Shown here: piece after piece, positions 1 to 59,375 of the stretch
Numbering within the stretch: position 1 is the first letter of the stretch
Layout: each line of letters starts with the position of its first letter
DNA from: Candidatus Saccharimonadales bacterium
Lineage (GTDB): Bacteria > Patescibacteriota > Saccharimonadia > Saccharimonadales > UBA4665
Assembly (NCBI GenBank): GCA_039809105.1
Contig: JBDHUJ010000001.1
Span: forward strand, 1-59,375
DNA length: 59,375 nucleotides
Reading direction: 5' to 3'
Notes under the pieces: model-generated
The model's database searches: none
What the model was told of the DNA's origin: nothing
Seen by the model: only the letters and a program-made list of their open reading frames with translations
Position numbers and translations under genes: made by a program

Positions 1-110
1 TGACCCGCCGGCTGGAGGATTTCTGCCGGGAATGGATGGCAAGGGCCAACCAACCGGAGTTATTTACCAGCCCTACCGAATACCTGCGGTTTACGCTTGT
101 TCCGTGTTAG
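1..110 (+). CDS. C-terminal end of a CDS cut by the window edge (unknown product)
   Basis: Frame 3 is open from position 3: ...RRLEDFCREWMARANQPELFTSPTEYLRFTLVPC, with TAG at 108-110. Too short to assign. Confidence 0.3.
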   Translation, partial: TRRLEDFCREWMARANQPELFTSPTEYLRFTLVPC

Positions 111-187
111 TTGACTGAACCGCGTGAGTCTAGCTCTTTGCACGCTGTCCCTACCTCGTGCGCCTGTTTCGTAGTACAATACTGCTT

Positions 188-988
188 ATGGAAGAATTCA
201 AGCCGGGTCAGGTCATCAGTCCGCAAACGGACCAACCCGGTGCAAACGACCAGCCCGCGGCGAACCCCGTCCCTCCGGCGGCAACGCCGCAGCCGCAGCG
301 TCCGACAGAGCAGATTCCGGAGGTTCCGGCGCCCACCCAGGGCAATGAGCCTCCGGCCGGTCAAGCAGCTACCGCCGCCGAGCCGCTAGTGCCACAGCAG
401 TCGTACTACCAGCCGCAGCCGCAGGAAGCGACAGAGCAACCCCAGCCGGTGTCATCGGCGCACCAGGATGGAAACTGGCAGTTCCACCAGGAACAGAGCG
501 ACGGAGGGGCAGTGCACGATGCAGTATTGACGGGCGAAATATCTTGGACAGCATCGGAGTTCGTGCTGCACGACAAATCCGCCGGCTGGTACGGCCTGCT
601 CGCCCTCGGTGGAGCTCTGAGCGCACTCCTTGTCTACTGGTTGACGAAAGATAAAATTACGACCGGTATCATCGTGTTCGCAGTGTTGGCCTTCGGTTTT
701 TTGGCGGCCCGTCGGCCGAAAGAGCAAGCATACGCTATCGATCACGCCGGGTTGCATGTCGGGCGCCGCTCGTACGATATACACAACTTCAAATCCTTTT
801 CAGTCGCCGAAGACGGTCATAACGCCACGGTCGTATTTATGCCGCTCAAACGGTTCATGCCGCCGCTTACCATCTATCTCTCCCCTGACAGCGGAGAAAA
901 AGTCGTCGATTTTCTGGCACAGATTCTGCCGTTCGAACAGCACCGCCAGGATGCTGTCGATAGCCTCATGAAGCGCATCCGCTTCTAG
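188..988 (+). CDS. Hypothetical membrane protein with Pro/Gln-rich N-terminus and two TM helices
   Basis: ORF track 158..988. ATG 188 lies 7 nt after a TACAAT box (175-180). PQ-rich low complexity is followed by the hydrophobic pair LLALGGALSALLVYW / GIIVFAVLAFGFLAA. Confidence 0.6.
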   Translation: MEEFKPGQVISPQTDQPGANDQPAANPVPPAATPQPQRPTEQIPEVPAPTQGNEPPAGQAATAAEPLVPQQSYYQPQPQEATEQPQPVSSAHQDGNWQFHQEQSDGGAVHDAVLTGEISWTASEFVLHDKSAGWYGLLALGGALSALLVYWLTKDKITTGIIVFAVLAFGFLAARRPKEQAYAIDHAGLHVGRRSYDIHNFKSFSVAEDGHNATVVFMPLKRFMPPLTIYLSPDSGEKVVDFLAQILPFEQHRQDAVDSLMKRIRF

Positions 989-1022
989 GGCCTGGGACTT
1001 CGGCCGTCGTGTCGTGGGGTTT

Positions 1023-1799
1023 TTAAGGCTTTAGGAATGGTACGAGAACTGGTGTGTACTTGGCGTATTTCTGGTACTCGGCGTTGCCGGCGTAGTGCTT
1101 TTCGAGCGGGGGGATGCCGGAAACTTTCGTAATCAGGAATGTTATAACGAACGTGCCCAGTATCCCCCACCACTGTCCGAGACTGATTGCGACCAGGCCT
1201 GCGCCCAACCAGGCGGTAACCTCGCCGAAATAATTCGGGTGCCGGCTGTAGCGCCACAGACCGCTTGTCATAAGAGCGTGCGAACCGTGCGGCCGCTGTC
1301 TTATAAACCGGGTGAGCTGATAGTCTGCGACTGATTCGTAGAGGATTCCCGCAAACCAGACAGCCCAGCCGACTAGGGTCAGCGCGTTTGTGTGCGCGTC
1401 CCCACTGTGGGCGATGGCGACCAGCGGTGTCCCGACGAGCAGTAGCAACACACCTTGCAGTAAAAATATGTGCGTCAATGCTTTGCTGTTCGCTGCCCTG
1501 CCCCATTTGGCGCGAAGTTCCTGGTAGCGACGGTCGTCTGCCGGTTTGCGCCAGTTGCGGTTGGCTATGTGTGCGAACAAGCGTATTCCCCATACGCTCG
1601 CCAGGCAGGCGCTTGTGACGGCGATTGCCGAAAAGTTCTGTGCGATTACCAGGCTGACCCAAGCGATGAGTACGAAACCGAGTCCCCAGGCGCTATCGAC
1701 CACATCCAATCGGCCCGTCACCCGGAACAAGCCGTACCAGAGTATCATGTACGTCAGTACGATTACAGCCAGCGCTCCCCATGCAACAATTGCATCCAT
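1023..1799 (-). CDS. DUF1295-type polytopic membrane protein (steroid 5-alpha-reductase / ICMT-like)
   Basis: 258-aa ORF with multiple hydrophobic helices and a C-terminal RYSRHPNYFGE motif typical of DUF1295/ICMT/PEMT families. Confidence 0.75.
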   Translation of the reverse strand: MDAIVAWGALAVIVLTYMILWYGLFRVTGRLDVVDSAWGLGFVLIAWVSLVIAQNFSAIAVTSACLASVWGIRLFAHIANRNWRKPADDRRYQELRAKWGRAANSKALTHIFLLQGVLLLLVGTPLVAIAHSGDAHTNALTLVGWAVWFAGILYESVADYQLTRFIRQRPHGSHALMTSGLWRYSRHPNYFGEVTAWLGAGLVAISLGQWWGILGTFVITFLITKVSGIPPLEKHYAGNAEYQKYAKYTPVLVPFLKP

Positions 1800-1812
1800 A
1801 CTCTAAGCATAC

Positions 1813-1922
1813 CACCTGGCCCCCATGCACTTTTCCGACACCAGGGGTGCTCCGCCGGTAGCTTCGCTCCTGCCTCCGCGTGGTGACCCCTGTCTTACGG
1901 AAAAGTGCATGGAGGCCAGGTG
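1813..1922. repeat. Palindromic repeat, family C copy 1 (core GACACCAGGGGTGCTC...CTCCTGCCTCCGCG...GTCTTAC)
   Basis: Closing arms CACCTGGCCCCCATGCACTTTTCCG / CGGAAAAGTGCATGGAGGCCAGGTG. The core is shared with 34514-34616. Confidence 0.9.
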
Positions 1923-1942
1923 CATCACTTCCTTGCTTGCCA

Positions 1943-2160
1943 GATATGAGCGCCAGCGAACGAGGGCGCAAGCCCGAGCTTTAGGGGGAAGGGAACGTAT
2001 CTCGAATTTACTTCGAGATACGTTTGGGAGGGTGAAGCGAGCCAGTGGCTCGCTGCAAGGCAATCTGCCGGAACAAGCTCTGCTTGTTCACGCGCAGTTG
2101 CGGGGCCGCAGGATGTGGCGAGCCCCTCCCTGAGACTACCGTGAGCCCCTCCCTGAAGAG
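1943..2160 (+). repeat. Modular hairpin repeat, family B copy 1 (longest, with extra nested hairpins)
   Basis: Shares GATATGAGCGCCAGCGAACGAG...GAGCTTTAGGGG...GGGAGGG...CGAGCCCCTCCCTGAAGAG with 6976-7082 and, inverted, with 55364-55423. Confidence 0.9.
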
Positions 2161-2251
2161 CCCCCGGATGTTGTAGTATGTGAGCAGTTTTATTGTGCAC
2201 GGCGGGTTTAATGGTGTAGTATGTCTTAAACTATTTAAGGGGGATACTGGT

Positions 2252-2692
2252 ATGTATGTAGAGAATGACTCGTCGGTACTCAAGCGGATTCTGTGGTACG
2301 CCCTGTGGTTCATCGTACTTGTGGCGGTGGTGTGGATTCTGATATGGCTCATCTTCTTCCGTGATGGGAAAAAGACAGCCGACAATAACTCCGGTAGCGG
2401 CTCTACGAGCCAACAGACTGGCGGTAGTTCCGGTAGTTCAAATAGTTCGAACGGTTCGAGTAATTCCGGTAGCTCCAGCAGCTCTAACGGTTCCAGCGGC
2501 AGCTCAAGCAGTACCTCGGGTTCGTCGCAAAGCTCTGGTAGCACGAGCGGCTCTAGCGCTTCGGGCTCGCAGGGCGCATCACAGCTCGTCAACACCGGTC
2601 CTGGCGATGTGTTTGCCTGGGGCGCAGTGACCGCGGTAGCGGGCGCGGCTGGCTGGCAGGTTTATGTCCGCCGCAAGCTCCAGCACTCGTAG
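2252..2692 (+). CDS. Ser/Gly-rich surface protein with C-terminal sorting signal (LVNTG + TM + RRK)
   Basis: SD AAGGGGGA (2237-2244) precedes ATG 2252. N-terminal TM, long S/G/N low-complexity region, then LVNTGPGDVFAWGAVTAVAGAAGWQVYVRRK at the C-terminus. Confidence 0.65.
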   Translation: MYVENDSSVLKRILWYALWFIVLVAVVWILIWLIFFRDGKKTADNNSGSGSTSQQTGGSSGSSNSSNGSSNSGSSSSSNGSSGSSSSTSGSSQSSGSTSGSSASGSQGASQLVNTGPGDVFAWGAVTAVAGAAGWQVYVRRKLQHS

Positions 2693-2766
2693 GGCGTCTG
2701 GGAAAGCCAAAAGATGTGTTCAAGGGGTGCGAAGTATGCCCCATATCTGTTATACTGAACAGCAAA

Positions 2767-3735
2767 ATGACTCGCGTTCACCCTCCCCTTCTCTCTATCG
2801 TAGTGCCCGTGTACAACGAACGGGCGGGAATCGTGTCGTTCCACGATTCGCTGCAGGGTGTGTTGCGGCAGCTGCCGATGGATTTTGAAATCATATACTG
2901 TGACGACGGCAGTATCGACGGCAGTACTTCCCTGCTCCATGAATTAGCCGAGAAGCATCCTGAAGTCCGGGTGCTCAGGCTGTCGCGCAACTTCGGTAAA
3001 GAACTGGCGACCACGGCGGGCATCCATGCTGCGAGCGGCGATGCCGTCATGACGCTCGACGCCGATGGTCAGCACCCGGTCGAACTTATCCCGCAGTTTG
3101 TGGCCAAATGGCAGCAAGGCGCCAAGGTCGTTATCGGTGTGCGGACTGACAAGCGCCGCGCAGGGCTCATCAAGCGTGCCGGCTCCAAGCTCTTCCATGG
3201 CCTGTTACGCAAAATCAGCGGCATAAAACTTGTACCCGGTGCCGGCGATTATCGGCTCATAGACCGCACGGTGCAGACAGAATTTGTCCGCATGACCGAG
3301 CGCAACCGGATAACCCGCGGGCTCATAGACTGGCTGGGCTACAAGCGCGAATACGTGTACTATCGCGAGAACGAACGGGCGCACGGCAACGCAGGGTATA
3401 GCTTCGGCAAATTAGTCAAACTGGCCATCGACAGCGCCATATCGCTCAGTATTTCTCCGCTCTATATCACGGCCTACATCGGCGCCGTGGTGTTGCCGCT
3501 GTCGACGCTGCTTGGCCTGGGCATGGGCGTGAACTATCTGTTCGGCGACCCGCTGGGGCTCAAAGCGACCGCCAGTGCGTATGTAATTGTGCTTATGCTG
3601 TTCCTGATAGGCATCATCCTGGTATCGCAAGGTATCATCGGTCTGTATCTGTCGCACATCCATACCGAAACGCAGAACCGGCCGCTATATATCGTCGACC
3701 GGGCCGAGTCAAGGGGCATCCCGTGGAGCGAATAA
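2767..3735 (+). CDS. GT2 polyprenyl-phosphate glycosyltransferase (GtrB/CsbB/DPM1-like)
   Basis: LSIVVPVYNE, CDDGSIDGS, LSRNFGKE and TLDADGQHP motifs plus two C-terminal TM helices. ATG 2767 is chosen inside ORF 2716..3735. Confidence 0.88.
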   Translation: MTRVHPPLLSIVVPVYNERAGIVSFHDSLQGVLRQLPMDFEIIYCDDGSIDGSTSLLHELAEKHPEVRVLRLSRNFGKELATTAGIHAASGDAVMTLDADGQHPVELIPQFVAKWQQGAKVVIGVRTDKRRAGLIKRAGSKLFHGLLRKISGIKLVPGAGDYRLIDRTVQTEFVRMTERNRITRGLIDWLGYKREYVYYRENERAHGNAGYSFGKLVKLAIDSAISLSISPLYITAYIGAVVLPLSTLLGLGMGVNYLFGDPLGLKATASAYVIVLMLFLIGIILVSQGIIGLYLSHIHTETQNRPLYIVDRAESRGIPWSE

Positions 3736-4139
3736 AAGCCTTGCTCGCCCGCCCCGTTGGCCGTTACCTTATCATCGGCGGAACGGTGTATGTGTTTGAG
3801 TTGGCAGTCATCTTTGCCGCGCAGGCGCTCGGTGCATCGGCGGTGTGGGCGGTGGCAATCAGCTTCTGTTTGGGCACTATCGTCTCGTTCTTTTTGCAAA
3901 AACTGGTAACCTTCGGCGACAAACGCATGCAGCACAAGGTGGTCGGGCTGCAATTCGCTGCCGTCTGTGCGCTGGTAGCCTGGAATTTCACGTTCTCTGT
4001 GGTGCTGACCAAGCTGCTCGAGAATGTAATGCCAGCCGTGGTTACTCGGACGCTCGCGCTTGGCGTTACCACCATCTGGAATTTCTACCTCTACAAAACC
4101 CGCATTTTCAAAAACTCTGACGAAGTCGTGGTGGGTTAG
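3723..4139 (+). CDS. GtrA-family small membrane protein (putative lipid-linked sugar flippase)
   Basis: 138 aa with four TM helices. RYLIIGGTVYVFELAV... and ...WNFYLYKTRIF are typical of GtrA. The GTG start overlaps the GT2 stop. Confidence 0.82.
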   Translation: MERIKALLARPVGRYLIIGGTVYVFELAVIFAAQALGASAVWAVAISFCLGTIVSFFLQKLVTFGDKRMQHKVVGLQFAAVCALVAWNFTFSVVLTKLLENVMPAVVTRTLALGVTTIWNFYLYKTRIFKNSDEVVVG

Positions 4140-4143
4140 CGCA

Positions 4144-6918
4144 ATGGCTGCATCGAAGAAGCAATCAAAAAACCAGGTAAAACCGCACGCCATTTTGCTC
4201 AGCCGCACCGAACTGACGAGTGCTGCCCGCTCGAAGCCGAGTATCGATACGGCAAAACGCCAGGAGAAGCCTGTCCAGACTGCGAAGCCCGCCCGGAAAT
4301 CTGCCAAAAAAGCCGACCCGAAGACCTCCCAAAAACCAGCCGTAAAACAGCCTCGCCGCAACTGGTTCACGCAGCTTCTTGCGAACAAGTGGTTCCGCTA
4401 CAGTTACGCCCTCGGTGCACTCCTGGTGTTGGTGGCTACCACCCTACTGTGGTCTGTATGGGGGGCAAAGCTGCACAGTCTGAATGCCGACCAGCTGGTT
4501 GACCCGTATTTATTCGGTTCGGGCGCGACGTTCCACGGCGCGACGTTCCCGGGCGCACACAGCTTTTTGCTCAAGTGGCCGATTTTCTGGTTGGTTGCAC
4601 ACTTCGGCATGTCTTCTATGAGTCTCATGGTGGCGACGGCTGGTGCGGTGCTCCTGACGGTACTTGTCCTGGCGGCAGTGCTGTACGGTATCGACCGGCG
4701 GCCACTGGTGTTCGGTACCATCTGCCTGTTTTTGGCGCTTATGCTACTGCTCGTGCCGACGCAGCCCTACCCCGGTGCGCTGTTGCCGGTGAATATGGCT
4801 ATGCTGACAACGCGTAACCTGGAGTATGCCCTGTATATCGTAGCGCTAGTGTTTGTCATATGGGCTGGCCGGGTGCGGAGCTGGTATTCGCTGGCGGCGC
4901 TCGGCTGTCTGACGTTGCTTATCGCCAGCGATAAGTTGTTTGCGAGCCTGGGCCTGGGCAGCGCACTCATCATCACTGTCCTGTATGCGCTGTGCCAGAA
5001 CTGGCAGCTCGTGCGGTTGGGGGTCCGCTGGTTGTGCACGGTGCTCGTTGCCACGGTGTTCTCGACGGTGCTGCTCGCCAGTCTCCAGCTGGCGGGAGTG
5101 ACGCACTTCGCTAGCAGCTCAAATATCAGTCCGTATGGTCTTACGAATACTCCGAAGGATGGCGTGCTCGGTGTGGTGTACGGTACGCTGGGCTTTCTGA
5201 CGAACTTCGGAGCCAACCCGGCATATGCCGCTAACGTGTTACGCGACATCCCCGCCCGTGCTTCCCACGAGCTGGCGACCATGGCCGGGTTCGCGTACTG
5301 CCTGGCGTTCGCCGCAGTCGTCTTCGGCTTACTGCACGTATGGCTGGTGGTGCGCCCGACACTGCAGCCGTCGCCGGCTAAGAAAGTGCGGCCGGTCGTG
5401 GCGACCGAGCTGTCGTTGCTGCTTATTGCGTCAACCATCACAGCTGCCGTCGTGTTTGTGGCCACGAAACATTACTACGCGGTCGATGCACGATATCTGA
5501 CTATCGCAGTCTTTGCGGTCTTCGTCGCGACGGCTACGTCGCTCCGCAGCAAGACGCCCCGGCCGGAGGTACTTACTCTCTGCGGTGCTCTCGCACTGCT
5601 AGGTATAGCACTGGCGGTAGTTTCGGCCGGCCGAAACTACGCCCAGAATACCGCTGCGCTGAGCGACCTCCGCCACCGCAGCTACATTGTTGCGCAGGCG
5701 CTCGAACACCACAAAGTCGCAGTACTGGCTGGCGACTATTGGCGCGTGTTGCCCGCCAAGTTCCTCTCGGCGCACGATATGCAAGTTATGCCTTTCTCTG
5801 GCTGTACTGACCCACGCGCCGATTTGAGCAGCACCGCCTGGCAACCCGACCTGCATAAAACCAGCTTTGCCTACCTGCTTTCGCTCGATCGCCCACTGAC
5901 CGATTATCCGCAGTGTACCCTCGACCAGGTCCTGCAGGCCTATGGTCAGCCAAATGCCAGCTTGGTCGTTTCGGGCACGCTGTCTAACCCCAAAGAGCTG
6001 GTTCTGTTTTACGACCACGGCATCAATAAACCCGGTGTTACAGAAACCGACACTAGTTTGCCGCCTACCTCTGTCCTGCCGGTCGGGCTGACCGACCTGC
6101 CGAGCACGAGCTGCGAAGGCACGACTGCCATGAACATCGTGGCACACGAGGACGATGACCTGCTCTTCCTCAGTCCCGACCTGCTCCATACGGTACAATC
6201 GGGTGACTGTGTGCGTACGGTGTTCCTGACGGCTGGCGATAGCGGACACAACAAATTCTACTGGGTCAACCGGCAGCTCGGCGCCCAGGCGGCTTACGAC
6301 ACGATGCTCGGCAAAAAAGACGTGTGGGTACAACGTATTGTGCGACTGGCCGACAACCGCTATATAAGTGTGTCGAGCCCCAAGTCGGACCCGAAAATAT
6401 CACTCATTTTCTTTAACTTGCCGGATGGCGGATTGCAAGGCAACGGCTTTCCTTCGTCGCACTTCGAGAGTCTGGCGAAGCTGTATGGTGGAGAAACTGC
6501 CAGCATACAGAGCGTCGACCGGCAGTCCAGGTACGATAAAGCGGAGCTGACACAGGCGCTCAGCAGCCTCATGAATATCTACCAGCCGTCAGTGGTGCGC
6601 ACCCAGGCGGATGTCTACAGTGCGAACTTTCCCGACCACAGCGACCACATCGCTACCGGCCATTTTGCGACTGATGCTGCTAACCAGTACAGCCAGGTCC
6701 AGTTCGCCGGCAACTTCGAGGTGCCGGTGGTGCGCTACATAGGCTACCCGGTACATGGCTACGAACCGAATGTCGGCGGTGATGACTTGGCGAAAAAAGA
6801 AGCGGCGTTTCTGGCGTATGCCCGGTTCGACGGCGGTGTTTGCCAGTCTGCGTTAGCGTGTGCCGAAACGCCGACGTACGGCTCATACATTACCCGCCAA
6901 TATACCGATGGTGAGTAA
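4144..6918 (+). CDS. Large polytopic membrane protein (GT-C/YfhO-like architecture) fused to a C-terminal PIG-L/LmbE-family deacetylase domain
   Basis: Lys-rich tail, then about 12-14 TM helices and an extracytoplasmic region. C-terminal NIVAHEDDDLLFLSPD...FLTAGDSG...FPDHSDHIATG matches the AHPDDE and HxDH motifs of LmbE/PIG-L. ATG 4144 is preferred over 4060, which overlaps gtrA. Confidence 0.78.
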   Translation: MAASKKQSKNQVKPHAILLSRTELTSAARSKPSIDTAKRQEKPVQTAKPARKSAKKADPKTSQKPAVKQPRRNWFTQLLANKWFRYSYALGALLVLVATTLLWSVWGAKLHSLNADQLVDPYLFGSGATFHGATFPGAHSFLLKWPIFWLVAHFGMSSMSLMVATAGAVLLTVLVLAAVLYGIDRRPLVFGTICLFLALMLLLVPTQPYPGALLPVNMAMLTTRNLEYALYIVALVFVIWAGRVRSWYSLAALGCLTLLIASDKLFASLGLGSALIITVLYALCQNWQLVRLGVRWLCTVLVATVFSTVLLASLQLAGVTHFASSSNISPYGLTNTPKDGVLGVVYGTLGFLTNFGANPAYAANVLRDIPARASHELATMAGFAYCLAFAAVVFGLLHVWLVVRPTLQPSPAKKVRPVVATELSLLLIASTITAAVVFVATKHYYAVDARYLTIAVFAVFVATATSLRSKTPRPEVLTLCGALALLGIALAVVSAGRNYAQNTAALSDLRHRSYIVAQALEHHKVAVLAGDYWRVLPAKFLSAHDMQVMPFSGCTDPRADLSSTAWQPDLHKTSFAYLLSLDRPLTDYPQCTLDQVLQAYGQPNASLVVSGTLSNPKELVLFYDHGINKPGVTETDTSLPPTSVLPVGLTDLPSTSCEGTTAMNIVAHEDDDLLFLSPDLLHTVQSGDCVRTVFLTAGDSGHNKFYWVNRQLGAQAAYDTMLGKKDVWVQRIVRLADNRYISVSSPKSDPKISLIFFNLPDGGLQGNGFPSSHFESLAKLYGGETASIQSVDRQSRYDKAELTQALSSLMNIYQPSVVRTQADVYSANFPDHSDHIATGHFATDAANQYSQVQFAGNFEVPVVRYIGYPVHGYEPNVGGDDLAKKEAAFLAYARFDGGVCQSALACAETPTYGSYITRQYTDGE

Positions 6919-6975
6919 ATAGCGAGGATAGCCTCTACTCCGACACAAGCACCACCCCCCCACCTATTATCTTCG

Positions 6976-7082
6976 GATATGAGCGGCAGCGAACGAGCCG
7001 AAAGGCGAGCTTTAGGGGAAGGGAGACTTATCCCGAATTCACTTCGGGATAAGTTGGGAGGGGCGAGCCCCTCCCTGAAGAG
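6976..7082 (+). repeat. Modular hairpin repeat, family B copy 2
   Basis: Same blocks as 1943-2160. Carries the nested hairpin GGGAGACTTATCCCGAATTCACTTCGGGATAAGTT. Confidence 0.9.
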
Positions 7083-7108
7083 CTCGGTTATGCCGAGCTC
7101 GGGTTATA

Positions 7109-7189
7109 CTAGCGCTCGTTTTCGCTGAGGTCTTCGTTGACGAAGACATCCTCGACGGCGACGGCTTGCTTCTGGTTCTTGTTCGGCAT
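7109..7189 (-). CDS. Candidate 26-aa small ORF (MPNKNQKQAVAVEDVFVNEDLSENER)
   Basis: GGAGGGAACAT-ATG gives a strong SD at ideal spacing on the minus strand. No homology assessable. Confidence 0.3.
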   Translation of the reverse strand: MPNKNQKQAVAVEDVFVNEDLSENER

Positions 7190-7335
7190 ATGTTCCCTCC
7201 TCTGCCTACCCGCATCGTACCAGCCTATAGCACGTCATATCTGTAAGAATCTTCGCATCCCCACAAAAGGCTGGTATTATTTGTGTTCATATGATAAAAT
7301 TACCCCTGTTGTTTATGAGTTTTGAACAATAACGC

Positions 7336-7354
7336 GCACCTGTAGCTCAGCTGG
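7336..7354 (+). repeat. Exact 19-nt copy of the 5' end of tRNA-Arg (integration scar candidate)
   Basis: GCACCTGTAGCTCAGCTGG is identical to 7450-7468. The downstream sequence does not fold as a tRNA. Confidence 0.85.
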
Positions 7355-7449
7355 CCAAGGCGAAGCCGGCAGAGAACTACAACGGAACGCTCTATCCAAA
7401 CTATCATTAGCTAGATAGAGGCACTTAACAATGTATGTCGCCAAATTAT

Positions 7450-7526
7450 GCACCTGTAGCTCAGCTGGATAGAGCGTTGGCTTGCGGAGCCAAAGGTCGT
7501 AGGTTCGAATCCTGCCAGGTGTACCA
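7450..7526 (+). tRNA. tRNA-Arg (anticodon GCG by manual fold), CCA encoded
   Basis: Acceptor GCACCTG/CAGGTGT, D arm GCTC..GAGC, anticodon stem TTGGC/GCCAA with loop TTGCGGA, T arm GTAGG-TTCGAAT-CCTGC, then ACCA. Confidence 0.88.
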
Positions 7527-9134
7527 TGATTGAATTAGAGCCTCGTAAGAGGCTTTTTTCATCTGTTGGGGCAAGGTTCCGACGCGGACTAACTCCGCTT
7601 CCATGGCTGCCTTAGTATCCACCACTGGCTGTAAGTATTTGATGGGCTTGATGAACACCTGACCGTCCATGTACACCAGCCGCTCGTTCAGCCCTGCTAG
7701 CACCGCTCGCTTGCGTTCGTCGCTGTCGCTCTCAAAGTCCTCTTTGGCATAGCGGGCGAAGTTAAAGAACTGGCGGGCACGTTCACGGGCTTGGCGGCTG
7801 CGTTCCTGCTGTTTAGTGCTGCTGGTCTGTGGGTCTTTGAGCTGCCGCTCTAGCTTGCTGCTCTTGGCGTCAAAAAACGCCTCGCTACAGCGTCCCGTGT
7901 AGAGCATCCGCTGTAAGCCGTATAGCTCAGTCTCAACGGCTTTTATAGCCTTACCTTGAGCCTTGTGCAGCTTCTCTAGGTCGGCTTCTTGCTCGTCGTT
8001 CCACTCGTTCAGATACTTACAGGCATACTGAAAGAAGTCGTCCATAATGGTGTACTTCTTGAGCTCGTCACGGATGAGCTTATTCATGGACGCTGGCTTG
8101 ATTTTCTGCTTATTAGAGCACGTGTAGTCCTTGCGGCGGTCTGTGCAGTAGCAGTACTCAAAGTATTGGCTCTCACCGTTCTTGTAGTGGCGTACCTTGC
8201 GGGCATAGGTGATTATGTAGCCACACTCGCCACACTCCACCAGCCCACGGTAAACATTGAAATAGTCGTACTCTGCCATCACGGTAGGGCGGTGGCGGTT
8301 ACTGACAGCTATCAGGCTCTGTACTCGGTCAAACTCCTCAGGCGTCACCATAGCGGGGTGGTTGCCGTGGTAGAGCTTGCCGCCGTAGATGAAGTCGGCT
8401 CGGTAAAACGGGTTATGAAACATGGCATACACGCCTGCCACGCTCAACGCCATGCCGCCCGTCTGCTTCCGCTGCACGGTCTTAAGCCCTAGCTCCTTGT
8501 CGGCTTTTCGGGCTATCTCGCTAGCGTTGTACATGCCGCTGAGCATCCAGTCCCACATTTTGCGGACTAACGCCCAGCGTTCAGGGTCGGCAATAATGAT
8601 TTTGCCTTGTAATGGGTCGTGGAAGTTTACATAACCGATGGGCGGTACGCCTGGGAACCAGCCCTTGTCAGCACGGCTGTACATACCACGGCGGACGTTC
8701 ACCATCAGCTCACGGACGTACTGGTTGCTCATGCTAGCCTCTACGCTAAAGATAATAGCGTTGTCAGATGGCAGGTAGACTTTATCGTTAGTGATGATGC
8801 ACTTAATCAGCCCGTCTTGTAAGAGCTGTTGTAGTACACCGCTTTCGGCTGGGTTGCGGGATAGGCGGTTAATCTGCCAGCAGATAATGGCGTCAATCTC
8901 GCCGCGGCGGATACGCTTAATCAGGCGGTCAAATTCTGGTCGGTTGCCTGGCGTTTTCGCCGATTTTTCCTCTTTGATGATATTAGCTTTTTTCAGCTTG
9001 ATGCCCAGGCTGGTGGCTTTCTTGCTCATGATGCCTACCTGGTCGCCGATGGACTGTACCTGCTTGCCTTTGTCCTCGGTGGATTTGCGGGCGTATAGCC
9101 CTGCGTTTAGTTCTCTGTAATTAACTTCGGTCAT
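7461..9134 (-). CDS. Large serine recombinase (integrase)
   Basis: N-terminal resolvase fold (GLYARKSTEDK, DAIICWQINRLSRN), recombinase domain, Cys-rich zinc ribbon (CGECGY...YCYCTDRRKDYTC) and a coiled-coil tail. The last ~30 codons are antisense to the tRNA terminator and tRNA-Arg. Confidence 0.9.
   Translation of the reverse strand: MTEVNYRELNAGLYARKSTEDKGKQVQSIGDQVGIMSKKATSLGIKLKKANIIKEEKSAKTPGNRPEFDRLIKRIRRGEIDAIICWQINRLSRNPAESGVLQQLLQDGLIKCIITNDKVYLPSDNAIIFSVEASMSNQYVRELMVNVRRGMYSRADKGWFPGVPPIGYVNFHDPLQGKIIIADPERWALVRKMWDWMLSGMYNASEIARKADKELGLKTVQRKQTGGMALSVAGVYAMFHNPFYRADFIYGGKLYHGNHPAMVTPEEFDRVQSLIAVSNRHRPTVMAEYDYFNVYRGLVECGECGYIITYARKVRHYKNGESQYFEYCYCTDRRKDYTCSNKQKIKPASMNKLIRDELKKYTIMDDFFQYACKYLNEWNDEQEADLEKLHKAQGKAIKAVETELYGLQRMLYTGRCSEAFFDAKSSKLERQLKDPQTSSTKQQERSRQARERARQFFNFARYAKEDFESDSDERKRAVLAGLNERLVYMDGQVFIKPIKYLQPVVDTKAAMEAELVRVGTLPQQMKKASYEALIQSWYTWQDSNLRPLAPQANALSS
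7539..7559 (+). terminator. Rho-independent terminator of tRNA-Arg
   Basis: AGCCTC-GTAA-GAGGCT followed by TTTTT. Confidence 0.75.
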
Positions 9135-9297
9135 TGGTTTATCTCCTTATATCAAAAGGACGGCTTGGTTGTTGACACGGTAGACTGCACAAAGCAATTT
9201 TCCGATACCAAGCCGCCCTTTCGGTGCGGAAATAAAAACGCTCCGTGCGTTATTATCTATCGTGTCAACAGTTACTATTATAGTCCTAAGGTGCTAA

Positions 9298-9501
9298 CTA
9301 CTCAACAGCGGTGCTATCAGTAGTATCGTCAGTTGTACTCTTAACAACTTTGTGTATGATGTGCGTGAGCGGCTGGATGGTCGCCACGAACTTGATGAGG
9401 TCTAGAGCGTCACGCTCGGCTTCCTCGTCGGTCAGGTCGGTGCCGTAGTGTTTGCGGTGCAGTGCCCGAAACTCGGCTATGGCTTCATCGCTTAGTCTCA
9501 T
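9298..9501 (-). CDS. Hypothetical small acidic protein (island)
   Basis: 67-aa ORF co-oriented with the integrase. No recognisable motif. Confidence 0.45.
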   Translation of the reverse strand: MRLSDEAIAEFRALHRKHYGTDLTDEEAERDALDLIKFVATIQPLTHIIHKVVKSTTDDTTDSTAVE

Positions 9502-9643
9502 GGCTGAACTCCACGGACAATGCCACCGTTATAGCTACCGCTACAAACAAGTACCCCTACATTAAACAGAACCTTTATATAGGTATATGTAACCCTAATA
9601 TAGATACCTTTATAGAGAGATACTATATAGCCCTGTAAGGTTC

Positions 9644-10030
9644 TCATTGGTGGTACCCCCTGGGCTGTTGGCGGGTGCTGTAGTCCTGGCTGGCTGGGAA
9701 TAGTCCTTGTGGGCTATTGCTCGGCTCAGTCGGCGGCGGTGCGATGGCGGCGTCTGTGTCGTCGTTCCGTTCCGCCTCTCTGACCGCTTCTAGGCACGCC
9801 TGTTCAATTTCCTGCCACAACGTGCAGCTCTTATCAAACTCAGGCGTCGTCAGCCACTTACCCTTTACATTGGTGGCGGGCGGTTGCACCCACCAGCCGC
9901 TCATATTCCTATCGGAACGAACGGCACGGAAGCCATCTATGTATAGCCCCAGGTCAAGGACTGATACCTTGAGCCTGTAGCCATCCTTGATGGCAGCCCT
10001 GACCTCCACGCTGATGGAGTGTATTGTCAT
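9644..10030 (-). CDS. Hypothetical protein (island)
   Basis: 128-aa ORF. The beta-rich N-terminal half (ISVEVRAAIKDGYRLKVSVLDLGLYIDGFRAV) faintly resembles SpoVG-like folds. Unverified. Confidence 0.45.
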   Translation of the reverse strand: MTIHSISVEVRAAIKDGYRLKVSVLDLGLYIDGFRAVRSDRNMSGWWVQPPATNVKGKWLTTPEFDKSCTLWQEIEQACLEAVREAERNDDTDAAIAPPPTEPSNSPQGLFPASQDYSTRQQPRGYHQ

Positions 10031-10165
10031 AGGCAGTTCTCCTTATGAAAAGTCCCCCGACGGAATGGCTATCTGTCAGGGGACTATTTAAGCCATTCCA
10101 CCTCTTATTCAATAGGAAAAACACCCATAAAACGGGTGCTATTTAAGGTTCGCTTAAGTGACTGG

Positions 10166-10735
10166 CTAAAACTGCTTCTTGTATCTGTTGTAGTAACGCT
10201 CCAGGCTATCCGCGTCGCCATACTGGTTATTTGAGCCTTTGTAGCCAGGAAGCTTGCCGTTGCTGTAGAGCTTAAAGATTGCGGGGAACGTCATGCCATG
10301 CTGACGGCACTTGAATACGGCATATAGCAACGACGGGTTCTCTGGCGGCTTACGCTTGGTCGGCACGACAGTCGTCGGGAATAGCGTATCCCGTAGGCTC
10401 TCAAAACGTTGCCACTCTTCTAGCAACTCGGCTCTAGTAGTAGTCGGCTCAAACGTGATACTGAACTGCTTAGCGTCAGGGTCAAACCTCATGTTAGTAG
10501 TTTTAGTCTGATTTTCCAGGTACAGCGGCAACATGAATAAGTTGATGTCGGCAACACCAATTAGGTAGCTCTTAGCCAGGCTCCGCTTATACCCCTCAAT
10601 CTGCTTTGGCGTGCTGTTAGGTCGCTTTTCAAGCTCAGCCAGCACTCGTATAGCTCGCTTGAAGTCGGCGTCGTGGTAGACGTGGTACACATGCCAGTCA
10701 TGGGCAGATTTCAGTCTTTGCGTGTTGCTAGCCAT
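10166..10735 (-). CDS. Hypothetical protein (island)
   Basis: 189-aa ORF, co-oriented, with no recognisable motif. Confidence 0.5.
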   Translation of the reverse strand: MASNTQRLKSAHDWHVYHVYHDADFKRAIRVLAELEKRPNSTPKQIEGYKRSLAKSYLIGVADINLFMLPLYLENQTKTTNMRFDPDAKQFSITFEPTTTRAELLEEWQRFESLRDTLFPTTVVPTKRKPPENPSLLYAVFKCRQHGMTFPAIFKLYSNGKLPGYKGSNNQYGDADSLERYYNRYKKQF

Positions 10736-10765
10736 TCCACTAAGAATGGTAGCACTCTAAAATGC

Positions 10766-11155
10766 TTACGCGGTAGCCCCGCTCAAGTCCACGTTCAGCG
10801 TTACGACTGTGGGTGTTGCGTCAGGGCGTTGCAGTAGCATGTTGTACGCCTTCATGGTCATTTCCATGGCTTTGAGCTTAATGATGGTTGGTTCGCTGTC
10901 GTCGTTAATAATAGCTGTTAGCTCAGCCATAATCTGTTCAGGCGATATTGCTGTAGTAGCCATTTGTCCGATGTTTTCCGATAACCAGTCAGGCTGTAGG
11001 TGGTTGAAGTTGCGGGCAGTCTGTATGGAGTAGCCAGCAGCTAAGGCACTTTGGTATGAGTTACCGAACGTCGGGCTAGCGGGGTCATGGTAGCCGTGCA
11101 AGTACTGGCTCTGGCGGGGCGTAAGGGCTGTTGCTTTTGTTTTGATACTTTTCAT
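10766..11155 (-). CDS. Phage terminase small-subunit-like HTH protein (Terminase_2 type)
   Basis: LTPRQSQYLHGY...GNSYQSALAAGYSIQTARNFNHL matches the usual TerS N-terminal HTH pattern (LTpkQ..F...Y...GN...Aa..AGYS..tA). Confidence 0.55.
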   Translation of the reverse strand: MKSIKTKATALTPRQSQYLHGYHDPASPTFGNSYQSALAAGYSIQTARNFNHLQPDWLSENIGQMATTAISPEQIMAELTAIINDDSEPTIIKLKAMEMTMKAYNMLLQRPDATPTVVTLNVDLSGATA

Positions 11156-11223
11156 GTTTACTCCAGGCTCGTTACCTCTGAATAATTATAACCATCCCTT
11201 TACGATTTAGATATACTGTAGAT

Positions 11224-12684
11224 ATGAATACAGCAGCTACATCATCCAAGAAACAGCTTAAGCCAGCACCTGACGCACCCCTAGGGGTCAAATACGCCCT
11301 GACTGTACCACAGTCGGTACTGTTTGCAGACCTTAGCTTACAGGGCAATTTACGTGAGTATTTTGTTGAGGCGATGGGCTTGGATTACGAACCTGCTTAT
11401 ATCGCCATTGACGCTGGCGGGGCTATGAGCTGGAACTATGACAATGACACCGTATTTAACACCGCCTTCACATCAGACCGCTCTATTGCTGACGCTGTAA
11501 CCGCTTTTATCGCCACCATGGGCACCACCGCCCGTAAGCTTGACCGCCGTAGCACGCTCGGTGTAGCAGCTCTCAGGCGTCAAGGTAACGCTGACGACGT
11601 TTTAGCCGACTTGCAAGAGTTCTGGCACGCTTACAAACTGCACATGACAAGCTTATTTACCTTTTGGAATGCAGAGGCTCTACTAGGCAAGGCGATTGCT
11701 GATGAGGTACAAGCGGCTGGGCTAGACGCTGACCAGGCAGAGCTAGACAAGTTCATAAAGTCACGGGAAACAAACCAGTTTGTACGAGAACGCCGCCTGT
11801 TTGAGCGACTGGTGCAGCGATTTGCTGGCAGTGAGCCAGTCACAAAGGAAAATGCCACACCAGAGCTTATCGCCGCGTTACAGCACCATGCCCGTGAGTT
11901 CAGCTTCTTACTGACGCCGTTTAACCTTGGTAATAAGCCTACGGCTGACGCCTTACTAGAGCGGGTTGCTGAAGTGCAGAGCTCGCCTACCACCGAAGCA
12001 GAGCCTAAGCTGCCAGACCTGCCAACGACACCCCAACTCAAGAAGCTTATAGACCTGCTGCAACAGCTCACGTTCTGGAAAAATGAGCGGTTAGACGTAC
12101 TGTCTATGGCTGATGCTCGCATGGAGCTACTGTATCAAGCTGCCGCCGAAGTGCTGGACATACCGCTGAACACACTATTTGCCATGACGTGCTCTGAAAT
12201 TGAGCAGTCACTTGCAAAAGGTGCAGTAGCTGTAGACCAAGGCGTACTCTCTAACCGCCTACAGACTTATTGCCTCATTCTTTCTGAGGGTACTATTGAT
12301 TTCTACCAGCCCTCAGGGCAGCCAGCTAAGCAAAGTGCTATACCACAAGCTGAGATAGGTGCCGAGCTACAAGGCGTGGTAGCTTCTAAGGGTATTGCCA
12401 GCGGCACCGTCAGAGTTATTGAAAGCGATGCTGACCTTGCAGCCCTACAGTCAGGTGATATTCTCGTTACCACGATGACCCGCCCTGAGTATGGGGCAGC
12501 CCTAGACCGAGCGGCAGCCTTTGTGACTGATGAGGGCGGTATGCTATGCCACGCTGCCATCATATCCCGTGAGATGGGCAAGCCATGTATCACGAACACT
12601 GAGTTTGGTACAAAAGTTTTACGTACTGGTATGGCTGTGACGGTTGATGCTGACCGAGGCGTCGTAACTATTGATAAGCTATGA
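11224..12684 (+). CDS. PEP-utilising-enzyme mobile (phosphohistidine swivel) domain protein lacking an ATP-grasp
   Basis: C-terminal ILVTTMTRPEYGAALDRAAAFVTDEGGMLCHAAIISREMGKPCI follows a roughly 350-aa helical region. Its stop overlaps the next start (ATGA). Confidence 0.78.
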   Translation: MNTAATSSKKQLKPAPDAPLGVKYALTVPQSVLFADLSLQGNLREYFVEAMGLDYEPAYIAIDAGGAMSWNYDNDTVFNTAFTSDRSIADAVTAFIATMGTTARKLDRRSTLGVAALRRQGNADDVLADLQEFWHAYKLHMTSLFTFWNAEALLGKAIADEVQAAGLDADQAELDKFIKSRETNQFVRERRLFERLVQRFAGSEPVTKENATPELIAALQHHAREFSFLLTPFNLGNKPTADALLERVAEVQSSPTTEAEPKLPDLPTTPQLKKLIDLLQQLTFWKNERLDVLSMADARMELLYQAAAEVLDIPLNTLFAMTCSEIEQSLAKGAVAVDQGVLSNRLQTYCLILSEGTIDFYQPSGQPAKQSAIPQAEIGAELQGVVASKGIASGTVRVIESDADLAALQSGDILVTTMTRPEYGAALDRAAAFVTDEGGMLCHAAIISREMGKPCITNTEFGTKVLRTGMAVTVDADRGVVTIDKL

Positions 12685-15011
12685 GCTCGCTTGTCCGAGA
12701 CTTGCATGACGTAACGGCGGCTGACCGTGCCGCTGTCGGTGGTAAGGCGGCTTCACTTGGTGAGCTGCTAAAGCTCGGCGTACAGGTACCGACTGGCTTT
12801 GTTATTACGACTAAGGCATACGGAACCAGCGTCAGTGGACAGCTTGCAGATGAAATACTAGCCAGCTTTGATAAGCTCGGTGCCGAACGAGTAGCCGTCC
12901 GCTCGTCAGCGGTCGCCGAGGATGCAGCGGCAGCTTCATGGGCTGGTCAGCTAGATACGTACCTCAACGTAAAACGTGCTGGGCTCTTACAAGCTATTGC
13001 CGACTGTTGGCAGTCTATAGAAAGTGACCATGCCAAGGCGTATGCCGAGAAAAACAACATACAGCAATCAGAGCGAGCAGTTGCGGTGGTGGTTCAAGCG
13101 ATGGTGGACGCTGATACAGCGGGCGTATTGTTCACCGCTAACCCTGTTACTAACGACGTGAGCCAGTGTGTCATAGAAGCAGTGTACGGGCTTGGCGAGT
13201 TGCTGGTGCAAGGTGCTGTCACGCCTGAAACATTTATTGTCACGAAAGATACAGGAGCTGTTGCCGAACACACACCACATCGTCAGCGAACCAAGCTAGC
13301 GTATAAAGACGGCAGCAATACTGAGCTGCCGCTGACCGATACTGAGACAAGTGCTGAGATTTTACAATCAGCTCAAGTCTCAGAACTTGTAAAACAAGCT
13401 CAGATAATTGAGCAACACTACGGCAAGCCGCAAGATATTGAGTGGGCATTTTCTGGCAAGAAGCTGTTTATTGTTCAGTCCCGTGCGATTACCACTATCA
13501 GTACTGCCAGCAGCATAGAGTGGGCAACGACGGTTGCTCGCCGTCACACGCCCCTATTTCTAAGTCTCGCTGTCTCAGGGCAAGATAGTAAACTCATTAA
13601 ACAACAGACTGGCTTACCAATATCTTTTACCCATATACGGCGGAATGGTTTAGCGTTCCAATTTGATAAACAAGAGTTGGCAGCCGCCAGAGCGGTGGTG
13701 CATGCAGCCGTTGAGAAAGACGGGCTGACTTTCTTTGAGACATACGCTGACCGCTGCTACCAATCATGCCAGAAGTTGCTAGAGACCGCCGAAAAAGTAG
13801 CCCAGACACCGTTAGCCTCATCACCTGAGGCAGCTAAGAAGCAGTTGCAGCCTTACTTTGAGGCGGCAGTATCACACGCCAGCCATTTACTAGTGATGAT
13901 ACTAGTGCAGTTTGAGCTAGAGGATTTTCTGAACGCCTTTGTAGGCGGCAAGATTACTGATAAGAAACACTCTGAAAAAGTAGTTGCGGCACTTAAGATG
14001 GCGACTGAGCGTACCCATGAAGTACTTAACGCCAGAGGACTATTAGTGCTCGGTCAATTAGTACAGGAAGCCGTCCCTGATTATAAAAAATGGATTACGA
14101 CAGACCCTGACGAGCTGAGTTTCTGGAACGCTAACGAGTACGCTTACATCTGGGATAGTATCGCTGACTTTACGGGCACGTATGGCTGGATGGGACGGAT
14201 GTACTACGCTGGCGACCCCATAACCTTGAATGATGCAATCATAAGATTACAAAACGTCCTGCGTGAGAGCTGTGCGAAAGAACTAGAAGCGATAGACGCC
14301 CATCGTATCCGGCAGCTAGCCGAGCGGAAACAAGCTATTGCGGCACTCGGCAATAATAAAGAGGCAAAGTTGCTGGCTGAAACCGTTGCCCGCTATATGT
14401 ATCTGCGAACCTACCGCCTTGACGTGTTCTTTATGGCTCATGAACGCATGATAGACATGCTACAGAATGTTGCTCGCCTCTTAGGGCTAGCGGACGTGCA
14501 AGAGCTTATTTATCTTAGCTGGCAAGAAGTTACTGCTGGGCTAGAGGGTAAGCTATCCGCTCAAACCTTACAAGCCGCTGCCAATGAACGCCGATACGGT
14601 TACGAGATGCTCTCTATGGCTGGTAATACTGAATGGGCGGCAAGTAAAGTTAATACAGCCGCCAACGTTACCGATACAGCCGTTACTAGCCTAAAAGGAG
14701 TGACGGCTAACATTGGCAACCGTCAGGGACAGGTACGACTTGTGCTAGATGATAAAGCCATGCAAGATATGCAGCCAGGGGAGGTACTTGTTACCACCAT
14801 GACTACGCCAAGCCTTATGCTGGCAGTTGAGAAAGCTGGAGCTATAGTAACCGATGAAGGCGGCATGCTTTGTCATGCTGCCATTGTCAGCCGTGAGTTC
14901 AATATACCTTGCGTAATAGGCACCGAGACCGCTACCAAGTCTCTCAGGACTGGCGATACTGTAAAAGTTGAGGCTAGCAAGGGGCTTGTCTCCGTACTGG
15001 AACGAGCATAA
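12681..15011 (+). CDS. PEP synthase/PPDK-like phosphotransferase with rifampicin-phosphotransferase-type architecture (ATP-grasp + middle domain + His swivel, no TIM barrel)
   Basis: PPDK_N motifs VGGKAASLGEL, RVAVRSSAVAEDAAAASWAGQ, AVVVQAMVDADTAGVLFTANP and DIEWAF..LFIVQSRAIT. C-terminal VLVTTMTTPSLMLAVEKAGAIVTDEGGMLCHAAIVSREFNIPCV. Confidence 0.85.
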   Translation: MSSLVRDLHDVTAADRAAVGGKAASLGELLKLGVQVPTGFVITTKAYGTSVSGQLADEILASFDKLGAERVAVRSSAVAEDAAAASWAGQLDTYLNVKRAGLLQAIADCWQSIESDHAKAYAEKNNIQQSERAVAVVVQAMVDADTAGVLFTANPVTNDVSQCVIEAVYGLGELLVQGAVTPETFIVTKDTGAVAEHTPHRQRTKLAYKDGSNTELPLTDTETSAEILQSAQVSELVKQAQIIEQHYGKPQDIEWAFSGKKLFIVQSRAITTISTASSIEWATTVARRHTPLFLSLAVSGQDSKLIKQQTGLPISFTHIRRNGLAFQFDKQELAAARAVVHAAVEKDGLTFFETYADRCYQSCQKLLETAEKVAQTPLASSPEAAKKQLQPYFEAAVSHASHLLVMILVQFELEDFLNAFVGGKITDKKHSEKVVAALKMATERTHEVLNARGLLVLGQLVQEAVPDYKKWITTDPDELSFWNANEYAYIWDSIADFTGTYGWMGRMYYAGDPITLNDAIIRLQNVLRESCAKELEAIDAHRIRQLAERKQAIAALGNNKEAKLLAETVARYMYLRTYRLDVFFMAHERMIDMLQNVARLLGLADVQELIYLSWQEVTAGLEGKLSAQTLQAAANERRYGYEMLSMAGNTEWAASKVNTAANVTDTAVTSLKGVTANIGNRQGQVRLVLDDKAMQDMQPGEVLVTTMTTPSLMLAVEKAGAIVTDEGGMLCHAAIVSREFNIPCVIGTETATKSLRTGDTVKVEASKGLVSVLERA

Positions 15012-15296
15012 GCCGCCTGGAAAGAGACAGCCAAACATTATAGCTTTCGCTATATATTATAGATTTGCGATGGTACCAACAAAAGGCACCACAGGCGGGG
15101 GCATGGCGGGAAGTTCCAACGTTGTACACAAAAATTGCGTAAACGCCCACGCCGCCGCCCGTGGTGTCGTCTGAATTAAGCTGTTACTATACCTATATCA
15201 CCTTGAATGAGAGTTACAACTTCTCTAACCACTGTGTACCAAAGAGATTTAATTAGTAGACGTCCGAACGGCGTCTATTTTGCTATTATTAAAAGT

Positions 15297-16142
15297 ATGA
15301 AAGTTGAACTTATTGGATCTGGCGGCTGGGATGGATTGCCTTCGGTATTTTGTAGGTGTTCGGTGTGCCAGGAGGCAAAGAATAATCTTAGTTCAAAAAA
15401 CCGCCGAACCAGACCCCTGCTAAAGATTAGTGGGCATAGTGAGAGCTTTTGTCTTGATATTGGTCCTGACTTTCGAGATCAATCCTCTCGTTTTGATTTG
15501 GAAGTAGATACTTTTTTTGTAAGCCATTGGCACTACGACCATCTTTTTGGAATTTATGAACTTGGGGCGTGGTTTGGGCTCAAGCTTAATAAGAAACCAG
15601 TCGTTTATTGTTCGCGGGGAACAGAAAAGTATATTCAGGAGCACATGGGGTTTATGGACTTGGATATACGAGTTCTAAATGCTTATGAATCAGTACAGAT
15701 TGAGGGAGTAACTGTAATACCAATTCCCGTATATCACATGCGCTCACGAGATGAGGAAAAAAGTACGAATGATCTGGATACACTTGGCTTCATCATAGAT
15801 GATAAACAAACTAAGATCGCCTATCTCGCAGACTACTATAGGCTACCTGAAAAGACTCAGGAACTTGTTAGTCAGTGCGATTTGGTAGTTGCCGATGGAA
15901 CATACTTGCTTGAAGATCAATATCCAAACGAAGCACTTCGTAATGCCTTCAAAGAGTACAGCGATCCAGACCATATGCATGGAAACGACATTCTTGCTTT
16001 TACTAAGTCGCTAGAGATGCCGATTGTATTTCATTCAATCACTCATTTGCCCGAAATGAGTCATGATAGCATGCAACAAATGATGCCCAATAATCACGTT
16101 ATTGGCTATGATGGCATGGATATTACAAGCTTACTTAAATAA
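15297..16142 (+). CDS. MBL-fold phosphodiesterase, PhnP/PqqB-like
   Basis: MKVELIGSGGWDGLPSVFCRCSVCQ...NRRTRP (Cys/zinc motif as in PhnP) and HWHYDH. ORF track start is 15207; ATG 15297 is preferred by analogy with PhnP N-termini. Markedly AT-rich. Confidence 0.78.
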   Translation: MKVELIGSGGWDGLPSVFCRCSVCQEAKNNLSSKNRRTRPLLKISGHSESFCLDIGPDFRDQSSRFDLEVDTFFVSHWHYDHLFGIYELGAWFGLKLNKKPVVYCSRGTEKYIQEHMGFMDLDIRVLNAYESVQIEGVTVIPIPVYHMRSRDEEKSTNDLDTLGFIIDDKQTKIAYLADYYRLPEKTQELVSQCDLVVADGTYLLEDQYPNEALRNAFKEYSDPDHMHGNDILAFTKSLEMPIVFHSITHLPEMSHDSMQQMMPNNHVIGYDGMDITSLLK

Positions 16143-16185
16143 TAGTAAATCGGTTCTAATTTCGTTAATAATGCTATACCAAGAA

Positions 16186-16212
16186 AAAGCCCCAAAATTT
16201 ACTTGGGGCTTT
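16186..16212. terminator. Bidirectional hairpin terminator
   Basis: AAAGCCCCA-aaatttact-TGGGGCTTT lies between the convergent genes ending at 16142 and 16233. Confidence 0.75.
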
Positions 16213-16232
16213 CTCTTATTGCCGCGTTCGGC

Positions 16233-17168
16233 TTACGAGAATATCTTGCGGGCTTTTTTGGGTGTAATGGTGGTACGCAGCAGCTCCTGGTTGAACCGCT
16301 CGGGAGCTTGGCCGGTCGTGGCGTAGTGGTACAGGGCTGCCCGGACTATCGAGTCAAGTGTCGTAAAGAGCAGCACGAGTACTATGAACCCGAGGATTGC
16401 CAGGATTACCACCGGCACCATGAACCATCCCGAAGCCTGCAGGACCGAAAGTATAGCTCCCGAAGCTGCCGCAACCAGCCCGACCGCCAACAGGTACAGA
16501 AGGAATGCGACCAGGAACACGATTCCTACGTCGCCGCTGGCGACAACGCTTTCGCCCCACACCTTCTTAATCAGCCCCACCGAGCGCCGGGTCGCGTCGA
16601 ACGGATGCACGTTCTCGTCGCTCATGACGATGATGGGTATGGCGAAGAAGTTGGCGATGTTCCAGGCGGCGCCCACTAGCCACACGGCGATTCTCCCCGC
16701 CAGTGGTACCCGCTGTTCCAGCGACTGTAGCGCGAAACCTATCGTCGCCATCATCAGGCTGAAGAGCAGTAACGGCCGGAATTTGCGTCGCACGCCAGCC
16801 AGACTGCTTCGTACGGTCGGATCCCCGCCCCGGAACCGTTCCATGGCACCATATACCACTGCGCCACCGAAGAAATTGGCGACGACGGTCATGCAGAAGT
16901 ATAGGGCTAGCCCGAACAATACGTTGAGCCAGGCCGGCACAGTGCCCGAACTGGCGCTAAAGCCGGCTGGGCTGGCAAGCGCGACGTTCACGCCGCCTGC
17001 TACGATATACAGTATGCCGAGAATCACGAGTGCCAATACGCCGAATACTACGCTCAACAGCGGCAGCAGCGACAACTCTTTGTCGAGCCGCAGCACGTTC
17101 CAGGCGCTTTTCGCTAGCTCCCAGCCGGCGCGGAATTTAGATGTCTTGGGTTGCGAGGGTTGTTCCAT
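16233..17168 (-). CDS. Polytopic membrane protein (PadR-linked)
   Basis: 311 aa with about 6 TM helices. AAGGAGAAAGG SD lies before ATG 17168. Overlaps the 3' end of the upstream PadR gene. Confidence 0.7.
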   Translation of the reverse strand: MEQPSQPKTSKFRAGWELAKSAWNVLRLDKELSLLPLLSVVFGVLALVILGILYIVAGGVNVALASPAGFSASSGTVPAWLNVLFGLALYFCMTVVANFFGGAVVYGAMERFRGGDPTVRSSLAGVRRKFRPLLLFSLMMATIGFALQSLEQRVPLAGRIAVWLVGAAWNIANFFAIPIIVMSDENVHPFDATRRSVGLIKKVWGESVVASGDVGIVFLVAFLLYLLAVGLVAAASGAILSVLQASGWFMVPVVILAILGFIVLVLLFTTLDSIVRAALYHYATTGQAPERFNQELLRTTITPKKARKIFS

Positions 17169-17637
17169 AGGTGCCTTTCTCCTTTTCGGGTGGTGTGGTT
17201 TCGGTACGTATCGGCTGCATGGTCTTGGCGGTGGATGGCGGCGGCCGGTGTCCCGGATGTTCTAGTAGGTTCCGGATTTCCGGACGGTAAAAAATCTGAG
17301 TAATCTGCCGTCGCGCGAACGCTTCGAGTACATTGTAGCCGCTCTCGGTTAGGAAATACTGCTTGCGGTCGGGGCCGCCCTGCCCGGCTTCGAGTGTAAA
17401 ATCTATCAGCTGGCCCTCGTTATAGCGCCGCAGTGCGCGGTACATGCTTTTGTCGTCGGCGTCGAGCATACCCTGGGTAGCTTTGGTGATGAACGATTTA
17501 ATTTCGGCCATATGCTTCGGCCCGTCTTTCAGCGCCAGCAGAATCCAGAGTGTCAGCTGGCTTTTTTTGTGCACCTCTTCCCAGCCATCCAGTAGCTGTT
17601 GTTCGTATGCGTCTAAATGCTTGGGTGAATGCTTCAT
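17137..17637 (-). CDS. PadR-family transcriptional regulator
   Basis: LWILLALKDGPKHMAEI...MYRALRRYNEGQLIDF...RKQYFLTESG winged-helix pattern. ATG 17637 has a GAAGG SD. Confidence 0.82.
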   Translation of the reverse strand: MKHSPKHLDAYEQQLLDGWEEVHKKSQLTLWILLALKDGPKHMAEIKSFITKATQGMLDADDKSMYRALRRYNEGQLIDFTLEAGQGGPDRKQYFLTESGYNVLEAFARRQITQIFYRPEIRNLLEHPGHRPPPSTAKTMQPIRTETTPPEKEKGTYGTTLATQDI

Positions 17638-17750
17638 GTATACCTTCAGTATACTACCCAAGGTATACATGTCAAGCATTTGGTAAAATAACAGAGGTAA
17701 GTTACAATATTAAAGCTCTAAGAACGTGTTCGGATGACCACTGACTGGGA

Positions 17751-17816
17751 AGAGCAACCCGAGACTCGCCTAGGCGAGCCCGGCGTGATGAGAAACCCGC
17801 TTGCGGGTGTCTCATG
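17751..17816 (+). repeat. Short core copy related to the family A structured repeat
   Basis: AGAGCAACCCGAGACTCGCCTAGGCGAGCCCGGCGTGATGAGAAACCC-gcttgc-GGGTGTCTCATG. Near-identical start to 59060-59125. Confidence 0.85.
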
Positions 17817-17821
17817 TCCGT

Positions 17822-17912
17822 GGAGAGGTCGCATAGTTGGTCTAGTGCGCTGCACTCGAAATGCAGTATACCGGCAACGGTATCGAGGGTTCGAATCCCT
17901 CCCTCTCCGCCA
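17822..17912 (+). tRNA. tRNA-Ser (anticodon CGA), long variable arm, CCA encoded
   Basis: Acceptor GGAGAGG/CCTCTCC, anticodon stem CTGCA/TGCAG with loop CTCGAAA, variable arm TATACCGGCAACGGTATC, T arm GAGGG-TTCGAAT-CCCTC. Confidence 0.9.
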
Positions 17913-17963
17913 AATAGAAAAGCCTGCAAAGCGCAGGTTTTTCTATTATTCGCCCAGTAATTA

Positions 17964-18446
17964 CTACTGAGCGCCCAAACGCGCTCGAGCTTCCAATAGA
18001 ATATTACGGACAACACACAGTGAAAGCTGTCTCTGACTTTCTGTTCCAAACGTTTCGTAAGAAGATTTGCTAAGCGGTTGGCCATCGGGGCTGTCTATGT
18101 GCCATGTCTGCGCGGCAGAAATGGTAGGAGGAAGCTCCGAACCGTATTCCGGATGCCAACCGACAGACATATGTGTACGCGCAACGAGGGGCCACGGATA
18201 TTCATTCAGTATATTCCCTACAGGTATACTGCGCTGAAAAGTCACTTCCGTCGTATCTCCGAAAACGCCGCTATGTCCGTCCAGCTGTCTTACGGACACT
18301 AGTCGATGTTCCCGACCTGTGCGCTCGCCTGGATTCAAACTAAGTGCAAGCTTGCCTATGCTGTGGTGCTTGAGTCGTTCGATGAAACTTAAGTCATTAA
18401 AAGTACGTGTTCTTGCTGATTCGAGGGCATGTGCGGGTGTTTTCAT
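17964..18446 (-). CDS. Hypothetical protein
   Basis: ORF 17964..18509. ATG 18446 is preceded by an AAGGGTGG SD. No motif recognised. Confidence 0.5.
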   Translation of the reverse strand: MKTPAHALESARTRTFNDLSFIERLKHHSIGKLALSLNPGERTGREHRLVSVRQLDGHSGVFGDTTEVTFQRSIPVGNILNEYPWPLVARTHMSVGWHPEYGSELPPTISAAQTWHIDSPDGQPLSKSSYETFGTESQRQLSLCVVRNILLEARARLGAQ

Positions 18447-18517
18447 ACCACCCTTTATACACCCTAGGCTGAATATAAAAAAGCAGTAGCAGCTTAAATT
18501 GCTATACAATAGGGGCT

Positions 18518-18928
18518 ATGCAAGACAGTATTTTTACAAAGATTATCAAAGGTGAGATTCCGTGTCATAAGATTTACGAAGATGCCGACACCTTCGTACT
18601 GCTGGATATCTTCCCTATCCAGCCGGGCCAAGTGCTGGTCGTGCCGAAAAAGCAGGTCGGGTTCGTGTGGGACCTCGAATCTGCCGACTATACGGCGCTG
18701 ATGGCAACCGTCCAGAAAGTGGGCAAGCACATACGAGAGAAGATACCCGAAAAGTCCCGGGTTGCGGTAATAGTCGAAGGCCTGGATGTGGAAGACCATG
18801 CGCACGTGAAAGTGTTTGCGTTCAATAACGACGCGGAGTTCCGTCGCCTGCCCGACCGCTCGGTCGAGCCGGACCAGGCGGCGCTGGCAGCGATGGCCGA
18901 GAGGCTGCGGATGGAGGATGGGATATGA
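18518..18928 (+). CDS. HIT-family (histidine triad) nucleotide hydrolase
   Basis: IFTKIIKGEIP...VLVVPKK...EDHAHVKVF (HxHxHxx). Confidence 0.9.
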   Translation: MQDSIFTKIIKGEIPCHKIYEDADTFVLLDIFPIQPGQVLVVPKKQVGFVWDLESADYTALMATVQKVGKHIREKIPEKSRVAVIVEGLDVEDHAHVKVFAFNNDAEFRRLPDRSVEPDQAALAAMAERLRMEDGI

Positions 18929-19104
18929 TGCAAGCATTCTGGCTGGCGCTGCTTATTTCGGGCTGCGCAGGCGTGTGGATTTTTACGAAGCTGAACCAGA
19001 AGACGGGGTACGGCAACGGCGGCAGTGCTGTGAAGGGTGCTGTCGTGGCTGGGGCGGTGATTTTTGTTGTCGTGTTCGGCATCGGCTGGTTCATGTTCGG
19101 CTAG
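18925..19104 (+). CDS. Small (59-aa) two-TM membrane protein
   Basis: ATGATG overlaps the HIT stop. Product MMQAFWLALLISGCAGVWIF...GAVIFVVVFGIGWFMFG. Below the ORF-track length cut-off. Confidence 0.5.
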   Translation: MMQAFWLALLISGCAGVWIFTKLNQKTGYGNGGSAVKGAVVAGAVIFVVVFGIGWFMFG

Positions 19105-19189
19105 CGGACATGCCGTACAGTCGAAGCTAACCATTCCCGGCTAGAAATACGCTTATGGAGCTGGTACAATAAGGCTATTATGGCGATGG

Positions 19190-20086
19190 GTGACGAACGT
19201 GGACGCTGAGAGTATTTCCGAGGAAAAGCGCCTTGGGCAGGTGGTGCAAACCGCTCGTCGGGCCGCGGGGTTGACCCAGCAGGCGCTCTGCCAGAAATCC
19301 GGTCTCAGCTACTCCACGCTTGCCAAGATAGAGCGCGGAGCTATAAAAGCGCCATCGGTGTTTACCATACAGCACATCGCACACACGCTTGGCATCAGCC
19401 TGGACCAGCTGCTACAAGACGTGCCGCGCCAGGCGCCGTCGGTGCCCCGTGCCGTGACCACGCAGCTGGACAAAAAGGTATCGAAGTCGGGCGTACGGTT
19501 CGTATTTTTCGATATGAACGGTTGCCTGGTGCGCTACGCCTACAGCGTGGCCGCCAAACTAGCCGAAGACGCCGGTGTGACACCAGATGTGGTGGAGTCC
19601 ATAGTCTGGCGATATGACGACGATATAAACCGCGGTACCGTTTCGATGGACGAATTCAACACCGCCCTGGCCGAGCGGCTGCACATGATGGTCGACTGGA
19701 ACCGCTACTACATAGAGGCGGTCGAGGCGGTCGAAGGCATGGCCGAGCTGTTGGTCTGGGCAGCCGAAAACTACAAGGTCGGCATTCTGACCAACACCGT
19801 ACCGGGTGTTGTCGCACCGATGCTCGAAAGCGGCCTCTTGCCTCGTGTGAGCTATGATGCCATCGTGCAGTCGTGCGAAGTCCACGCTATCAAACCGGAA
19901 CAGGCGATTTTCGAGGCTGCGGCTGCGGCCACCGGGATGGCGCCAGAGGAGATTCTGCTGGTAGATGATAACAGGGCGAATATATCGGCGGCGAGCAAGC
20001 TTGGCTGGCATGTGCTGAGTTTCGACCAGCTGCACCCCGAAGCTTCCATCGTCAGTATCAGCACTGCCCTGCAACCAGTGGATTAG
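19190..20086 (+). CDS. XRE-family HTH fused to a HAD-superfamily hydrolase domain
   Basis: N-terminal LGQVVQTARRAAGLTQQALCQKSGLSYSTLAKIERG. C-terminal part has FFDMNGCLV (DxDx motif variant), ILTNT and VDDN. Confidence 0.78.
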   Translation: MTNVDAESISEEKRLGQVVQTARRAAGLTQQALCQKSGLSYSTLAKIERGAIKAPSVFTIQHIAHTLGISLDQLLQDVPRQAPSVPRAVTTQLDKKVSKSGVRFVFFDMNGCLVRYAYSVAAKLAEDAGVTPDVVESIVWRYDDDINRGTVSMDEFNTALAERLHMMVDWNRYYIEAVEAVEGMAELLVWAAENYKVGILTNTVPGVVAPMLESGLLPRVSYDAIVQSCEVHAIKPEQAIFEAAAAATGMAPEEILLVDDNRANISAASKLGWHVLSFDQLHPEASIVSISTALQPVD

Positions 20087-20458
20087 TTCTCAGTCGGACA
20101 GTTCTCAGCCCTGAGGAAGAGCAGAGGCGTGAGAGCAGAGTTCTCAGAAAACCCCAGAAGCCACCTCAGACCAAAAGCACTGCGGTCGCCGCGGCGACCC
20201 ACACTCAACGCCCGGTCTGCAGTCCGGAAAGGTAGCCCGGCGAGACCACAGCGAAGCCAGTGGTCTCCCGAGCGTAGGGAAACCCACGGGTTTCCCTGTC
20301 AGACGAGGTTACGCCTACGTTGGAAGTCACCACCAACTTGCAACCGTCTTATCTGCTTCTCACTCATCCCCGTGCACAGAGTTCCAGTCAACGCTCCAGG
20401 CCAAGACCGTCCGGGCGTACTTAAGACTCGTCAGGCCAGCGGAAGCTGGGCTGACAAG
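20087..20458 (+). repeat. Family A structured repeat, copy 1 (about 370 nt; candidate ncRNA or complex MITE)
   Basis: Collinear with 44386-44726 and inverted 29725-30000. Conserved blocks are separated by covarying hairpins. Confidence 0.9.
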
Positions 20459-20473
20459 CCTGTAGTAAATCGC

Positions 20474-23128
20474 CTACACGCCAGCGAAGCGGTCGTGTTC
20501 GGCACGGAGGCGTTCGAGGTTGGCTTCGGCTTCTTTGAGCTGCTCTTTGGTTTCTTGCACCAGTGCTTTCGGTGCGTTTTTGACATACGACTCGTTCGCG
20601 AGCCTGCCCTGCAGCTGCGAAATGGAGCGTTCAGTATCGGCAATTTGCGCGGCCAGCTTGTCGGTGTAGGCCTGCAGCGTCGAAGTGTTTACTTCGAGCC
20701 AACAGCGGTACGGTGTGCTCGTTAGGAACAAGCCGGTACCGTCGCTGACTTCGGTGACGTCCGCCAACCCAGCCAGCCGCATCAGGAGTGTCCGGTTTTC
20801 TGTGATGAACGGCACGTCGGTATAGTACATGTGCGCATTCTTGAGGCCGAGGTCTTTTATGCGCGCCCGGGCTTCGGTGACGATGGCCTGGATGTCGGCG
20901 AACGCGGCAGCTTGCTTGCTGTCGGAACGGTGAATTTTGGGCCATTTCTCTGTTATGAGCAAGCTGTCGGTGTCTTTGTACAGCGTCTGCCATATAGTTT
21001 CGGTGACGAACGGCGCGAACGGGTGTGCGAGCTTGAGTACTTGCTCTAGAACGTAACCGAGCACTTCCCTGCTCTCTTGTCCTTTGCTTGCCTCGACGTA
21101 CCAGTCGGCCACATCGTCCCACACAAAGTGATACAGGTGTTCGTAGGCTTCACTGAAGCGGTATTCGTCCAGGAATTTGCTGATTGTCTTGGTAGATTGT
21201 TGTAACTCATGCAACACCCAATGGTCGGCAATGGTTTGTGGGTCGGGCGTGGTTCCAGGCTTGTACGCATCGCCCAATACGCCTTCGGTATAACGGGCGA
21301 TATTCCAAAGTTTATTGCAGAAGTTGCGGTTGGCTTCTACCTTGCCCCAACCCCAGTTCTGGTCGTTACCAGGAGTTACGCCCATTATGAGTGCCATGCG
21401 CAGGGCGTCGGTGCCGTATTTGGGTATGACATCGAGTGGGTCGATAATGCTTTCCGGGCGGCTCTTGCTCATCTTCTTACCGTCTTCGGCGCGAATGAGC
21501 CCATGTAGATACACTGTCTTGAACGGTACTTGGCCGGTAGCGTAGGTAGTGGAAAGAATCATACGGGCGACCCAGAAGAACAAAATGTCCCAACCTGTTT
21601 CAAGGACGTTAGTTGGGTGGTAAGCCTGGAAATCTGGACTTTTGGCTAGTAAATCCTCGAGCGACAAACTATAGTCTTCCGCCAAAGCGGGGTCGATAAG
21701 CGTGCTCCATGTCCAAAGCGCCGAACTAAACCAGGTGTCGAGCGTATCTGGGTCTTGTTCCCACTGGTTCCAACCTTCGGAATCGTCGTCTTTGGGCGGT
21801 TGGAGACCGACATACGTTTCAGTAGTACCATCGGTGTGGGTGCGGTACCAGGCCGGTATACGGTGGCCCCACCATATCTGACGGCTTATACACCAGTCAC
21901 GCAGGTTGTCTATCCAGTAGAAGTACGTTTTTTCAAACCGTTCGGGTACGAGCTGGATGTCCTTTTCGCGGATAACGTTCTGCAGCACTTCCTTCAGGGA
22001 GCGGTGCTCCCCTTTCCAGTCTACGGCCGGCTTGTTGACGTCTATGAACCACTGCAGGCGGATTTGGGGTTCTATGACCCCCTTCCCTCGCTCGTTGCGC
22101 GCAGTGTTGTGGATGTAGTTTTCGTCAATCTTTACTACCAAACCTTTTTCTGCCAGCTTACGGACGATTTTCGGTCGTACGGTCGCTATATCTTCGCCAG
22201 TAAATTCTCCCGCTATAGGCAGTAGCTTGCCGTGGAAATCTATAATCTGTTCTTTGTCGAGGTTATGCCGTTCGGCGATGTCGAAGTCTACATGGCTATG
22301 CCACGGAGTTATCGTCATAACACCGGTACCAAAGCTCGGGTCAATAGACTCGTCTTTGATGATGGTGGCGGTAACTGGTCCGTTAATCCACTCGGCCGTA
22401 AAAGTGTCGCCATGCTTGTATTTGGCGTAGCGCTTGTCGTCGGGGTGCATTACTACGTATTTGTCGCCGAATTTCGTTTCTGGCCGCGCTGTCCCAATCT
22501 CGAACGGCCCGTATTTCAAAGTATAGAACGTAGTAGTTTCTTCTTCGTACACCACTTCGTCATCAGAGACGTTGGTTTCGAGATTCGGGTCCCAGTTTAC
22601 AATCCGGTGGCCACGGTAAATAAGCCCGTCGTTGTACATCTTGGTAAATACTTCGCCCACGCTGCGTGTCAGAGCTGGGTCCAGCGTGTAGCGTAGGCGT
22701 GACCAGTCGCAGCTAGAACCCATGGCGCGCATTTGCCCGAGCATGGTTCCCCTGCTCTGGCCCACGAATTCACGCGTACGCTCCAGAAAGACTTCGCGCC
22801 CGATTTCATGTTTGTTTGTCCCCTCCTCTGCCAGCTTCTTTTCGATGATGGCATTTACGGCCAGCGCGGCATGGTCGGTCCCTGGCAACCACAAGACATC
22901 CTTGCCTTGCAACCGGTTGTAGCGGGCCATGATGTCCTGAAGTGTTAAGAAGAGCGCATGCCCGAGGCTCAGTGTACCGGTTTCGTTCGGTGGTGGCATG
23001 GCGATACTGAACCGCTCTTTTTTAGAGGTCGGGTCGGCCATGAATGCCCCGCTCTTTTCCCACAGCGCATAGATATCGCTTTCGTACTGTCCTGGTTCGT
23101 ATGTTTTCGGTAATTGCATCGTCTTCAT
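20474..23128 (-). CDS. valS: Valine--tRNA ligase
   Basis: 884 aa with PPPNETGTLSLGHA (HIGH), KMSKS, an editing domain and a C-terminal coiled coil. Confidence 0.97.
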   Translation of the reverse strand: MKTMQLPKTYEPGQYESDIYALWEKSGAFMADPTSKKERFSIAMPPPNETGTLSLGHALFLTLQDIMARYNRLQGKDVLWLPGTDHAALAVNAIIEKKLAEEGTNKHEIGREVFLERTREFVGQSRGTMLGQMRAMGSSCDWSRLRYTLDPALTRSVGEVFTKMYNDGLIYRGHRIVNWDPNLETNVSDDEVVYEEETTTFYTLKYGPFEIGTARPETKFGDKYVVMHPDDKRYAKYKHGDTFTAEWINGPVTATIIKDESIDPSFGTGVMTITPWHSHVDFDIAERHNLDKEQIIDFHGKLLPIAGEFTGEDIATVRPKIVRKLAEKGLVVKIDENYIHNTARNERGKGVIEPQIRLQWFIDVNKPAVDWKGEHRSLKEVLQNVIREKDIQLVPERFEKTYFYWIDNLRDWCISRQIWWGHRIPAWYRTHTDGTTETYVGLQPPKDDDSEGWNQWEQDPDTLDTWFSSALWTWSTLIDPALAEDYSLSLEDLLAKSPDFQAYHPTNVLETGWDILFFWVARMILSTTYATGQVPFKTVYLHGLIRAEDGKKMSKSRPESIIDPLDVIPKYGTDALRMALIMGVTPGNDQNWGWGKVEANRNFCNKLWNIARYTEGVLGDAYKPGTTPDPQTIADHWVLHELQQSTKTISKFLDEYRFSEAYEHLYHFVWDDVADWYVEASKGQESREVLGYVLEQVLKLAHPFAPFVTETIWQTLYKDTDSLLITEKWPKIHRSDSKQAAAFADIQAIVTEARARIKDLGLKNAHMYYTDVPFITENRTLLMRLAGLADVTEVSDGTGLFLTSTPYRCWLEVNTSTLQAYTDKLAAQIADTERSISQLQGRLANESYVKNAPKALVQETKEQLKEAEANLERLRAEHDRFAGV

Positions 23129-23165
23129 TGTATCACCTCTGTTATTTTGCGCAAAGCAAAGCCTC

Positions 23166-23177
23166 TTTCACGTGAAA
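23166..23177. promoter_or_regulatory. Perfect palindrome TTTCACGTGAAA (candidate operator)
   Basis: Lies just upstream of the -35 of the 23218 gene. Variants occur at 23896-23907 (TTTCATGTGAAA) and 25330-25341 (inside tsaD). Confidence 0.5.
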
Positions 23178-23180
23178 TTA

Positions 23181-23209
23181 TTGTAAAATAACTAAAAACG
23201 TGTTATAAT
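23181..23209 (+). promoter_or_regulatory. Sigma70-type promoter TTGTAA-17-TATAAT, leaderless geometry
   Basis: The -10 box ends 8 nt before ATG 23218. Confidence 0.6.
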
Positions 23210-23217
23210 GTAAAGAT

Positions 23218-23733
23218 ATGACAACTGCTGTCCTGCCAGCCCGTGCCGCACAAGAAGGGTATCGATACGAATCGGACATCCGGGATATGCTGGCTGTACA
23301 CCTCGGCTCCCCGCTGCCCACGATACTGGTCGAAGAGCAGGAGAAACTATTCCGAGTTACGCGATATGCGATTTCTGATGAAACAGAGGCGGAAATTGGC
23401 GTCGCGAGCGTCTTGGTTGATTCGTATAACCGTAAAGATAACTTCGCTAGGATACAGCTGTGCGTAGACCATAGGCAGGGGTATGGCAGTGCTATCTATG
23501 CCTGGGCAATCGGTAACGCGTTGGCGCGTGACCATGACTTTGTGAACGACCCGAACGGCAATCGCAATGCCTCGCTCAACACCTGGCGGCGACTGGTGCG
23601 GGCTGGGGTTGCGGAGCAGGTGAGGGCGACGCCCATGGGCTCCGAAGCTGTAGACATAGCACCGCGCAATCTGGGCGAGTTTATCGTCCCGCGCACGCTA
23701 TTCTCGCATACTGAGGTCAGGGGCGATAGGTAG
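23218..23733 (+). CDS. Hypothetical protein, GNAT-like motif, paralog of 23961..24545
   Basis: QLCVDHRQGYGSAIYAWAI and NTWRRLVRAGVAEQ parallel ICIGQDFQGHGYGKAIYRTLL and RMWQRLVRLGLAKQ in the neighbour. Confidence 0.55.
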   Translation: MTTAVLPARAAQEGYRYESDIRDMLAVHLGSPLPTILVEEQEKLFRVTRYAISDETEAEIGVASVLVDSYNRKDNFARIQLCVDHRQGYGSAIYAWAIGNALARDHDFVNDPNGNRNASLNTWRRLVRAGVAEQVRATPMGSEAVDIAPRNLGEFIVPRTLFSHTEVRGDR

Positions 23734-23779
23734 AGCGTACACGCTCTCTTTCGTTCCACTCACTCTGGTACTCTGACGA

Positions 23780-23848
23780 CGGAGTTCGGGGCTGGCCGCG
23801 ACGCCACCGGCGACAACGACGCTTTTAGGCTGGAACCCTTTTTGCGTG
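23780..23848 (-). pseudogene. Duplicated fragment of tsaD (internal 3' part)
   Basis: About 70 nt are near-identical to 24744-24812. It translates as FQPKSVVVAGGVAASPELRRQ versus TsaD FQPKSVVIAGGVAASPELRRQ. Confidence 0.75.
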
Positions 23849-23960
23849 TATGCCACATTTCCATCTCTATTAACTCGCTGCAAAACAGCTGCCGCTTTCA
23901 TGTGAAACATTGACAAAACACTTTCAAAATGCTAGTGTATACTCAGTATCTAAGAACAAA

Positions 23961-24545
23961 ATGATAGAAACACAAACCAAGCAACATTTTGCAGATTCAT
24001 CACTGACACCTGGGCAGCGGTACGCCGCCGGGGTTGCACAAATGCCACAGCCCGAAGCAGCTCAGTATGGTCCTGACTCGATGCCGGTGGGGGAGTACCT
24101 CGACAGTCTACTGGACCCGGAACATACGCTGCCTCACGTAGCTTTTGCAGAGGATAACGCAGCGGTTCACGCCGAGAACCCCACCATAGAGGGTGGCGTC
24201 GGATACAGGGTCGCCGATGAAACGGGTAGGCCACTCGGTGTATTCATTATGGGCGATGGGGAAGAGGTCGGTGCTAGCTCCGATGCAAACTACCTCAAAT
24301 GGGTCTGCATAGGGCAGGACTTTCAGGGGCACGGCTATGGCAAGGCGATTTATCGGACCTTGTTAGAGCAAGGTGCGGGTGCTGGGAAAACGCTAGTTTC
24401 TGACAGGCAGCTGTCTCATGACGGGATGCGTATGTGGCAGCGCTTAGTACGACTTGGCTTAGCGAAACAGACTGTCGAGTATCGCTACGACGCCGAAGGC
24501 GATGACTTTCTTGCCGATAGCTCAATCTTCAAGTCCGTTTTATAA
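23961..24545 (+). CDS. Hypothetical protein, GNAT-like motif, paralog of 23218..23733
   Basis: ATG 23961 is chosen because the track start at 23910 is the TTG of the -35 box TTGACA (23910-23915). Carries the QGHGYGKAIY motif. Confidence 0.6.
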   Translation: MIETQTKQHFADSSLTPGQRYAAGVAQMPQPEAAQYGPDSMPVGEYLDSLLDPEHTLPHVAFAEDNAAVHAENPTIEGGVGYRVADETGRPLGVFIMGDGEEVGASSDANYLKWVCIGQDFQGHGYGKAIYRTLLEQGAGAGKTLVSDRQLSHDGMRMWQRLVRLGLAKQTVEYRYDAEGDDFLADSSIFKSVL

Positions 24546-24547
24546 GG

Positions 24548-25741
24548 TCACATGCTCAGATTGGGCTGGATGTCGAGGGTATAGGGGTCGGCGGTGGGTT
24601 GGCCGAGTTTGGCTTTGAAGCAGGCAAGGGTGGCTATCATAGCACCGTTGTCGGTACAGAGTTTTAAGTCGGGGAAGGCGATGGGTATCGCTTGCCCTCC
24701 GGAGCCTTGGCGAAGGAGGGGGAGTCGTTCGGAGAGCTGGCGGCGGAGTTCGGGGCTGGCGGCGACGCCACCGGCTATAACGACAGATTTAGGCTGAAAC
24801 TCTTCGTACGCGAGCATTGTCTTGTCGACGACCGTTTCGACGGCTATGCGTTGGAAGCTGGCGGCTACATCGGCCTTCTGAGCTTCGGAGAGGCGCGCTG
24901 CGACGTCTTTGCTCGGAAAACTGAAGTCCTCGCCGATTATCTCCTGACACGTCCTTAGAACGGCTGTTTTTACGCCAGAGAAGCTGTAGTCGTAAGTAGG
25001 GGGTAGGGTTGAGGGCTTAGGGCTTAGTTCGTCCTGCTTATTGTTTATTGCTTGTTGCTCTCTTAGCGCTACCAGTGCTTCGCTCGGGGTTTTCATCTGG
25101 GCTTTAGGAAAGGTGAAGGCGTGGGGGTTGCCTTCGGTCGCCTTTTTGCCGACGCTAGGACCGCCGGGGTAGGGGAGGCCGAGTATTTTTGCGACTTTGT
25201 CGAAGGCTTCGCCGATGGCGTCGTCTGCTGTTTGGCCCAAAAGCGTGTAGTCGAAGTGGTCGCGGAACAGGGCTAGCTGGCTATGGCCGCCGCTGACTAT
25301 CAGGGCCAGCATAGGGAATTCCGGTGCGCTTTCACGTGAAACGTAGCCGGCAAGGGCAGGGGAATCGCCGATGGCGGTTATAAAGTTCGCATACACATGC
25401 GCCTCGACGTGGTTTATGGCATACAGCGGCTTCTGCTTTACGATAGCCAGCGTGCGGGCGGCCAGGACGCCGATAAGCAGGGAACCGCCCAGGCCCGCTC
25501 CATAGGTGACGGCAATTGCGTCGATATCGTCCCAGGTACAGCCGGCATCATCCAACGCCTGCTGTATAACGCCGTTCACGGCCTCTATGTGACTGCGAGC
25601 TGCCACCTCTGGCACCACCCCGCCGTACTGCACGTGCAAATCCATGCTGCTAGCCACCGCGTTGCTTAGCAGTTTGTATCCGTCTTCGACTACCGCTGCG
25701 GCGGTTTCGTCGCAGCTGCTTTCTATGCCCAGAACTTTCAT
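24548..25741 (-). CDS. tsaD: tRNA N6-adenosine threonylcarbamoyltransferase
   Basis: VLGIESSCDETAAAVV, GVVPEVAARSH and SGGHSQL motifs. At 397 aa it appears to have an extra segment around KTPSEALVALREQQAINNKQDELSPKPSTLPP. Confidence 0.95.
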   Translation of the reverse strand: MKVLGIESSCDETAAAVVEDGYKLLSNAVASSMDLHVQYGGVVPEVAARSHIEAVNGVIQQALDDAGCTWDDIDAIAVTYGAGLGGSLLIGVLAARTLAIVKQKPLYAINHVEAHVYANFITAIGDSPALAGYVSRESAPEFPMLALIVSGGHSQLALFRDHFDYTLLGQTADDAIGEAFDKVAKILGLPYPGGPSVGKKATEGNPHAFTFPKAQMKTPSEALVALREQQAINNKQDELSPKPSTLPPTYDYSFSGVKTAVLRTCQEIIGEDFSFPSKDVAARLSEAQKADVAASFQRIAVETVVDKTMLAYEEFQPKSVVIAGGVAASPELRRQLSERLPLLRQGSGGQAIPIAFPDLKLCTDNGAMIATLACFKAKLGQPTADPYTLDIQPNLSM

Positions 25742-25897
25742 ACCTGTTTAGCCTACCACACACAAGGGCAAAGTAAGTAGGGCAAAGGGCAAAGTTCATC
25801 TTCGATATTGGCTTCGTCCTGTGCGACGCCGGGCGTTGGTATCATCACGGACGAAAAAAGCGTTGCGGCCGGCGAATAGCCGGCTTCCCACAGACAT

Positions 25898-25976
25898 TCG
25901 GTCTGAAGACCGGAAAAGTAGCGCCCGAGGCGGAGCCCCGGCGAGCGTAGAAAAACCCTTTAGGGTTTGTCTGATG
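25898..25976 (+). repeat. Core-only copy of the family A repeat
   Basis: TCGGTCTGAAGACCGGAAAAGTAGCGCCCGAGGCGGAGCCCCGGCGAGCGTAGAAAAACCC-ttta-GGGTTTGTCTGATG parallels the central blocks of family A. Confidence 0.8.
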
Positions 25977-25985
25977 TATGCCTAA

Positions 25986-26019
25986 CTACTTCTTAAGACG
26001 CTTGCGTCTTAAGAAGTAG
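25986..26019. terminator. 15-bp perfect hairpin
   Basis: CTACTTCTTAAGACG-cttg-CGTCTTAAGAAGTAG overlaps the stop of the 604-aa ORF. Confidence 0.65.
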
Positions 26020-27823
26020 AGACTTCGCTGGCGTGCTCGGCCATCCAGCGGTTAATCTCGTGTATTACGGCCGGGTTCCAGGTCGCACTGCCCGGACTGT
26101 TGATGCCGAAGTAGCCGTCATCCATCTTGTACGAACCGATGTTGGTAAAGAAATTGCCGTCAGGGAACTTGTCTTGCAGGTGCAAGTACAGCTTCCACGA
26201 GTTATCACTGCTCAGGTGCTGGTTCTTTTCCTGCAGCAGCTCGATGAGTTCGCGCTGGTAGCCATGGCCGTTTTCGACCACCACATTCGTGTCGTACCCG
26301 TCGACTACGTTCGGGGAACCGAGGGTCTCTGTGTGTGCGGCGTTTGCTACGCCACCGCCAGCGTGGCCTTCCACGCCACCACTGCCACCACCACCGGAGC
26401 CACCGTTATCAGGACCTGCGCCACCACCGCCACCAGCGGGCGGGTTGCCGCCGCTACCGGCAGAAGGGGGTGTCTGGTCGTGTGGGCTCCACAAACCAAA
26501 GCCGTTGGTATGCTCCACAGCTTCGTACATGCCGTAAGTAGCTGCACCGGCCACGGCACCTATCGCGGTTATAGCAAGGGTGCGCTTAAAGTTGTTCTTG
26601 CGGTCGGTTTTGACACGTTCGCCCAAGACGGCGCGCAGGGCATTGCTATGCAGCTTGGCGGCGTGTTCTTCGTCGTGTTCGTCGGCGAGGGTGAAACGGT
26701 TGGACATCCGCTTCAGGGCCGCCTGGTCTTCTTCACGGCGCTCGTCGAACCGTATACGCTGGTCGACTTGGTTGCCGATGGCAGTAGCCCAAAGCGCACG
26801 GGTAGATTTAACGGCCACTCCTGCGCCGATGGCAGCTGGCAGTGCTACAGCACCACTGAAGGCGAGTAGGCCGTGGACACCCCTCTTGGCAATACTCGCA
26901 CCCAGACCTATAGCTACACCTGTACCGGCGGCTGCGCCGCGAGTGCCCCATTTGTGGTCGGCGAACCAGTTTATAAACCTGCTTTTGCGGGTGTCGCCTG
27001 CTTCCAGAATCGCCTTTTCGGCCAGAGAGAACGCCTGGTGTTCGTCCAGGAGTTTGGTAGTGCCCCGGGCGAGCATTTCCTGGTCGGTCTTGCCGGCGGC
27101 GCGCATCTGTTGCATTTCGGCCAGGGTCAGCTGGGTAAACAGCTCGTGATATTTTTTGTCCAGCTCGTCGTATTCTGCTTGCAACTTCTTATTCTTACTA
27201 CGGCGCTTGCTGACCGTACCGCGCAGCTGCGTACTCAGCTTCGCCAACTTGTTGCGCGCTTCTGCTACTTTGCCCCGCATCTCAACCATCTCTGGCGTAT
27301 CCTGCAGCTCCGCATCGTCTTCACCGGTATCATCGGGTTCGCCAGGGTTGTCGTCTTCCGTACCCGTAATCCCGTACTTTGCCCGGAGCCCTTCAAGCTT
27401 TGTTTCAAGTATCGATTGCCCTGAAGTCTCTGGTCGGTTATGTTTGCCACTAAAGTCTTTGTCGCCCATGGTCCACTTTTCGTGGCTCATGTTTTTTACG
27501 GATACGGACTTCAGTAAGTCGGCAAGCTCGTTGTATAACTCAGGGTGCACTGCAGGGTCAACATACCTTGCGACATGCGACTCGGCCTCTGTATCCAGCC
27601 CTTCGGTGGCTCGGGCCCGGGCTTCGTCGCGAGCCTTGCGGTGTGCACTCTTGAACGGGTCATCGTCGTCCGGTGTGGCGGCGATGGCATCATGGCCAGC
27701 CTGGGCGACTTGTGCTGCTTCTTCGGCACGATAGGTTTTTATGGCATCGATACTTAAGAAGTCCAGGTTTTCTGGCAAAGTAGCTTCGGGTGTTCGGTTG
27801 ATTACGGGAGCTTGCTGTTCCAT
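26009..27823 (-). CDS. Hypothetical 604-aa membrane protein (coiled-coil N-terminus, about 4 TM, Gly-rich linker, unknown C-terminal domain)
   Basis: Long ORF with a charged coiled-coil region, hydrophobic stretches (AAAGTGVAIGLGASIA, LLAFSGAVALPAAIGAGVAV, LAITAIGAVAGAATYG), a GGGGGAGPDNGGSGGGGSGG linker and a roughly 110-aa tail. Confidence 0.68.
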   Translation of the reverse strand: MEQQAPVINRTPEATLPENLDFLSIDAIKTYRAEEAAQVAQAGHDAIAATPDDDDPFKSAHRKARDEARARATEGLDTEAESHVARYVDPAVHPELYNELADLLKSVSVKNMSHEKWTMGDKDFSGKHNRPETSGQSILETKLEGLRAKYGITGTEDDNPGEPDDTGEDDAELQDTPEMVEMRGKVAEARNKLAKLSTQLRGTVSKRRSKNKKLQAEYDELDKKYHELFTQLTLAEMQQMRAAGKTDQEMLARGTTKLLDEHQAFSLAEKAILEAGDTRKSRFINWFADHKWGTRGAAAGTGVAIGLGASIAKRGVHGLLAFSGAVALPAAIGAGVAVKSTRALWATAIGNQVDQRIRFDERREEDQAALKRMSNRFTLADEHDEEHAAKLHSNALRAVLGERVKTDRKNNFKRTLAITAIGAVAGAATYGMYEAVEHTNGFGLWSPHDQTPPSAGSGGNPPAGGGGGAGPDNGGSGGGGSGGVEGHAGGGVANAAHTETLGSPNVVDGYDTNVVVENGHGYQRELIELLQEKNQHLSSDNSWKLYLHLQDKFPDGNFFTNIGSYKMDDGYFGINSPGSATWNPAVIHEINRWMAEHASEVSTS

Positions 27824-27926
27824 AATTGTTGTTGATTATAGCATACATAAGCGTTTAATGCAAGTATATTATTAAAAATTATAAGGGGTTAAAGAAGGAG
27901 ACAGAGTATAATACCATAGCATACCT

Positions 27927-28072
27927 ACCTGAATCACGAAACTAAAACAGAGGCAACCGTCATCTCGACCGCAGTGGAGAGATCTTCCCTTACAGAGGTG
28001 ATTATATGGAGGATTTCTCCACTTCGCTCCGCTTCGGTCGAAATGACAGAGGTGGGGTTTCGTGATTCAGGT
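27927..28072. mobile_element. MITE-like element (family D): 16-bp perfect TIR ACCTGAATCACGAAAC, flanking ATACCT direct repeat
   Basis: TIRs lie at 27927-27942 and 28057-28072. ATACCT occurs at 27921-27926 and 28073-28078. Inner palindrome GTCATCTCGACCGCAGTGGAGAGATC...GATTTCTCCACTTCGCTCCGCTTCGGTCGAAATGAC. Confidence 0.8.
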
Positions 28073-28081
28073 ATACCTTTA

Positions 28082-28110
28082 TTGACAAAATAACACGTTT
28101 ATGCTAGAAT
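28082..28110 (+). promoter_or_regulatory. Near-consensus promoter TTGACA-17-TAGAAT
   Basis: TTGACA at 28082-28087 and TAGAAT at 28105-28110. The first well-supported downstream start is about 280-420 nt away. Confidence 0.65.
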
Positions 28111-28385
28111 GTGTAACGTTTCCATGAAAGAGGTGGAAACAGCACATTGACAGTTGTTGTTTAGGAATTAGGAACGCTTCGCGAAACTAAGCTGTTTCGA
28201 GCGCAACACGGTGGGTGCAGGTTACGTACACGTACCTGTCGTGTTGCGCTAGAGGCAATGTATTTGCTGCTTCGCGTAACACCCGGCGTACCCTGTAAGG
28301 GCACAGCCAACCCTACCCTAACTACTCATACACTTACCTAGTATGGTTCCTTTTACTAGCCGGAGGCGGCGATAAGGAGTGAAAG

Positions 28386-28544
28386 ATGTGTTCTTTCGCT
28401 GCTTTTCGTCGCCTTCCAGCTGGAGGTAACGGACCTGTCCCGTCTGGGGCTTGTAAGCAGTACCGCATTTCGCAGTACCCCATCCACCCCAGGGACGGCC
28501 GTGTCCTCCCAAACCCGAAAGGAGCCTACCATGGCTCGCATTGA
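28386..28544 (+). CDS. Candidate 52-aa ORF in the leader (MCSFAAFRRLPAGGNGPVPSGACKQYRISQYPIHPRDGRVLPNPKGAYHGSH)
   Basis: AAGGAG SD lies 6 nt before ATG 28386. The stop TGA 28542-28544 overlaps the start region of the next gene. Coding status is uncertain. Confidence 0.3.
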   Translation: MCSFAAFRRLPAGGNGPVPSGACKQYRISQYPIHPRDGRVLPNPKGAYHGSH

Positions 28545-29406
28545 CAGCACCGACGCTGCCCTCAATGCTCACACGGATCCGGTCCATGACCAGATTACGA
28601 GTGAGTACTCACGGGGCGTTCGCGCGTACCTCGATGGGGTGAACGACGAAGGGCTCAAGCCCTACGCCGCACTTCACCTCGCGACGGCTATCGCGGACGG
28701 CATCGTGAAGGCGGTCGAGTCGACGCACACCACCTCCGGCAAGGACCGTCTGCACTCCAGGCAGCCTCTCGCCCTGGGCGCCGGCACCGCTGTCTCCTCC
28801 GCGGAGTTCGATTCGCTGCAGGGATACGCCCAGCAGTTGAAGGGCCTCCCGGAGAAGAAGCGGATCGGTGCCGGCATCCTCCTCGGTCGTATCCTCGACG
28901 GTGAAGAAGATGACTCGGGTGTCGTGTACGACTACGATGACAAGGGAAACCTCGTCCTCGCGGCCAAGGTCGCCGACCTCGAGGTTCAGCTCGCCGATGC
29001 CAAGCGTGCGCTCGGCGCCGAGGAGAAGAAGTCGAAGGACCTCGACGGCCAGCTCAAGTTGGCCCTCAAGGGTACTGACGCCGAAATCTCCGCGGCATGG
29101 GCGCTGTTGTCTCCCGCCGAGAAGCTCGTCTTCAAGACGCCCATTCTGGGCATGCTTGAGGGGACAATCGCGGTCGACAAGGACGGCATCATCGGCTCCC
29201 ACAAGGGACTGGTGAACACCAACACCAAGCTCGTCGAGGAGCGGGACAGGCTGCAGCGAATCGCGGATTCCACCAAGGACTCCATCGAGGAGGTGGACCT
29301 CTACCCGACCCGCACGAGCAGGAAGCCGGTGAGCTACTTGATTCTCCACCGAGCTGGTGATCACCCGTTGAACGACGAGGCCAAGGCCGAGTACAAGGTC
29401 AGCTGA
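28531..29406 (+). CDS. Hypothetical coiled-coil protein with foreign (high-GC3) codon usage
   Basis: GAAAGGAG SD precedes ATG 28531. Leu is mostly CTC, every Lys codon I scanned is AAG, and GAG outnumbers GAA. This differs from argS/valS, which use CTG/TTG with frequent AAA and GAA. The long antisense shadow ORF 28609..29586 is typical of high GC3. Confidence 0.7.
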   Translation: MARIDSTDAALNAHTDPVHDQITSEYSRGVRAYLDGVNDEGLKPYAALHLATAIADGIVKAVESTHTTSGKDRLHSRQPLALGAGTAVSSAEFDSLQGYAQQLKGLPEKKRIGAGILLGRILDGEEDDSGVVYDYDDKGNLVLAAKVADLEVQLADAKRALGAEEKKSKDLDGQLKLALKGTDAEISAAWALLSPAEKLVFKTPILGMLEGTIAVDKDGIIGSHKGLVNTNTKLVEERDRLQRIADSTKDSIEEVDLYPTRTSRKPVSYLILHRAGDHPLNDEAKAEYKVS

Positions 29407-29724
29407 CCTCTGGTCATTCGCTGATTGACCCGCGCGGTCAACGACGACGCGGCCGGCGGGTCTCGACAAGCACTCTGAAAGGAGGCGGTGAGCATGGAAG
29501 TGCAAGTGCAAGTGATGTGAGGAACGGGTAGGACCGTGGGTGTGCGAGAATGCGCGATGTAGCTGGGTCCCCTTAACAGGAGACATTCAACCAACTATAT
29601 CGACGCATTCCGCACACCCACGCACTACCCCCTGAGTTCGTAATTCATAAAGAACGACTGTTTATAAACTTGGCTTTCAGTTCACCGGCACTGTCATCTC
29701 GACCAACGTGGAGAGATCTTCTTT

Positions 29725-30000
29725 ATCCTGTGTTTGTCACTCCAGCAGCAGCTGGCCTGACGAGTCCGAGCACGCCCGGACGGGTTTGGCTTGGTGCGTG
29801 AATGGATGTCCGTGCACGGGGATGAGTGAGAGGTCTGAAAGACGGTTCGGAATCGGCGGTGACTTCCAACGTAGGCGTATTCTCGTCCTACAGGGAAACC
29901 CTTCAGGGTTTCCCTACGGTCGCCGCGGCGACCTACCTTTCCGGACTGCAGACCGAAGGCCCGAGAAGGGCTCGCTATTTGCGAGCCACGGCGTTTTTGG
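29725..30000 (-). repeat. Family A structured repeat, copy 3 (inverted; lacks the GTTCTCAG end)
   Basis: Reverse complement aligns block by block with 20087-20458 and 44386-44726. Confidence 0.88.
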
Positions 30001-30033
30001 CAATAGGTTTTATTTGACAGGAGGGCAAGAGTA

Positions 30034-30062
30034 TTGACAAAGCGTAAGTTTTTTGGTAGGAT
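30034..30062 (+). promoter_or_regulatory. Promoter TTGACA-17-TAGGAT
   Basis: TTGACA at 30034-30039 and TAGGAT at 30057-30062, upstream of the 30111 gene. Confidence 0.6.
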
Positions 30063-30110
30063 GGGTGTAGTTTACTAAAACAAAAAACCAAAAAGAAGCA
30101 GATAAAAATT

Positions 30111-31328
30111 ATGCCCAGAAATCCAGGCAGCACCATGAATCGCCCACCTCGCCCGCGCACGCCGGACAGCCAGCCTGCGCCAAATCGCCAGCCTGGGCAG
30201 GGCCGTCAGCCTGGACCGAATCGTCGGTCCGCGCCGGGCTCTAGTGATGAGCTTCGGCAGTTACAGATAGAGAAAGCGCAACTCGAAGTGGAACTGCTCA
30301 GGCGACAAGTGGTTGCAGCTGGTGGCACGCTGCCCGACAAACGCCCCAACAAGCCATCCGACGCGCAGGCGGTCGATACCGAAGCGCGGCTGAGGCGTTT
30401 GGAAAAACAGCTGAACCTTGGGCCGGACAAAGACCCCAAAACAGGTACTATAACCGCAAAAGAATCGCAGGTGGCAACAGTAGGTACTGCTGCAGCCGTA
30501 AAAAGCAAGGCCCCGAGAGGCCCGGTACCATTGCCGACAGGCGGTGGCACGAAGAGAGGGTATAGCCCTGCACCAGTCGGTACGCAGCTGCGCGATGGCA
30601 GAAAAGCCGTAACCATAACGCCAGCCGGTGTCCAGGTTCCGCGCAAGCTCGAACAGACCCCGCAGGTAGCCGGTATGCACGACGCCTTCTGGAACGGACT
30701 GTCCGATGCGACCAAGCAGGCGTGGCAGAACAACGAAATCTCTTGGACCGAAAAGGGCAAAATGCAGCAGGTGCATGCCGCCGAATTCCTGAACAAGCCG
30801 GGCCTTGACCCCCGTTCACCACTGGAACGTGCTGCCGCTGGCGGTTCGCTTGGCTTTGCCTGGAGCGAAGAAGCCAGTACGCCCGAACCGGTCGTTTCGG
30901 ACCCGCAGCCTGCCAAGGGCCCTGGTCACACCTGGAGTGCAGAAAGTATGAAAATAGACACCGGCCCGGCCCGTCCGTCGCTGAAGGACCGTTTTATGGC
31001 GCGCCGTGCCCGTCGTGCCAGTCAGCCCGCCCTGGACACCCCGAAGATTGATTCGCTAGACCTGACGACGGACCGCGTGTTCGAGGCGCCCGTGCAGCCT
31101 GCGGCCGCCGAACCTACGCCGGTAGCGCCCGCCACTGTGAAAACCGAACCGGTGGAACCGGTTCTGAGCACGCCGAAAATCGACGCGCTCGACCTGACCC
31201 GCGACCCTAACGCGCCCCGTCCGCAGGCTCCGGTAAAAGAGCCGACCGCGCTGGATATTGCTGCACAGCAGGGCCCGCTGCGTGCTGGCTGGTCGGAAGA
31301 AAACCCCGACAAGGTTACTAGCGTTTAA
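30111..31328 (+). CDS. Pro-rich hypothetical protein with internal repeat (TPKID[SA]LDLT)
   Basis: 405-aa ORF with a basic P/Q/R-rich N-terminus, a short coiled coil, and two copies of TPKIDxLDLTxD near the C-terminus. Confidence 0.6.
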   Translation: MPRNPGSTMNRPPRPRTPDSQPAPNRQPGQGRQPGPNRRSAPGSSDELRQLQIEKAQLEVELLRRQVVAAGGTLPDKRPNKPSDAQAVDTEARLRRLEKQLNLGPDKDPKTGTITAKESQVATVGTAAAVKSKAPRGPVPLPTGGGTKRGYSPAPVGTQLRDGRKAVTITPAGVQVPRKLEQTPQVAGMHDAFWNGLSDATKQAWQNNEISWTEKGKMQQVHAAEFLNKPGLDPRSPLERAAAGGSLGFAWSEEASTPEPVVSDPQPAKGPGHTWSAESMKIDTGPARPSLKDRFMARRARRASQPALDTPKIDSLDLTTDRVFEAPVQPAAAEPTPVAPATVKTEPVEPVLSTPKIDALDLTRDPNAPRPQAPVKEPTALDIAAQQGPLRAGWSEENPDKVTSV

Positions 31329-31346
31329 ACTGCTCATTCTTCGTTG

Positions 31347-31466
31347 TTCACCATTTACCTTTCACCGTTCACCATGCGTTATCCTTTTACCGTTCACCGT
31401 GCGGGCGTCCTCCACGGTAAACGGTTCACGGTGAATGTATGGTGAATGGAAAATGGTAAAGGGCGA
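31347..31466. repeat. Hairpin-rich block built from TTCACCGT / GGTGAA-type units
   Basis: TTCACCATTTACCTTTCACCGTTCACC...CACGGTGAATGTATGGTGAATGGAAAATGGTAAAGG. Probably acts as a terminator between 30111..31328 and murE. Confidence 0.7.
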
Positions 31467-31547
31467 ACAATTGCGGTGACATAGTTTTGTGAGCTCTTGG
31501 GGTTTGAGCCGGTTCGTGCAGAGGCCAGCGCAAGGTATACTACCTGC

Positions 31548-33020
31548 ATGGGTTTGCGAACGATTGTGAAAAAGCTGATTCCGCGTGGGCTGTTTCAGGC
31601 AGTGGAGCCACTTGGCCACCTCTGTGAGGCGGTGCTGTGGAACGTCGTATACGGCTTCCCGGGCCGGGGGATGAAAGTCATCGGCATAACCGGTACCAAT
31701 GGCAAAACTACGACCACATTTTTTGTACACCGCATGTTAACAGAGGCGGGTCTTAAAGTGGGGCTTATGAGCACGGTGGCGTACGGCGTCGGCAACGACA
31801 TCCGGCAACAGGTACAGCACATGACAACGGTCGACAGCCGGACGCTTATGAAGCGGCTGAAATGGATGAAAGAGCAGGGTGTCGAATGGGTGGTCATGGA
31901 AACTACCAGCCACGCACTGGCGCAGAACCGGGTGTGGGGCGTACCATACAGCGTGGCGGTCATGACGAACATCACGCACGAACACCTCGACTACCACAAG
32001 ACGTTCGAACGCTACGTGGCGGCCAAACAAAAAATGTTCAAGCTGGCTCAAAAGAACAAAAAAGGTCTGCAAATGGGAATCGCTAACGCCGACGACCAGA
32101 ACGGCGCGAGCTTTGCTGCGGAAACCGTGCACAGCATGCTGTACGGGATAGACGCCGGCGACGTGCAGGCCATAAACGTCCAGTTGAGCGCGACGGGCGT
32201 GGACTACACCGCGGTGGTAGGGCAGAGGGCAGAGGGCAGACCTGTCCGTCCTGTCGGCCAGACAGGCGGGGGGCAGAGTTCGTCTGGTGACAGTTCGGAA
32301 ACTGGTCATTCTGAGCAACGCGAAGAATCTCAGGAAACATATCAGATACACAGCAACATTCCGGGCAAGTTCAATGTATACAATACGCTGGCGGCGGTGT
32401 GCGTCGGCCGGGCCGTGGGACTCAGTAAAGAGCAGATAGAGCAGGGGATTGCCGCCCTGGAGGGCGTAGAGGGCCGTATGGCCACGATTGACGAAGGGCA
32501 GGCGTTTAGCGTCATCGTAGACTACGCGCACACGCCAGACAGCTTTGAGAAGCTTTTTAAGGACCTGCGGCCGGTCGTAAAGGGCAAGCTCATCGTGCTG
32601 TTCGGGTCTGCTGGGCGGCGCGACGAGGCCAAACGGGCAGTACAGGGCCGGTTGGCGGCCGAATACGCCGATGAGATTGTGGTAACCGAAGAAGACGACC
32701 GTGACATGGACGGCCAGGAAATTATGGAGCAGATTGCCACCGCAGCCGAAGAAGCCGGCAAGGTCCGCGAGCAGAACCTCTTCCTGGTGCATGACCGCAC
32801 CGAAGCAATCGCCTTCGCCCTCGGTCGGGCGCATGCCGCCGAAGATACGGTGTTGCTCCTGGGCAAAGGTCACGAAAAAGATATCTTACGTAACGGTCCA
32901 CGGGCGGCCGAACTCCGTCACTTGCAGCAGGACGACCACAACCCCGACCGCGTCGTAGAATTCCCCTGGGACGAAGTCGCCACTGCCCGCAAAGCCCTCC
33001 GCGCTAACCAAACCAAGTAA
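31548..33020 (+). CDS. murE: UDP-N-acetylmuramoyl-tripeptide synthetase (MurE-type Mur ligase) with a low-complexity insertion
   Basis: GITGTNGKTTTT P-loop, TSHAL, GKFNVYNTLAA and DYAHTPDS motifs. ATG 31548 lies 6 nt after TATACT (31536-31541). Atypical segment GQRAEGRPVRPVGQTGGGQSSSGDSSETGHSEQREESQET. Confidence 0.9.
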   Translation: MGLRTIVKKLIPRGLFQAVEPLGHLCEAVLWNVVYGFPGRGMKVIGITGTNGKTTTTFFVHRMLTEAGLKVGLMSTVAYGVGNDIRQQVQHMTTVDSRTLMKRLKWMKEQGVEWVVMETTSHALAQNRVWGVPYSVAVMTNITHEHLDYHKTFERYVAAKQKMFKLAQKNKKGLQMGIANADDQNGASFAAETVHSMLYGIDAGDVQAINVQLSATGVDYTAVVGQRAEGRPVRPVGQTGGGQSSSGDSSETGHSEQREESQETYQIHSNIPGKFNVYNTLAAVCVGRAVGLSKEQIEQGIAALEGVEGRMATIDEGQAFSVIVDYAHTPDSFEKLFKDLRPVVKGKLIVLFGSAGRRDEAKRAVQGRLAAEYADEIVVTEEDDRDMDGQEIMEQIATAAEEAGKVREQNLFLVHDRTEAIAFALGRAHAAEDTVLLLGKGHEKDILRNGPRAAELRHLQQDDHNPDRVVEFPWDEVATARKALRANQTK

Positions 33021-33039
33021 CATACCAAATACATACCAA
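33018..33039. repeat. Left 22-bp inverted repeat flanking the fic gene
   Basis: AACATACCAAATACATACCAAG is the exact reverse complement of 34446-34467. It overlaps the murE stop codon. Confidence 0.9.
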
Positions 33040-33061
33040 GTAGCATAATAAACTTGGTATG

Positions 33062-34432
33062 TTATTTGACTGACCGGGCGTAATAGTAGACAAACTTACC
33101 ACTACGTAATGGGTAGACAAGTTTATGCTTCTGTAGCTCTTTGAGATCCAGTTGGGCGGTGTTATTGCTGATACTGTTTAGTCCAGCGTGTGACTTGGCG
33201 CTTACTCGGTGATGCGGGTCAGACAACAAGTAGTGCATGACCTGCTTTTGGCGGTCGTTGAGTCGCGCGCGAGTGGTCAGGAGCTGGTCAACCGACCGGT
33301 TCTCATCGTCTTGCTTTTGGACGTATTTTAAGAAATCATCTAAGGCGGTCTTTATCTTTTGCATGTGGTAGTCCAAAAAGTAGGTGAAGTCGCTGTGGTC
33401 TTGCTCGCTATAGATGTAGGCGTCGCTGTACTGAATCGGTGCTCGCTTAATAACCGTTGAAATCGGCACGTAGGTGGCTAGCCAGTAACCTTTTTTTAGG
33501 AGGTACCAGTAAAAAATAGCACGGGCGATGCGGCCGTTGCCGTCAGCAAAGGGGTGCAAATAGCCAATCCAGAAATGCAGCACAATTGCCTTGATAATGG
33601 GGTGTAAGAAGTGCTCTTCTTGCTCGTCATTCGCGAAGGCGATGAGGCGGTCGAGTTCGGGTGTGAGGAATGATTCTGGTGGGGGGATGTAAGTGGTGCG
33701 TGGGTCAAGTTCGGGACCGAGCGTAACATTGTCGTCGTCACGTCGCCACCGGCCAATATCATTCTCGTCCATGGTGTGGGCTGCTACTATCTGGTGCATT
33801 TCGAGCAATAATTCACGGCTTAGAGGTACATCTTTGTAAACTTCGGTGGTTTTGACCATCATGCGATAGTTGTTGAGCGTCATCCACTCTGACTTATCGC
33901 GTGGAGTACGGTTCTCGGCAATCATATTCTTGGCGTCTTTACGGGTAACACTGGCACCTTCCAGTTGGCTAGAGGCGATTGACTCTTCAATGATGCCACG
34001 CGTCATGTAGGTCTGATGCTCGCTGGCGCTGAGCTGCACTTTGTTGCTAAAAATTTGGCCACCACCCATGTATAAGTCGAATTCGTTTAAATACTTATCG
34101 ACGTAGGGCAGCCGGGCCCATCGAAAGTGATCGCCCTCAGGTGTTCGTACTGGCACGGGTTGGGCGTTAATGGTTCTAAATTCGCGACCAAGCACCCAGG
34201 CCTCTTCGCTATTGAAACCTTTTGGCGGCGTAATAAATCGAGCTTTCTCCCAGGACAGGTATTTAGGGTGGGTAATCTGCTTGAGATATGTATTGAACTC
34301 TCGCTGATTCTCAAAGAAGCGCTCATACAAATCAGAAGAATGTACTTTTTGAAGGTCGGGTTCGGAAATACGAAAGAATTCCATGAGGGTAAGCATAGCA
34401 TAACAGATTAACATAGTCAATGTACGTACCAA
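33062..34432 (-). CDS. Fic-domain protein (AMPylase-type) with C-terminal winged-helix
   Basis: HPFADGNGRIARAIFYW (HxFx[DE]GNGRxxR). The start is uncertain: the track uses TTG 34432, and ATG candidates exist at 34414, 34396 and 34384. Confidence 0.85.
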   Translation of the reverse strand: MVRTLTMLICYAMLTLMEFFRISEPDLQKVHSSDLYERFFENQREFNTYLKQITHPKYLSWEKARFITPPKGFNSEEAWVLGREFRTINAQPVPVRTPEGDHFRWARLPYVDKYLNEFDLYMGGGQIFSNKVQLSASEHQTYMTRGIIEESIASSQLEGASVTRKDAKNMIAENRTPRDKSEWMTLNNYRMMVKTTEVYKDVPLSRELLLEMHQIVAAHTMDENDIGRWRRDDDNVTLGPELDPRTTYIPPPESFLTPELDRLIAFANDEQEEHFLHPIIKAIVLHFWIGYLHPFADGNGRIARAIFYWYLLKKGYWLATYVPISTVIKRAPIQYSDAYIYSEQDHSDFTYFLDYHMQKIKTALDDFLKYVQKQDDENRSVDQLLTTRARLNDRQKQVMHYLLSDPHHRVSAKSHAGLNSISNNTAQLDLKELQKHKLVYPLRSGKFVYYYARSVK

Positions 34433-34445
34433 CTTGGTATGTACG

Positions 34446-34467
34446 CTTGGTATGTATTTGGTATGTT
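34446..34467. repeat. Right 22-bp inverted repeat flanking fic; part of three direct TTGGTATGT repeats
   Basis: CTTGGTATGTATTTGGTATGTT. The TTGGTATGT 9-mer occurs at 34434, 34447 and 34458. Confidence 0.9.
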
Positions 34468-34513
34468 TTAGGTTGCTTTCTGGGTAGCGTAGCTGGTACT
34501 GGCATATTTTACC

Positions 34514-34616
34514 TGACCCACACTCACTATTCTGACACCAGGGGTGCTCTGCCAGTCGCTATCGCTCCTGCCTCCGCGGGGCGACCCATGTCTTACAAAA
34601 AAGTGAGTGTGGGTCA
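34514..34616. mobile_element. Family C palindromic element, copy 2, with 10-bp flanking direct repeat
   Basis: Arms TGACCCACACTCAC / GTGAGTGTGGGTCA. ATATTTTACC occurs at 34504-34513 and 34618-34627. Core shared with 1813-1922. Confidence 0.82.
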
Positions 34617-34662
34617 GATATTTTACCTAGAGGGCAGACAAGGAGGTACGATGGCCGTCTAA

Positions 34663-35550
34663 CTACGAGCTACTTATGCAGACAGAAGTGCAGCGGATGG
34701 AGCCGCCGCCTTTGGCGAGTTCGGGGTTGCTGAGCAGGACGGTTTTGAGGCCGTGGGCTTCGATGGCTTGCTGCAGCTCTGGCGCGCCTTGGTTCATGAT
34801 GACTGTTTCACCGGTGGAAACGAGGTTGCAGGCGTAGGCTTTGGTGGCTTCCTGGAGGCTGACTTCTATTTTCTCGACACCGTCGAAGGCGCGGAGCAAG
34901 GCCTGGCTTTCGGGCACGAACGCTTCGGGACACCAGGCGATGAGGCCTTTTTGTCCGTCAACCGGCGGTTTGAGGATGGCGAGGGCCAGGTCTATATCGT
35001 AGAAAAAGCTGTCTGGCCAGCCGGAGTAGCTGTTTATAACCGGTGTACCGCTAGCGTCCAGCTGAGGGATGGTTTGTAGCTGTATACGCTGGTAGCCGAG
35101 GGTTTCGGCGGCGAATGCCTGAGCTTCTGGGTCGCTGCGGTAAGTTTGGCCGCAAAAGAGGTAGTTGCCGCACGGCAGTGCATCGCCCTGGCCGGAGAAA
35201 CGGAGGTCGCCAGGTACTTTCATAACTTTTTTCCCGAACGATTCGAAGACGGACTGGGCGTAAGCTTCTTCACCGGTGCGGGCATTGGGCAGGCGAGCAA
35301 GTACTACCGTGCCGTTTCGCTCCAAACCCCAGTTGGCGGTGTAGACGCCATCTTGGCAGTCTTGCGGCGGTTTAACCTGGTGGACTGCCATGCCGGCAGC
35401 TTCGAAGGCATGTCGAATGGCGAGATGCTCTTCGGTGGCTACGGCCCGGTCTACAGGCACCTGGGCGTCCATAAAGGGATTTATAGCGGCGGTGTCGTTA
35501 AAGTAGTCGACCCCGGAAACGATGACTTTCTGGTTGAGTGTCAGGGACAT
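34663..35550 (-). CDS. Pentein-superfamily enzyme (amidinotransferase / DDAH / arginine-deiminase-like)
   Basis: C-terminal catalytic-Cys motif GGGSIRCTS. About 295 aa. ATG 35550 lies 8 nt after a minus-strand TATACT. Confidence 0.7.
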   Translation of the reverse strand: MSLTLNQKVIVSGVDYFNDTAAINPFMDAQVPVDRAVATEEHLAIRHAFEAAGMAVHQVKPPQDCQDGVYTANWGLERNGTVVLARLPNARTGEEAYAQSVFESFGKKVMKVPGDLRFSGQGDALPCGNYLFCGQTYRSDPEAQAFAAETLGYQRIQLQTIPQLDASGTPVINSYSGWPDSFFYDIDLALAILKPPVDGQKGLIAWCPEAFVPESQALLRAFDGVEKIEVSLQEATKAYACNLVSTGETVIMNQGAPELQQAIEAHGLKTVLLSNPELAKGGGSIRCTSVCISSS

Positions 35551-35700
35551 TAGTTTCCAGTATACAACACTATGCAAACAGGGGTAGTACTAGCTTTAGC
35601 GTGCGAATTTTCGAAAAACGTCCGGCCGGACCAAATCCGAAAATTTGCACGGGAGAATAAGGAGGGCGTGCGGGAGTTGACAAAATGCCCAAAAAAGTAC

Positions 35701-35728
35701 TTGAAATATATTTTGAGAGGTGTATAAT
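35701..35728 (+). promoter_or_regulatory. Promoter TTGAAA-16-TGTATAAT (extended -10)
   Basis: TTGAAA at 35701-35706 and TG-TATAAT at 35721-35728. Confidence 0.65.
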
Positions 35729-35744
35729 TGTGAGATAATTCACA
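35729..35744. promoter_or_regulatory. Operator-like inverted repeat TGTGA-gataat-TCACA
   Basis: Lies immediately downstream of the -10 box. Confidence 0.5.
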
Positions 35745-35805
35745 GTCAACAGAGGTGATATACCGATATGGCTGTGAACCCATACCATACATTACTGAGC
35801 CCATC

Positions 35806-36795
35806 ATGATTTACCTCGACGGCGAAATTCAAACTATAGAGCCAGCCTCGTTTGAGGAGATGCCCCTTATAACGCTCGAAGACCTAAGTACCGAAGCGAC
35901 TAGTCGCTTTACGGCTCTGATTAAAAACGTACAACCCGGTTCTCTGGCTCTTGATAGTATGCAATATGTTATGGCCCTCGGTGGCGTGGCCCAGAACGGA
36001 GATGCGCGAGCTGACTTTGTCGGGCAAGATGATTTTGGCCGCGGCCGCGAACGAAGTGGCAACCACGTCTATTTTGGCCAACTCGTGGTCGGGACAGAAG
36101 TGACTATGGACTTACCGGAAGAGGTGGCCGTAAAACCAATGGTCATGACAGGTGATAAAGGGTTGATAAATGAATGGGCCGCGAATAACTATCTTAACAG
36201 TGTAAGTGCCGATGAACGGGCGTATATACCACTTGGTATCTGGAGGGACATCGACGATGTGCCTCAACTGGTTACCGTGTATGACCACCCGGTTCAGAGC
36301 TACGATAACCTTTATTGGGCAACAGGTGGGAGCGCCCGATCGGTAACACCGGAAAAGATATATAAGGCGTTCGGTATATGTATGTACGGCATCGGACTAC
36401 TGGCAGGTGTCGGTGCAATTCATGGCGATGCGCAGCCCAAGAACCTTGCTGTTGACCGGAAGCGTTTCCGGTACATTGACCTGGAGGAAACGACACTATT
36501 GCCACGGGACGGAAAAGGCGATTTTGTTTACGATTCCTCTACGCGAGAGCAACTCATGGAAGATATTGACACATTTCTGGGCAATTGTATTGGTTTCGGC
36601 GAAAGAGACGATGTCATCGTGGATATAATGGGAAATACTGCCACGCACAGGCTGGCTTTTGAAAGCTACAGCCGCGGCATAGTACGGAGTGCCAAGCGAC
36701 TCGATAAGCGGCTTCCTGCCACTATGCCCATTACCCCCGGAGATATCGCAGAGGGTTTCGGTAGGGCTGTCGATATGTACAATCAACACTCTTGA
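35806..36795 (+). CDS. Kinase-like (APH/protein-kinase fold) hypothetical protein
   Basis: HGDAQPKNLAV (HxDxxxxN catalytic-loop pattern) followed by YIDLEE. The start is ambiguous: GTG 35755 in the track versus ATG 35806. Confidence 0.55.
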   Translation: MIYLDGEIQTIEPASFEEMPLITLEDLSTEATSRFTALIKNVQPGSLALDSMQYVMALGGVAQNGDARADFVGQDDFGRGRERSGNHVYFGQLVVGTEVTMDLPEEVAVKPMVMTGDKGLINEWAANNYLNSVSADERAYIPLGIWRDIDDVPQLVTVYDHPVQSYDNLYWATGGSARSVTPEKIYKAFGICMYGIGLLAGVGAIHGDAQPKNLAVDRKRFRYIDLEETTLLPRDGKGDFVYDSSTREQLMEDIDTFLGNCIGFGERDDVIVDIMGNTATHRLAFESYSRGIVRSAKRLDKRLPATMPITPGDIAEGFGRAVDMYNQHS

Positions 36796-36821
36796 CGGGG
36801 GAGTTGGCACTCGCGTATAGT
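36792..36821 (+). promoter_or_regulatory. groESL promoter TTGACG-18-TATAGT
   Basis: Overlaps CIRCE copy 1. Confidence 0.6.
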
Positions 36822-36830
36822 GAGTGCTGA
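36804..36830. promoter_or_regulatory. CIRCE operator (HrcA site), copy 1
   Basis: TTGGCACTC-N9-GAGTGCTGA versus consensus TTAGCACTC-N9-GAGTGCTAA. Confidence 0.85.
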
Positions 36831-36834
36831 TGCG

Positions 36835-36861
36835 TTAGCACTCGTGGGACTTTACTGCTAA
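36835..36861. promoter_or_regulatory. CIRCE-like operator, copy 2 (degenerate right arm)
   Basis: TTAGCACTC-N9-TACTGCTAA. Confidence 0.6.
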
Positions 36862-36901
36862 TGCTTCTCGTAAGATGTAAAGGTGACAAGGGAGGATTTA
36901 T

Positions 36902-37168
36902 ATGAGCGTACCTATTCAGCCGCTCGGCGAAAACATCGTGGCGCAGCCGCTCGAGGCCGAAACAAAGACCAAAAGCGGGCTGTACATACCTGGTGGGGCA
37001 CAGGAAAAGCCGAAGGTGGTCAAGGTGGTGGCTGTCGGCGCCAAGGTCAAAGACGTGAAGGTCGGTGACCAGATTATCTTTAAGGGGTATAGCCAGACTG
37101 ACATCAAAGTCGAAGGCACCGACTACATTATCGTTAAAGAAGAAGATGTCATAGCGACAGTCAAGTAA
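36902..37168 (+). CDS. groES: Co-chaperonin GroES
   Basis: 88 aa, IQPLGENIVAQPLEAETKTKSGLYIP. GGGAGG SD. Confidence 0.95.
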   Translation: MSVPIQPLGENIVAQPLEAETKTKSGLYIPGGAQEKPKVVKVVAVGAKVKDVKVGDQIIFKGYSQTDIKVEGTDYIIVKEEDVIATVK

Positions 37169-37249
37169 CCGATTATCGATTATAGATTTCCGATTTCCGG
37201 AGCGACAGATTCTATAATCGAACATCGATAATCTAAAATCGGAGGTTTT

Positions 37250-38893
37250 ATGAGTAAGAAAGTTTTTTACGATGATGATGCGCGCCGCAGGGTGCTAGAA
37301 GGCGCACGGATTTTATACGAAGCAGTCAAGACGACTATGGGGCCGAAGGGCCGCAATGTGGTCATCTCTAAGTCGTTCGGCGCACCCACGGTGACGCACG
37401 ACGGCGTAACGGTGGCAAAAGGTGTTGAGATTGCCGATGTCGATGACGAGACTTTGGGCTACAAAGTCGGCGCGGAACTGATAAAACAAGCTGCCAACAA
37501 GATGAACGACGTGGCTGGTGACGGCACGACCACTGTAACGGTACTGACGTACCACATTCTGAACGAGGCCAACAAGCTCATCGCCGCTGGCCACAACCCG
37601 ATGTTGCTGCGCAAAGGCCTGGAAGCTGCGGCTCTCGAGGTCGAAAAGCAACTCGACGGCTTGGCCGAGGACATTCAGGGTAACAAGAAACGAGTTGCAG
37701 AGGTCGCTACCATTTCGGCTGGTGATAGCGCCATCGGCAAGCTTATTTCTGAAGTTATCGAAAAAGTCGGCCGCGACGGCGTGGTGACGGTAGAAGAAGG
37801 TAAGGGCCTGACGCTGGAAAGCGAAGTGGTGGAAGGCTTTACCTTTGACCGCGGTTTCGTGAGCCCGTACATGGTGACCGACACCGGTCGTATGGAGGCT
37901 GTGTACAGCAAGCCGGCCATCGTCATCACCGACAAGAAAGTCTCTTCGGTGCAGGAACTGCTACCGATTCTCGAAAAACTGGCGCAGGCTGGCAAGAAAG
38001 ACCTGATTCTCATTGCCGACGAAGTCGAGGGTGAAGCTCTAGGTACGCTGATTCTGAACCGCCTGAAGGGCGTGTTCAATACCGTAGCCGTAAAGGCTCC
38101 AGCTTTCGGTGACCGCCACAAGGAAATGCTCGAAGACATCGCCATCTTAACTGGTGCGCAGGTGATTACCGACGACCGTGGCATGACGTTCGAAAACGTC
38201 GAGCTCGACGTCGTAGGTACGGCCCGCAAAGTTATCGTGACCAAAGACGAAACGACCATCATCGAGGGTGCTGGCACGACTGCCGAGGTAAATACCCGTA
38301 TGAAGCAAATTGCTGCCCAGGCGGACGCTGCTAGCAGTGAATACGACAAAGAAAACTACGAAAAGCGCCGCGCCGCTCTCTCCGGCAAAGTCGCTGTGAT
38401 AAAAGTCGGTGGTGCTACCGAAACCGAAATCGAGGAAAAGAAGTACCGCGTGGATGACGCTGTGGCTGCCGTGAAGGCTGCTCTGGCCGAAGGTATTGTC
38501 CCTGGTGGCGGTGTGACGCTCGTGAACCTGGCTGGTGCTGTTTCTACAGACGACAAAGACGGTTCGGTGGCCGCAGGCCGTGGGCTGCTCGTAAAGGCCC
38601 TGGAACAGCCGTTCCGCATCTTGATGACCAACAGTGGCTTGAATGCTGACGAATGGCTGCCGCAGGTTAAGAAAGCCAAGGCGGGGCAGGGTGTGAACGT
38701 AAACGACCCGTCGAAGCTCGTCGACCTCAAGGCTGCCGGTGTCGTTGACCCTGTCGCCGTAACCAAACAGGCCGTCCAGAACGCCACCTCCATCGCTGGC
38801 ACAAGCATGACCATGGGCGCACTCGTTGTCGAAGTCCCCGAGCCCAAGACCGCAGCTGCTCCCGACATGGGTGGCGGCATGATGGGCATGTAG
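37250..38893 (+). CDS. groEL: Chaperonin GroEL
   Basis: 547 aa with AGDGTTTVTVL and a C-terminal GGGMMGM. Confidence 0.98.
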   Translation: MSKKVFYDDDARRRVLEGARILYEAVKTTMGPKGRNVVISKSFGAPTVTHDGVTVAKGVEIADVDDETLGYKVGAELIKQAANKMNDVAGDGTTTVTVLTYHILNEANKLIAAGHNPMLLRKGLEAAALEVEKQLDGLAEDIQGNKKRVAEVATISAGDSAIGKLISEVIEKVGRDGVVTVEEGKGLTLESEVVEGFTFDRGFVSPYMVTDTGRMEAVYSKPAIVITDKKVSSVQELLPILEKLAQAGKKDLILIADEVEGEALGTLILNRLKGVFNTVAVKAPAFGDRHKEMLEDIAILTGAQVITDDRGMTFENVELDVVGTARKVIVTKDETTIIEGAGTTAEVNTRMKQIAAQADAASSEYDKENYEKRRAALSGKVAVIKVGGATETEIEEKKYRVDDAVAAVKAALAEGIVPGGGVTLVNLAGAVSTDDKDGSVAAGRGLLVKALEQPFRILMTNSGLNADEWLPQVKKAKAGQGVNVNDPSKLVDLKAAGVVDPVAVTKQAVQNATSIAGTSMTMGALVVEVPEPKTAAAPDMGGGMMGM

Positions 38894-38968
38894 CCAATCT
38901 CTGCCACTCCTCCATAAGTGGGAATGAATTTTCCTCTAAACCCCATGACACTTTTGAATCGCAAAACC

Positions 38969-39000
38969 GGGGTCCCCGCGAAACTTGTTTCGCGGGGTGG
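38969..39000. repeat. Hairpin GGGGT-CCCCGCGAAA-cttg-TTTCGCGGGG-TGG
   Basis: Shares its flanks (GGGGT...GGGGTG) with the hairpin at 39325-39360, but the stem sequence differs. Confidence 0.75.
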
Positions 39001-39223
39001 AGAAGTGTCCAAAACTCCCGGGGCAGGCTCCAGTCGCTCGGTGCGTTGTTGTGAAGCCCGACAACCGTTTTGACAACTAGGTCGCCGCGGCGACCGTCGG
39101 ACAGTCAAAACGGATCCTTCGGCTAACGCCTCGGACGAGTTGTCGGTTTCACGAACATCGCAGCCGGGCTCCTTCCGAATGCCCCGCAAGGAAGCTGTAT
39201 GGCCTGGCGGCCATTGTTAAATA

Positions 39224-39256
39224 AAAATATCCTTGGATTTAGTCCGAGGATATTTT
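39224..39256. terminator. AT-rich bidirectional terminator hairpin
   Basis: AAAATATCCT-tggatttagtccg-AGGATATTTT. Confidence 0.7.
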
Positions 39257-39312
39257 TATAACTTCCCGCAGGAAAGAGCAGCCGGAGTGACGAATTTATT
39301 TCGGCACTCCGC

Positions 39313-39387
39313 GTAATGAGAGGCGGGGTCCCCGGCAAGAGAGGATTCTTGCTGGGGTGCAGTAACCTATCTCGGTTCTCTCATTAC
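39313..39387. other. Nested stem structure (10-bp outer stem enclosing an 11-bp hairpin)
   Basis: GTAATGAGAG...[CCCCGGCAAGA-gaggat-TCTTGCTGGGG]...CTCTCATTAC. Function unknown. Confidence 0.5.
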
Positions 39388-39444
39388 GGAAGGGGGAGGC
39401 GGAGCTGGTAGAGGACTATGCCGGAGCGTGTCCGTACGCGTTTA

Positions 39445-39654
39445 CTATCCACCATACGCCGAAGAGCCGTAGCCCCGCCCACCCTGTTTAGCGGCACTGC
39501 CCGTAAGCGATTTGCCGGTGAACAGCTTTATGGCGGTACCAAAGCCAAAAATCGACGCGACGGCCAGACCTGACATACCCAGGAACTCCTTGCGGCTGAC
39601 TTCCTTTTGCATGAGGTTTGACACGTGCTGCGAGACTTGCTGATTCATGTTCAT
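39445..39654 (-). CDS. Small protein consisting of a Tat-like signal peptide plus a Gly-rich tail
   Basis: 69 aa. SRKEFLGMSGLAVASIFGFGTAI resembles S/T-R-R-x-F-L-K plus an h-region. Lies next to tatC-tatA. Confidence 0.5.
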   Translation of the reverse strand: MNMNQQVSQHVSNLMQKEVSRKEFLGMSGLAVASIFGFGTAIKLFTGKSLTGSAAKQGGRGYGSSAYGG

Positions 39655-39746
39655 TTGCCTTTTTATTTTGTAATTTACAAACTAGATTGTAATCATAAGC
39701 ATATAAGCTGTCAACAGATATTCCCCAGGTGTAGCAAAAAATACTA

Positions 39747-40814
39747 CTACCCGACTCGGACCGGAATGGTATTGTAGTCGCCGCGTTCCATTGCCACTGG
39801 TTGGCGCGCGTAGGTGCGCTCGGGAGTTGGCAAGCTGTTGCTGGCTGTCGTGTTGCTTTCTTCCGGCACTCCTACGGGCTCCACACCGCCAGAGGCGGGG
39901 ATGGGTACCAGTTCGAGCTGCGGCCGGAGCGGCAGAAGCACCGAGGCTGGCGACGGACGGCCCAGCAATGGCTCTGCGCTGGCACGCTGGCGTTCGCGCT
40001 CGGCCTGTTTGGCGGCATCGGCCTGGAACAGGCTGCTATAGCGCATTTGGGCGTTGCGGCGGTTTATAAGCCAGACGATGCCGATGCCCATCTGGTACAT
40101 GATGATAATGGGGATGACGACCAGCAGCTGGTCGACGATGTTCGGCGTGGGGTTCATTATGAACGCTGCGATAAACGCAAAAACTATCACCGCCCGTTCC
40201 GCTTTGAACATGGTCTTCGGCGAGAGCGGCTTTATGCGGTTGATGATAACGAGTATAAGTGGCAGCTGGAACATTATAGCCGCGCCGACCATGTATGCGG
40301 TGACGAAGCTGAAGTACGACTGGATGCTTATCATCGCTTCGACCTGGTTGCTATGGAACTGCTGGTGGAAGAGGAAATGCAGAGCGGCCGGCAGGCCTGC
40401 GAAGTAGCCGAACAATATGCCGGCGATGGCAAGCAGTCCCGAAACGGTACTGCAGATGTAGATAAACTTCATCGTCGTCTGACGCATGAGTGGGAACAGG
40501 AACTTCAGCGCGTTGTATACGATGACGGGTACGCTCAGTGCGATGCCCACGAACAGACAGACACTGAAGAGGAAATTCACGCCGCCCATCGGCGAAGTGT
40601 AGACGAACTGCTGGCCGTGGCTGGGGCGCAACAAAATATCTATGAGTTGCTGTTCCACCCCATAGGCTGCTGCGCTCCAAGCGATAATAGAAACGGCGAC
40701 ATATACTAGCCGCCGTTTCAGTTCCCGTAAATGTTCGCTTAGAGGAGCTTTTGTGTTGGCCGGACGACTAGCTTTGGCTAGTTTCGTTGCCGGCTTTCTT
40801 TTTGTCGTCCTCAT
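39747..40814 (-). CDS. tatC: Twin-arginine translocase subunit TatC (with a roughly 90-aa C-terminal extension)
   Basis: LSEHLRELKRRLVYVAVSI and six TM helices. Long Pro/Ala-rich tail. Confidence 0.9.
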   Translation of the reverse strand: MRTTKRKPATKLAKASRPANTKAPLSEHLRELKRRLVYVAVSIIAWSAAAYGVEQQLIDILLRPSHGQQFVYTSPMGGVNFLFSVCLFVGIALSVPVIVYNALKFLFPLMRQTTMKFIYICSTVSGLLAIAGILFGYFAGLPAALHFLFHQQFHSNQVEAMISIQSYFSFVTAYMVGAAIMFQLPLILVIINRIKPLSPKTMFKAERAVIVFAFIAAFIMNPTPNIVDQLLVVIPIIIMYQMGIGIVWLINRRNAQMRYSSLFQADAAKQAERERQRASAEPLLGRPSPASVLLPLRPQLELVPIPASGGVEPVGVPEESNTTASNSLPTPERTYARQPVAMERGDYNTIPVRVG

Positions 40815-40971
40815 CGCTATTTAGTCCCTTGCGTAGTTCGCGTGCGGATTGACCGACGCTTTTTGACAGTTCAGGCAATTTCTTTGCACCGAACAACAGG
40901 ACGACGATAGCTAAAATGATGAGCAAACCCGGTGTCGACAAGTCGCCCAAGATTGCGAAATTTGTTACCAT
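40768..40971 (-). CDS. tatA: Twin-arginine translocase subunit TatA/E
   Basis: LLIILAIVVLLFGAKKLPELSKSVGQSARELRKG. The 3' end overlaps the annotated tatC start by 47 nt. Confidence 0.85.
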   Translation of the reverse strand: MVTNFAILGDLSTPGLLIILAIVVLLFGAKKLPELSKSVGQSARELRKGLNSDEDDKKKAGNETSQS

Positions 40972-41078
40972 ACCTACTTACCCTCGCTTTTCTTATTGCT
41001 AATGGCTAACATGATGATATCATAAATACAGGAAGTCAACAATAAATAGTAAAATTAACGATAAAAAGGAACAGCGAC

Positions 41079-41336
41079 ATGGCACAGTACACACTTTTAT
41101 TCGCAGCCACCTACGGGTCAAGCACGTACAACTTGGGCGAGTATAATAGCGCTACTTCGACCTCGACGGGGGCTGGCGGGAGTGCTGCGGCTGGCGGGTC
41201 GTCGGCACTTGCCAACACGGGTATCGCGGTGGCTGCTATTGTGGCGCTCGCGGCGACTGTGTTGCTGGTAGCCATGGTTGTCCGCGTTTGGAAGCGGAAG
41301 CGGTCCGTTTCTCCTCTGGCCGAATCTGCCGAATAG
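41079..41336 (+). CDS. Small secreted protein with LANTG sorting signal
   Basis: 85 aa ending ...SSALANTGIAVAAIVALAATVLLVAMVVRVWKRKR, which is an LAxTG motif, a TM helix and a basic tail. Confidence 0.65.
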   Translation: MAQYTLLFAATYGSSTYNLGEYNSATSTSTGAGGSAAAGGSSALANTGIAVAAIVALAATVLLVAMVVRVWKRKRSVSPLAESAE

Positions 41337-41481
41337 CTAGTTCACTATCACTGTCATTCCCGCGAACGCGGGAATCCATTCTACCCAAGGAACTGGTTGG
41401 AAGTGTGGTTGAGCCAGATGAGCAGGCCCAGGCTAACAACCAGGAGACCGAGCAGTATCCAGAATTTGGTTTTTTCGCTCA

Positions 41482-42078
41482 CTAGTTTGTCTCCTTTTCG
41501 GCAACCACTACCAGGCGGTTCTTAGGGTTCCACAGCGGGGTACAGGTGTACATGGTCAGGCGGGCGTCGGTGGTCTGGTCGGTGATGGACGTTTCGGTGG
41601 GCGGAACCTCGCGGACGCTCGTCACCTTGTACGCATACTGCTGGTTGCTCCACACGATGCCGATTTCGTCGCCGACCTGCACCTTATCCATGTAGTAAAA
41701 AATACCTTTCGGGTTCGTGTAGGTGAACCGGTGGCCCACTAGCACCGTATTGCCGCCTTTGTCGGGGGTGCTGCCGAGCGGCCAGCGCCAGATGCCCTTG
41801 TCGAGCACCTTGTACGTGTCCTTGACCGGCGCTTCCAAGATGGGCGTCTTCAGCAGCATCGAAGGTACGATAAGCGTGTTCGGCTGGTTTTGTGGTGTTT
41901 CTTTGGCCGGTGCGTGAACCTGTGCACGCAGGCTTTTCTGCGTCGCGGTATGGTTCGAGCGCCACCAATACTCCAGCTTCGGCAGCTGCGGCGCCAAGAT
42001 TATGTACCCGTTTATGATGACGATGAGCGCCAGTAGTATATCGTTGACGCGTTTCAGTGGGACGTGCATGTGCTTCAT
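41482..42078 (-). CDS. Sortase-family transpeptidase
   Basis: N-terminal TM, NTVLVGHR (catalytic His) and LTMYTCTP (TLxTC Cys). Confidence 0.88.
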   Translation of the reverse strand: MKHMHVPLKRVNDILLALIVIINGYIILAPQLPKLEYWWRSNHTATQKSLRAQVHAPAKETPQNQPNTLIVPSMLLKTPILEAPVKDTYKVLDKGIWRWPLGSTPDKGGNTVLVGHRFTYTNPKGIFYYMDKVQVGDEIGIVWSNQQYAYKVTSVREVPPTETSITDQTTDARLTMYTCTPLWNPKNRLVVVAEKETN

Positions 42079-42213
42079 TATAGAGCCTTGGAGTGATGTT
42101 GCATGTTTCAGTGAGCATGTTTCAAAGATGTTTCATGTATCATGGTTCCGAACCCGATACCCGATACATGCTACATCTCTGCTACATGTTCCATGTTACG
42201 CGAAACATGCTGG

Positions 42214-42714
42214 CTAGTCTGTTTTGCTCTTTTGGGCGAAGTAGTTGATTTCGTTGACGACATCGAGGAGCGCCTGCGCTTTGGCCTTTTCGTCGGTAAT
42301 CTGCTGGGCGGCTTCGTACGCGGTTTTTATAAGCGCCTGGTTGTCGGCGCCCTGGATGAGCATCATGGTGGTGCGGAATTTTTCTTCGGGAGTCTGGTCG
42401 AGCTTGTCCACCAGTGGCTCGAGCTGGGAAAGAGCCTGCTGTTTCAGGGAAAGCAGGTCGGCGTCGAACGGCTTGGTGGTAGAAGGGGCGGGGGTGTCCG
42501 TAGCCGGCGTGCTGTCATCGGTGCTGGTATCGGTGGGTGTGTCGTCGGCGGCCGGTGTTGTCTGAGGGGTAACGACAGTGACGGCGTCTTGGTTCAGCGC
42601 GGAGTTCTGGCCGTCTGAAGGCCCATCGGCCTCGAAATTGTCCGGAATAGAAGGCAGGCCAGCGGTGCCCGACGGGTCGATATCCGGCGCTTTGTTGGCA
42701 AACGTCGTTGTCAT
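42214..42714 (-). CDS. Hypothetical acidic protein
   Basis: ATG 42714 has an AGGAG SD and lies within ORF 42214..42786. No motif recognised. Confidence 0.5.
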   Translation of the reverse strand: MTTTFANKAPDIDPSGTAGLPSIPDNFEADGPSDGQNSALNQDAVTVVTPQTTPAADDTPTDTSTDDSTPATDTPAPSTTKPFDADLLSLKQQALSQLEPLVDKLDQTPEEKFRTTMMLIQGADNQALIKTAYEAAQQITDEKAKAQALLDVVNEINYFAQKSKTD

Positions 42715-42894
42715 ATCGTTGCTCCTGGTGTTAGTGCCGGTGCCGGCGTTGGCAAGTCGTGCGTTATCTTGGTGCCCAAACAACATGTGTTCCCCCTAAG
42801 CGGCCGAAGCCGCGATTCCCAAATCACAAATTCCAAATTACAATAGGAATATAGTACCAAAGTTTGCCGATAAGCAATAGGGGGATGAAGATAT

Positions 42895-43938
42895 ATGCTC
42901 GATGACCTCAAGAAAATCCACGAACGTGACCCTGGGGACGCACTCGGCGTCGCCGAAAAGCAGGCGGAGCAGTACCGGCACCAGTTCGGTTTTGCCTGGG
43001 AGCCGAGCCAGCCGATTCATAGCGTCGTAGTAGCCGGTATGGGTGGTTCGGCGCTGGCTGCCAAAGCGTACAAGGTTTCGCCGGGGCTCCAAGTGCCGTT
43101 CGAAATCGTACAGGACTACGACTTGCCGGATTGGGCCGATGCGAATACTTTGCTTATCTGTTCGAGCTACTCGGGCAACACCGAAGAGACGGTGAGCGTG
43201 CTCGAGCAGGCGCTTGACGACGAACGGCCGTACCCGCGGCCGATGATAGTCGTGGTGGCCTCGGGCGGTACGCTGCTTGCACTGGCCGAAAAGCACAAAC
43301 TGCCGTTTATTCAGCTCCCCGGCCAGTACCAGCCGCGCTTTACCTTCGGGTTCCAGTACCGGGCGCTGGCGGAAATTTTTAACGCCACGCCACTTCAGGA
43401 TGCATTCCTGCCGGTGCTCGAGGCTGCCGCCGGGGCATTGCCGGACCACATCGCCCAGTACGTGCCGGCCAAGCCCACGGCGCAGAACCAGGCCAAGCAA
43501 CTGGCGCTCGAGATGATGGGCAAGTCTGTGGTAGTGTATGCCGGTCCCAGGCTCGCACCCGTGGCTTACAAGTGGAAAATCAGCTGCAACGAAAACGCCA
43601 AACACGTCGCCTGGTGGAACCAGTTTCCCGAATTCAACCACAACGAATTCATGGGCTGGACACGGCAGCCGGAACAGAAGCCGTATGCCGTTGTCGAGCT
43701 CCGCAGCGGGCTCGAGCACCCGCGCATCCAGAAGCGTTTCGAAATCTCGGATAAGCTGCTTTCGGGTCTCCGGCCGGCGCCGTTCGTGGTCGAGGCGGCC
43801 GGCAAGAGTCTGCTGGAGCAAACGATGCAGCTGATTGCACTGGGTGATTTCGCGAGTATGTACCTGGCAATTTTGGGGAACATAAACCCAACGCCGGTCG
43901 ACCTGATAGAAAAGTTGAAGAAAGAGCTGGCGAAATAG
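42895..43938 (+). CDS. Bifunctional phosphoglucose/phosphomannose isomerase (SIS domain)
   Basis: VVVAGMGGSALAA, SYSGNTEET and VAYKWKISCNENAKH...FPEFNHNEFMGW. Confidence 0.85.
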   Translation: MLDDLKKIHERDPGDALGVAEKQAEQYRHQFGFAWEPSQPIHSVVVAGMGGSALAAKAYKVSPGLQVPFEIVQDYDLPDWADANTLLICSSYSGNTEETVSVLEQALDDERPYPRPMIVVVASGGTLLALAEKHKLPFIQLPGQYQPRFTFGFQYRALAEIFNATPLQDAFLPVLEAAAGALPDHIAQYVPAKPTAQNQAKQLALEMMGKSVVVYAGPRLAPVAYKWKISCNENAKHVAWWNQFPEFNHNEFMGWTRQPEQKPYAVVELRSGLEHPRIQKRFEISDKLLSGLRPAPFVVEAAGKSLLEQTMQLIALGDFASMYLAILGNINPTPVDLIEKLKKELAK

Positions 43939-43940
43939 CT

Positions 43941-44381
43941 ATGGCAGATACCACTCCTCCGGTGTACGACCCGAAAAGCTTCGATACAAACCCGTACGTG
44001 CGACGGGTGGAAAAACCCTGGGGCTACGAGCTGCACTGGGTGCGGGCCGACGCGCCGTACATCGGTAAACTGCTGCATGTGAACGCCGGCGCGCGGTTGA
44101 GTTTGCAGGTGCACGACACGAAGCAGGAAAGCTGGTTCCTTATGAGCGGCCGGGCGGCGGTGATATGGGAGGACGAATCTGGCCAACTGGTCGAGACCGA
44201 GTTGCGGCCGGGGTGGGGCTACAGCACCAAAATCGGCCAGAAACACCGGTTAAAGGGCATCACCGATGCCGACATCATAGAAGTCTCAACCCCCGAAGCC
44301 GGCACGACGTATCGTTTGGAAGATGACTACGCCCGCCCCGACGAAACTCCCGAGCAGCGCCGCAAAGAACGCGGCGAGTAG
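43941..44381 (+). CDS. Cupin-domain protein (mannose-6-phosphate isomerase type II C-terminal-like)
   Basis: EKPWGYELHW...LHVNAGARLSLQVHDTKQESWFLMSG. Confidence 0.78.
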   Translation: MADTTPPVYDPKSFDTNPYVRRVEKPWGYELHWVRADAPYIGKLLHVNAGARLSLQVHDTKQESWFLMSGRAAVIWEDESGQLVETELRPGWGYSTKIGQKHRLKGITDADIIEVSTPEAGTTYRLEDDYARPDETPEQRRKERGE

Positions 44382-44385
44382 ACAA

Positions 44386-44726
44386 GTTCTCAGTCGGATA
44401 GTTCTCAGTTCTCAGAAAAGCCCAGAAGCTACCACAAACCAAAAGCATTGCGGCTCGCGACTAGCGAGCCTGTCTCTGACTCCCGGTCTGCAGTCCGGAA
44501 GGGTAGCCCGGCTAGCCGCTGCAACGCAAAGCGGCTACCGAGCGTAGGGAAACCCGCGGGTTTCCCTGTCAGACTATGAACGTCCTACGCTGGAAGACAC
44601 ACGCAGTGTGGAGCCGTCTACAGGCTTCTTACTCATCCCCGTTCCCGGACATGCAGCCAACGCTCAGACCAAAAACGTCCGGGCGTACCCAGACTCGTCA
44701 GACCAGCGGAAGCTGGGATGACAAAC
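44386..44726 (+). repeat. Family A structured repeat, copy 2 (about 340 nt)
   Basis: Collinear with 20087-20458, with compensatory differences in several stems. Confidence 0.9.
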
Positions 44727-44813
44727 ACCCGTGAATGCCGTAACCTGTAACCAATACTGCAGCATTTCTCCAGCCAAGCACAGTAGACTAGAAGCAGTAA
44801 ACAAGGGACTCAT

Positions 44814-45482
44814 ATGAAACTACTCGTTGTCGAAGACGAAGCAAAAATCGCAGCCAGCCTGCAAAAGGGCCTCAGCGCCGAAGGCTACGTGGTGGATGTG
44901 GCGAACGACGGCGACATGGCCGAAACCCTGGCCAGTACGACCGAATACGACCTGGTGCTCCTGGACTGGATGATACCCGGCACATACGACGGCCCGGGCC
45001 TGATAACGCTCTGGCACGAACAGGGCAAGCACATGCCGGTGCTGATGCTGACGGCTCGTGGCACCATCGGCGACCGCGTGAAAGGTCTCGACACGGGTGC
45101 TGACGATTATTTGCCAAAACCCTTCGCCTACGACGAACTGCTGGCACGCATCCGTGCACTGCTCCGCCGCCCGACGGGCGGGAGCGGTGCCAGCTACACC
45201 ATAAAAGACGTAACGCTCGACAGTGTTTCCAAAACCGTCAAAAAAGGCGGCAAGCCGGTGCATCTGACCGCCAAAGAATTCCAGTTGCTCGAATACCTCG
45301 CTGCCCGGCGCGGCGAAGTGCTCAGCAAGGACCAGCTGCTGGACCACGTCTGGGCGGACGAAGACCGCGTGCAGCACAACACTGTTGAGACGTTTGTGGC
45401 GAACTTACGCAAGAAGGTGGATAAGCCGGGCGGTGAAAATATTGTCCGGACTGTCCGTGGCTTCGGGTATAGTGTAGATTAG
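44814..45482 (+). CDS. OmpR-family response regulator
   Basis: KLLVVEDE, LVLLDWMIPG and a winged-helix C-terminus (VRTVRGFGY). Confidence 0.95.
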   Translation: MKLLVVEDEAKIAASLQKGLSAEGYVVDVANDGDMAETLASTTEYDLVLLDWMIPGTYDGPGLITLWHEQGKHMPVLMLTARGTIGDRVKGLDTGADDYLPKPFAYDELLARIRALLRRPTGGSGASYTIKDVTLDSVSKTVKKGGKPVHLTAKEFQLLEYLAARRGEVLSKDQLLDHVWADEDRVQHNTVETFVANLRKKVDKPGGENIVRTVRGFGYSVD

Positions 45483-45485
45483 CAA

Positions 45486-45609
45486 GGACATGCGTAGAAC
45501 GGCACATTACTGGGCGAAAAGCTCCGCTCCTCATTCCGTCGTACTATCTAGTACGCCTCCATTCCGGTGCTCGCTTTTCATCCCAGACTGCACCATTCTA
45601 CGCATGTCC
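45486..45609. repeat. Family E palindromic element, copy 1 (between the RR and HK genes)
   Basis: GGACATGCGTAGAACGGCAC...GCACCATTCTACGCATGTCC. Core shared with 46680-46802. Confidence 0.9.
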
Positions 45610-45625
45610 CAGGGAGGCAATTTAG

Positions 45626-46657
45626 GTGTTTGAGTCGGCTCGGTTAAAGCTTACCTTGTTCTATCTGGCGGCCTTGTTGGCGTTCAGTCTGGTGCTGACC
45701 TTCGGCCTGCGCGCCTTCGTGCAAGCCGAATTCAACCGCGCCAACGACGCGCAGCGCGGCGCCGTCCAACAGCTTGGCCAACAGTACTGGACCAAGCGCT
45801 CGTTCCAGGGCAACGACATGCCGCCGCCAGCCCAGAACTTCGCCCGCCTGCAAGACGAACAGGCGGCCGATACCCAGACTCGCCTGACGCGTGAATTCGT
45901 GCTGCTCAATCTGCTGGTATTTGTCATCGGCGCGTTCGTCAGCTACTGGTATGCCGGCCGGACGCTCAAGCCGATTCAGGATGCACACGAACAGCAGAAG
46001 CGATTTACCAGCGACGCCAGTCACGAATTGCGTACGCCGCTGGCCAGCATGCGCCTGGAGAACGAGATTTTCCTGCGGCAGAAGGCGTTCAGTGACCAGG
46101 AGGTCCGCGACCAGATAAGCAGCAACCTGGAGGAAGTTTCACGCTTGGAGCGGCTCACCACCAGTCTGCTTGACCTCAGCCGCTACGAAACGGCCAAGCT
46201 CAAGTTCCGGAAGCTCCAGGCTCAGGACATCGCGGCCGAAGCCATGGCGAATGCCGCCAAGGCGCCGGCCGCTACTGGCATCAAGTTCATAAACAGCGCC
46301 GCCAAGGCGACCGTGCTGGGCGACAAGGACAGCCTGACGCAGCTTATCAACATCCTGCTCGATAACGCGGTCAAATACGGCCCCCAAGACGGCATCGTGG
46401 AAGTGGCCGGTGTGGTGCATGGCGGTGAATACACCCTGGCGGTCCGCGACCACGGCAAGGGAATAACCGAGGCAGACCTGCCGCGTGTGTTCGAGCGCAT
46501 GTACCGCGGTGACAAGGCTCGCAGCAACAGCGTGCCCGGTCATGGCATCGGTCTGAGCCTGGCGCAGCAGATTGCCGCTGCAAACAACGCCACGTTGACC
46601 GCCGCCAACCATCCGAAGGGCGGCGCCGTCTTTAGTCTTACTCTCCCCAAAGCCTAA
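45626..46657 (+). CDS. Sensor histidine kinase
   Basis: Two TM helices, H-box FTSDASHELRTPL, then N/G boxes (DNAVKYG, GHGIGLSLA). GTG start with a GGGAGG SD. Confidence 0.9.
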   Translation: MFESARLKLTLFYLAALLAFSLVLTFGLRAFVQAEFNRANDAQRGAVQQLGQQYWTKRSFQGNDMPPPAQNFARLQDEQAADTQTRLTREFVLLNLLVFVIGAFVSYWYAGRTLKPIQDAHEQQKRFTSDASHELRTPLASMRLENEIFLRQKAFSDQEVRDQISSNLEEVSRLERLTTSLLDLSRYETAKLKFRKLQAQDIAAEAMANAAKAPAATGIKFINSAAKATVLGDKDSLTQLINILLDNAVKYGPQDGIVEVAGVVHGGEYTLAVRDHGKGITEADLPRVFERMYRGDKARSNSVPGHGIGLSLAQQIAAANNATLTAANHPKGGAVFSLTLPKA

Positions 46658-46679
46658 GCCTGGTAATTTTCAATTTACA

Positions 46680-46802
46680 GGACTTACGTGGGAACGGCAC
46701 ATTTCCGGCGAAAACTTCCGTTCCTCATTCCGCCGTACTGCTAGTACGCCTCCATTCCGGTACTCGCTTTTCATCCGAAACTGCACCATTTTGCGTAAGT
46801 CC
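46680..46802. mobile_element. Family E palindromic element, copy 2, with ATTTACA flanking direct repeat
   Basis: GGACTTACGTGGGAACGGCAC...GCACCATTTTGCGTAAGTCC. ATTTACA occurs at 46673-46679 and 46804-46810. Confidence 0.8.
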
Positions 46803-46988
46803 TATTTACAATTTTCATTCAATTCTCAATGGTCAATTCTCAAACTTTCTGCGGCAGGGCGTCTTATTTGAAAATTGTGGCATTGATTCATTGATTGAAA
46901 ATTGCAAAATTGGAAATTGAAAATTGCGAGCTGGCACAATCCGACTCTTTGTCTGCTGGTCGCGGCCATCTACGGTATAATTCAAAGC

Positions 46989-47663
46989 ATGGACGTACAG
47001 CGCTTAAGCGCACGAAAACGGGTGGTGCTGGGTTTGGTCGGCCTCAGCCTGGTCAGTGTCATGTTCCTGGTGGTACAGATAGTAAAGACCAGCAGCACAC
47101 AGTACTGGTACCTGACATGGAACTTGTTTCTGGCCTGGATTCCGCTGATTCTTACCGGTGTTCTGCTGCGGTTGCTCCGCACTCGATTGTGGTCGCAGTG
47201 GCTGCCGGCCCTGGTGACGTTTGCCTGGCTTATCATGCTGCCCAACACGTTTTACATGATAAGCGACTTCATACATATCAAAGAAATGCCGAATGCCGAA
47301 CTGCTGTATGGGGTAGTAGTGTTCACCTCGTTCATCTTTACTGCTGCGCTCATCGGCTTCAGCAGCCTGTATGTGGTGCACGCCGAGCTGCGGCGCCGGC
47401 TAGGGCACCAGGTGTCGTCGGTGCTCGTCGCAATCATCTTGTTGGCCTGCAGCTTCGCGATTTACCTGGGGCGTGACCTGCGTTGGAACAGCTGGGATAT
47501 ACTCATCAACCCGGCGGGCATCCTCTTTGACGTCACGGACCGGCTCGTGCACCCGCTGGGCCATCCCGGCATACTTACGACCACGCTCAGTTTCTTTATC
47601 TTGCTCGGCAGTCTGTACATAGTTGGCTGGCAAATCGGCGAAGCCACCCGCGAAAAGAATTGA
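46989..47663 (+). CDS. Polytopic membrane protein (DUF1361-like)
   Basis: WNLFLAWIP and LPNTFYMISDFIHI patterns. ATG 46989 lies within ORF 46902..47663. Confidence 0.55.
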   Translation: MDVQRLSARKRVVLGLVGLSLVSVMFLVVQIVKTSSTQYWYLTWNLFLAWIPLILTGVLLRLLRTRLWSQWLPALVTFAWLIMLPNTFYMISDFIHIKEMPNAELLYGVVVFTSFIFTAALIGFSSLYVVHAELRRRLGHQVSSVLVAIILLACSFAIYLGRDLRWNSWDILINPAGILFDVTDRLVHPLGHPGILTTTLSFFILLGSLYIVGWQIGEATREKN

Positions 47664-47723
47664 AATGTGAAATCTGAAATAGGAAAGGTGACTCATTTGG
47701 GAAGGGTATGTTTGCATGGCGTC

Positions 47724-47752
47724 TTGACGTCATGACGTCATGGCGCTATGAT
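47724..47752 (+). promoter_or_regulatory. Promoter TTGACG-17-TATGAT overlapping the perfect 16-bp palindrome TGACGTCATGACGTCA (47725-47740)
   Basis: Autoregulated TA-promoter layout. The -10 ends 7 nt before ATG 47760. Confidence 0.65.
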
Positions 47753-47759
47753 GGTACGT

Positions 47760-47993
47760 ATGAGTGATACCACCGAAAAAACCACCATCTATCTGGATCC
47801 GCAGGTAAAGAAAGGCGTGCAATACTACGCGCTACGCGACAATACTAGCCTGTCGCAGATTATCAATACCCAGCTTGAAGAGTACATAGAAGATATGACG
47901 GATGTTGCGGAGGTGGCAAAGCGTATGAAACATCCAGAGTTCGTTCCGTGGGAGGAAGTGAAGCGGCAGCTGAAAGCCGATGGCCTCCTATAG
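47760..47993 (+). CDS. RHH-type antitoxin (RelB/DinJ/CopG-like)
   Basis: TTIYLDPQVKKGVQYYALRDNTSLSQIINTQLEEYI. Overlaps the toxin start. Track start 47748 lies inside the -10 box. Confidence 0.72.
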   Translation: MSDTTEKTTIYLDPQVKKGVQYYALRDNTSLSQIINTQLEEYIEDMTDVAEVAKRMKHPEFVPWEEVKRQLKADGLL

Positions 47994-48240
47994 GATAATT
48001 TTCGAGAAACGCGCTGAAAAGGAGCTGCGCAAGCTGCCTGCCGCAGCGCGTACACGCGTAAAAAACGCTGTCGATAAGCTTGAACATGAACCATGGCCCG
48101 TAGCATCACGGCATATGGTCGGCTTCGATGGCTATCGGTTGCGTGTCGGGGACTATCGCATTATTTACACCGTGAACCAGCAGATTGTTACGATTGTCGT
48201 CGTAAGAATCGGCCACCGCCGGGAAATCTACAAACGCTAG
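47980..48240 (+). CDS. RelE/ParE-family toxin
   Basis: YRIIFEKRAEKELRKLP...YRLRVGDYRIIYTVNQQIVTIVVVRIGHRREIY. Confidence 0.85.
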   Translation: MASYRIIFEKRAEKELRKLPAAARTRVKNAVDKLEHEPWPVASRHMVGFDGYRLRVGDYRIIYTVNQQIVTIVVVRIGHRREIYKR

Positions 48241-48264
48241 AGGAGCTCTGGTATACTAACAGGG

Positions 48265-49983
48265 ATGAAACAAGAATTGGAACAGGCCGTTTCGGCCGCG
48301 GTGAAAGATTTGTTCGGCGCCGACGTAAGCGTAGAGCTCACGCGGCCCGATGAACAATTCGGCGATTACGCGACCAACGTAGCATTGCAACTAGCGAAGC
48401 AAGTCGGTAAAAATCCTCGCGAGGTGGCCGAACAGCTAGCTGGTAGCCTGCGTGAAAAGTTGGCCGAAACCGTGAAAAGTGTAGACATAGCCGGCCCCGG
48501 TTTCTTGAATCTGACGCTTACGGACAAGGCGCTGACCTCTGTTCTGAATGCTCAACCGGCCAAACCGCTCGAGGGCAAGAAAATCCTGGTCGAGTACTCC
48601 GACCCGAACCCGTTCAAGCCGCTGCACGCCGGCCACTTGTATACTACGTTGGTTGGCGATACACTCGCCCGACTTATCGAAAACGCCGGCGCCAAGCCGG
48701 TACGCCTGAACTACGGTGGCGACGTGGGGTTGCATGTGGCACGGTGTATGTGGGGCATCATCCATGACTTATGGGGCGAATTGCCGGACAAACTGGCGGC
48801 GATACCAGAAGCGGACCGGGCGAGCTGGCTTGGTATGTGCTATGTAAAGGGCACCGAGGCGTACGAAAGCAATGAGGCTGCGAAAGCCGAAATCATAGCA
48901 ATAAACAAGCGGGTCTACCAGCTGCACGCCGAAGGCGACCACGACAGCCCGTTCGCGCGCATATATTGGACGTGCCGGAAATGGAGCTACGAGTACTTCG
49001 CGGTGCTGTACCAGCAGCTGCAGGTTGTGCCGTTCGACCGGTTCATCCCTGAAAGCGAAGTCACGCCGCTGGGCGTCCGCACGGTGCGCGAACAGCTGCA
49101 AAAAGGTGTCTACAAGGAAAGCGATGGTGCAATCGTCTTCGAAGGCGAGCCCCATGGCTTGCACACCCGCGTATTTATAAACTCCGAGGGCTTGCCGACC
49201 TACGAAGCAAAAGATGTCGGCTTGCTGCTGACCAAATGGCAAGACTATCACTACGACAAGTCGTACTACATCACTGCCAACGAACAGGCACAGTATTTCC
49301 AGGTAATGTTCAAGAGTGTCGAACAGTTTTTGCCGGAAGCGGTCGAGCGGGCAGTGAGTATGACCCACGGTGTCGTGAAGCTGCAGGGCGGGGTCAAGAT
49401 GAGTTCGCGGAAGGGCAACGTCGTAACGGCTCTAGAGATTCTAGATGCCGCCCGCGAGGCTGGCAAAGAAACTGGCACGAACCCATCCGAAGAAACTATC
49501 TTGGCGGCGGTAAAATACGCCTTTGCCAAGAACCGTATTGGCGGCGACATCGTCTATGACCCCAAGGAATCCATCGCGTTGGAAGGCAATTCCGGTCCAT
49601 ACCTCCAGTATGCCCACGCCCGTGCCCGCAGCATTTTGGCCAAAGCGTCCGATTCCCGTCATTCTGAGCAAAGCGAAGAATCTACTCAACAGATCCTTCA
49701 CTCCGTTCAGGATGACGCAGAGCTAGAGGCTGAGGAGCGAGGGCTGCTACGGAAAATTACCGAGTACAACGAAGTAGTTGAACGCGCTACCAGCGAACTC
49801 ATGCCACATCACATCTGTACTTACCTGTATGAACTGGCGCAGAAGTTCAACCAATTCTACGAGCACAACCGCGTTATCGGCGACGACCGCAAAGCTGTGC
49901 GCCTAGCCCTCGTCCAGCACTACGCCGACACCCTCAAAAGCGGCCTGGAGCTACTCGGTATCACCGCTCCCGAAAGGATGTAA
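48265..49983 (+). CDS. argS: Arginine--tRNA ligase
   Basis: SDPNPFKPLHAGHL (HIGH), MSSRKG, and a DALR anticodon-binding C-terminus. Confidence 0.97.
   Translation: MKQELEQAVSAAVKDLFGADVSVELTRPDEQFGDYATNVALQLAKQVGKNPREVAEQLAGSLREKLAETVKSVDIAGPGFLNLTLTDKALTSVLNAQPAKPLEGKKILVEYSDPNPFKPLHAGHLYTTLVGDTLARLIENAGAKPVRLNYGGDVGLHVARCMWGIIHDLWGELPDKLAAIPEADRASWLGMCYVKGTEAYESNEAAKAEIIAINKRVYQLHAEGDHDSPFARIYWTCRKWSYEYFAVLYQQLQVVPFDRFIPESEVTPLGVRTVREQLQKGVYKESDGAIVFEGEPHGLHTRVFINSEGLPTYEAKDVGLLLTKWQDYHYDKSYYITANEQAQYFQVMFKSVEQFLPEAVERAVSMTHGVVKLQGGVKMSSRKGNVVTALEILDAAREAGKETGTNPSEETILAAVKYAFAKNRIGGDIVYDPKESIALEGNSGPYLQYAHARARSILAKASDSRHSEQSEESTQQILHSVQDDAELEAEERGLLRKITEYNEVVERATSELMPHHICTYLYELAQKFNQFYEHNRVIGDDRKAVRLALVQHYADTLKSGLELLGITAPERM
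49658..49716. repeat. Imperfect palindrome inside argS, in frame
   Basis: GTCATTCTGAGCAAAGCGAAGAATC-tactcaaca-GATCCTTCACTCCGTTCAGGATGAC encodes ...HSEQSEESTQQILHSVQDD.... The left arm recurs in murE (32305-32330). Confidence 0.8.
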
Positions 49984-50705
49984 TGAGCCAGGTCGCTGAT
50001 GTCCGTAAGCAACTCAGGGCAGCAGTAAATCCGGAGAAGGCGGTGTTTTTGCCGCGGTTTTTTAAGGCGGGGCCGGGGGAGTATGCTGAGGGTGATAAGT
50101 TCCTAGGGGTGACCGTGCCGCAGCAGCGGGCGATTGCCAAGGAATTCAAAGCTCTTTCATTGGCTGAAGTAACCGAGCTGCTGACGAGCGAGTGGCACGA
50201 GGAGCGGCTGACTGCGTTGTTCATTTTGGTCGGGCAATACAAGCGCGTCGACGAGGCGAACAAAAAGGCGATATATGACCTGTATCTTTCGCATACGAAG
50301 TGGATAAACAACTGGGACTTGGTGGATTCAAGCGCCGAGTTCATAGTGGGCCCGTATCTGGAAAACCGGCCGGAAAAGCTGGAAGTGCTCGAAGGCTTGG
50401 CGGCATCTGAACTGCTGTGGGACCGGCGCATAGCCATGCTTTCTACATTCGATTACATCAAAAAAGGCAGGGCAGACGAAGCGCTCGTCATAGCCGAACA
50501 ACTTTTGTACGACAAACACGACTTGATTCAAAAGGCCGTCGGCTGGATGCTCCGCGAAATCGGCAAACGGGTCGACCATAGCCTGCTGAGTGCATTCCTC
50601 GACAAGCACGCCGCCACTATGCCGCGGACGACCCTGCGCTATGCCATTGAACACTTCAGCCCCGAACGGCGTCAGTACTATCTTGGCCTAGTTCGTTCTA
50701 AATAG
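49983..50705 (+). CDS. DNA alkylation repair protein (AlkD/AlkC-like HEAT repeats)
   Basis: FLPRFFKAGPGEYAEGDKFLGV, WINNWDLVD and AVGWMLREIGK. Confidence 0.82.
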   Translation: MSQVADVRKQLRAAVNPEKAVFLPRFFKAGPGEYAEGDKFLGVTVPQQRAIAKEFKALSLAEVTELLTSEWHEERLTALFILVGQYKRVDEANKKAIYDLYLSHTKWINNWDLVDSSAEFIVGPYLENRPEKLEVLEGLAASELLWDRRIAMLSTFDYIKKGRADEALVIAEQLLYDKHDLIQKAVGWMLREIGKRVDHSLLSAFLDKHAATMPRTTLRYAIEHFSPERRQYYLGLVRSK

Positions 50706-50747
50706 TATATATTTGACTTTAATGCTACATTATGCTAATGTTTAATC

Positions 50748-51566
50748 ATGACAGAAAACCAAAAGCTACCTCAAAACCCTGGCCCTGACCCTGCTAACCT
50801 CTTTCGAACACCTACGACGTACGAGCAGGCACTACAAGATGCAATAGAAGAAGCTCACGCCGATTTAGATGAGCAAGTTGGCTTTCCTTCGCTAAGTGAG
50901 GAACTCAGTATATGCGAGGACGACGAAGAGGTAAAAGAAGCCTATGAGTTCTATCCGGAGGGTCTCAAAACACATGCCGCTGGCGTAGAGCGTGTGTTGG
51001 CCGAGTGGGACCGCAAAATACCACAAGTCCTAGGCGCAAATGAATCTGATTGGGAGGCGTACGACGCATTCAGCTTCCGTATAGGTGAACAAGGGTTCGA
51101 CTGCGATGACCCCTTTGAAGCGATAGAAGGGGCGAGCTCGGTCGAAGCAGGGCAAGCGATACGGATGACTCAAGACCATATGGTTTTGAGTGAAGCACAG
51201 GGTTATTTGGAGCATGAATTGCCAAGCCCCGACGAGTTCGCCGCGTTTGTTGCCGACAACGCATCTTCGCCGAAAGTAGCAGATGCAATACGGTCGGCGT
51301 TGGACTGGGATATCTGGGAACTGTTGCCGAAAAACGAGCATGGTCAGGTTTTTTCGGAAGAAGAAAAACAAGCAAGAGCTTCATTGCTTTTATATGTTAG
51401 TAATCCTGATGCTCGAAAGGACATGGAAACAGCTCTCGAGCATTACGAGCTGGAAGTACGCAGAGAGCAAGACGATATACACGAGGCTGTAGACACTAAA
51501 CTCGGAGCTGCGGCTCTCCATGATGCTATAAAACCCCAGCTGGATGGCGACCCACGTCAGAATTAG
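50748..51566 (+). CDS. Hypothetical acidic protein
   Basis: 272-aa ORF in lower-GC DNA with no motif recognised. Confidence 0.5.
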   Translation: MTENQKLPQNPGPDPANLFRTPTTYEQALQDAIEEAHADLDEQVGFPSLSEELSICEDDEEVKEAYEFYPEGLKTHAAGVERVLAEWDRKIPQVLGANESDWEAYDAFSFRIGEQGFDCDDPFEAIEGASSVEAGQAIRMTQDHMVLSEAQGYLEHELPSPDEFAAFVADNASSPKVADAIRSALDWDIWELLPKNEHGQVFSEEEKQARASLLLYVSNPDARKDMETALEHYELEVRREQDDIHEAVDTKLGAAALHDAIKPQLDGDPRQN

Positions 51567-51644
51567 CCGTTTCTTAACAGCTTTCCATTGAAGTATGTAG
51601 GCTAGATTACCGTCCAGTGACTTTTAGGGGCGTATACTGGTTTT

Positions 51645-52067
51645 ATGAAGCAACTTACAGACGAAGAATGGCGGGCGAAGCTGACGCCGGAGCAGTACCA
51701 TGTGCTGCGCGAAAAGGGGACGGAAGTGCCGGGCACTGGCAAATATGTGAACACCAACGAAAGCGGTGATTACACCTGTGCTGCTTGTGGCCAAGTATTA
51801 TTCAAGAGCGGCGCGAAGTATGAATCCACTACGCCGGGGCTCATCGGCTGGCCGGCGTTTTCGGACGCGGCAGACAAAGGCGCGGTAAAACTGCAAGACG
51901 ACAATTCTTTGGGCATGCACCGCACCGAGGTTGTGTGCAGCAACTGCGGCAGCCATCTGGGCCACCTCTTTCCAGACGATTCTTCGCCGAACGGCCAGCA
52001 CTACTGTATAAATTCCGCCGCCCTCGACTTTAAGGGTAGCGGCGATACTGAACTCTCGACAAAGTAG
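51645..52067 (+). CDS. msrB: Peptide-methionine (R)-S-oxide reductase
   Basis: CAACGQVLF...CSNCGSHLGHLF zinc and catalytic motifs. Confidence 0.95.
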   Translation: MKQLTDEEWRAKLTPEQYHVLREKGTEVPGTGKYVNTNESGDYTCAACGQVLFKSGAKYESTTPGLIGWPAFSDAADKGAVKLQDDNSLGMHRTEVVCSNCGSHLGHLFPDDSSPNGQHYCINSAALDFKGSGDTELSTK

Positions 52068-52082
52068 TGGACATGTTTTAGA

Positions 52083-52547
52083 ATGCTTCTCATTATGAGA
52101 GAGCTATCGGAATTATCGTTTGAGCCTGCAAGCCTTCCTGTCGATGACCTCGCAGTTGCAGAGCGAGGATTGGCATATGGTTCGCTGCGCGCTTTCTTGC
52201 AGCCGTACGATAACCGTATGCCTACACCACAAGGGCACGATACGTTTTCTGGGTTTATTGTGGACAGCGCGCAGGAATTTGCTGATAATCCGACCCGTGG
52301 ACGTCTTGAGCACGATTATCTGATGAGGGCGAGTTTTACGAGAGGCTTTGTAACCGCTGGCATGCCAGCTTGTCTTTTGGGTGATTATACGTACGACCAC
52401 TTACGACGACTTGGGAGAGAGGTGCCCTATAAGACCGACATCGCCAGAGCGATTGCACACTTCGGACTCGGAGTTGAGTTGGCATTCGGCACAAACCCCA
52501 GACGATACCAATCGGTGTCACGGGACTTCTTTATGAAGGCTAGCTAG
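52083..52547 (+). CDS. Hypothetical protein
   Basis: 154-aa ORF with no motif recognised. Confidence 0.4.
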   Translation: MLLIMRELSELSFEPASLPVDDLAVAERGLAYGSLRAFLQPYDNRMPTPQGHDTFSGFIVDSAQEFADNPTRGRLEHDYLMRASFTRGFVTAGMPACLLGDYTYDHLRRLGREVPYKTDIARAIAHFGLGVELAFGTNPRRYQSVSRDFFMKAS

Positions 52548-52921
52548 CAGCTGGCGTCGTAGTACTTGTTGCCCCAGGCGGCCATTTGCTTGAGGACGGG
52601 GACGAGGTCTCGGCCTTTTTGGGTCAGGGTGTATTCGATGCGTGGGGGGACTTCGGCGTACGACTGTTTGGTGACGATGCCGTGCTGTTCGAGGTCGTCC
52701 AGACGCTGAGATAACGTGCGGGGGTTTATGCTGCCGACCGACTTTTCGAGCTCGCCGAAGCGCTTGGGGCCGCCGCAGAGGTCGCGAAGGATGAGCGCGG
52801 TCCATTTGTTGCCGATAATCTCCATAGCACTAGCTATACACCCGATTTTGGGTTCGAGCGTAGATGGCTGTTTAGTGGCGGGCGAGATGCTCATGGGGTG
52901 TATTATATACCTGGAACTCAA
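52544..52921 (-). CDS. HxlR-family transcriptional regulator
   Basis: IIGNKWTALILRDLCGGPKRFGELEKS. Divergent from the oxidoreductase genes. Confidence 0.85.
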   Translation of the reverse strand: MSSRYIIHPMSISPATKQPSTLEPKIGCIASAMEIIGNKWTALILRDLCGGPKRFGELEKSVGSINPRTLSQRLDDLEQHGIVTKQSYAEVPPRIEYTLTQKGRDLVPVLKQMAAWGNKYYDASC

Positions 52922-52999
52922 TACTATACTTTGTATAGTAAGGGGTCTATACTAGACATTACTATACAAAGTATACCATAAAGATATAAGGAGTATATA

Positions 53000-53578
53000 A
53001 TGACAAAAATCGCTGTGGTTATCGGTGCGACCCGTGAAGGCCGTGTGACTGACAAGTTGGCAAAATGGGCAGCCGCAGGCGTCGCCGAGCAGGCTGAGGT
53101 AGAAGTCGTCGACCTGCGCGACTACCCGATGCCGCTTTTCGACGAAGCCATCAGTCCGCGGTACAATCCCGAGCGAAAGGCTGTGCCGGAAGTACAGAAG
53201 TGGCTCGACAAGGTCGCGGAGTTCGACGGCTATGTGCTGGTGACACCCGAATACAACCGTTCGACCTCCGCGGTGCTGAAGAACGCCATAGACTACCTTG
53301 ACTACCAGATGGAGAAGAAGCCGGTAGCGCTGGTGGCGCACGGTTCGACCGGTGGCGCGCAGGCGGTGGCTAACTTGCGCATGGCTATCCCGGGCGCCGG
53401 TGCCTTTACGGTGCCGCAAGCGCTGTTCTTTACCGACCGTGTCGGTGAGGCTATCGACGACGAAGGTATTTTGAAGGCGGAATTGCAAGAAAACCCCTAC
53501 GGTCCGCAGGCTAACCTGAAAACCCAGGCCGAAACACTGGTCTGGTTCGCCGAGAAGCTGAAACCAAGCAAAGACTAG
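53000..53578 (+). CDS. NADPH-dependent FMN reductase family protein
   Basis: KIAVVIGATREGRVT...VLVTPEYNRS. Confidence 0.82.
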   Translation: MTKIAVVIGATREGRVTDKLAKWAAAGVAEQAEVEVVDLRDYPMPLFDEAISPRYNPERKAVPEVQKWLDKVAEFDGYVLVTPEYNRSTSAVLKNAIDYLDYQMEKKPVALVAHGSTGGAQAVANLRMAIPGAGAFTVPQALFFTDRVGEAIDDEGILKAELQENPYGPQANLKTQAETLVWFAEKLKPSKD

Positions 53579-53670
53579 CCGCTTCAGAGTTTGTCTGAGG
53601 TGGAAAAAACAAAAGAGGGACTTATGTGTGACCCGGCTTCCTGCAAGGAGGCCGGGTTTATAATAGGAGT

Positions 53671-54297
53671 ATGCAGATAACGGTTTTCGGGGCTTCGGGG
53701 AAGGTAGGGCGGCGTGTGGTGCGGCTGGCGCTCCAAGATGGGTGTACGGTAGTAGCGTTTGTGCACCGGCACAGCCGCCTGCCTGAACACCCTAAGCTCC
53801 GGGTCGTACAGGGCGACGTGCGTAATCCGGGAGATGTCGAAAAGGCGCTGAAAGGCAGTAGGGCGGTCATCAGCTGTCTGGGGAGCTGGGGCAGGGGGCC
53901 GAAGGATGTGCTGACGGCTGGTATGAGTGTCATCATCCCCGAGATGGAGAGCTTGAAAATTAAGCGCATCGTCAGTCTGACAGGGGCCGATGCGCTGTTG
54001 CCCGACCAAAATCCAGAGGGTGTACACGCGTTGACACACGGGCTCATGCAGGCGCTCGCGGGCAAAATACTCTTTGACGGTGAACGGCACTTGCGGATGC
54101 TGGCAGAGAGCAGCCTGGCTTGGACGGTGCTGCGAGCGCCCAGAATGAACAATTTTGGTGCGCAAACCCGGCGGTTGACGCTGTACCCGTTATCACCCCT
54201 GGCGAGTATCCGCCGGCAACAGGTGGCGGAATCGCTCCTCGAGCAGCTCAAGCGCACGAAAACTATCGGCAAAGCCCCATATATTTCCCGCCGCTAG
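53671..54297 (+). CDS. NAD(P)H-binding (atypical SDR/NmrA-like) protein
   Basis: ITVFGASGKVGRRVV Rossmann motif. Confidence 0.78.
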   Translation: MQITVFGASGKVGRRVVRLALQDGCTVVAFVHRHSRLPEHPKLRVVQGDVRNPGDVEKALKGSRAVISCLGSWGRGPKDVLTAGMSVIIPEMESLKIKRIVSLTGADALLPDQNPEGVHALTHGLMQALAGKILFDGERHLRMLAESSLAWTVLRAPRMNNFGAQTRRLTLYPLSPLASIRRQQVAESLLEQLKRTKTIGKAPYISRR

Positions 54298-54322
54298 GTG
54301 AGACTTGCTATAATCTAACTCA

Positions 54323-54781
54323 ATGAGGACGATTGAACGGGAAATTGTCGGCGCTTTTATATTTTCGAGCGACGGGAAGCTACTAGTAGGACAGAGCGCA
54401 GCAGAGGCGGGCGGCGTATATTCCGGCCAATGGGTAATACCAGGGGGTGGTATCGAGCCGGGCGAAACGGAGCTAGAGGCGGTTTGCCGTGAAGTCCTGG
54501 AAGAGACTGGCCTGGACATCCGGCCATACGAAATCGTCATGACAGAGAACGGGGCCTACGGGGAAAGCGAGAAAACGCTCAAAGAGACCGGCGAGCGCGT
54601 TTTGGTAAAGATGCATTTTATAGATTTCGAGATACACATTCCCAAGCCGGCCCACGAAATCGGAGAAAGTCCTTCCGAAGAACTTGTCAGGCTGCAATGG
54701 GTAGCGCTGACGGATATATCGGGTGTGCAGCTTTCACCGCCCACGCGAGACTATTTGAAAAAGAAAGGCTACACTTCATGA
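54323..54781 (+). CDS. NUDIX hydrolase
   Basis: GGGIEPGETELEAVCREVLEETG Nudix box. Confidence 0.9.
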   Translation: MRTIEREIVGAFIFSSDGKLLVGQSAAEAGGVYSGQWVIPGGGIEPGETELEAVCREVLEETGLDIRPYEIVMTENGAYGESEKTLKETGERVLVKMHFIDFEIHIPKPAHEIGESPSEELVRLQWVALTDISGVQLSPPTRDYLKKKGYTS

Positions 54782-55347
54782 GCGGATTAAGTATCAACAA
54801 ACAAGCTGTACCGACCAAATTCCTGTGGGTTGACCTGGAGATGACGGGGCTCGACGCCCAGAACGACGTCATCCTAGAAGTTGCGGCCGAGATTACCGAC
54901 GCCAACTTCAAAACACTGGCCAACTACGAGGCCATAGTACAGCACCCGCGCGATGTCGTGGCCGGCCGGATGGCACAGAACATCTGGTGGAAAGATTTTC
55001 CCGAAAACCGCGACGAGTTCATAGCCAAAACTGCTACCGGCAAGCCCTCACAACAGGTGGAAGCCGAGCTGATAGCCTTCGTCGAAGCGCAATTCGGAGC
55101 AGAACCTGCGGTTTTGGCAGGGAACAGCATCCACAACGACCGCAACTTTATAAAGCAGTGGTGGCCAGAGCTCGACCTACGGCTGCACTACCGGATGCTC
55201 GATGTTAGCGCCTGGAAAGTGGTGATGCAGGCCAAATATGGTGTTCAGTTCGAGAAAAAAGAAGTGCACCGGGCCTTCGACGACATACAGGCCAGTATCG
55301 CCGAGCTGCAATACTATCTGGCGCGGCTTCCGGAACTTGCGGGCTAA
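54778..55347 (+). CDS. orn: Oligoribonuclease
   Basis: LWVDLEMTGLD (DEDDh exo I) and NSIHNDRNF. The ATG overlaps the NUDIX stop (ATGA). Confidence 0.88.
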   Translation: MSGLSINKQAVPTKFLWVDLEMTGLDAQNDVILEVAAEITDANFKTLANYEAIVQHPRDVVAGRMAQNIWWKDFPENRDEFIAKTATGKPSQQVEAELIAFVEAQFGAEPAVLAGNSIHNDRNFIKQWWPELDLRLHYRMLDVSAWKVVMQAKYGVQFEKKEVHRAFDDIQASIAELQYYLARLPELAG

Positions 55348-55363
55348 CTTCCGCCGGCCGGTT

Positions 55364-55423
55364 CTTCAGGGAGGGGCTCGCCCTCCCAGCCCTAAAGCTC
55401 GGCTTTCGCCTCGTTCGCTGGCG
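55364..55423 (-). repeat. Modular hairpin repeat, family B copy 3 (minimal form, inverted)
   Basis: The reverse complement reads ATGAGCGCCAGCGAACGAGGCGAAAGCCGAGCTTTAGGGCTGGGAGGGCGAGCCCCTCCCTGAAG. Confidence 0.88.
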
Positions 55424-55634
55424 CTCATGATACGGAGGTGCATGAAGGGGTGCGGCTATGCCGGGCTCCTAGAAAAGGGCTCCTAGAAAAGATATAAAGT
55501 AGTTCATTTGTAATCGCTGCATGTTTTGCACAGATATATCTAAAATGTGACGGAATATGTGTACTTTGGGCTTGCATGCAGCAAAAGTTATTGTTAGAGT
55601 TTAGCGTAAGGGTAATAAAGTAACCGGAAAAAAT

Positions 55635-57155
55635 ATGAAATCCTGGAGAAAAACATTTTGGACCCTCACCACAGTCGTTACTGTGGTAGGTCTAACGGGG
55701 GCGAGTTTACTAACTAACAAAGTATTGGCAGCGAGCGGTCAGATATATATGTCGCCGAGCGCAACAAGTGTCGTGAAAGATGACACGCTGCGCGTGGCGG
55801 TTCGTGTCAACCCGGGTACGACCATAGACTCGGCTCAGGTCAAAGTCAACTTCGATGCGACCAAACTACAGTATGTCAGCTTCGACACAGCAGGCTCGCC
55901 ATTTACGCTGAACTATCCAACGCCAGGGTCGGGTAACATTCTTCTGGGGAGCATCATGCTCAACGCGACAGTGAACAGCGATAGTCTTATGGGTACAGTA
56001 GTCTTCAAGGCCCTGGCGAACAGCGGCACCACGACATTGTCTCTGACCGAGCAGGACGCGGCACTTGTCGGCGCTACTATTTCTCCGTCGGTCGGCGCTA
56101 ATGTTGTTATCACACTGACGGCGCCCGCGACACCCACGTGTCCGGCAGGCTATACCGGTACGTACCCGAACTGTACTGCACCGTCGACGGGCAGTACTGG
56201 AAGCACTGGGAGTACTGGAAGTACCGGCAGCACCAAGAGCAGTAGCGGCACGACGACTACTCCGAAATCCACCAGTGGTAGTTCTTCGTCCTCATCATCT
56301 TCCAGCTCGGCTGGCACGAAGGCCACGGCACCGGTACTAAAGGTCGCGAGCCAGGACGTGGAGTATACTAAAGCTTCCGTATCTGTCACGAGCGACAAAC
56401 CGACCAAGGTATATATAAAGTATGGCCCTGATGCCAACAGCCTCTCACTCAGCACACCGCAATCAGGTTTGGCGACGTCGCATCAGATAGCGCTCGATTC
56501 GCAGTATCTCATCCCGGGCGTTACGTACTCGTATGTCATCGTCTCGACCGATGAAGCCGGCAATGTGACCACCAGTTCAGTTGCTGAACTGGACATGAAA
56601 GGTATCCCTGTCAAAGTCGGGGTGTTCGACAAAGACCGCAACCCGATTGCCGGTAAGAAGGTGACGCTGCATTCCGACCCGCAAACGGCAACGACCGACA
56701 AGAACGGGTACGCCGTATTCCAGAGTGTATCTCCGGGCAACCACACCGTGGTATACACTGCTGGCGATAAAGAGTACAAACAGCAAATCCAGGTGGTAAA
56801 CAACGTGGCCACCGTGGACGGCAAACAGACTGCCGAACAACAGAGTTTCTCGGTCGTATACAACTTTGCACAATCTTCCGTGCCGTGGGCGCGCTATGGG
56901 CTGTACCTGCTAGTGCTGGTCTTGGTAGCAGTCGGCATATACTTCTTCATTAACCGTCAGCGCAAGCTTGCTGGCCTGCCGATGGTGTTGCAGGGCTCGC
57001 AAGTTGTCACTGGTGGTGGTGCAAGCAAGTCTTCGGGCGGCAGCGCACATGACGATGCGGCGGACCACACCGACCAGCTCAAGAGCATACCGAATCCATC
57101 ATTACCGAACCCGGGCAGTACCATCGCCCCACAAGACGACGAAAGGAAGTTCTAG
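55635..57155 (+). CDS. Membrane-anchored cohesin-domain surface protein (scaffoldin-like)
   Basis: Signal/TM, a cohesin-like N-domain (IYMSPSATSVVKDDTLRVAVRVNPG...VKVNFDATKLQYVSF), an STG linker, an FN3-like domain, a CarboxypepD_reg-like domain, a C-terminal TM and a cytoplasmic tail. Confidence 0.75.
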   Translation: MKSWRKTFWTLTTVVTVVGLTGASLLTNKVLAASGQIYMSPSATSVVKDDTLRVAVRVNPGTTIDSAQVKVNFDATKLQYVSFDTAGSPFTLNYPTPGSGNILLGSIMLNATVNSDSLMGTVVFKALANSGTTTLSLTEQDAALVGATISPSVGANVVITLTAPATPTCPAGYTGTYPNCTAPSTGSTGSTGSTGSTGSTKSSSGTTTTPKSTSGSSSSSSSSSSAGTKATAPVLKVASQDVEYTKASVSVTSDKPTKVYIKYGPDANSLSLSTPQSGLATSHQIALDSQYLIPGVTYSYVIVSTDEAGNVTTSSVAELDMKGIPVKVGVFDKDRNPIAGKKVTLHSDPQTATTDKNGYAVFQSVSPGNHTVVYTAGDKEYKQQIQVVNNVATVDGKQTAEQQSFSVVYNFAQSSVPWARYGLYLLVLVLVAVGIYFFINRQRKLAGLPMVLQGSQVVTGGGASKSSGGSAHDDAADHTDQLKSIPNPSLPNPGSTIAPQDDERKF

Positions 57156-57157
57156 CC

Positions 57158-58654
57158 ATGCGTATCTTACAACGAACCACGCAAATATTCTCCGGATTGC
57201 TGCTCGTCGCCGTTGCAAGCGTCGGTGTTTCGACGGTACATCCAAGTAAAGCGAGTGCCGCCTGTACGGCGTTACCGACCGACAAAGGTCAGGTAGTGAA
57301 CACTGTTTCTATACCAGCGGACGGCACGTACCGCGTATGGACCCGCCTGAAGACGGCAGACAGCACCAAGAACTCGGTCTACATGCAGGCCGACCAGACG
57401 TACTGTAGTTTGAACGTGGGCGGTGCTTCACTGACTGCCGATACGTGGACCTGGGTAGACTACACCGGTGGCTCCACGAGCACCAAAAACAACATGACCC
57501 TGACGGCTGGTAGCCACACTATAACGCTGGCCGGTAAGGACGATGGCGTTATGGTCGACCGTGTCATCTTTACGCAAGATACGTCCTGTACTCCTACCGG
57601 TACCGGCGACAACTGTGCTAACCCTCCAGACACGACCAACCCGACGGTTTCTATCAGTTCTCCGGCAAACAACGCAACTATCTCATCGACTACTACTGCT
57701 ACGGCTTCCGCAAGCGACGACGTAGGGGTAACGAAAGTCGAGTGGTATGTTGATGGTACCCTCAAGGCAACTAACACCAGCAGCCCATACACCTACTCGA
57801 TTGTCCCTGGCAGCTTTACGGTCGGTTCACATGTCCTGACGGCGAAAGCGTACGATGCGGCGGGCAACAATGCGACAAGCAGTGCGGTGAACTTCACCGT
57901 ACCAGATACGACACCGCCGACCATATCGGCAGTCGCGTCAAGCAGCATTACGCAGACTAGTGCGACCGTAACCTGGACCACGAATGAGGCAGCCGACTCG
58001 CAGGTCAAGTACGGTACGACCACCTCGTATGGTTCGACAACCACCCTCGACAGTACCAAGGTAACATCACACAGCGTCAGCCTGACGGGCTTGACCGCCA
58101 GCACGCTGTACCATTACCAGGTCATTTCCAAAGATGCTGCAGGTAACTCGACAACTTCGGCGGATGCCACCTTCACGACCTCAGCACCGGCAGGTGATAC
58201 GACGGCTCCGACTATCAGCATCACTGCTCCGGCAGCGGGTAACGTCAGTGGTACCGTAACCTTCTCGGCGACTGCCAGCGACAACGTCGGGGTTACGAGT
58301 GTCCAGTTCAAGTATGGATCTACGGTTATCGGTACCGTTCCGAGCGCACCGTATTCGGTTAGCTGGAACACCACTAGCCTTACGAACGGCTCGTACACCC
58401 TGACTGCGACCGCAAGTGACGCAGCCGGCAACACCAAGAGTGCTACGGTGAACGTTACCGTCAACAACTCAAGCTACATACCGGAAGACGTCAACCAGGA
58501 CGGTCACGTCACCATCCTCGACTTCAGCATCCTGGCTGCGAACTTCGGTAAGAGCGGCGGCGCAATAACCAACGCTCGGGCCGATGTGAACGGCGACGGC
58601 AGCGTCACCATCCTCGACTTCAGCCTCCTGGCTGCCAAGTTCGGCAAAGTCTAG
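57158..58654 (+). CDS. Secreted multidomain protein (CBM-like, 2 Ig-like, FN3) ending in a dockerin module
   Basis: Signal peptide. C-terminal DVNQDGHVTILDFSILAANFGK ... DVNGDGSVTILDFSLLAAKFGK is a duplicated Ca-binding dockerin repeat. Confidence 0.8.
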   Translation: MRILQRTTQIFSGLLLVAVASVGVSTVHPSKASAACTALPTDKGQVVNTVSIPADGTYRVWTRLKTADSTKNSVYMQADQTYCSLNVGGASLTADTWTWVDYTGGSTSTKNNMTLTAGSHTITLAGKDDGVMVDRVIFTQDTSCTPTGTGDNCANPPDTTNPTVSISSPANNATISSTTTATASASDDVGVTKVEWYVDGTLKATNTSSPYTYSIVPGSFTVGSHVLTAKAYDAAGNNATSSAVNFTVPDTTPPTISAVASSSITQTSATVTWTTNEAADSQVKYGTTTSYGSTTTLDSTKVTSHSVSLTGLTASTLYHYQVISKDAAGNSTTSADATFTTSAPAGDTTAPTISITAPAAGNVSGTVTFSATASDNVGVTSVQFKYGSTVIGTVPSAPYSVSWNTTSLTNGSYTLTATASDAAGNTKSATVNVTVNNSSYIPEDVNQDGHVTILDFSILAANFGKSGGAITNARADVNGDGSVTILDFSLLAAKFGKV

Positions 58655-58670
58655 CCGCTAGACTCTCCCA

Positions 58671-58702
58671 AAAGCCCCTAGGAACGTCCTAGGGGCTTTT
58701 TT
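58671..58702 (+). terminator. Rho-independent terminator
   Basis: AAAGCCCCTAGGA-acg-TCCTAGGGGCTTT followed by a T tract. Confidence 0.8.
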
Positions 58703-58717
58703 GGTACAATAGCACTC

Positions 58718-59053
58718 ATGGACCACAAAACAGTCGAAACCTACCTCCTGAGCTTTCCGAACGTATTCTTGGACTATCCGTTCGGCGAAGGAGTGGCAGT
58801 ATATAAGATTGGCGATGCCTCACAGGCTTCTGAAGGTAAAATGTTCGCGCTAGTAGCCGAAGACAAGGCACCCGTGAACCTGAGCCTGAAGTGCGACCCC
58901 GAACTCTCGAGCGTACTGCGCGAAAAGTACGAAACAGTCATGCCTGGCTATCATCTGAACAAGAAACACTGGAACACGCTTATTCTGACCGGCCAGTTGC
59001 CCTGGGAAGAGGTGCGGGCTTTAATACAGCATTCTTATACGCTTGTTGCGTAG
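58718..59053 (+). CDS. MmcQ/YjbR-family DNA-binding protein
   Basis: YPFGEGVAVYKI...LKCDPELSSVLREKYETVMPGYHLNKKHWNTLIL. Confidence 0.82.
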   Translation: MDHKTVETYLLSFPNVFLDYPFGEGVAVYKIGDASQASEGKMFALVAEDKAPVNLSLKCDPELSSVLREKYETVMPGYHLNKKHWNTLILTGQLPWEEVRALIQHSYTLVA

Positions 59054-59059
59054 GGGAAA

Positions 59060-59125
59060 AGAGCAGCCCGAGACTCGCCTAGGCGAGCCCGGCGCGATGA
59101 GAAAAACCGTAGGTTTGTCTTATTG
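59060..59125 (+). repeat. Short core copy related to the family A repeat
   Basis: AGAGCAGCCCGAGACTCGCCTAGGCGAGCCCGGCGCGATGAGAAAAACC... parallels 17751-17816. Confidence 0.85.
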
Positions 59126-59301
59126 GGCGAAGCCATCTCACCGGCCAGCTCCCATGGGAAGAAGTCCAGGCACTGATACGCCACAGCTACGACCTAGTCG
59201 CCGGCTGAAAACTTGGCACTCGGTCACACTTGGGTTTAATTAATCCCCAATTACATAACTAACCCCAATTCGACATAACCCCAAGCCGTTAGGCTGGCAG
59301 T

Positions 59302-59329
59302 AGCAACGGCTCCGCAAGGAGCCGTTGCT
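59302..59329. terminator. 12-bp hairpin with GCAA loop
   Basis: AGCAACGGCTCC-gcaa-GGAGCCGTTGCT. Probably terminates a minus-strand gene entering from the right edge (open frame ...PAATKETELTFYAY, stop at 59329-59331). Confidence 0.55.
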
Positions 59330-59375
59330 CAGTACGCGTAAAATGTAAGCTCGGTTTCTTTGGTTGCAGCTGGTA

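What the first reader, a model, noticed from the sequence alone, without database searches (positions are those of the whole stretch)
2716..6918. Three-gene surface-glycan modification module whose third component is fused to an LmbE/PIG-L deacetylase
The cluster runs in order as follows.
- A GT2 polyprenyl-phosphate glycosyltransferase (LSIVVPVYNE, DDGSIDGS, DADGQHP, C-terminal TMs).
- A GtrA-family flippase-like protein, with overlapping start and stop.
- A 924-aa protein with a Lys-rich tail and about a dozen TM helices.
This mirrors the GtrB-GtrA-Gtr(type) system and the CsbB-GtcA-YfhO system. Both decorate O-antigen or teichoic acids outside the membrane.

Here the third component ends in a clear PIG-L/LmbE domain (VAHEDDDLLFLSPD, FLTAGDSG, FPDHSDHIATG). 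If that domain faces outward, the module would transfer an N-acetylhexosamine to a surface polymer and then deacetylate it in situ, leaving a cationic amino sugar. That fusion is unusual, and it would matter for the surface charge of an epibiont.
Basis: partly seen in the sequence, partly recalled or inferred. Interest (0 to 1): 0.62.

Follow-up and report, generated by a model that had tools for sequence, protein, structure and literature searches.

The report
Sugar-adding membrane enzyme fused to outward deacetylase
A soil Saccharibacteria genome carries a conserved three-gene unit that most likely attaches an N-acetyl sugar to a molecule on the cell surface and removes the acetyl group outside the cell, because the transferase is fused to a deacetylase that faces outward; this pairing is undescribed but common in this bacterial order.

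Summary
Three translationally coupled genes on the + strand encode:
- a GT2 polyprenyl-phosphate sugar synthase (2767-3735);
- a GtrA-family protein (3723-4139);
- a 924-aa protein (4144-6918) ending in an intact PIG-L/LmbE domain.

- **Fold.** The membrane part has a GT-C fold. The only confident Foldseek hits are ArnT, STT3/PglB, AftA and DPY19. No Pfam GT-C family matches its sequence.
- **Location.** The C-terminal half is predicted to lie outside the cell. Evidence: 11 TM helices with N-terminus inside by the positive-inside rule over 81 homologues; exactly six Cys, all invariant; VKOR in the genome; stand-alone relatives with signal peptides and carbohydrate-binding-type domains.
- **Artefact.** The fusion is real. 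More than 500 full-length homologues exist, about 15% of sampled Saccharimonadales species carry it, and GT2 and/or GtrA lie beside it in 28 of 32 loci. GtrA::GT-C::LmbE triple fusions also occur.

Best reading: a three-component extracytoplasmic glycosylation system with a built-in deacetylase that leaves a cationic amino sugar on a wall polymer or protein. The sugar, the acceptor and the order of the two steps are not resolved. I rate it a new variant of a known kind, of moderate interest.

The parts
2751..2756 (+). -10-like TATACT, 10 nt before the ATG of the GT2 gene (short-leader or leaderless geometry)
   Evidence: Read directly from the sequence. The promoter scan found no full sigma-70 site on the + strand ahead of the operon.
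2767..3735 (+). GT2 polyprenyl-phosphate sugar synthase (GtrB/CsbB/PgfS/ArnC-like), 322 aa, with C-terminal TM helices
   Evidence: PF00535 at 3.5e-29. NCBIfam PgfS at 5.7e-62 and ArnC at 7.9e-42, both full-length alignments below the equivalog cut-offs. Homologues align from residue 1 of the 2767 start.
3723..4139 (+). GtrA-family small membrane protein, 138 aa. Its start overlaps the GT2 stop by 13 nt.
   Evidence: PF04138 at 3.3e-12. Junction read. Fused to the third protein in some relatives (P0026; G109).
4144..4383 (+). Disordered Lys/Arg-rich N-terminal tail of the 924-aa protein (aa 1-80), predicted cytoplasmic
   Evidence: 21 K+R in aa 1-83. pLDDT below 50. Family mean net charge +8.2.
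4384..5631 (+). GT-C-fold membrane domain (aa 81-496). It has 11 predicted TM helices. Invariant polar residues (N114, D116, Q117, H139, K144, R224, N225, E227, S262, D263, N354, N358, H443, D448, R450) lie on the outward loops or their edges.
   Evidence: AF2 models. Foldseek hits to ArnT, STT3, AftA, DPY19 and PglB. Invariant columns. Loop charge analysis. No Pfam or NCBIfam family match.
5632..6108 (+). Middle alpha/beta domain (aa 497-655), extracytoplasmic, with two invariant Cys (C554, C591). It is also present in the unfused 550-570-aa paralogues.
   Evidence: AF2 secondary structure. Invariant Cys, and exactly 2 Cys in all 81 homologues. C554 and C591 stay invariant when the unfused paralogues are included.
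6109..6918 (+). LmbE/PIG-L deacetylase domain (aa 656-924, plus stop). Metal and catalytic motifs are intact: H668-x-D670-D671 and H832-x-D834-H835. Four invariant Cys: C657, C689, C900, C906.
   Evidence: PF02585, 52.2 bits. Foldseek hits to TT1542, BC1534 (TMt 0.59), MshB, diacetylchitobiose deacetylase, Orf2* and BshB. Invariants. Exactly 4 Cys in all 81 homologues.
2252..2692 (+). Upstream gene and possible acceptor, not a proven part of the module. It encodes a small protein with an N-terminal TM helix, a Ser/Gly-rich stretch of about 75 aa, then LVNTG, a hydrophobic segment and an RRK tail (a sortase-type sorting signal).
   Evidence: Translation. Conserved in the same-genus locus L014. 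Other ORFs in the genome end in LVNTG or LVETG sorting signals. The genome has four sortase genes.

Best explanation
The three genes form one operon encoding a three-component extracytoplasmic glycosylation system with a built-in deacetylase.

Proposed steps:
1. On the cytoplasmic face, the GT2 enzyme moves an N-acetylhexosamine from a nucleotide sugar onto polyprenyl phosphate (inferred from family).
2. The GtrA protein assists this step or the flipping of the lipid-linked sugar (inferred from family).
3. The 11-TM GT-C-fold domain of the 924-aa protein uses the flipped lipid-linked sugar as donor and transfers it to an acceptor outside the membrane. The fold and the outward cluster of invariant polar residues are shown. 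The activity is inferred.
4. The LmbE domain, held on the outer face by the last TM helix and the middle domain, removes the N-acetyl group and leaves a free, protonatable amino sugar. The intact catalytic motifs and the outside location are shown or strongly inferred. The substrate is inferred.

Deacetylation could happen on the product after transfer or on the lipid-linked donor before transfer. I slightly favour the product. The acceptor is most likely a wall polysaccharide, for example the rhamnose-type polymer whose genes are in this genome.
For: **Gene content and coupling**
- Domain assignments and overlapping or adjacent start and stop codons.

**GT-C fold**
- Full-length model: pLDDT 86, pTM 0.80. 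Domain model: pLDDT 89, pTM 0.89.
- All confident Foldseek hits for the membrane part are GT-C enzymes.

**Topology**
- N-terminal tail has net charge +8.2. The five short loops 184-186, 242-246, 284-286, 408-418 and 469-473 are net positive.
- Loops 111-141, 355-365 and 441-449 are net negative, averaged over 81 homologues. This gives 11 TM helices, N-terminus inside and C-terminus outside.

**Outside location of the soluble half**
- Exactly six Cys in all 81 homologues, all invariant, and VKOR is present in the genome.
- Stand-alone relatives with the same four-Cys pattern carry signal peptides or anchors. One carries DUF7402/F5-F8 type C. Others carry F5-F8 type C or PA14.

**LmbE domain is catalytically intact**
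- H-x-D-D and H-x-D-H motifs are invariant. LmbE fold hits.

**Functional linkage**
- In 32 informative species loci: GT2+GtrA adjacent in 19, GT2 only in 6, GtrA only in 3, neither in 4.
- The same trio sits in unrelated flanking contexts.
- GtrA::GT-C::LmbE triple fusions exist (P0026; G109).
- Unfused paralogues of the membrane domain also sit beside GT2 and GtrA (L046-L048).

**Candidate acceptor polymer**
- An ORF set read as rmlA, rmlB, rmlC and rmlD from their sequences (not scanned against Pfam), with another GtrA, lies on C22. Wzm/Wzt, epimerases and a GT4 lie next to the module in L003.
Against: - No biochemical data exist for any family member.
- The membrane domain matches no sequence family of GT-C enzymes.
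- Structural similarity is remote: TM-scores of about 0.4-0.5 with high rmsd.
I could not check whether the LmbE active site faces the GT-C site or whether the Cys residues pair.
- The sugar is inferred only from the presence of a deacetylase.
- The GT2 scores far below every NCBIfam equivalog cut-off.
- Four of 32 loci have the fusion without GT2 or GtrA within 4 kb.
Confidence: 0.62

Rival explanations
1. Same module, opposite order. The outward LmbE domain deacetylates the flipped lipid-linked donor (polyprenyl-P-HexNAc to polyprenyl-P-HexN), and the GT-C domain then transfers the free amino sugar. This matches what is proposed for galactosamine on mycobacterial arabinogalactan.
For: PIG-L, the family's namesake, acts on a membrane glycolipid, GlcNAc-PI (established knowledge). 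The fusion tethers the LmbE domain to the membrane next to the donor site. [quoted passage not shown]
Against: Stand-alone secreted relatives of this LmbE clade carry carbohydrate-binding-type domains: F5/8 type C, DUF7402 and PA14. That points to polymeric glycan substrates. A middle domain of about 160 aa separates the LmbE domain from the membrane.
Confidence: 0.3
2. The acceptor is a protein, not a polysaccharide. The module would O-glycosylate Ser-rich disordered regions of surface proteins, such as the wall-anchored Ser/Gly-rich protein encoded just upstream, as the streptococcal Pgf and GtrB/PgtC2 systems do.
For: - The best NCBIfam hit of the GT2 is PgfS of the S. mutans Pgf protein-glycosylation pathway.
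- That pathway puts GalNAc on Ser/Thr-rich disordered regions (bioRxiv 10.1101/2024.05.05.592596, abstract).
- ORF 2252-2692 immediately upstream is a TM helix, a Ser/Gly-rich stretch and an LVNTG sorting signal. It is conserved in the same genus.
- A Ser/Thr-rich secreted protein also lies directly upstream in L005/L006.
Against: A Ser-rich neighbour is seen directly beside the module in only 2 of the 40 loci scanned, plus the window itself. It is not among the recurrent neighbours. The PgfS score of 210 bits is far below its cut-off of 500.
Confidence: 0.25
3. The LmbE domain works independently of the adjacent glycosylation genes. It would deacetylate peptidoglycan or glycans of the host bacterium, with the membrane domain serving mainly as an anchor.
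For: Secreted stand-alone relatives exist without any GT-C part. Four of 32 loci lack adjacent GT2/GtrA.
Against: Invariant polar residues cluster on the outward loops of the membrane domain, so it is under selection as more than an anchor. Linkage to GT2/GtrA holds in 28 of 32 loci, and triple fusions with GtrA exist. Unfused paralogues keep the GT2/GtrA linkage.
Confidence: 0.08
4. The fusion is a frameshift or assembly artefact joining two genes.
For: Two sampled species genomes (G063, G459) have a TAA inside the gene. In G063 it falls at the boundary between the membrane domain and the soluble part.
Against: 525+ full-length homologues come from independent assemblies, and about 40 species genomes carry an uninterrupted frame. 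The last TM helix is needed to export the soluble half.
Confidence: 0.01

Closest known systems
Three-component extracytoplasmic glycosylation systems: GtrB/GtrA/Gtr(type) for O-antigen, CsbB/GtcA/YfhO for teichoic acids, GacI/GacJ/GacL for streptococcal rhamnopolysaccharide (reviewed in PMC11127046 and PMC9574508, listed but not read here; the named examples are from my own knowledge)
   Same: A GT2 polyprenyl-phosphate sugar synthase, a GtrA-family small membrane protein and a polytopic GT-C-fold transferase are encoded together. The C-terminal domain lies outside the membrane.
   Different: The GT-C here belongs to a sequence-orphan family, with no Pfam or NCBIfam match and only 215 representative clusters among 1.84 billion proteins. 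It carries an extra LmbE deacetylase domain that none of those systems has.
Mycobacterial/corynebacterial galactosamine modification of arabinogalactan (PpgS, Rv3632, Rv3779)
   Same: A GT2 makes polyprenyl-P-HexNAc, helped by a GtrA-like protein. A GT-C places a deacetylated amino sugar on a wall polysaccharide. The result is a cationic substituent (PMC9671496, PMC7502851).
   Different: In that pathway the deacetylase is unidentified (PMC9671496). Here a deacetylase is fused to the transferase. The GT2 is not a PpgS equivalog (33.6 bits against a cut-off of 370). Homology of the membrane domain to Rv3779 was not tested.
ArnC/ArnD/ArnT lipid A aminoarabinose pathway
   Same: ArnT is the best structural match of the membrane domain, and ArnC is the second-best match of the GT2. 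In both systems an N-acyl group is removed so that a cationic amino sugar ends up on the surface.
   Different: By established knowledge, ArnD is a separate CE4-type deformylase acting on the cytoplasmic face before flipping. Here the enzyme is LmbE-type, fused, and predicted to be outside. The acceptor cannot be lipid A in this organism, which has sortases and wall-sorting signals.
LmbE/PIG-L deacetylases (PIG-L, MshB, BshB, TT1542, BC1534, diacetylchitobiose deacetylase)
   Same: Same fold and the same metal-binding and catalytic motifs.
   Different: By established knowledge, the characterised members are cytoplasmic or face the cytoplasm. This clade has four invariant Cys, signal peptides or a preceding TM helix, and carbohydrate-binding-type partner domains, which points to work outside the cell.
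Streptococcal Pgf and GtrB/PgtC2 O-glycosylation of Ser/Thr-rich disordered regions (bioRxiv 10.1101/2024.05.05.592596)
   Same: The GT2 is most similar to PgfS. A Ser-rich surface protein is encoded next to the module.
   Different: No deacetylase is part of those systems. Linkage to a Ser-rich gene is not conserved here.

Membership tests
Three-component (GT2 / GtrA / GT-C) extracytoplasmic glycosylation system | GT2 polyprenyl-phosphate sugar synthase with a C-terminal membrane anchor | tested here: met
   PF00535 at 3.5e-29. Full-length alignments to PgfS (3-305 of 308) and ArnC (8-311 of 316). Hydrophobic C-terminus visible in the translation.
Three-component (GT2 / GtrA / GT-C) extracytoplasmic glycosylation system | GtrA-family small membrane protein encoded alongside | tested here: met
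   PF04138, 47.1 bits against a cut-off of 26.1. Adjacent in 22 of 32 loci and fused in some.
Three-component (GT2 / GtrA / GT-C) extracytoplasmic glycosylation system | Polytopic transferase with a GT-C fold | tested here: met
   The only probability-1.00 Foldseek hits are ArnT, STT3, AftA, DPY19 and PglB, with TM-scores of 0.38-0.48. The similarity is remote, by structure only.
Three-component (GT2 / GtrA / GT-C) extracytoplasmic glycosylation system | Conserved acidic residue in the first extracytoplasmic loop and an outward-facing active site | tested here: inconclusive
   D116 is invariant in 81 homologues and at least 90% conserved with paralogues added; N114 is invariant in both sets. 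All invariant polar residues except R186 map to predicted outer loops. No residue-level superposition on ArnT or PglB was possible.
Three-component (GT2 / GtrA / GT-C) extracytoplasmic glycosylation system | Transfer of a sugar from a polyprenyl-phosphate donor to an extracytoplasmic acceptor | not testable with these tools
   Needs biochemistry or genetics.
LmbE / PIG-L deacetylase (PF02585) | Profile match above the curated threshold | tested here: met
   52.2 bits against 28.2, aa 663-845. 39 of 49 family members match.
LmbE / PIG-L deacetylase (PF02585) | Metal-binding and catalytic motifs H-x-D-D and H-x-D-H (as in MshB H13/D15/D16 and H144/D146/H147, from my own knowledge) | tested here: met
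   H668, D670, D671, H832, D834 and H835 are invariant in 81 homologues.
LmbE / PIG-L deacetylase (PF02585) | LmbE Rossmann-like fold | tested here: met
   Foldseek hits to TT1542 and BC1534 (TMt 0.59), MshB, Dac, Orf2* and BshB.
Known Pfam GT-C sequence families (YfhO, PMT_2, GT87 and others) | Profile match to the family HMM | tested here: not met
   No GT-C family matched at E <= 0.01 for the window protein, or at E <= 1 in any of 49 members. A PDB profile search also found nothing.
Mycobacterial GalN system (PpgS / Rv3632 / Rv3779) | GT2 is a PpgS equivalog | tested here: not met
   NF058614, 33.6 bits against a cut-off of 370.
Mycobacterial GalN system (PpgS / Rv3632 / Rv3779) | GT-C homologous to Rv3779 | not tested
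The phmmer scan of 1.84 billion representatives gave only 215 hits, and the only organism names seen, among ten of the most distant and unfused clusters looked up, are Patescibacteria/Saccharibacteria. Any relationship must therefore be remote.

The most novel reading that the evidence does not exclude
This family would be the first example of an LmbE-type deacetylase working outside the cytoplasm while physically coupled to a GT-C glycosyltransferase. One polypeptide would then add an amino sugar to the wall and unmask it. That would give a concrete enzymatic model for the still-unidentified extracytoplasmic deacetylation step in amino-sugar decoration pathways such as mycobacterial GalN. It would also imply that many soil Saccharibacteria tune their surface charge this way.
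Probability: 0.4. Interest if true: 0.7.

Novelty: new variant of a known kind. Interest (0 to 1): 0.55.

Why it matters
Saccharibacteria live attached to other bacteria, yet the chemistry of their surface is almost unknown. A module that installs free amino sugars would alter surface charge, lysozyme and cationic-peptide sensitivity, phage receptors and possibly host attachment.

The fusion also links two activities that other systems place in separate proteins, or for which the protein is unknown. The deacetylase of the mycobacterial GalN pathway is described as unidentified in PMC9671496. The architecture therefore suggests where to look: secreted LmbE-type enzymes.

The membrane domain is a GT-C family that sequence databases do not recognise. 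The proteins are currently named only 'PIG-L family deacetylase', which hides their probable main activity.

Tried and rejected
**Searches that found nothing**
- Sequence searches of the membrane part found nothing usable. These were Pfam and NCBIfam, Pfam on 49 members at E <= 1 and a PDB profile search (only chance-level GPCR hits). Only structure comparison revealed the GT-C fold.
- Three literature searches found no description of this fusion. The Southlakia Tn-seq paper does not mention it.
- The Skovierova 2010 paper could not be read because it is not held.
- The promoter/terminator scan gave nothing above the shuffle expectation.

**Readings rejected**
- 13-TM topology that counts helices 142-154 and 337-354 as membrane-spanning. 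It would put the net-positive short loops 184-186, 242-246 and 284-286 outside. Both topologies place the C-terminus outside.
- Frameshift or assembly artefact.

**Tested but not supported**
- A further conserved partner gene. Beyond GT2/GtrA, only a GT4 (8 of 35 loci) and the yidC-rnpA-dnaA neighbourhood (7-8 of 35) recur.
- A conserved adjacent Ser/Thr-rich acceptor gene. It is seen in only a few loci.

**Failed call**
- An attempt to scan all 81 members against Pfam exceeded the size limit.

Full report
**1. Observation**

The region holds three co-directional, tightly packed ORFs on the + strand.
- **Gene 1.** The ORF is open from GTG 2716. ATG 2767 is the likely start. Homologues align from its first residue, and a TATACT box lies 10 nt upstream. 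It is a family-2 glycosyltransferase: PF00535 at 3.5e-29. It aligns end to end with NCBIfam PgfS (5.7e-62) and ArnC (7.9e-42), both far below their equivalog cut-offs. That architecture is the one seen in polyprenyl-phosphate sugar synthases.
- **Gene 2** (3723-4139) is a GtrA-family protein, PF04138 at 3.3e-12. Its GTG start overlaps the stop of gene 1 by 13 nt.
- **Gene 3** starts at ATG 4144, 4 nt after the GtrA stop, and runs to 6918 (924 aa). Its only sequence-family match is PIG-L/LmbE at aa 663-845, with 52.2 bits against a cut-off of 28.2.

**2. Is the fusion real?**

A search of 5.8 billion protein clusters returned at least 525 relatives. The 120 best listed are about 830-1090 aa with 85-100% query coverage and 45-79% identity. 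The sources name them only 'PIG-L/LmbE family deacetylase', mostly from Candidatus Saccharimonadales.

Distribution:
- In a sample of 301 species genomes of the same order, 53 had a match and about 40 had an uninterrupted full-length frame.
- In a phylum-wide sample of 301, only four genomes matched, all within the same class. The one outside the order had only the LmbE part.
- A same-genus genome carries the whole module at 90-96% identity (L014).

The fusion is therefore a conserved gene and not an artefact. Two sampled genomes (G063, G459) have an internal TAA and may be decaying copies.

**3. The membrane part**

Sequence methods give nothing: Pfam, NCBIfam and a PDB profile search, and Pfam at E <= 1 on 49 diverse members.

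An exhaustive phmmer scan of aa 80-510 against 1.84 billion representatives found only 215 proteins. Where ten of the most distant and unfused representative clusters were looked up, the only organism names given are Patescibacteria/Saccharibacteria.

AlphaFold2 with an 81-sequence alignment gave confident models:
- full length: pLDDT 86.1, pTM 0.80;
- aa 70-655: pLDDT 89.2, pTM 0.89.

Foldseek against the PDB with the domain model gave nine probability-1.00 hits. All are GT-C glycosyltransferases:

| Hit | PDB | Scores |
|---|---|---|
| ArnT | 5ezm | E 1.9e-4, TM 0.43/0.47 |
| ArnT | 5f15 | TM 0.41/0.43 |
| STT3 (3 entries) | 6s7t, 8b6l, 9n9j | TM 0.36-0.39 / 0.31-0.34 |
| AftA | 8if8 | TM 0.43/0.42 |
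| DPY19 | 7zlg | TM 0.48/0.44 |
| PglB (2 entries) | 3rce, 5ogl | TM 0.38/0.33 |

The next non-GT-C hits drop below probability 0.25 and TM 0.17. The fold assignment is clear but the relationship is remote.

Invariant polar residues lie on the loops predicted to face outward or at their edges. They are N114, D116, Q117, H139, K144, R224, N225, E227, S262, D263, N354, N358, H443, D448 and R450. This is where GT-C active sites lie, by established knowledge of ArnT and PglB.

**4. Which side is the LmbE domain on?**

Four lines of evidence agree.
- **(a) Positive-inside rule, averaged over 81 homologues.** The N-tail has net charge +8.2. Short loops 184-186, 242-246, 284-286, 408-418 and 469-473 are net positive. 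Loops 111-141, 355-365 and 441-449 are net negative. This fits 11 TM helices with the N-terminus inside and the C-terminus outside. The alternative 13-TM count also ends outside.
- **(b) Homologous enzymes.** By established knowledge, all the GT-C enzymes matched keep their C-terminal domain on the extracytoplasmic or lumenal side.
- **(c) Cysteines.** The soluble half has exactly six Cys in every one of the 81 homologues, all invariant: C554, C591, C657, C689, C900 and C906. An even, fully conserved set with no spare Cys suggests disulfides, and the genome encodes VKOR. Disulfide pairing itself is inferred.
- **(d) Stand-alone relatives.** Members of this LmbE clade in other Saccharimonadales keep the four-Cys pattern and start with a signal peptide or signal anchor (L049-L052). 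One continues into DUF7402/F5-F8 type C. Wider relatives in Patescibacteria and Limnocylindrales carry DUF7402, F5-F8 type C or PA14.

These are features of secreted carbohydrate-active proteins. I therefore take the domain to be extracytoplasmic, with a probability of about 0.85.

**5. Is the LmbE domain an active enzyme?**

The two motifs that bind the metal and carry out catalysis in MshB-type enzymes are H-x-D-D and H-x-D-H (my own knowledge of the family). Here they are H668-E-D670-D671 and H832-S-D834-H835, invariant in 81 homologues. The model matches TT1542, BC1534 (TMt 0.59), MshB, diacetylchitobiose deacetylase, Orf2* and BshB.

**6. Linkage**

tblastn of the window's GT2, GtrA and the three parts of gene 3 was run against 10-kb regions from species genomes carrying the fusion. 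Results in the 32 informative loci:

| Genes adjacent to the fusion | Loci |
|---|---|
| GT2 and GtrA | 19 |
| GT2 only | 6 |
| GtrA only | 3 |
| Neither | 4 |

- Flanking genes differ between loci, so the trio moves as a unit.
- GtrA is fused to the N-terminus of the protein in several lineages (P0026 by Pfam; G109 in the same frame). Several longer representatives appear.
- Unfused paralogues of 550-690 aa have the membrane and middle domains but no LmbE. They also sit beside GT2 and GtrA (for L046-L048).

The ancestral unit is therefore GT2/GtrA/GT-C, and the deacetylase is an add-on to one branch.

**7. Mechanism**

The best-supported reading runs as follows:
1. the GT2 makes polyprenyl-P-HexNAc inside;
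2. GtrA assists synthesis or flipping;
3. the GT-C domain transfers the sugar outside;
4. the tethered LmbE domain removes the acetyl group.

The surface then carries a free amino sugar. Steps 1-3 follow from family knowledge plus the fold and linkage shown here. Step 4 follows from the intact active site, the location and the fusion.

Three points stay open.
- **Order of steps.** Deacetylation may follow transfer or precede it on the lipid donor. The second is what PMC9671496 proposes for mycobacterial GalN, where it calls the deacetylase 'as yet unidentified'. The carbohydrate-binding partners of the stand-alone relatives lean towards polymer substrates.
- **Acceptor.** The genome has an ORF set that I read from the translations as rmlA, rmlB, rmlC and rmlD, next to another GtrA gene. 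These ORFs were not scanned against Pfam. One relative has the module next to Wzm/Wzt, epimerases and a GT4. These fit a wall polysaccharide. On the other hand, the gene directly upstream (2252-2692) encodes a TM helix, a Ser/Gly-rich stretch of about 75 aa and an LVNTG sorting signal. That signal matches other sorting signals in this genome, and the genome has four sortases. The GT2's best named relative is PgfS of a protein O-glycosylation pathway. The neighbour is conserved only within the genus, so I rate the protein-acceptor reading at about 0.25.
- **Sugar.** Its identity is unknown.

**8. Comparison and novelty**

In function the module resembles the GtrB/GtrA/Gtr(type), CsbB/GtcA/YfhO, GacI/J/L, ArnC/D/T and PpgS/Rv3632/Rv3779 systems.
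- It meets the architectural criteria of a three-component system.
- Its GT-C is not a member of any described sequence family.
- No described system has the deacetylase fused to the transferase or uses an LmbE-type enzyme outside the cell.
- No paper found in three searches describes it.

I class it as a new variant of a known kind. The finding is solid and moderately interesting, with value for Saccharibacteria surface biology and as a model for extracytoplasmic amino-sugar unmasking.

**9. Surroundings**

Directly downstream lie a structured repeat (6976-7082), tRNA-Arg (7450-7526) and a serine recombinase (7461-9134). These begin an integrated island already described by earlier notes. G+C falls from about 0.58 to about 0.50 there. 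The glycosylation module is outside that island.

Noticed in passing
window 2252-2692 (+): Small protein made of an N-terminal TM helix, a Ser/Gly-rich low-complexity stretch of about 75 aa, then LVNTG, a hydrophobic segment and RRKLQHS. It looks like a sortase-anchored 'stalk' with no globular domain. Other ORFs in the genome end in LVNTG or LVETG sorting signals, so the local sortase motif may be LVxTG rather than LPxTG.
   Followed up: partly
window 7450-7526 (+) and 7461-9134 (-): tRNA-Arg (GCG) overlaps the 3' end of a 557-aa large serine recombinase ORF. G+C drops by about 8 points downstream. This is the integrated island already covered by earlier notes.
   Followed up: no
window 6976-7082 and 1943-2160: Hairpin-rich repeat copies ('Family B' in earlier notes) bracket the Ser-rich gene plus the three-gene module. 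The downstream copy sits 58 nt after the operon's stop codon and could act as its terminator.
   Followed up: no
L049 (G486:C13), L050-L052; P0365, P0366, P0375, P0385, P0388: A clade of secreted stand-alone LmbE deacetylases with the same four-Cys pattern, often joined to DUF7402, F5/8 type C or PA14 domains. It occurs in Saccharimonadales, other Patescibacteria (Woesebacteria) and Limnocylindrales. One hit is labelled Aspergillus pseudonomiae.
   Followed up: partly
P0026; G109:C5:95403-97943 (L032); long representatives P0144, P0153, P0154, P0205, P0214: Triple fusions GtrA::GT-C::LmbE (about 990-1060 aa) occur in several lineages. Pfam confirmed this for P0026 only. The others are inferred from their length and the offset of the match.
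   Followed up: partly
G063:C1:668295-670961 (L044); G459:C2:34467-36815: Copies of the fusion gene have one internal TAA. In G063 it falls exactly between the membrane domain and the soluble half. This could be a pseudogene, a split gene or a sequencing error.
   Followed up: no
own genome C22:14131-26732 and C2:38610-42403: There are two further GtrA genes. One sits beside ORFs that I read as rmlA/B/C/D, two GT2 genes and a 621-aa membrane protein, which looks like a rhamnose-polysaccharide cluster. The other sits beside a 908-aa protein with an N-terminal GT2 domain. These assignments come from reading the sequences, not from Pfam.
   Followed up: partly
window 1023-1799 (-): DUF1295/steroid-reductase-like membrane protein (PF06966 at 8.4e-60) encoded upstream on the opposite strand. 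It is not linked to the module in other genomes.
   Followed up: no
35 relatives' loci: In 7-8 of 35 loci the module lies next to jag/khpB-yidC-rnpA-rpmH-dnaA, that is, at the replication-origin region. This may be its ancestral position.
   Followed up: no

What the first reader, a model, noticed from the sequence alone, without database searches (positions are those of the whole stretch)
7527..16215. Roughly 8.7-kb integrated element beside tRNA-Arg with a phage-satellite-like layout (serine integrase, TerS-like gene, foreign cargo)
Immediately right of tRNA-Arg the gene style and composition change.
- A 557-aa large serine recombinase comes first (YARKST catalytic-Ser region, recombinase domain, Cys-rich zinc ribbon).
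- Four small orphan minus-strand ORFs follow. One has a Terminase_2/TerS-type HTH (LTPRQSQYL...GNSYQSALAAGYSIQTARN).
- A three-gene cargo block is transcribed divergently on the plus strand.
- My hand counts of single 60-nt lines give about 35-45% GC at 15.3-15.7 kb and 40-63% inside 12.7-14.0 kb, against about 63% at 16.56 kb. The block is therefore mosaic and partly far below the flanks.
- The block ends at a bidirectional hairpin (16186-16212).
An integrase plus a TerS-like gene, a few small ORFs and cargo, with no capsid or tail genes, is how PICI-type satellites are organised rather than full prophages. I do not recall such elements being described for reduced-genome episymbionts.
Basis: partly seen in the sequence, partly recalled or inferred. 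Interest (0 to 1): 0.72.

Follow-up and report, generated by a model that had tools for sequence, protein, structure and literature searches.

The report
Terminase-carrying mini-island in a Saccharibacteria tRNA
A small mobile island sits in a tRNA gene of a Saccharibacteria chromosome and belongs to a recurring family that carries only an integrase and a lone phage DNA-packaging gene, which is the layout expected of a phage-hitchhiking satellite, a type not yet reported for these tiny symbiotic bacteria.

Summary
Window 7527-16177 is inserted DNA at the 3' end of tRNA-Arg(GCG) in a Candidatus Saccharibacteria chromosome. Two relatives lack it, and a closer relative has an unrelated island at the same tRNA.

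The block appears composite.
- Element A (about 7527-15233) carries a 557-aa large serine recombinase that reads antisense into the tRNA, five small ORFs and a cargo pair.
- One small ORF (129 aa) is a genuine SF6/Terminase_2-type small terminase (TerS).
- The cargo is a PEP-synthase-like pair, inserted between TerS and its ancestral promoter.
- Remnant B (about 15242-16172) is a 40% GC gene for a PhnP-like metallo-hydrolase.

Element A is one of at least eight Saccharibacteria loci with the same core: orphan TerS, then a serine recombinase. In six of them the recombinase gene runs into a convergent tRNA, a different tRNA each time. TerS is 53-88% identical across loci with dN/dS 0.06-0.15. 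The recombinases are mostly 20-28% identical. No large terminase, portal or replication gene is present in any locus.

In phage contigs, relatives of this TerS sit directly upstream of large terminase and portal genes. A helper-dependent satellite is therefore the best reading, but it is inferred. By membership the element is not a PICI. Excision, packaging and a helper phage are all untested.

The parts
7450..7526 (+). tRNA-Arg(GCG), the integration target. Its last 8 nt (7519-7526, GTGTACCA) are the proposed left copy of the att core.
   Evidence: ARAGORN and Rfam at 69.7 bits. It is 100% identical to the tRNA in L002.
7537..7556 (+). Terminator hairpin directly after the tRNA. It lies inside the 3' end of the integrase ORF and is supplied by the element.
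   Evidence: Terminator scan. The sequence to the right of 7526 has no counterpart in L002, L003 or L019.
7461..9134 (-). Large serine recombinase (integrase), 557 aa. Its last 22 codons are the antisense of the tRNA.
   Evidence: Pfam Resolvase 3.4e-16, Recombinase 3.9e-6 and Zn_ribbon_recom 2.8e-5. phrog_95 integrase 1.3e-56. NCBIfam XisF and Ccr matches, all below their cut-offs.
9298..9501 (-). ORF67, a small acidic protein directly upstream of the integrase. Its position is that of a possible directionality factor, which is a guess.
   Evidence: ORF list. No Pfam, PHROG, NCBIfam or PADLOC hit. Other family members also have a 61-79-aa ORF in this position.
9498..9647 (-). ORF49, called only on the identical Logan contig.
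   Evidence: Gene call on L001 at 8266-8415, converted to window coordinates.
9644..10030 (-). ORF128, function unknown.
   Evidence: No family hits. The single-sequence AlphaFold model is poor, pLDDT 50.
10166..10735 (-). ORF189, a member of a large uncharacterised family with a conserved HTH-like C-terminus.
   Evidence: 233 cluster representatives at E<=1e-3. No PDB profile hit. Absent from the other TerS-recombinase loci.
10766..11155 (-). Orphan small terminase (TerS, SF6 G1P / Terminase_2 type), 129 aa.
   Evidence: The family profile hits PDB 3zqp (SF6 small terminase) at E 1.2e-5 over residues 6-118. phrog_51 at 1.4e-4. 32 viral contigs carry relatives, and in 29 of them TerL- and portal-sized ORFs follow. 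dN/dS is 0.06-0.15.
11224..12684 (+). Cargo gene 1: a 486-aa protein with a phosphohistidine swivel domain (PEP-utilizers) and no ATP-grasp domain.
   Evidence: Pfam PF00391 1.1e-23. The family is widespread in Saccharimonadales and Actinobacteria. It is paired with a PPDK_N gene elsewhere.
12681..15011 (+). Cargo gene 2: a 776-aa PEP-synthase / rifampin-phosphotransferase-like enzyme (ATP-grasp, central domain, swivel His).
   Evidence: Pfam PPDK_N 3.7e-72 and PEP-utilizers 9e-24. All NCBIfam matches are far below their cut-offs. PDB hits to 8a8e and 5fbs cover the end domains only.
15020..15109 (-). Conserved non-coding segment. It is the ancestral TerS upstream region (promoter-like TTGGTA-17-TATATA after a hairpin), now separated from TerS by the cargo.
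   Evidence: Window 15041-15109 is 79-91% identical to the DNA upstream of TerS in L011, L051 and L015; it lies directly upstream (within about 40 nt) in L011 and L051 and about 500 nt upstream in L015. Synonymous sites of TerS are saturated over the same comparisons.
15234..15241 (+). Proposed right att core of element A: GTGTACCA, the last 8 nt of the tRNA. A terminator follows at 15255-15279.
   Evidence: It is the only 8-nt copy of the tRNA end within the block. It lies about 125 nt beyond the conserved element-end segment. The chance of such a match in that 285-nt spacer is about 0.004 (my estimate).
15297..16142 (+). PhnP-like MBL-fold phosphodiesterase gene, GC 0.41 and GC3 0.36 (GC3 over the longer ORF 15207-16142). 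It is probably a remnant of an older insertion (remnant B, 15242-16172).
   Evidence: Pfam Lactamase_B_2 9.8e-21. NCBIfam PhnP 4.5e-20, below cut-off. PDB 3g1p PhnP 1.3e-13. Composition.
16173..16212 (+). Outer junction and original tRNA terminator: TACCA-AGAAAA followed by the hairpin 16186-16212.
   Evidence: An 11-nt identity, TACCAAGAAAA, with the tRNA-end repeat and its flank in L003. Hairpin. Synteny with L003 and L019 resumes at 16228.

Best explanation
**What it is**
The block is foreign DNA inserted by site-specific recombination into the last few nucleotides of tRNA-Arg(GCG) of a Saccharibacteria chromosome.

**Element A (about 7527-15233)**
- It belongs to a Saccharibacteria-wide family of 3-9-kb integrative elements.
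- The only universal genes of the family are a large serine recombinase and an orphan SF6-type small terminase.
- The recombinase gene ends inside the convergent target tRNA.
- The recombinase integrates the element. The element supplies the tRNA's 3' end and a new terminator.

**Proposed mechanism (inferred)**
- When a helper phage infects the cell, the element excises.
- Its TerS binds a site on the element.
- TerS then recruits the helper's large terminase, so that element DNA is packaged into helper capsids, probably as concatemers.

**Cargo**
- Variable accessory genes ride along.
- Here they are a PEP-synthase / rifampin-phosphotransferase-like pair, inserted between TerS and its old promoter.

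**Remnant B (about 15242-16172)**
The low-GC PhnP-like MBL gene is a leftover of an earlier insertion at the same tRNA.

**Shown versus inferred**
- Shown: the insertion, the family, the TerS homology and the purifying selection.
- Inferred: the exact crossover, the two-element split, excision, helper dependence and packaging.
For: **Insertion**
- The syntenic loci L003 and L019 lack 7527-16227.
- L002 (87-89% nt identity in the flank) has an unrelated island of 40% GC after the identical tRNA.
- The tetranucleotide signature is foreign.

**TerS homology**
- The family profile matches PDB 3zqp at 1.2e-5.
- In 29 of 32 viral loci that carry relatives, TerL-sized and portal-sized ORFs follow on the same strand. 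A Pfam sample of these confirmed Terminase_6N/Terminase_3 in 5 of 7 TerL-sized ORFs and SU10_portal in 2 of 3 portal-sized ORFs.

**Family**
- Eight loci share the order TerS then recombinase: the window, L011, L013, L014, L015, L017, L054 and L056.
- In six of them the recombinase ORF ends inside a convergent tRNA: Arg, Glu, Asp, Pro, Gly and Lys.
- L013 is bounded by an 18-nt repeat of the tRNA-Asp 3' end and is 4.7 kb long.

**Selection**
- TerS is 53-88% identical across loci, with dN/dS 0.06-0.15. The recombinases are 20-28% identical, apart from one pair at 56%.
- No TerL or portal relative is found in any of these loci or in the window.

**Element end and cargo insertion**
- The conserved 70-nt TerS-upstream segment now lies at 15041-15109.
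- The repeat GTGTACCA lies at 15234 and a terminator follows it.

**Precedent**
Minimal satellites of about 6 kb packaged as concatemers are known: PICMI, PMC10803314.
Against: - No helper phage was identified.
- No circular junction or empty-site sequence was found. The metagenome scan for a reconstructed attB gave 0 hits.
- No replication or regulatory gene was recognised in any family member.
- The proposed att repeat is only 8 nt, and 5 nt at the outer junction. There is no longer tRNA repeat.
- No chromosomal-type TerS (at least 60% identical over the full length) appeared in the viral-contig collection.
- The Foldseek match of the TerS model to small terminases is not significant: E 0.6, pLDDT 65.
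- The both 'empty' relatives carry scars and an inverted tRNA, so no clean attB is available.
Confidence: 0.5

Rival explanations
1. The block is an integrative island that moves without phage help, for example by natural transformation or by re-integration after excision. The TerS-like protein has been co-opted as a DNA-binding regulator, an excision or directionality factor, or a maintenance protein.
For: - No helper, replication module or pac site was identified.
- Much of the similarity to terminases lies in the N-terminal HTH. Pfam and PHROG hits cover residues 2-50 only.
- Every copy is linked to a serine recombinase.
Against: - The profile alignment to SF6 TerS also covers the oligomerisation helices, residues 91-118.
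- TerS is 53-88% conserved while the partner recombinases are only 20-28% identical and use different tRNAs. That is the opposite of what is expected for a factor that must contact its recombinase.
- Phage relatives of the same protein occupy the TerS position.
Confidence: 0.27
2. The block is a decayed prophage remnant. The integrase and the small terminase are what is left of a full temperate phage.
For: - Both genes are typical phage genes.
- L011 has a frameshifted recombinase and L056 a split TerS, so some copies are decaying.
Against: - Eight independent loci at different tRNAs keep the same two genes and never a TerL, portal or capsid gene.
- TerS is under strong purifying selection while synonymous sites are saturated.
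- L013 is a complete 4.7-kb unit bounded by repeats.
- The genes between TerS and the recombinase are unrelated from locus to locus.
Confidence: 0.08
3. The block is an anti-phage defence island. The chromosomal TerS acts as a decoy that misdirects or blocks the packaging motor of infecting phages. The accessory genes (Schlafen/AlbA_2, ImmA-DUF4411, the PEP-utiliser pair, the MBL phosphodiesterase) are defence or counter-defence cargo.
For: - Cargo in sister elements includes SLFN_AlbA_2 and HTH-Peptidase_M78 with DUF4411.
- Satellites are known to interfere with helpers through their packaging genes (established knowledge on PICIs).
Against: - PADLOC gave no hit for any gene of the window block.
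- This reading does not explain the tight linkage to an integrase.
- It is compatible with, rather than an alternative to, a satellite lifestyle.
Confidence: 0.1
4. The block is an ordinary strain-variable chromosomal region with no mobility. The recombinase is a domesticated or unrelated gene.
For: No long direct repeats were found, and no empty site was found in a close relative.
Against: - Presence, absence and replacement all occur exactly at the tRNA 3' end.
- The recombinase-tRNA overlap recurs at six different tRNAs.
- The composition is foreign.
Confidence: 0.03

Closest known systems
PICIs (phage-inducible chromosomal islands, e.g. SaPIs) that carry their own terS
   Same: - A small integrated island at a fixed site with an integrase at one end.
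- Its own small terminase, with no large terminase or structural genes.
- A variable accessory-gene slot.
   Different: - The integrase is a serine recombinase, not a tyrosine one.
- No Stl/AlpA-type regulator, primase-replicase or capsid-size genes were recognised.
- It is 3-9 kb rather than 10-15 kb.
- The host is a Saccharibacterium.
- Helper induction is untested.
PICMIs (phage-inducible chromosomal minimalist islands of Vibrionaceae; PMC10803314)
   Same: - Very small size, about 6 kb.
- Few genes and no capsid remodelling.
- They offer a plausible precedent for packaging as concatemers.
   Different: - PICMIs have a tyrosine integrase, AlpA and a primase, and no terS.
- They integrate next to fis.
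- This family has TerS and a serine recombinase and integrates in tRNA genes.
Large-serine-recombinase prophages and islands (phiC31, Bxb1, A118, SPbeta, SCCmec Ccr)
   Same: - The same domain set: Resolvase, Recombinase and zinc ribbon.
- The integrase gene lies next to its att site.
- A very short shared core fits a 2-bp crossover.
   Different: - From my knowledge, the well-studied ones target protein-coding genes or rlmH, not tRNA 3' ends.
- Here the integrase ORF runs into the tRNA, and the target tRNA changes with the recombinase.
tRNA-integrating genomic islands with tyrosine integrases
   Same: - Insertion at the tRNA 3' end, with the element restoring the tRNA end.
- Tandem accretion and scars at the same tRNA.
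   Different: - The recombinase family differs.
- The repeats are much shorter, 5-18 nt.
Rifampin phosphotransferase / PEP synthase family (for the cargo)
   Same: The 776-aa protein has an N-terminal ATP-grasp and a C-terminal phosphohistidine swivel domain.
   Different: - The central substrate domain is unrelated, and all NCBIfam scores are far below their cut-offs (285 against 999 bits for RPH).
- It is partnered with a 486-aa paralogue that lacks the ATP-grasp domain.
- The substrate is unknown.

Membership tests
Large serine recombinase (serine integrase) | N-terminal resolvase catalytic domain with the nucleophilic serine | tested here: met
   PF00239 at 60.1 bits against a cut-off of 23.3, over residues 13-158. 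The motif YARKST is present.
Large serine recombinase (serine integrase) | Recombinase domain followed by a zinc-ribbon domain | tested here: met
   PF07508 at 27.5 bits (cut-off 21.1). PF13408 at 24.9 bits, just under its cut-off of 25.3. The Cys-rich stretch CGECG...CYC is visible. phrog_95 aligns over residues 5-494.
Large serine recombinase (serine integrase) | Catalyses attP x attB recombination at a 2-bp core | not testable with these tools
   Only candidate cores were found: an 8-nt GTGTACCA repeat at 7519 and 15234.
Small terminase, Terminase_2 / SF6 G1P type | N-terminal HTH DNA-binding domain of the family | tested here: met
   The profile A1 matches 3zqp and 2cmp over residues 6-52. 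As a single sequence, Pfam PF03592 gives only 16.6 bits against a cut-off of 26.1. Some family members carry a precomputed PF03592 hit.
Small terminase, Terminase_2 / SF6 G1P type | Central oligomerisation helices | tested here: inconclusive
   A second aligned stretch covers residues 91-118 against 3zqp 128-155, at 8 bits. The AlphaFold model has helices at 55-108, but the Foldseek hits to terminases 7joq and 2ao9 have E 0.6.
Small terminase, Terminase_2 / SF6 G1P type | Encoded next to a large terminase in a packaging module | tested here: not met
   No TerL or portal relative is found in the window or in any chromosomal family locus. The feature is met for the phage relatives, in 29 of 32 loci.
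PICI | Tyrosine integrase at one end | tested here: not met
   The integrase is a serine recombinase.
PICI | Master repressor (Stl-like) or AlpA regulator | tested here: not met
   No Pfam, PHROG or NCBIfam hit for any small ORF. Remote homologues could have been missed.
PICI | Primase-replicase (pri-rep) and an origin | tested here: not met
   None was recognised in the window or in sister elements.
PICI | Packaging-redirection gene (terS, ppi or cpm) without phage structural genes | tested here: met
   TerS is present, and structural genes and TerL are absent.
PICI | Excision, replication and packaging induced by a helper phage | not testable with these tools
   No helper was identified. The attB scan of metagenomes gave 0 hits.
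PICMI | Core of int, alpA and prim, integrated next to fis | tested here: not met
   The gene set and the integration site differ (PMC10803314 read).
tRNA-associated integrative genomic island | Present, absent or replaced among relatives exactly at a tRNA 3' end, with an adjacent integrase | tested here: met
   L003 and L019 lack the block and L002 has a different island.
tRNA-associated integrative genomic island | Flanking direct repeat derived from the tRNA end | tested here: inconclusive
   Only 8 nt at 15234 and 5 nt at 16173 in the window. There is no match with three or fewer mismatches to the 18-mer. The sister element L013 has a clear 18-nt repeat.
Rifampin phosphotransferase / PEP synthase (cargo) | Score above the curated family cut-off over the full length | tested here: not met
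   Best scores are 347 bits against a cut-off of 598 (PEP synthase) and 285 against 999 (RPH). Only the end domains align.

The most novel reading that the evidence does not exclude
Saccharibacteria, and perhaps other CPR bacteria, host a previously unrecognised family of minimal phage satellites.
- They are 3-9-kb elements built from a swappable tRNA-targeting large serine recombinase and a highly conserved orphan small terminase.
- The small terminase would hijack the packaging motor of a common helper phage lineage.
- The elements ferry accessory genes between these reduced-genome episymbionts. This would be parasitism nested three levels deep: satellite on phage on episymbiont on host.
Probability: 0.42. 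Interest if true: 0.82.

Novelty: new variant of a known kind. Interest (0 to 1): 0.66.

Why it matters
**Gene flow in Saccharibacteria**
- Saccharibacteria have genomes of about 1 Mb. They are hard to culture and have few described mobile elements.
- How they exchange genes and cope with phages is largely unknown.
- A conserved, TerS-bearing, tRNA-integrating element family would give a concrete vehicle for gene flow. The cargo seen so far includes phosphotransferases, Schlafen-like genes and toxin-antitoxin-like genes.
- It would also provide a handle for finding Saccharibacteria phages, through the large terminase that matches this TerS.

**Tools and practical use**
- The recombinases form a set of serine integrases with natural tRNA attB sites in these organisms. 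They are potential genetic tools for a group that has almost none.
- The finding extends the satellite concept to the candidate phyla radiation.
- It suggests that satellite finders built on tyrosine integrase plus primase cores miss such elements.

Tried and rejected
- **Longer tRNA-derived repeat at the right end.** None was found: there is no 18-mer match with three or fewer mismatches, and blastn-short found only 8 nt.
- **Metagenome scan for a reconstructed empty site** (tRNA end plus the 16186 hairpin). It gave 0 hits.
- **Viral-contig scans with ORF189, ORF128 and the integrase.** No relatives were found.
- **tblastn of TerS against GenBank phages.** No match.
- **PADLOC for all eight genes.** No hit.
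- **AlphaFold model of ORF128 without an alignment.** pLDDT was 50, so the model was unusable and was not searched.
- **Foldseek with the TerS model.** The top hits are small terminases but they are not significant.
- **HMM of the ORF189 family against all ORFs of the sister elements and L002.** Only the query itself matched. ORF189 is therefore not a core gene, and the weak BLAST similarity to the L002 245-aa protein (E 0.012) was dropped.
- **RNA-structure reading of the conserved 70-nt segment.** The z-score is -2.4, but the hairpins are not conserved among the four copies. There is no Rfam hit.
- **Dyad symmetry in the modelled attP.** Nothing convincing was found.
- **Element carrying its own whole tRNA and crossing over in the D-loop.** I considered this because of the 19-nt 5' fragment at 7336. 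I rejected it as the main model because no tRNA 3' part exists downstream. In addition, sister element L013 carries its repeat at the tRNA 3' end, and its recombinase gene, like those of L014 and L054, ends in the 3' part of the target tRNA.
- **Inversion in the window lineage.** The outgroup L005 suggests instead that L003 and L019 are the inverted ones.
- **MBL gene as an Apyc1-type anti-Pycsar enzyme.** Only a 'weak' precomputed flag supports it. My own Pfam scan did not reproduce it.

Full report
**What is in the window**

tRNA-Arg(GCG) lies at 7450-7526. To its right, on the minus strand, are six ORFs:
- a 557-aa ORF at 7461-9134 with Resolvase, Recombinase and zinc-ribbon domains and the YARKST motif. 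It hits phrog_95 'integrase' at 1e-56;
- small ORFs of 67, 49, 128, 189 and 129 aa.

Three plus-strand genes follow:
- a 486-aa protein with only a phosphohistidine swivel domain;
- a 776-aa protein with PPDK_N and the swivel domain;
- a PhnP-like MBL-fold hydrolase.

The hairpin at 16186-16212 is real. The integrase ORF runs antisense through the terminator that follows the tRNA and 66 nt into the tRNA itself.

**Composition**

GC is only 1-2 sd below the rest of the window for most of the block. It is 4 sd below over the MBL gene, where GC is 0.41 (0.40 for remnant B) and GC3 is 0.36.

GC3 splits the block into three strata:
- the integrase module, 0.59-0.68, which is host-like;
- the PEP/PPDK pair, 0.48-0.50;
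- the MBL gene, 0.36.

The tetranucleotide usage of all three parts is far from the host. The correlations are 0.44, 0.41 and -0.26, against 0.86 +/- 0.05 for host segments of the same size.

**Organism and comparative evidence for insertion**

The flanking genes are chromosomal: a PIG-L-domain membrane protein, GT2, ValRS, TsaD and a Mur ligase. The closest public loci are Candidatus Saccharibacteria MAGs.
- In L003 (GCA_004294955.1) and L019, the PIG-L gene and the DUF6159/PadR/tRNA-Ser genes are only 0.7-1.2 kb apart with tRNA-Arg between them. Nothing from window 7527-16227 is present.
- In L002 the flank is 87-89% identical at the nucleotide level. The identical tRNA-Arg is followed by a completely different island of 40% GC. 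That island starts with a different 585-aa serine recombinase (26% identical), which also reads antisense through the tRNA.
- The identical element occurs on one Logan contig, SRR27308737.

The block is therefore inserted DNA at a recombination hot spot.

**The 129-aa ORF is a real small terminase**

As a single sequence it reaches only sub-threshold scores: Pfam Terminase_2 at E 0.013 and phrog_51 at 1.4e-4, both over the HTH only.

It has more than 30 homologue clusters at 54-88% identity, including ones named from Saccharibacteria genomes. A profile of 20 of these matches the SF6 small terminase structure 3zqp at E 1.2e-5, over residues 6-87 and 91-118.

The same profile retrieved 32 viral contigs with relatives at 27-58% identity. 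In 29 of them a 370-590-aa ORF and then a 560-720-aa ORF follow on the same strand. A Pfam sample of these gave Terminase_6N/Terminase_3 for 5 of 7 of the first ORFs and SU10_portal for 2 of 3 of the second.

An AlphaFold model (pLDDT 65) ranks small terminases first in Foldseek, but without significance.

**A recurring element family**

Every chromosomal context of the close TerS family that was long enough to read has a large serine recombinase on the same strand, 0.2-5.5 kb downstream of TerS. These are the window, L011/L012, L013, L014, L015, L016-L018, L054 and L056.

Where the contig continues, the recombinase ORF ends inside a convergent tRNA in six of seven cases. L056 has none.

| Locus | Target tRNA | Overlap |
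|---|---|---|
| window | Arg-GCG | 66 nt |
| L011 | Glu-TTC | 41 nt |
| L013 | Asp-GTC | 42 nt |
| L014 | Pro-GGG | 22 nt |
| L017 | Gly-GCC | 12 nt |
| L054 | Lys-CTT | 22 nt |

L013 is bounded by an 18-nt direct repeat of the tRNA-Asp 3' end and is 4.7 kb long.

All-against-all comparison shows that only TerS and the recombinase are shared by all loci. A 61-79-aa ORF just upstream of the recombinase is shared by three.
- TerS proteins are 53-88% identical, with dN/dS 0.06-0.15 and saturated synonymous sites.
- The recombinases are 20-28% identical, apart from one pair at 56%.

None of these loci, nor the window, contains a relative of the phage TerL or portal proteins. No replication or regulator family was recognised in the window or in ten further proteins of sister elements.

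Cargo differs from locus to locus:
- SLFN_AlbA_2;
- inositol-phosphatase and histidine-phosphatase genes;
- SpoVG;
- an esterase;
- HTH-Peptidase_M78 with DUF4411;
- and, in the window, the PEP-utiliser pair.

**Internal structure of the block**

A 65-70-nt non-coding segment at window 15041-15109 is 79-91% identical to DNA upstream of TerS in three sister elements. In L011 and L051 that DNA lies directly upstream of TerS. In L015 it lies about 500 nt upstream.

The segment contains a hairpin and a promoter-like TTGGTA-17-TATATA. In L011 it continues into the 5' UTR up to the TerS start codon.

In the window, this segment abuts the stop codon of the 776-aa gene. The PEP486/PPDK776 pair was therefore inserted between TerS and its ancestral promoter, and it lies inside the element. 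The same two-gene module occurs without any element in another Saccharimonadales genome (L010) and in a transposase-rich region (L009).

About 125 nt beyond the conserved segment lies GTGTACCA (15234-15241), which is identical to the last 8 nt of the tRNA. A terminator hairpin at 15255-15279 follows it directly.

A second junction of the same style is TACCA-AGAAAA plus the hairpin at 16173-16212. It shares 11 nt with the tRNA-end repeat and flank in L003.

All three junctions have the form 'tRNA end, a short A-rich spacer, a terminator'. I read this as tandem accretion:
- element A (7527-15233, 7.7 kb) is next to the tRNA;
- an older remnant B (15242-16172) holds only the MBL gene.

This split rests on short matches, and I hold it at about 0.55.

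**Mechanism**

Shown by these analyses:
- insertion at the tRNA 3' end;
- a conserved two-gene core;
- a functional, selected TerS without a TerL;
- recombinase modules that change with the target tRNA.

Inferred:
- the serine recombinase integrates and excises the element at a very short core near the tRNA's CCA end. The element supplies the tRNA end and a terminator;
- TerS recognises a site on the element and recruits the large terminase of a helper phage. Element DNA would then be packaged, probably as concatemers, as in the 6-kb PICMI satellites.

TerS is strongly conserved across elements whose recombinases and tRNA targets differ. This fits a partner outside the element, such as a shared helper TerL. 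It argues against TerS being a recombinase accessory factor.

The rival readings are kept with lower weight: an island that moves without phage help and uses TerS as a regulator, a prophage remnant, and a TerS decoy for defence.

**Comparison with known systems**

In logic the element resembles terS-carrying PICIs, and in size it resembles PICMIs. It fails the membership tests of both. It has a serine rather than a tyrosine integrase, no recognisable AlpA/Stl regulator or primase, and a different integration site.

The recombinase is a standard large serine recombinase by domain content. From my knowledge, systematic targeting of tRNA 3' ends with the integrase ORF overlapping the tRNA is not a described feature of the well-studied serine integrases.

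Full-text searches found no paper that combines Saccharibacteria with phage satellites. None describes such elements in Patescibacteria.

**Verdict**

The 'PICI-type satellite' reading is partly supported: the layout and the orphan TerS are real and recur, but satellite behaviour is untested and the element is not a PICI.

I rate it a new variant of a known kind (satellite-like integrative element), with interest 0.66.

Noticed in passing
window 7336-7354 and 7386-7398: There is an exact 19-nt copy of the 5' end of tRNA-Arg 114 nt upstream of the intact gene, and an inverted copy of tRNA nt 17-29 between the two. The leader between the conserved promoter (which ends near 7312) and the tRNA is unrelated in the window and in L002. 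This is unexplained.
   Followed up: partly
L003 11092-11168 and L019 3321-3397, compared with window 7450-7526: In the two 'empty-site' relatives, the tRNA-Arg gene and its extended -10 promoter (TATGnTAAAnTTACCCCTGTTG) are inverted relative to the flanking PIG-L and DUF6159 genes. The outgroup L005 agrees with the window orientation.
   Followed up: partly
L002 13041-22851: The closest relative has a different island of 40% GC at the same tRNA-Arg. It carries a 585-aa serine recombinase that reads through the whole tRNA, a tyrosine recombinase, an AAA ATPase and a J-domain-like 619-aa protein. It has no TerS homologue. Its far end lies beyond the fetched DNA.
   Followed up: partly
L003 11169-11302; L013 8348-8480: Short 'scars' of 115-135 bp, bounded by copies of the tRNA 3' end, lie next to tRNAs. 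In L003 an 18-nt repeat lies 134 nt from its original. In L013 there is a second, 9-nt copy 124 nt from the 18-nt repeat. They may be leftovers of excised or deleted elements.
   Followed up: no
window 6920-7105: A hairpin-rich insert of about 190 nt, with three near-perfect stem-loops, lies between the PIG-L gene and a small ORF. It is absent from L002, where 18 nt occupy the same place. It has no Rfam match.
   Followed up: no
window 7109-7189 (-): A conserved 26-aa ORF (MPNKNQKQAVAVEDVFVNEDLSENER) with a strong ribosome-binding site. The surrounding 204 nt are 98% identical to L002, whereas neighbouring genes are 87-89% identical. It is also present in L003 and L019.
   Followed up: no
window 59092-59124, 45517-45609, 46673-46804, 32238-32271; L002 intergenic regions: Short dispersed repeats of 34-56 nt, 82-97% identical, are shared between the window and L002. 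One of them lies just upstream of tRNA genes in L002, L003 and L005, so it may be a common tRNA leader or promoter motif.
   Followed up: no
window 7461-9134 with the modelled junction 15241|7527: The integrase ORF is exactly 557 aa both in the integrated state (its tail is encoded by the antisense of the tRNA) and in the modelled excised circle (its tail is encoded by the far end of the element). This may be coincidence.
   Followed up: no
window 33062-34432 and 33-37.5 kb: A Fic/DOC-domain gene lies in another low-GC patch (GC about 0.485). Several other 1-3-kb patches near 50% GC exist in the window, so low GC alone does not mark the finding.
   Followed up: no
L017 5363-5432 (also L016 and L018): ARAGORN calls a 70-nt tRNA-Leu(GAG) inside a 369-aa ORF of a sister element. 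It could be a false positive or a tRNA-like sequence carried by the element.
   Followed up: no
L001 (Logan SRR27308737 contig, equal to window 7472-17912): The only other assembly of this element is 100% identical. It breaks exactly inside tRNA-Arg and at the end of tRNA-Ser. This is expected for k-mer assemblies at shared tRNA sequences, but it is also what population heterogeneity at the tRNA would produce.
   Followed up: no

Follow-up and report, generated by a model that had tools for sequence, protein, structure and literature searches.

Two overlapping genes in the window examined (the entire 59,375-nucleotide stretch of DNA that was analysed) probably encode an RPH-type small-molecule dikinase in which one ATP-grasp domain serves two acceptor modules. 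ORF1 (module A) combines a helical substrate domain with a phosphohistidine swivel and would most likely borrow the ATP domain of ORF2, a protein predicted to be a complete RPH-type dikinase in its own right: its ATP-grasp is followed by a helical substrate domain and then by a His-swivel, and a TIM barrel is absent. The pair and its parts are arranged as follows:

11157..11186, forward strand: promoter-like site upstream of ORF1, a consensus match only, the count of such sites not being above shuffle expectation
11224..12684, forward strand: ORF1, module A, 486 aa (ORF list)
ORF1 residues ~1-370: helical substrate domain, resembling the RIF-binding domain of RPH
ORF1 residues 409-479 (Pfam): His-swivel, with catalytic His443 at nt 12550-12552
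12681..15011, forward strand: ORF2, 776 aa (ORF list)
12681..13514, forward strand: ATP-grasp domain of ORF2, residues 1-278
13515..15011, forward strand: module B of ORF2, helical substrate domain plus His-swivel, a paralogue of ORF1
ORF2 residues 573-580: motif YLRTYRLD, in the helical substrate domain of module B
ORF2 residues 698-768 (Pfam): His-swivel, with His732 at nt 14874-14876

A Pfam scan of ORF1 returned PF00391 alone (residues 409-479, E 1e-23) and found no ATP-grasp, and the same scan of ORF2 returned PPDK_N (PF01326; residues 50-279, E 4e-72) followed by PF00391 (residues 698-768, E 9e-24). The PEP-utilizers_C TIM barrel (PF02896) was found in neither protein. Examination of the sequence revealed that the stop of ORF1 and the start of ORF2 overlap as ATGA at 12681-12684, an overlap that is kept in the related loci L010 and L001, and that the two swivels have the motif TDEGGMLCHAAI in common. 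Both also present the T/SxxGGxxxH swivel feature without the regulatory Thr, and the swivel His is invariant in alignments of both module families. An earlier, sequence-only reading of this DNA had hence been right about the three ORFs, the domains in them and the ATGA overlap, and had correctly taken ORF1 to be a grasp-less swivel module translationally coupled to ORF2. That reading had likened the two proteins in their swivel domains, a likeness that holds but that stops short of the full resemblance, as the long helical middle of ORF2 and the entire N-terminal part of ORF1 are diverged paralogues. No second grasp was detected elsewhere in the 59-kb window, nor were catabolic, resistance or transport genes hinting at a substrate seen in the neighbourhood.

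AF2 models of ORF1 and ORF2 (pLDDT 89.8 and 91.7, respectively) were matched to the PDB by Foldseek. For ORF2, the top matches were to RPH-Lm over its full length (E 8e-35), and for ORF1, RPH-Lm was the sole match extending beyond the swivel (5fbu, E 4e-16, TMq 0.56). Indeed, RPH is the sole PDB structure that aligns with the helical domain of either protein. The ORF2 grasp aligned with RPH-ABD (5hv6) at a TMt of 0.78 and with HpeI (9goj) at a TMt of 0.61. ORF2 presents the same three-domain order, grasp-helical-swivel, as RPH (PDB 5FBS/5FBT/5FBU, 5HV1), and keeps RPH Lys22, Arg117 and Thr136, which align with K22, R74 and T93 of the ORF2 grasp, together with the catalytic His. In ORF1, a FWKxERLD motif (residues 284-291), the Arg of which is conserved in 61% of 346 modules, sits where RPH Arg666, Glu667 and Lys670 would be expected to align; YLRTYRLD is its ORF2 counterpart, in which the acceptor-site Glu beside the conserved Arg has become Tyr. 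In domain architecture, catalytic residues and fold, the pair is thus homologous to RPH, and its chemistry would be that of a dikinase. At the same time, ORF2 and RPH share only 17-20% identity, with sequence similarity being confined to the grasp and swivel, the ORF2 substrate domain is diverged and ~100 aa shorter, and RPH is a single polypeptide, whereas ORF2 is coupled to a second, grasp-less module.

The assignment of ORF2 to the RPH-type architecture, as opposed to that of a metabolic PpsA, was upheld by the full-length match to RPH-Lm and the missing TIM barrel. PEP synthase and PPDK possess homologous grasp and swivel domains and yield the best sequence E-values for these two parts of ORF2, yet their swivel is central and accompanied by a TIM barrel, whereas the swivels of ORF1 and ORF2 are C-terminal and no barrel exists. 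Moreover, the regulatory Thr that precedes the His in those enzymes is replaced by Leu in the pair (GGMLCH), and the PEP synthase and PPDK models scored ORF2 at 347 bits against 598 and 330 bits against 740, over the grasp and swivel only. Prodiginine ligases of the PigC/RedH type likewise share a grasp, a central domain and a C-terminal swivel with ORF2, and their NCBIfam models gave values close to those of the RPH models (~280 bits, against cut-offs of 1300 or more), but the pigment-biosynthesis context of these ligases is absent around ORF2. Annotation pipelines assign such proteins the names 'PEP synthase' or 'PEP-utilizing enzyme', or list them as rph-like resistance genes, and none of these labels is justified by the evidence presented here.

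A division of labour between polypeptides has been described in RPH homologues. In the two-component dikinases PpsAB, CreHI and HpeHI, the grasp resides on one polypeptide and the substrate domain plus swivel on another, with the two meeting in a transient complex for pyrophospho-His transfer (PMC12167813); the dikinase mechanism is established for HpeHI, PpsAB and RPH (PMC12167813, PMC4844700). The contention that no described system has the composition seen here accordingly has to give way with respect to these published enzymes, the remainder of that claim being retained. ORF1 corresponds to HpeH/PpsA and residues 1-278 of ORF2 to HpeI/PpsB, as in the above alignment to HpeI. The grasp is separate in these systems but here shares its polypeptide with a second acceptor module, such that one grasp faces two swivels. 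Furthermore, HpeH and PpsA contain ~600-650 aa as compared to the 486 aa of ORF1, and PpsAB, CreHI and HpeHI adjoin aromatic-catabolism genes, none of which is linked to ORF1 or ORF2; the probable host of the pair is also of another kind, an episymbiotic CPR bacterium. Members of that family share ~45% identity; ORF1 has no such close relationship to them and was matched by PRK08296-type models (NF006149-NF006153) in the swivel only, at 69-90 bits against cut-offs of 578-730. The strict two-gene form, namely a grasp gene and a substrate-plus-swivel gene side by side, does occur in the relatives L001, L004 and L009. The pair is best read as a new variant of the two-component type, in which a shared grasp would serve two acceptors.

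In such an enzyme, ATP would be bound by the ORF2 grasp, whereupon the swivel His would attack the beta-phosphate to yield pyrophospho-His, with AMP being released. The gamma-phosphate would then be hydrolysed, and the swivel would move back to its own helical substrate domain to phosphorylate a hydroxyl of the bound small molecule. ORF2 His732 would be charged in cis. Because ORF1 has no grasp of its own, His443 would be charged in trans by the ORF2 grasp via a transient complex, as in PpsAB, CreHI and HpeHI, although ORF1 could alternatively rely on a grasp from elsewhere in the genome, beyond the 59-kb window. Having diverged, the two helical domains would offer two substrate specificities. 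The acceptor would be a small molecule, our best guess being a compound of phenolic or antibiotic-like nature that would be inactivated or trapped.

The relatives of the pair speak to how the grasp is shared. The ORF1 module family depends on a grasp partner: family members are coupled to a grasp-only gene in L001, L004, L014 and L017-L019 and are fused to a grasp in P0004 and L011, and stand-alone members always have a grasp gene adjoining. The grasp-only gene of L001 is 61% identical to the ORF2 grasp and its sister in the tree. L001 is a version that has no module B, such that the second module is either dispensable or was lost in that locus; tblastn detected no remnant of it there, and module B may equally have been gained in the window. 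L010, the sole near-identical relative, is a 2.5-kb contig in which ORF2 breaks off after 47 codons. The exact arrangement of module A followed by a fused grasp-module B was not found outside this lineage; a metagenome scan for it returned no relative above 48% identity, and no relative of module B exceeded 58% identity. In the Saccharibacteria loci L012, L013 and L016, module A is accompanied by one further swivel module, and only one grasp is present. The host of the pair is probably a Saccharibacterium, judging from L011-L013 and L016, which are named GTDB loci from Saccharibacteria/Saccharimonadales that hold the closest homologues. More widely, at least two swivel modules were present in 60 of 79 module-anchored loci, with at least two grasps in none of them (0/79). 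Exactly one grasp was counted in 79 of 80 grasp-anchored loci, and 10 of the 36 long ones contained 2-4 swivel modules. No locus among the 159 considered held more than one grasp, while swivel modules reached 11. The grasp dependence of the ORF1 family, the kinship of the L001 grasp and these counts all agree with the proposal, already raised from the sequence alone, of one grasp charging two modules. The shared-grasp, two-acceptor reading is favoured because the ORF1 family works with either a separate or a fused grasp and because L001 offers a grasp-only partner.

The pair appears to be the cargo of an island that encodes a serine recombinase and is integrated at a tRNA-Arg 3' end, flanked on its right by a metallo-beta-lactamase (MBL)-fold gene:

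7450..7526, forward strand: tRNA-Arg (anticodon GCG; ARAGORN), left island boundary
7519-7526: tRNA-Arg 3' end, GTGTACCA, repeated at the right junction
7527-15233: island, 7.7 kb; contents: serine recombinase gene, three small ORFs, dikinase pair
7461..9134, reverse strand: large serine recombinase (integrase); Pfam Resolvase, Recombinase and Zn_ribbon_recom; PHROG 95 integrase, E 1e-56
9644..10030, reverse strand: small island ORF, 128 aa; tblastn 31% identity to L093 1942-2235
10166..11155, reverse strand: two further small ORFs of the island, of 189 and 129 aa (ORF list)
15234..15241, forward strand: copy of the tRNA-Arg 3' end, GTGTACCA, putative right junction (~12/13 nt with one indel)
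15255..15279, forward strand: terminator-like hairpin between ORF2 and the MBL gene, also conserved ahead of this gene in relatives
15297..16142, forward strand: PhnP-like MBL hydrolase, resident flanking gene (annotated ORF 15207-16142)

A recombinase with three characteristic domains, a tRNA site, a junction repeat and empty or refilled sites in relatives, the properties looked for in an integrative island, were all found. In L092 and L094, tRNA-Arg is followed by the MBL gene with no element between them, and in L093 a related recombinase element, encoding a 46% identical recombinase at the equivalent site, carries different cargo in the same place. In L010, a 92%-identical tRNA-Arg is followed by a toxin-antitoxin module and then by the ORF1 homologue of the pair. 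DNA homology between the window and element-free MBL loci begins at 15236-15248, in line with the predicted right junction, and both junctions can be placed from these comparisons. No long att direct repeats were detected, the only repeat being the tRNA 3'-end copy of 8-13 nt, a length acceptable for a serine integrase. Of the small ORFs, that at 9644..10030 had no Pfam or PHROG match, and the second of those at 10166..11155 showed weak likeness to the N-terminus of a small terminase subunit (phrog_51, E 1e-4, residues 2-48 only). The initial placement of the pair on a small mobile element with a serine recombinase was hence borne out by Pfam, the tRNA and the junction repeat.

The same cannot be said for the inclusion of the MBL gene in the operon or cargo. 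This gene lies beyond the right junction and behind the hairpin, and is a resident gene beside the insertion site, outside both the island and the dikinase system. Its start is most likely Met31 (nt 15297), because homologues are of ~280 aa and because the hairpin falls inside the annotated N-terminal extension. As had been remarked, the gene lies in AT-rich DNA, with a GC content of 0.41 as compared to 0.50-0.52 for the pair. The protein matched Lactamase_B_2 (Pfam, E 1e-20) and contains the HxHxDH and N-terminal CxCxxC Zn-site motifs also found in phosphodiesterases of the PhnP/PRK02113 type. Its description as a PhnP/PqqB-type enzyme stands insofar as these motifs are present and such NCBIfam models (PRK02113, PhnP, PqqB-type) scored best, but every score was under its cut-off: PRK02113, PhnP and the GPMC-system MBL reached 72-74 bits against cut-offs of 272-386, with PhnP (TIGR03307) at 72 bits against 272. 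No phn genes or phn operon were found near the MBL gene. PF23023 (Anti-Pycsar Apyc1) was absent from a direct Pfam scan of the protein at E values up to 10; MBL homologues carry a weak precomputed match to this family.

That the pair and the MBL protein nonetheless form a three-gene system acting on one substrate, for instance making and cleaving a phosphodiester or cyclic phosphate of a nucleotide or small molecule, is highly improbable. The genes are adjacent in the window, and in L019, an Oscillospiraceae MAG, a grasp and a module A-like gene are directly followed by a PhnP-like MBL gene with CxCxxC and then by a VOC-family gene. Yet the search HMM was broadly PhnP-like, such that this adjacency may be due to chance (rough probability ~0.07), and L019 was the sole case among 89 loci holding a module relative (sensitive HMM search), with none seen among 80 grasp-anchored loci; the linkage that the sequence-only reading had proposed for checking is thus largely missing. 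Moreover, the closest MBL relatives (72-82% identity) are found without any dikinase, adjoining tRNA-Arg with or without a related recombinase element, as in L092-L094, the tRNA 3'-end copy and conserved hairpin separate ORF2 from the MBL gene, and GC differs between the latter (0.41) and the island (0.51). A conflict role for the pair itself, be it anti-phage or other, has similarly little chance of being correct. The pair does sit on an island, and its closest relatives, L001 and L010, lie among toxin-antitoxin modules and transposases, but PADLOC returned no match for ORF1, ORF2 or the MBL protein, nuclease, NTPase and sensor partners are absent nearby, and distant family members occupy housekeeping contexts, such as trp and his operons. 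Among the viral-contig matches listed, 80 of 80 were without the N-terminal 60% of the module and all but four comprised the generic swivel domain alone, with many coming from giant-virus MAGs, for which reasons the module family is not considered phage-borne. The suggested nucleic acid or nucleotide substrate or anti-phage role found no support.

The resemblance to RPH raises the question of whether ORF2, and possibly ORF1 as well, is a true rifamycin phosphotransferase that makes a Saccharibacterium resistant to rifamycins of actinobacterial origin. RPH-Lm is the best structural match of both proteins, the NCBIfam model RIF_Ptrans_rph matches ORF2 (E 1e-84), and rph-like genes are listed in CPR resistome screens (PMC8651080). 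Still, this is very unlikely, given that ORF2 scored well below the cut-offs of the rifampin phosphotransferase models NF041857 and NF000283 (285 against 999 bits and 223 against 1700 bits), that PEP synthase, PigC and RedH models score as high, and that identity to RPH is low and the substrate domain shorter, as noted above; ORF1 obtained 56 and 49 bits from the same two models. The poorest prospects are those of a protein-directed or regulatory kinase comparable to VadK of mycobacteria, or of a cryptic PEP synthase/PPDK acting in central metabolism. VadK, for which descent from PPDK has been described, illustrates that such derivatives can take on the role of regulatory kinases (PMC13400623), the best sequence E-values for the grasp and swivel come from PEP synthase models, and one fused family-A member lies between a trp operon and tal/tkt/shikimate genes. 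Against this stand the absent PEP/pyruvate TIM barrel, scores under all PEP synthase and PPDK cut-offs and, in both proteins, an RPH-type ligand-binding helical domain, of a kind not reported for VadK. Somewhat less improbable, though unlikely, is that ORF1 is not charged by ORF2 at all, serving instead as a non-catalytic partner or regulator that heterodimerises via the helical domain, or as an ATP-independent phosphotransferase between small molecules. HpeH by itself can pass phosphate from a phospho-product on to a different substrate, and it uses its helical region to dimerise (PMC12167813), and ORF2 is self-sufficient on paper. This is countered by the catalytic His and surrounding motif being invariant across the ORF1 family, by strong purifying selection on ORF1 (dN/dS 0.056/0.597, ~0.09) and by the constant presence of a grasp gene beside stand-alone family members.

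If the shared-grasp, two-acceptor reading is correct, this would be the first case known to us of a complete RPH-type dikinase lending its nucleotide domain to a second acceptor, and the two-component concept, so far limited to aromatic catabolism, would become a 'one engine, several tools' design. At 3.8 kb, the two-module island version is small enough for direct expression and assay. Related modules in CPR bacteria and DPANN archaea are arrayed in tandem, as many as 11 genes at a time, or joined within one ORF, the longest of which, at 3,769 aa, has eight swivels. Arrays of 5-11 diverged, catalytically intact modules, with at most one grasp per locus, are concentrated in these two groups. 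A literature search for a description of such arrays returned nothing beyond generic counts of rph-like genes from a resistome screen of CPR bacteria, and the array family is so far unstudied. Since the genomes that carry it are extremely reduced, the dikinase-module family probably represents a significant investment for CPR bacteria and DPANN archaea. It is conceivable, if doubtful, that the pair is the minimal mobile form of a general design in which one ATP-grasp charges a battery of swivel/substrate modules, each phosphorylating a different small molecule, by which episymbionts trap or neutralise metabolites or toxins derived from the host. With charging occurring in trans or in cis, such a design would provide genome-reduced episymbionts with a cheap and expandable tool. 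The arrays may accordingly bear on how episymbionts handle host-derived small molecules, be it scavenging by phosphorylation or antibiotic inactivation.

Pfam searches and the ORF coordinates bore out the three ORFs, and the domains assigned to them, from which the sequence-only reading had assembled a three-gene cargo operon. The ORFs and the two histidines at the catalytic position lie as follows (forward-strand coordinates of the window):

11224-12684, ORF1, the grasp-less helical-plus-swivel protein (module A), 486 aa
12550-12552, codon for His443 of ORF1, at the catalytic position
12681-15011, ORF2, ATP-grasp plus module B, 776 aa
14874-14876, codon for His732 of ORF2, at the catalytic position
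15207-16142, MBL ORF (metallo-beta-lactamase fold), as annotated

In ORF1, only a PEP-utilizers swivel domain was detected (residues 409-479). ORF2 contains a PPDK_N ATP-grasp (residues 50-279) and a swivel domain (residues 698-768), with no TIM-barrel domain being found by Pfam, and the MBL ORF matches Lactamase_B_2. The ATGA overlap of ORF1 and ORF2 and the motif TDEGGMLCHAAI, present in both proteins, were each verified in the sequence. The C-terminal ~490 residues of ORF2 are a diverged paralogue of the entire ORF1, with 33% identity over the final 228 aa and corresponding linker motifs.

When the AlphaFold model of ORF1 (pLDDT 89.8) was compared with the PDB, the sole match extending beyond the swivel was to the rifampin phosphotransferase (RPH) RPH-Lm (5fbu, E 4e-16, TMq 0.56), the remaining matches being confined to the swivel. 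For the ORF2 model (pLDDT 91.7), the top match was full-length RPH (5hv1, E 8e-35), and the ORF2 grasp superposed on the ATP-binding domain of RPH in isolation (5hv6, TMt 0.78, 2.4 Å) and also on HpeI (9goj, TMt 0.61). Moreover, K22, R74, T93, and H732 of ORF2 align with Lys22, Arg117, Thr136, and the swivel His of RPH, which mutagenesis identified as essential (PMC4844700). The RPH-type architecture proposed earlier is thus upheld by the structural matches, the conserved residues and the lack of a TIM barrel. At the same time, the curated models for RPH, PEP synthase, PigC/RedH, and PRK08296 all scored the pair far under their cut-offs. ORF1 and ORF2 are therefore members of the RPH-like small-molecule dikinase superfamily, yet fall outside every characterized family.

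The module A family comprises proteins of about 480 aa. Where these stand alone, translational coupling links them to a neighboring gene for a grasp alone (about 275 aa). Such a gene lies downstream of an ORF1 relative of 68% identity in locus L001 and upstream of the module A gene in a Solirubrobacter locus (L004). Other members are fused behind a grasp, as in the 757-aa protein P0004. Module B represents a separate family that likewise occurs in stand-alone-plus-grasp and fused forms. The L001 grasp-only gene product and the ORF2 grasp share 61% identity and are sisters in a neighbor-joining tree, in which saccharibacterial grasps group by lineage, regardless of the accompanying module. No second grasp besides that of ORF2 was found anywhere in the 59-kb window. 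The ATGA junction is kept in L001 and in L010, where 30 nt are identical. That ORF1 might be a decaying duplicate, a possibility held against the proposal from the outset, is ruled out because purifying selection on the protein is strong (dN 0.056, dS 0.597 relative to L010).

In the two-component dikinases PpsAB, CreHI, and HpeHI, substrate binding and the swivel His reside on one subunit, which is charged by a distinct grasp subunit in a transient complex, and these enzymes are explicitly recognized as split RPH homologs (PMC12167813). The sequence-only reading, which knew of no described system of the composition proposed, overlooked these dikinases, and the pair considered here is a variation on that already described theme. 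As to the suggestion that one grasp serves two swivel modules, this is made very plausible by the grasp pairing of the module A family and the kinship of the L001 grasp. The most economical reading is that the ORF2 grasp would act on its own module B in cis and on ORF1 in trans.

The last 8 nt of tRNA-Arg (GTGTACCA, 7519-7526) are repeated at 15234-15241 (~12/13 nt with one indel), and homology of the window to element-free MBL loci begins at 15236-15248. Because of this tRNA 3'-end copy, the onset of homology and a conserved hairpin ahead of the MBL gene, the island is placed at about 7527-15233 (7.7 kb, GC 0.51), and contains the dikinase pair along with the recombinase and three small ORFs. 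In L010 (1-2469), the same tRNA-Arg (92% identical) leads into a ParE/YafQ toxin-antitoxin pair, which takes the place of the recombinase module and precedes ORF1-ORF2; the ORF1 homolog is 90% identical, and DNA homology to the window sets in just 26 bp ahead of the ORF1 ATG. In L001 (1-21461), the dikinase pair lies amid toxin-antitoxin modules (PhdYeFM/PIN, MazE/PIN, and BrnT/BrnA) together with several transposases; there, the grasp gene stops right past the grasp domain, with no trace of a module B remnant being found. Given the L010 and L001 settings, the pair behaves as an accessory cassette of variable regions. A 19-nt exact copy of the tRNA-Arg 5' end was also noted at 7336-7354, 114 bp ahead of the intact gene on the upstream side, followed by an inverted D-arm fragment at 7385-7396 (CGCTCTATCCA); together, these may have been left behind by a previous rearrangement or integration event at tRNA-Arg.

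The MBL gene does not belong to the system, its inclusion in the cargo being contradicted by several observations. Its closest homologs (72-82% identity) occupy loci without any dikinase. In L092 and L094, the order is ATPase, tRNA-Gly, tRNA-Arg, a scar in the form of a repeated tRNA 3' end, and MBL. In L093, which matches these loci in its MBL protein (identical) and in the genes downstream, an element of roughly 6.8 kb is inserted just upstream of MBL, its recombinase end abutting a tRNA 3' end. This element encodes a 46%-identical serine recombinase and a homolog of window ORF 9644-10030, together with cargo unlike that of the window, namely uncharacterized ORFs of 311 and 298 aa. As such, strains with one and the same MBL protein are unlike each other where tRNA-Arg meets MBL (L092, about 9728-9760; L093, 1-6900; L094, 3344-3998) and, because of the scar in L092 and L094 and the element in L093, this junction is a recurrent integration hotspot at which MBL is a resident gene. 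The island junction precedes the gene, and a terminator-like hairpin (15255-15279), kept in element-free loci, lies upstream of its start. Since MBL homologs are about 280 aa long and the hairpin falls inside the annotated N-terminal extension, translation probably begins at Met31 (nt 15297). Finally, linkage of the dikinase pair to an MBL of this type was seen in only 1/89 loci holding a module relative, and no PhnP-like MBL was found beside dikinase genes in 80 grasp-anchored loci. The one case, L019 from an Oscillospiraceae MAG (6483-10363), presents in a row a grasp (279 aa), a module A-like protein (486 aa), a PhnP-like MBL (274 aa) carrying the same CxCxxC motif as the window MBL, and a VOC/glyoxalase-family gene; it is treated as a single unexplained counter-example.

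The window MBL itself resembles PRK02113, PhnP, and PqqB-type enzymes, all with scores under curated cut-offs. Its homologs have weak precomputed matches to PF23023 (Anti-Pycsar Apyc1) and one weakly matches class-II cAMP phosphodiesterase, matches not reproduced by a direct Pfam scan of the window MBL. With a GC content of 0.41, as against 0.50-0.52 for the dikinase pair and 0.555-0.575 for the flanking host DNA, the gene may itself be foreign.

By homology to characterized dikinases, the pair would convert ATP to AMP and Pi and phosphorylate a small molecule on a hydroxyl. Within the helical domain, the motif with the highest conservation falls in the acceptor-site region and reads FWKxERLD in ORF1 (284-291) and YLRTYRLD in ORF2 (573-580), its Arg being conserved in 61% of 346 modules; the motif lies about where RPH Arg666, Glu667, and Lys670 would be expected, and may correspond to them. 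No catabolic genes lie alongside the pair. The anti-phage role entertained earlier finds little favor, as PADLOC defense-system models gave no match to the three proteins, viral-contig matches cover essentially the swivel domain only, and distant family members occur in housekeeping settings. For instance, the fused grasp-module protein P0004 (L002, 9156-11429) is encoded between the trp operon and transaldolase/transketolase/shikimate-pathway genes, and another, P0122 (L005, 9049-11250), upstream of a Trp_repressor-like gene and the his operon, which may hint at a metabolic role for some members. Our best guess, admittedly speculative, is that the pair inactivates or traps two distinct small molecules that matter to an episymbiont's way of life.

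The one-grasp arrangement was also considered in 79 module-anchored loci from species-representative genomes, mostly of Patescibacteria/CPR and DPANN archaea. At least two swivel modules were present in 60/79 loci and at least five in 31/79, with a maximum of 11; one grasp was found in 42 loci, none within the sampled stretch in 37, and more than one in none. Arrays consist of co-directional genes, overlapping or closely spaced, encoding paralogs ~35% identical and of two size classes (about 340-400 and 440-520 aa), with the catalytic GGxxxH being retained in 321/324 swivel domains. Tandem arrays of 7-11 diverged modules with at most one PPDK_N grasp gene each were seen in L021, L027, L028, L033, L035, L046, L049, L055, L068, L071, L073, L074, L085, and L087. 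In the saccharibacterial loci L012, L013, and L016, module A is joined by a further swivel module and a single grasp. Elsewhere, one grasp and its modules form a giant single ORF:

L070, 797-12103, 3,769 aa, one grasp and eight swivels
L029, 188-10318, 3,377 aa, one ATP-grasp and several swivel modules
L026, 11896-19026, 2,377 aa, one ATP-grasp and several swivel modules
L030, 5399-10819, 1,807 aa, one ATP-grasp and several swivel modules

In 80 grasp-anchored loci from an independent metagenome set, exactly one grasp was found in 79, and two to four swivel modules in 10 of the 36 loci of at least 8 kb; module-anchored sampling is biased towards arrays, and the true frequency lies between the two sets of figures. 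A literature search returned no published description of this pattern, rph-like matches having merely been counted in a CPR resistome screen (PMC8651080). The pattern of one grasp and many modules is a general theme across CPR and DPANN, of which the island in the window is the minimal form, and this breadth is the newest element of the finding.
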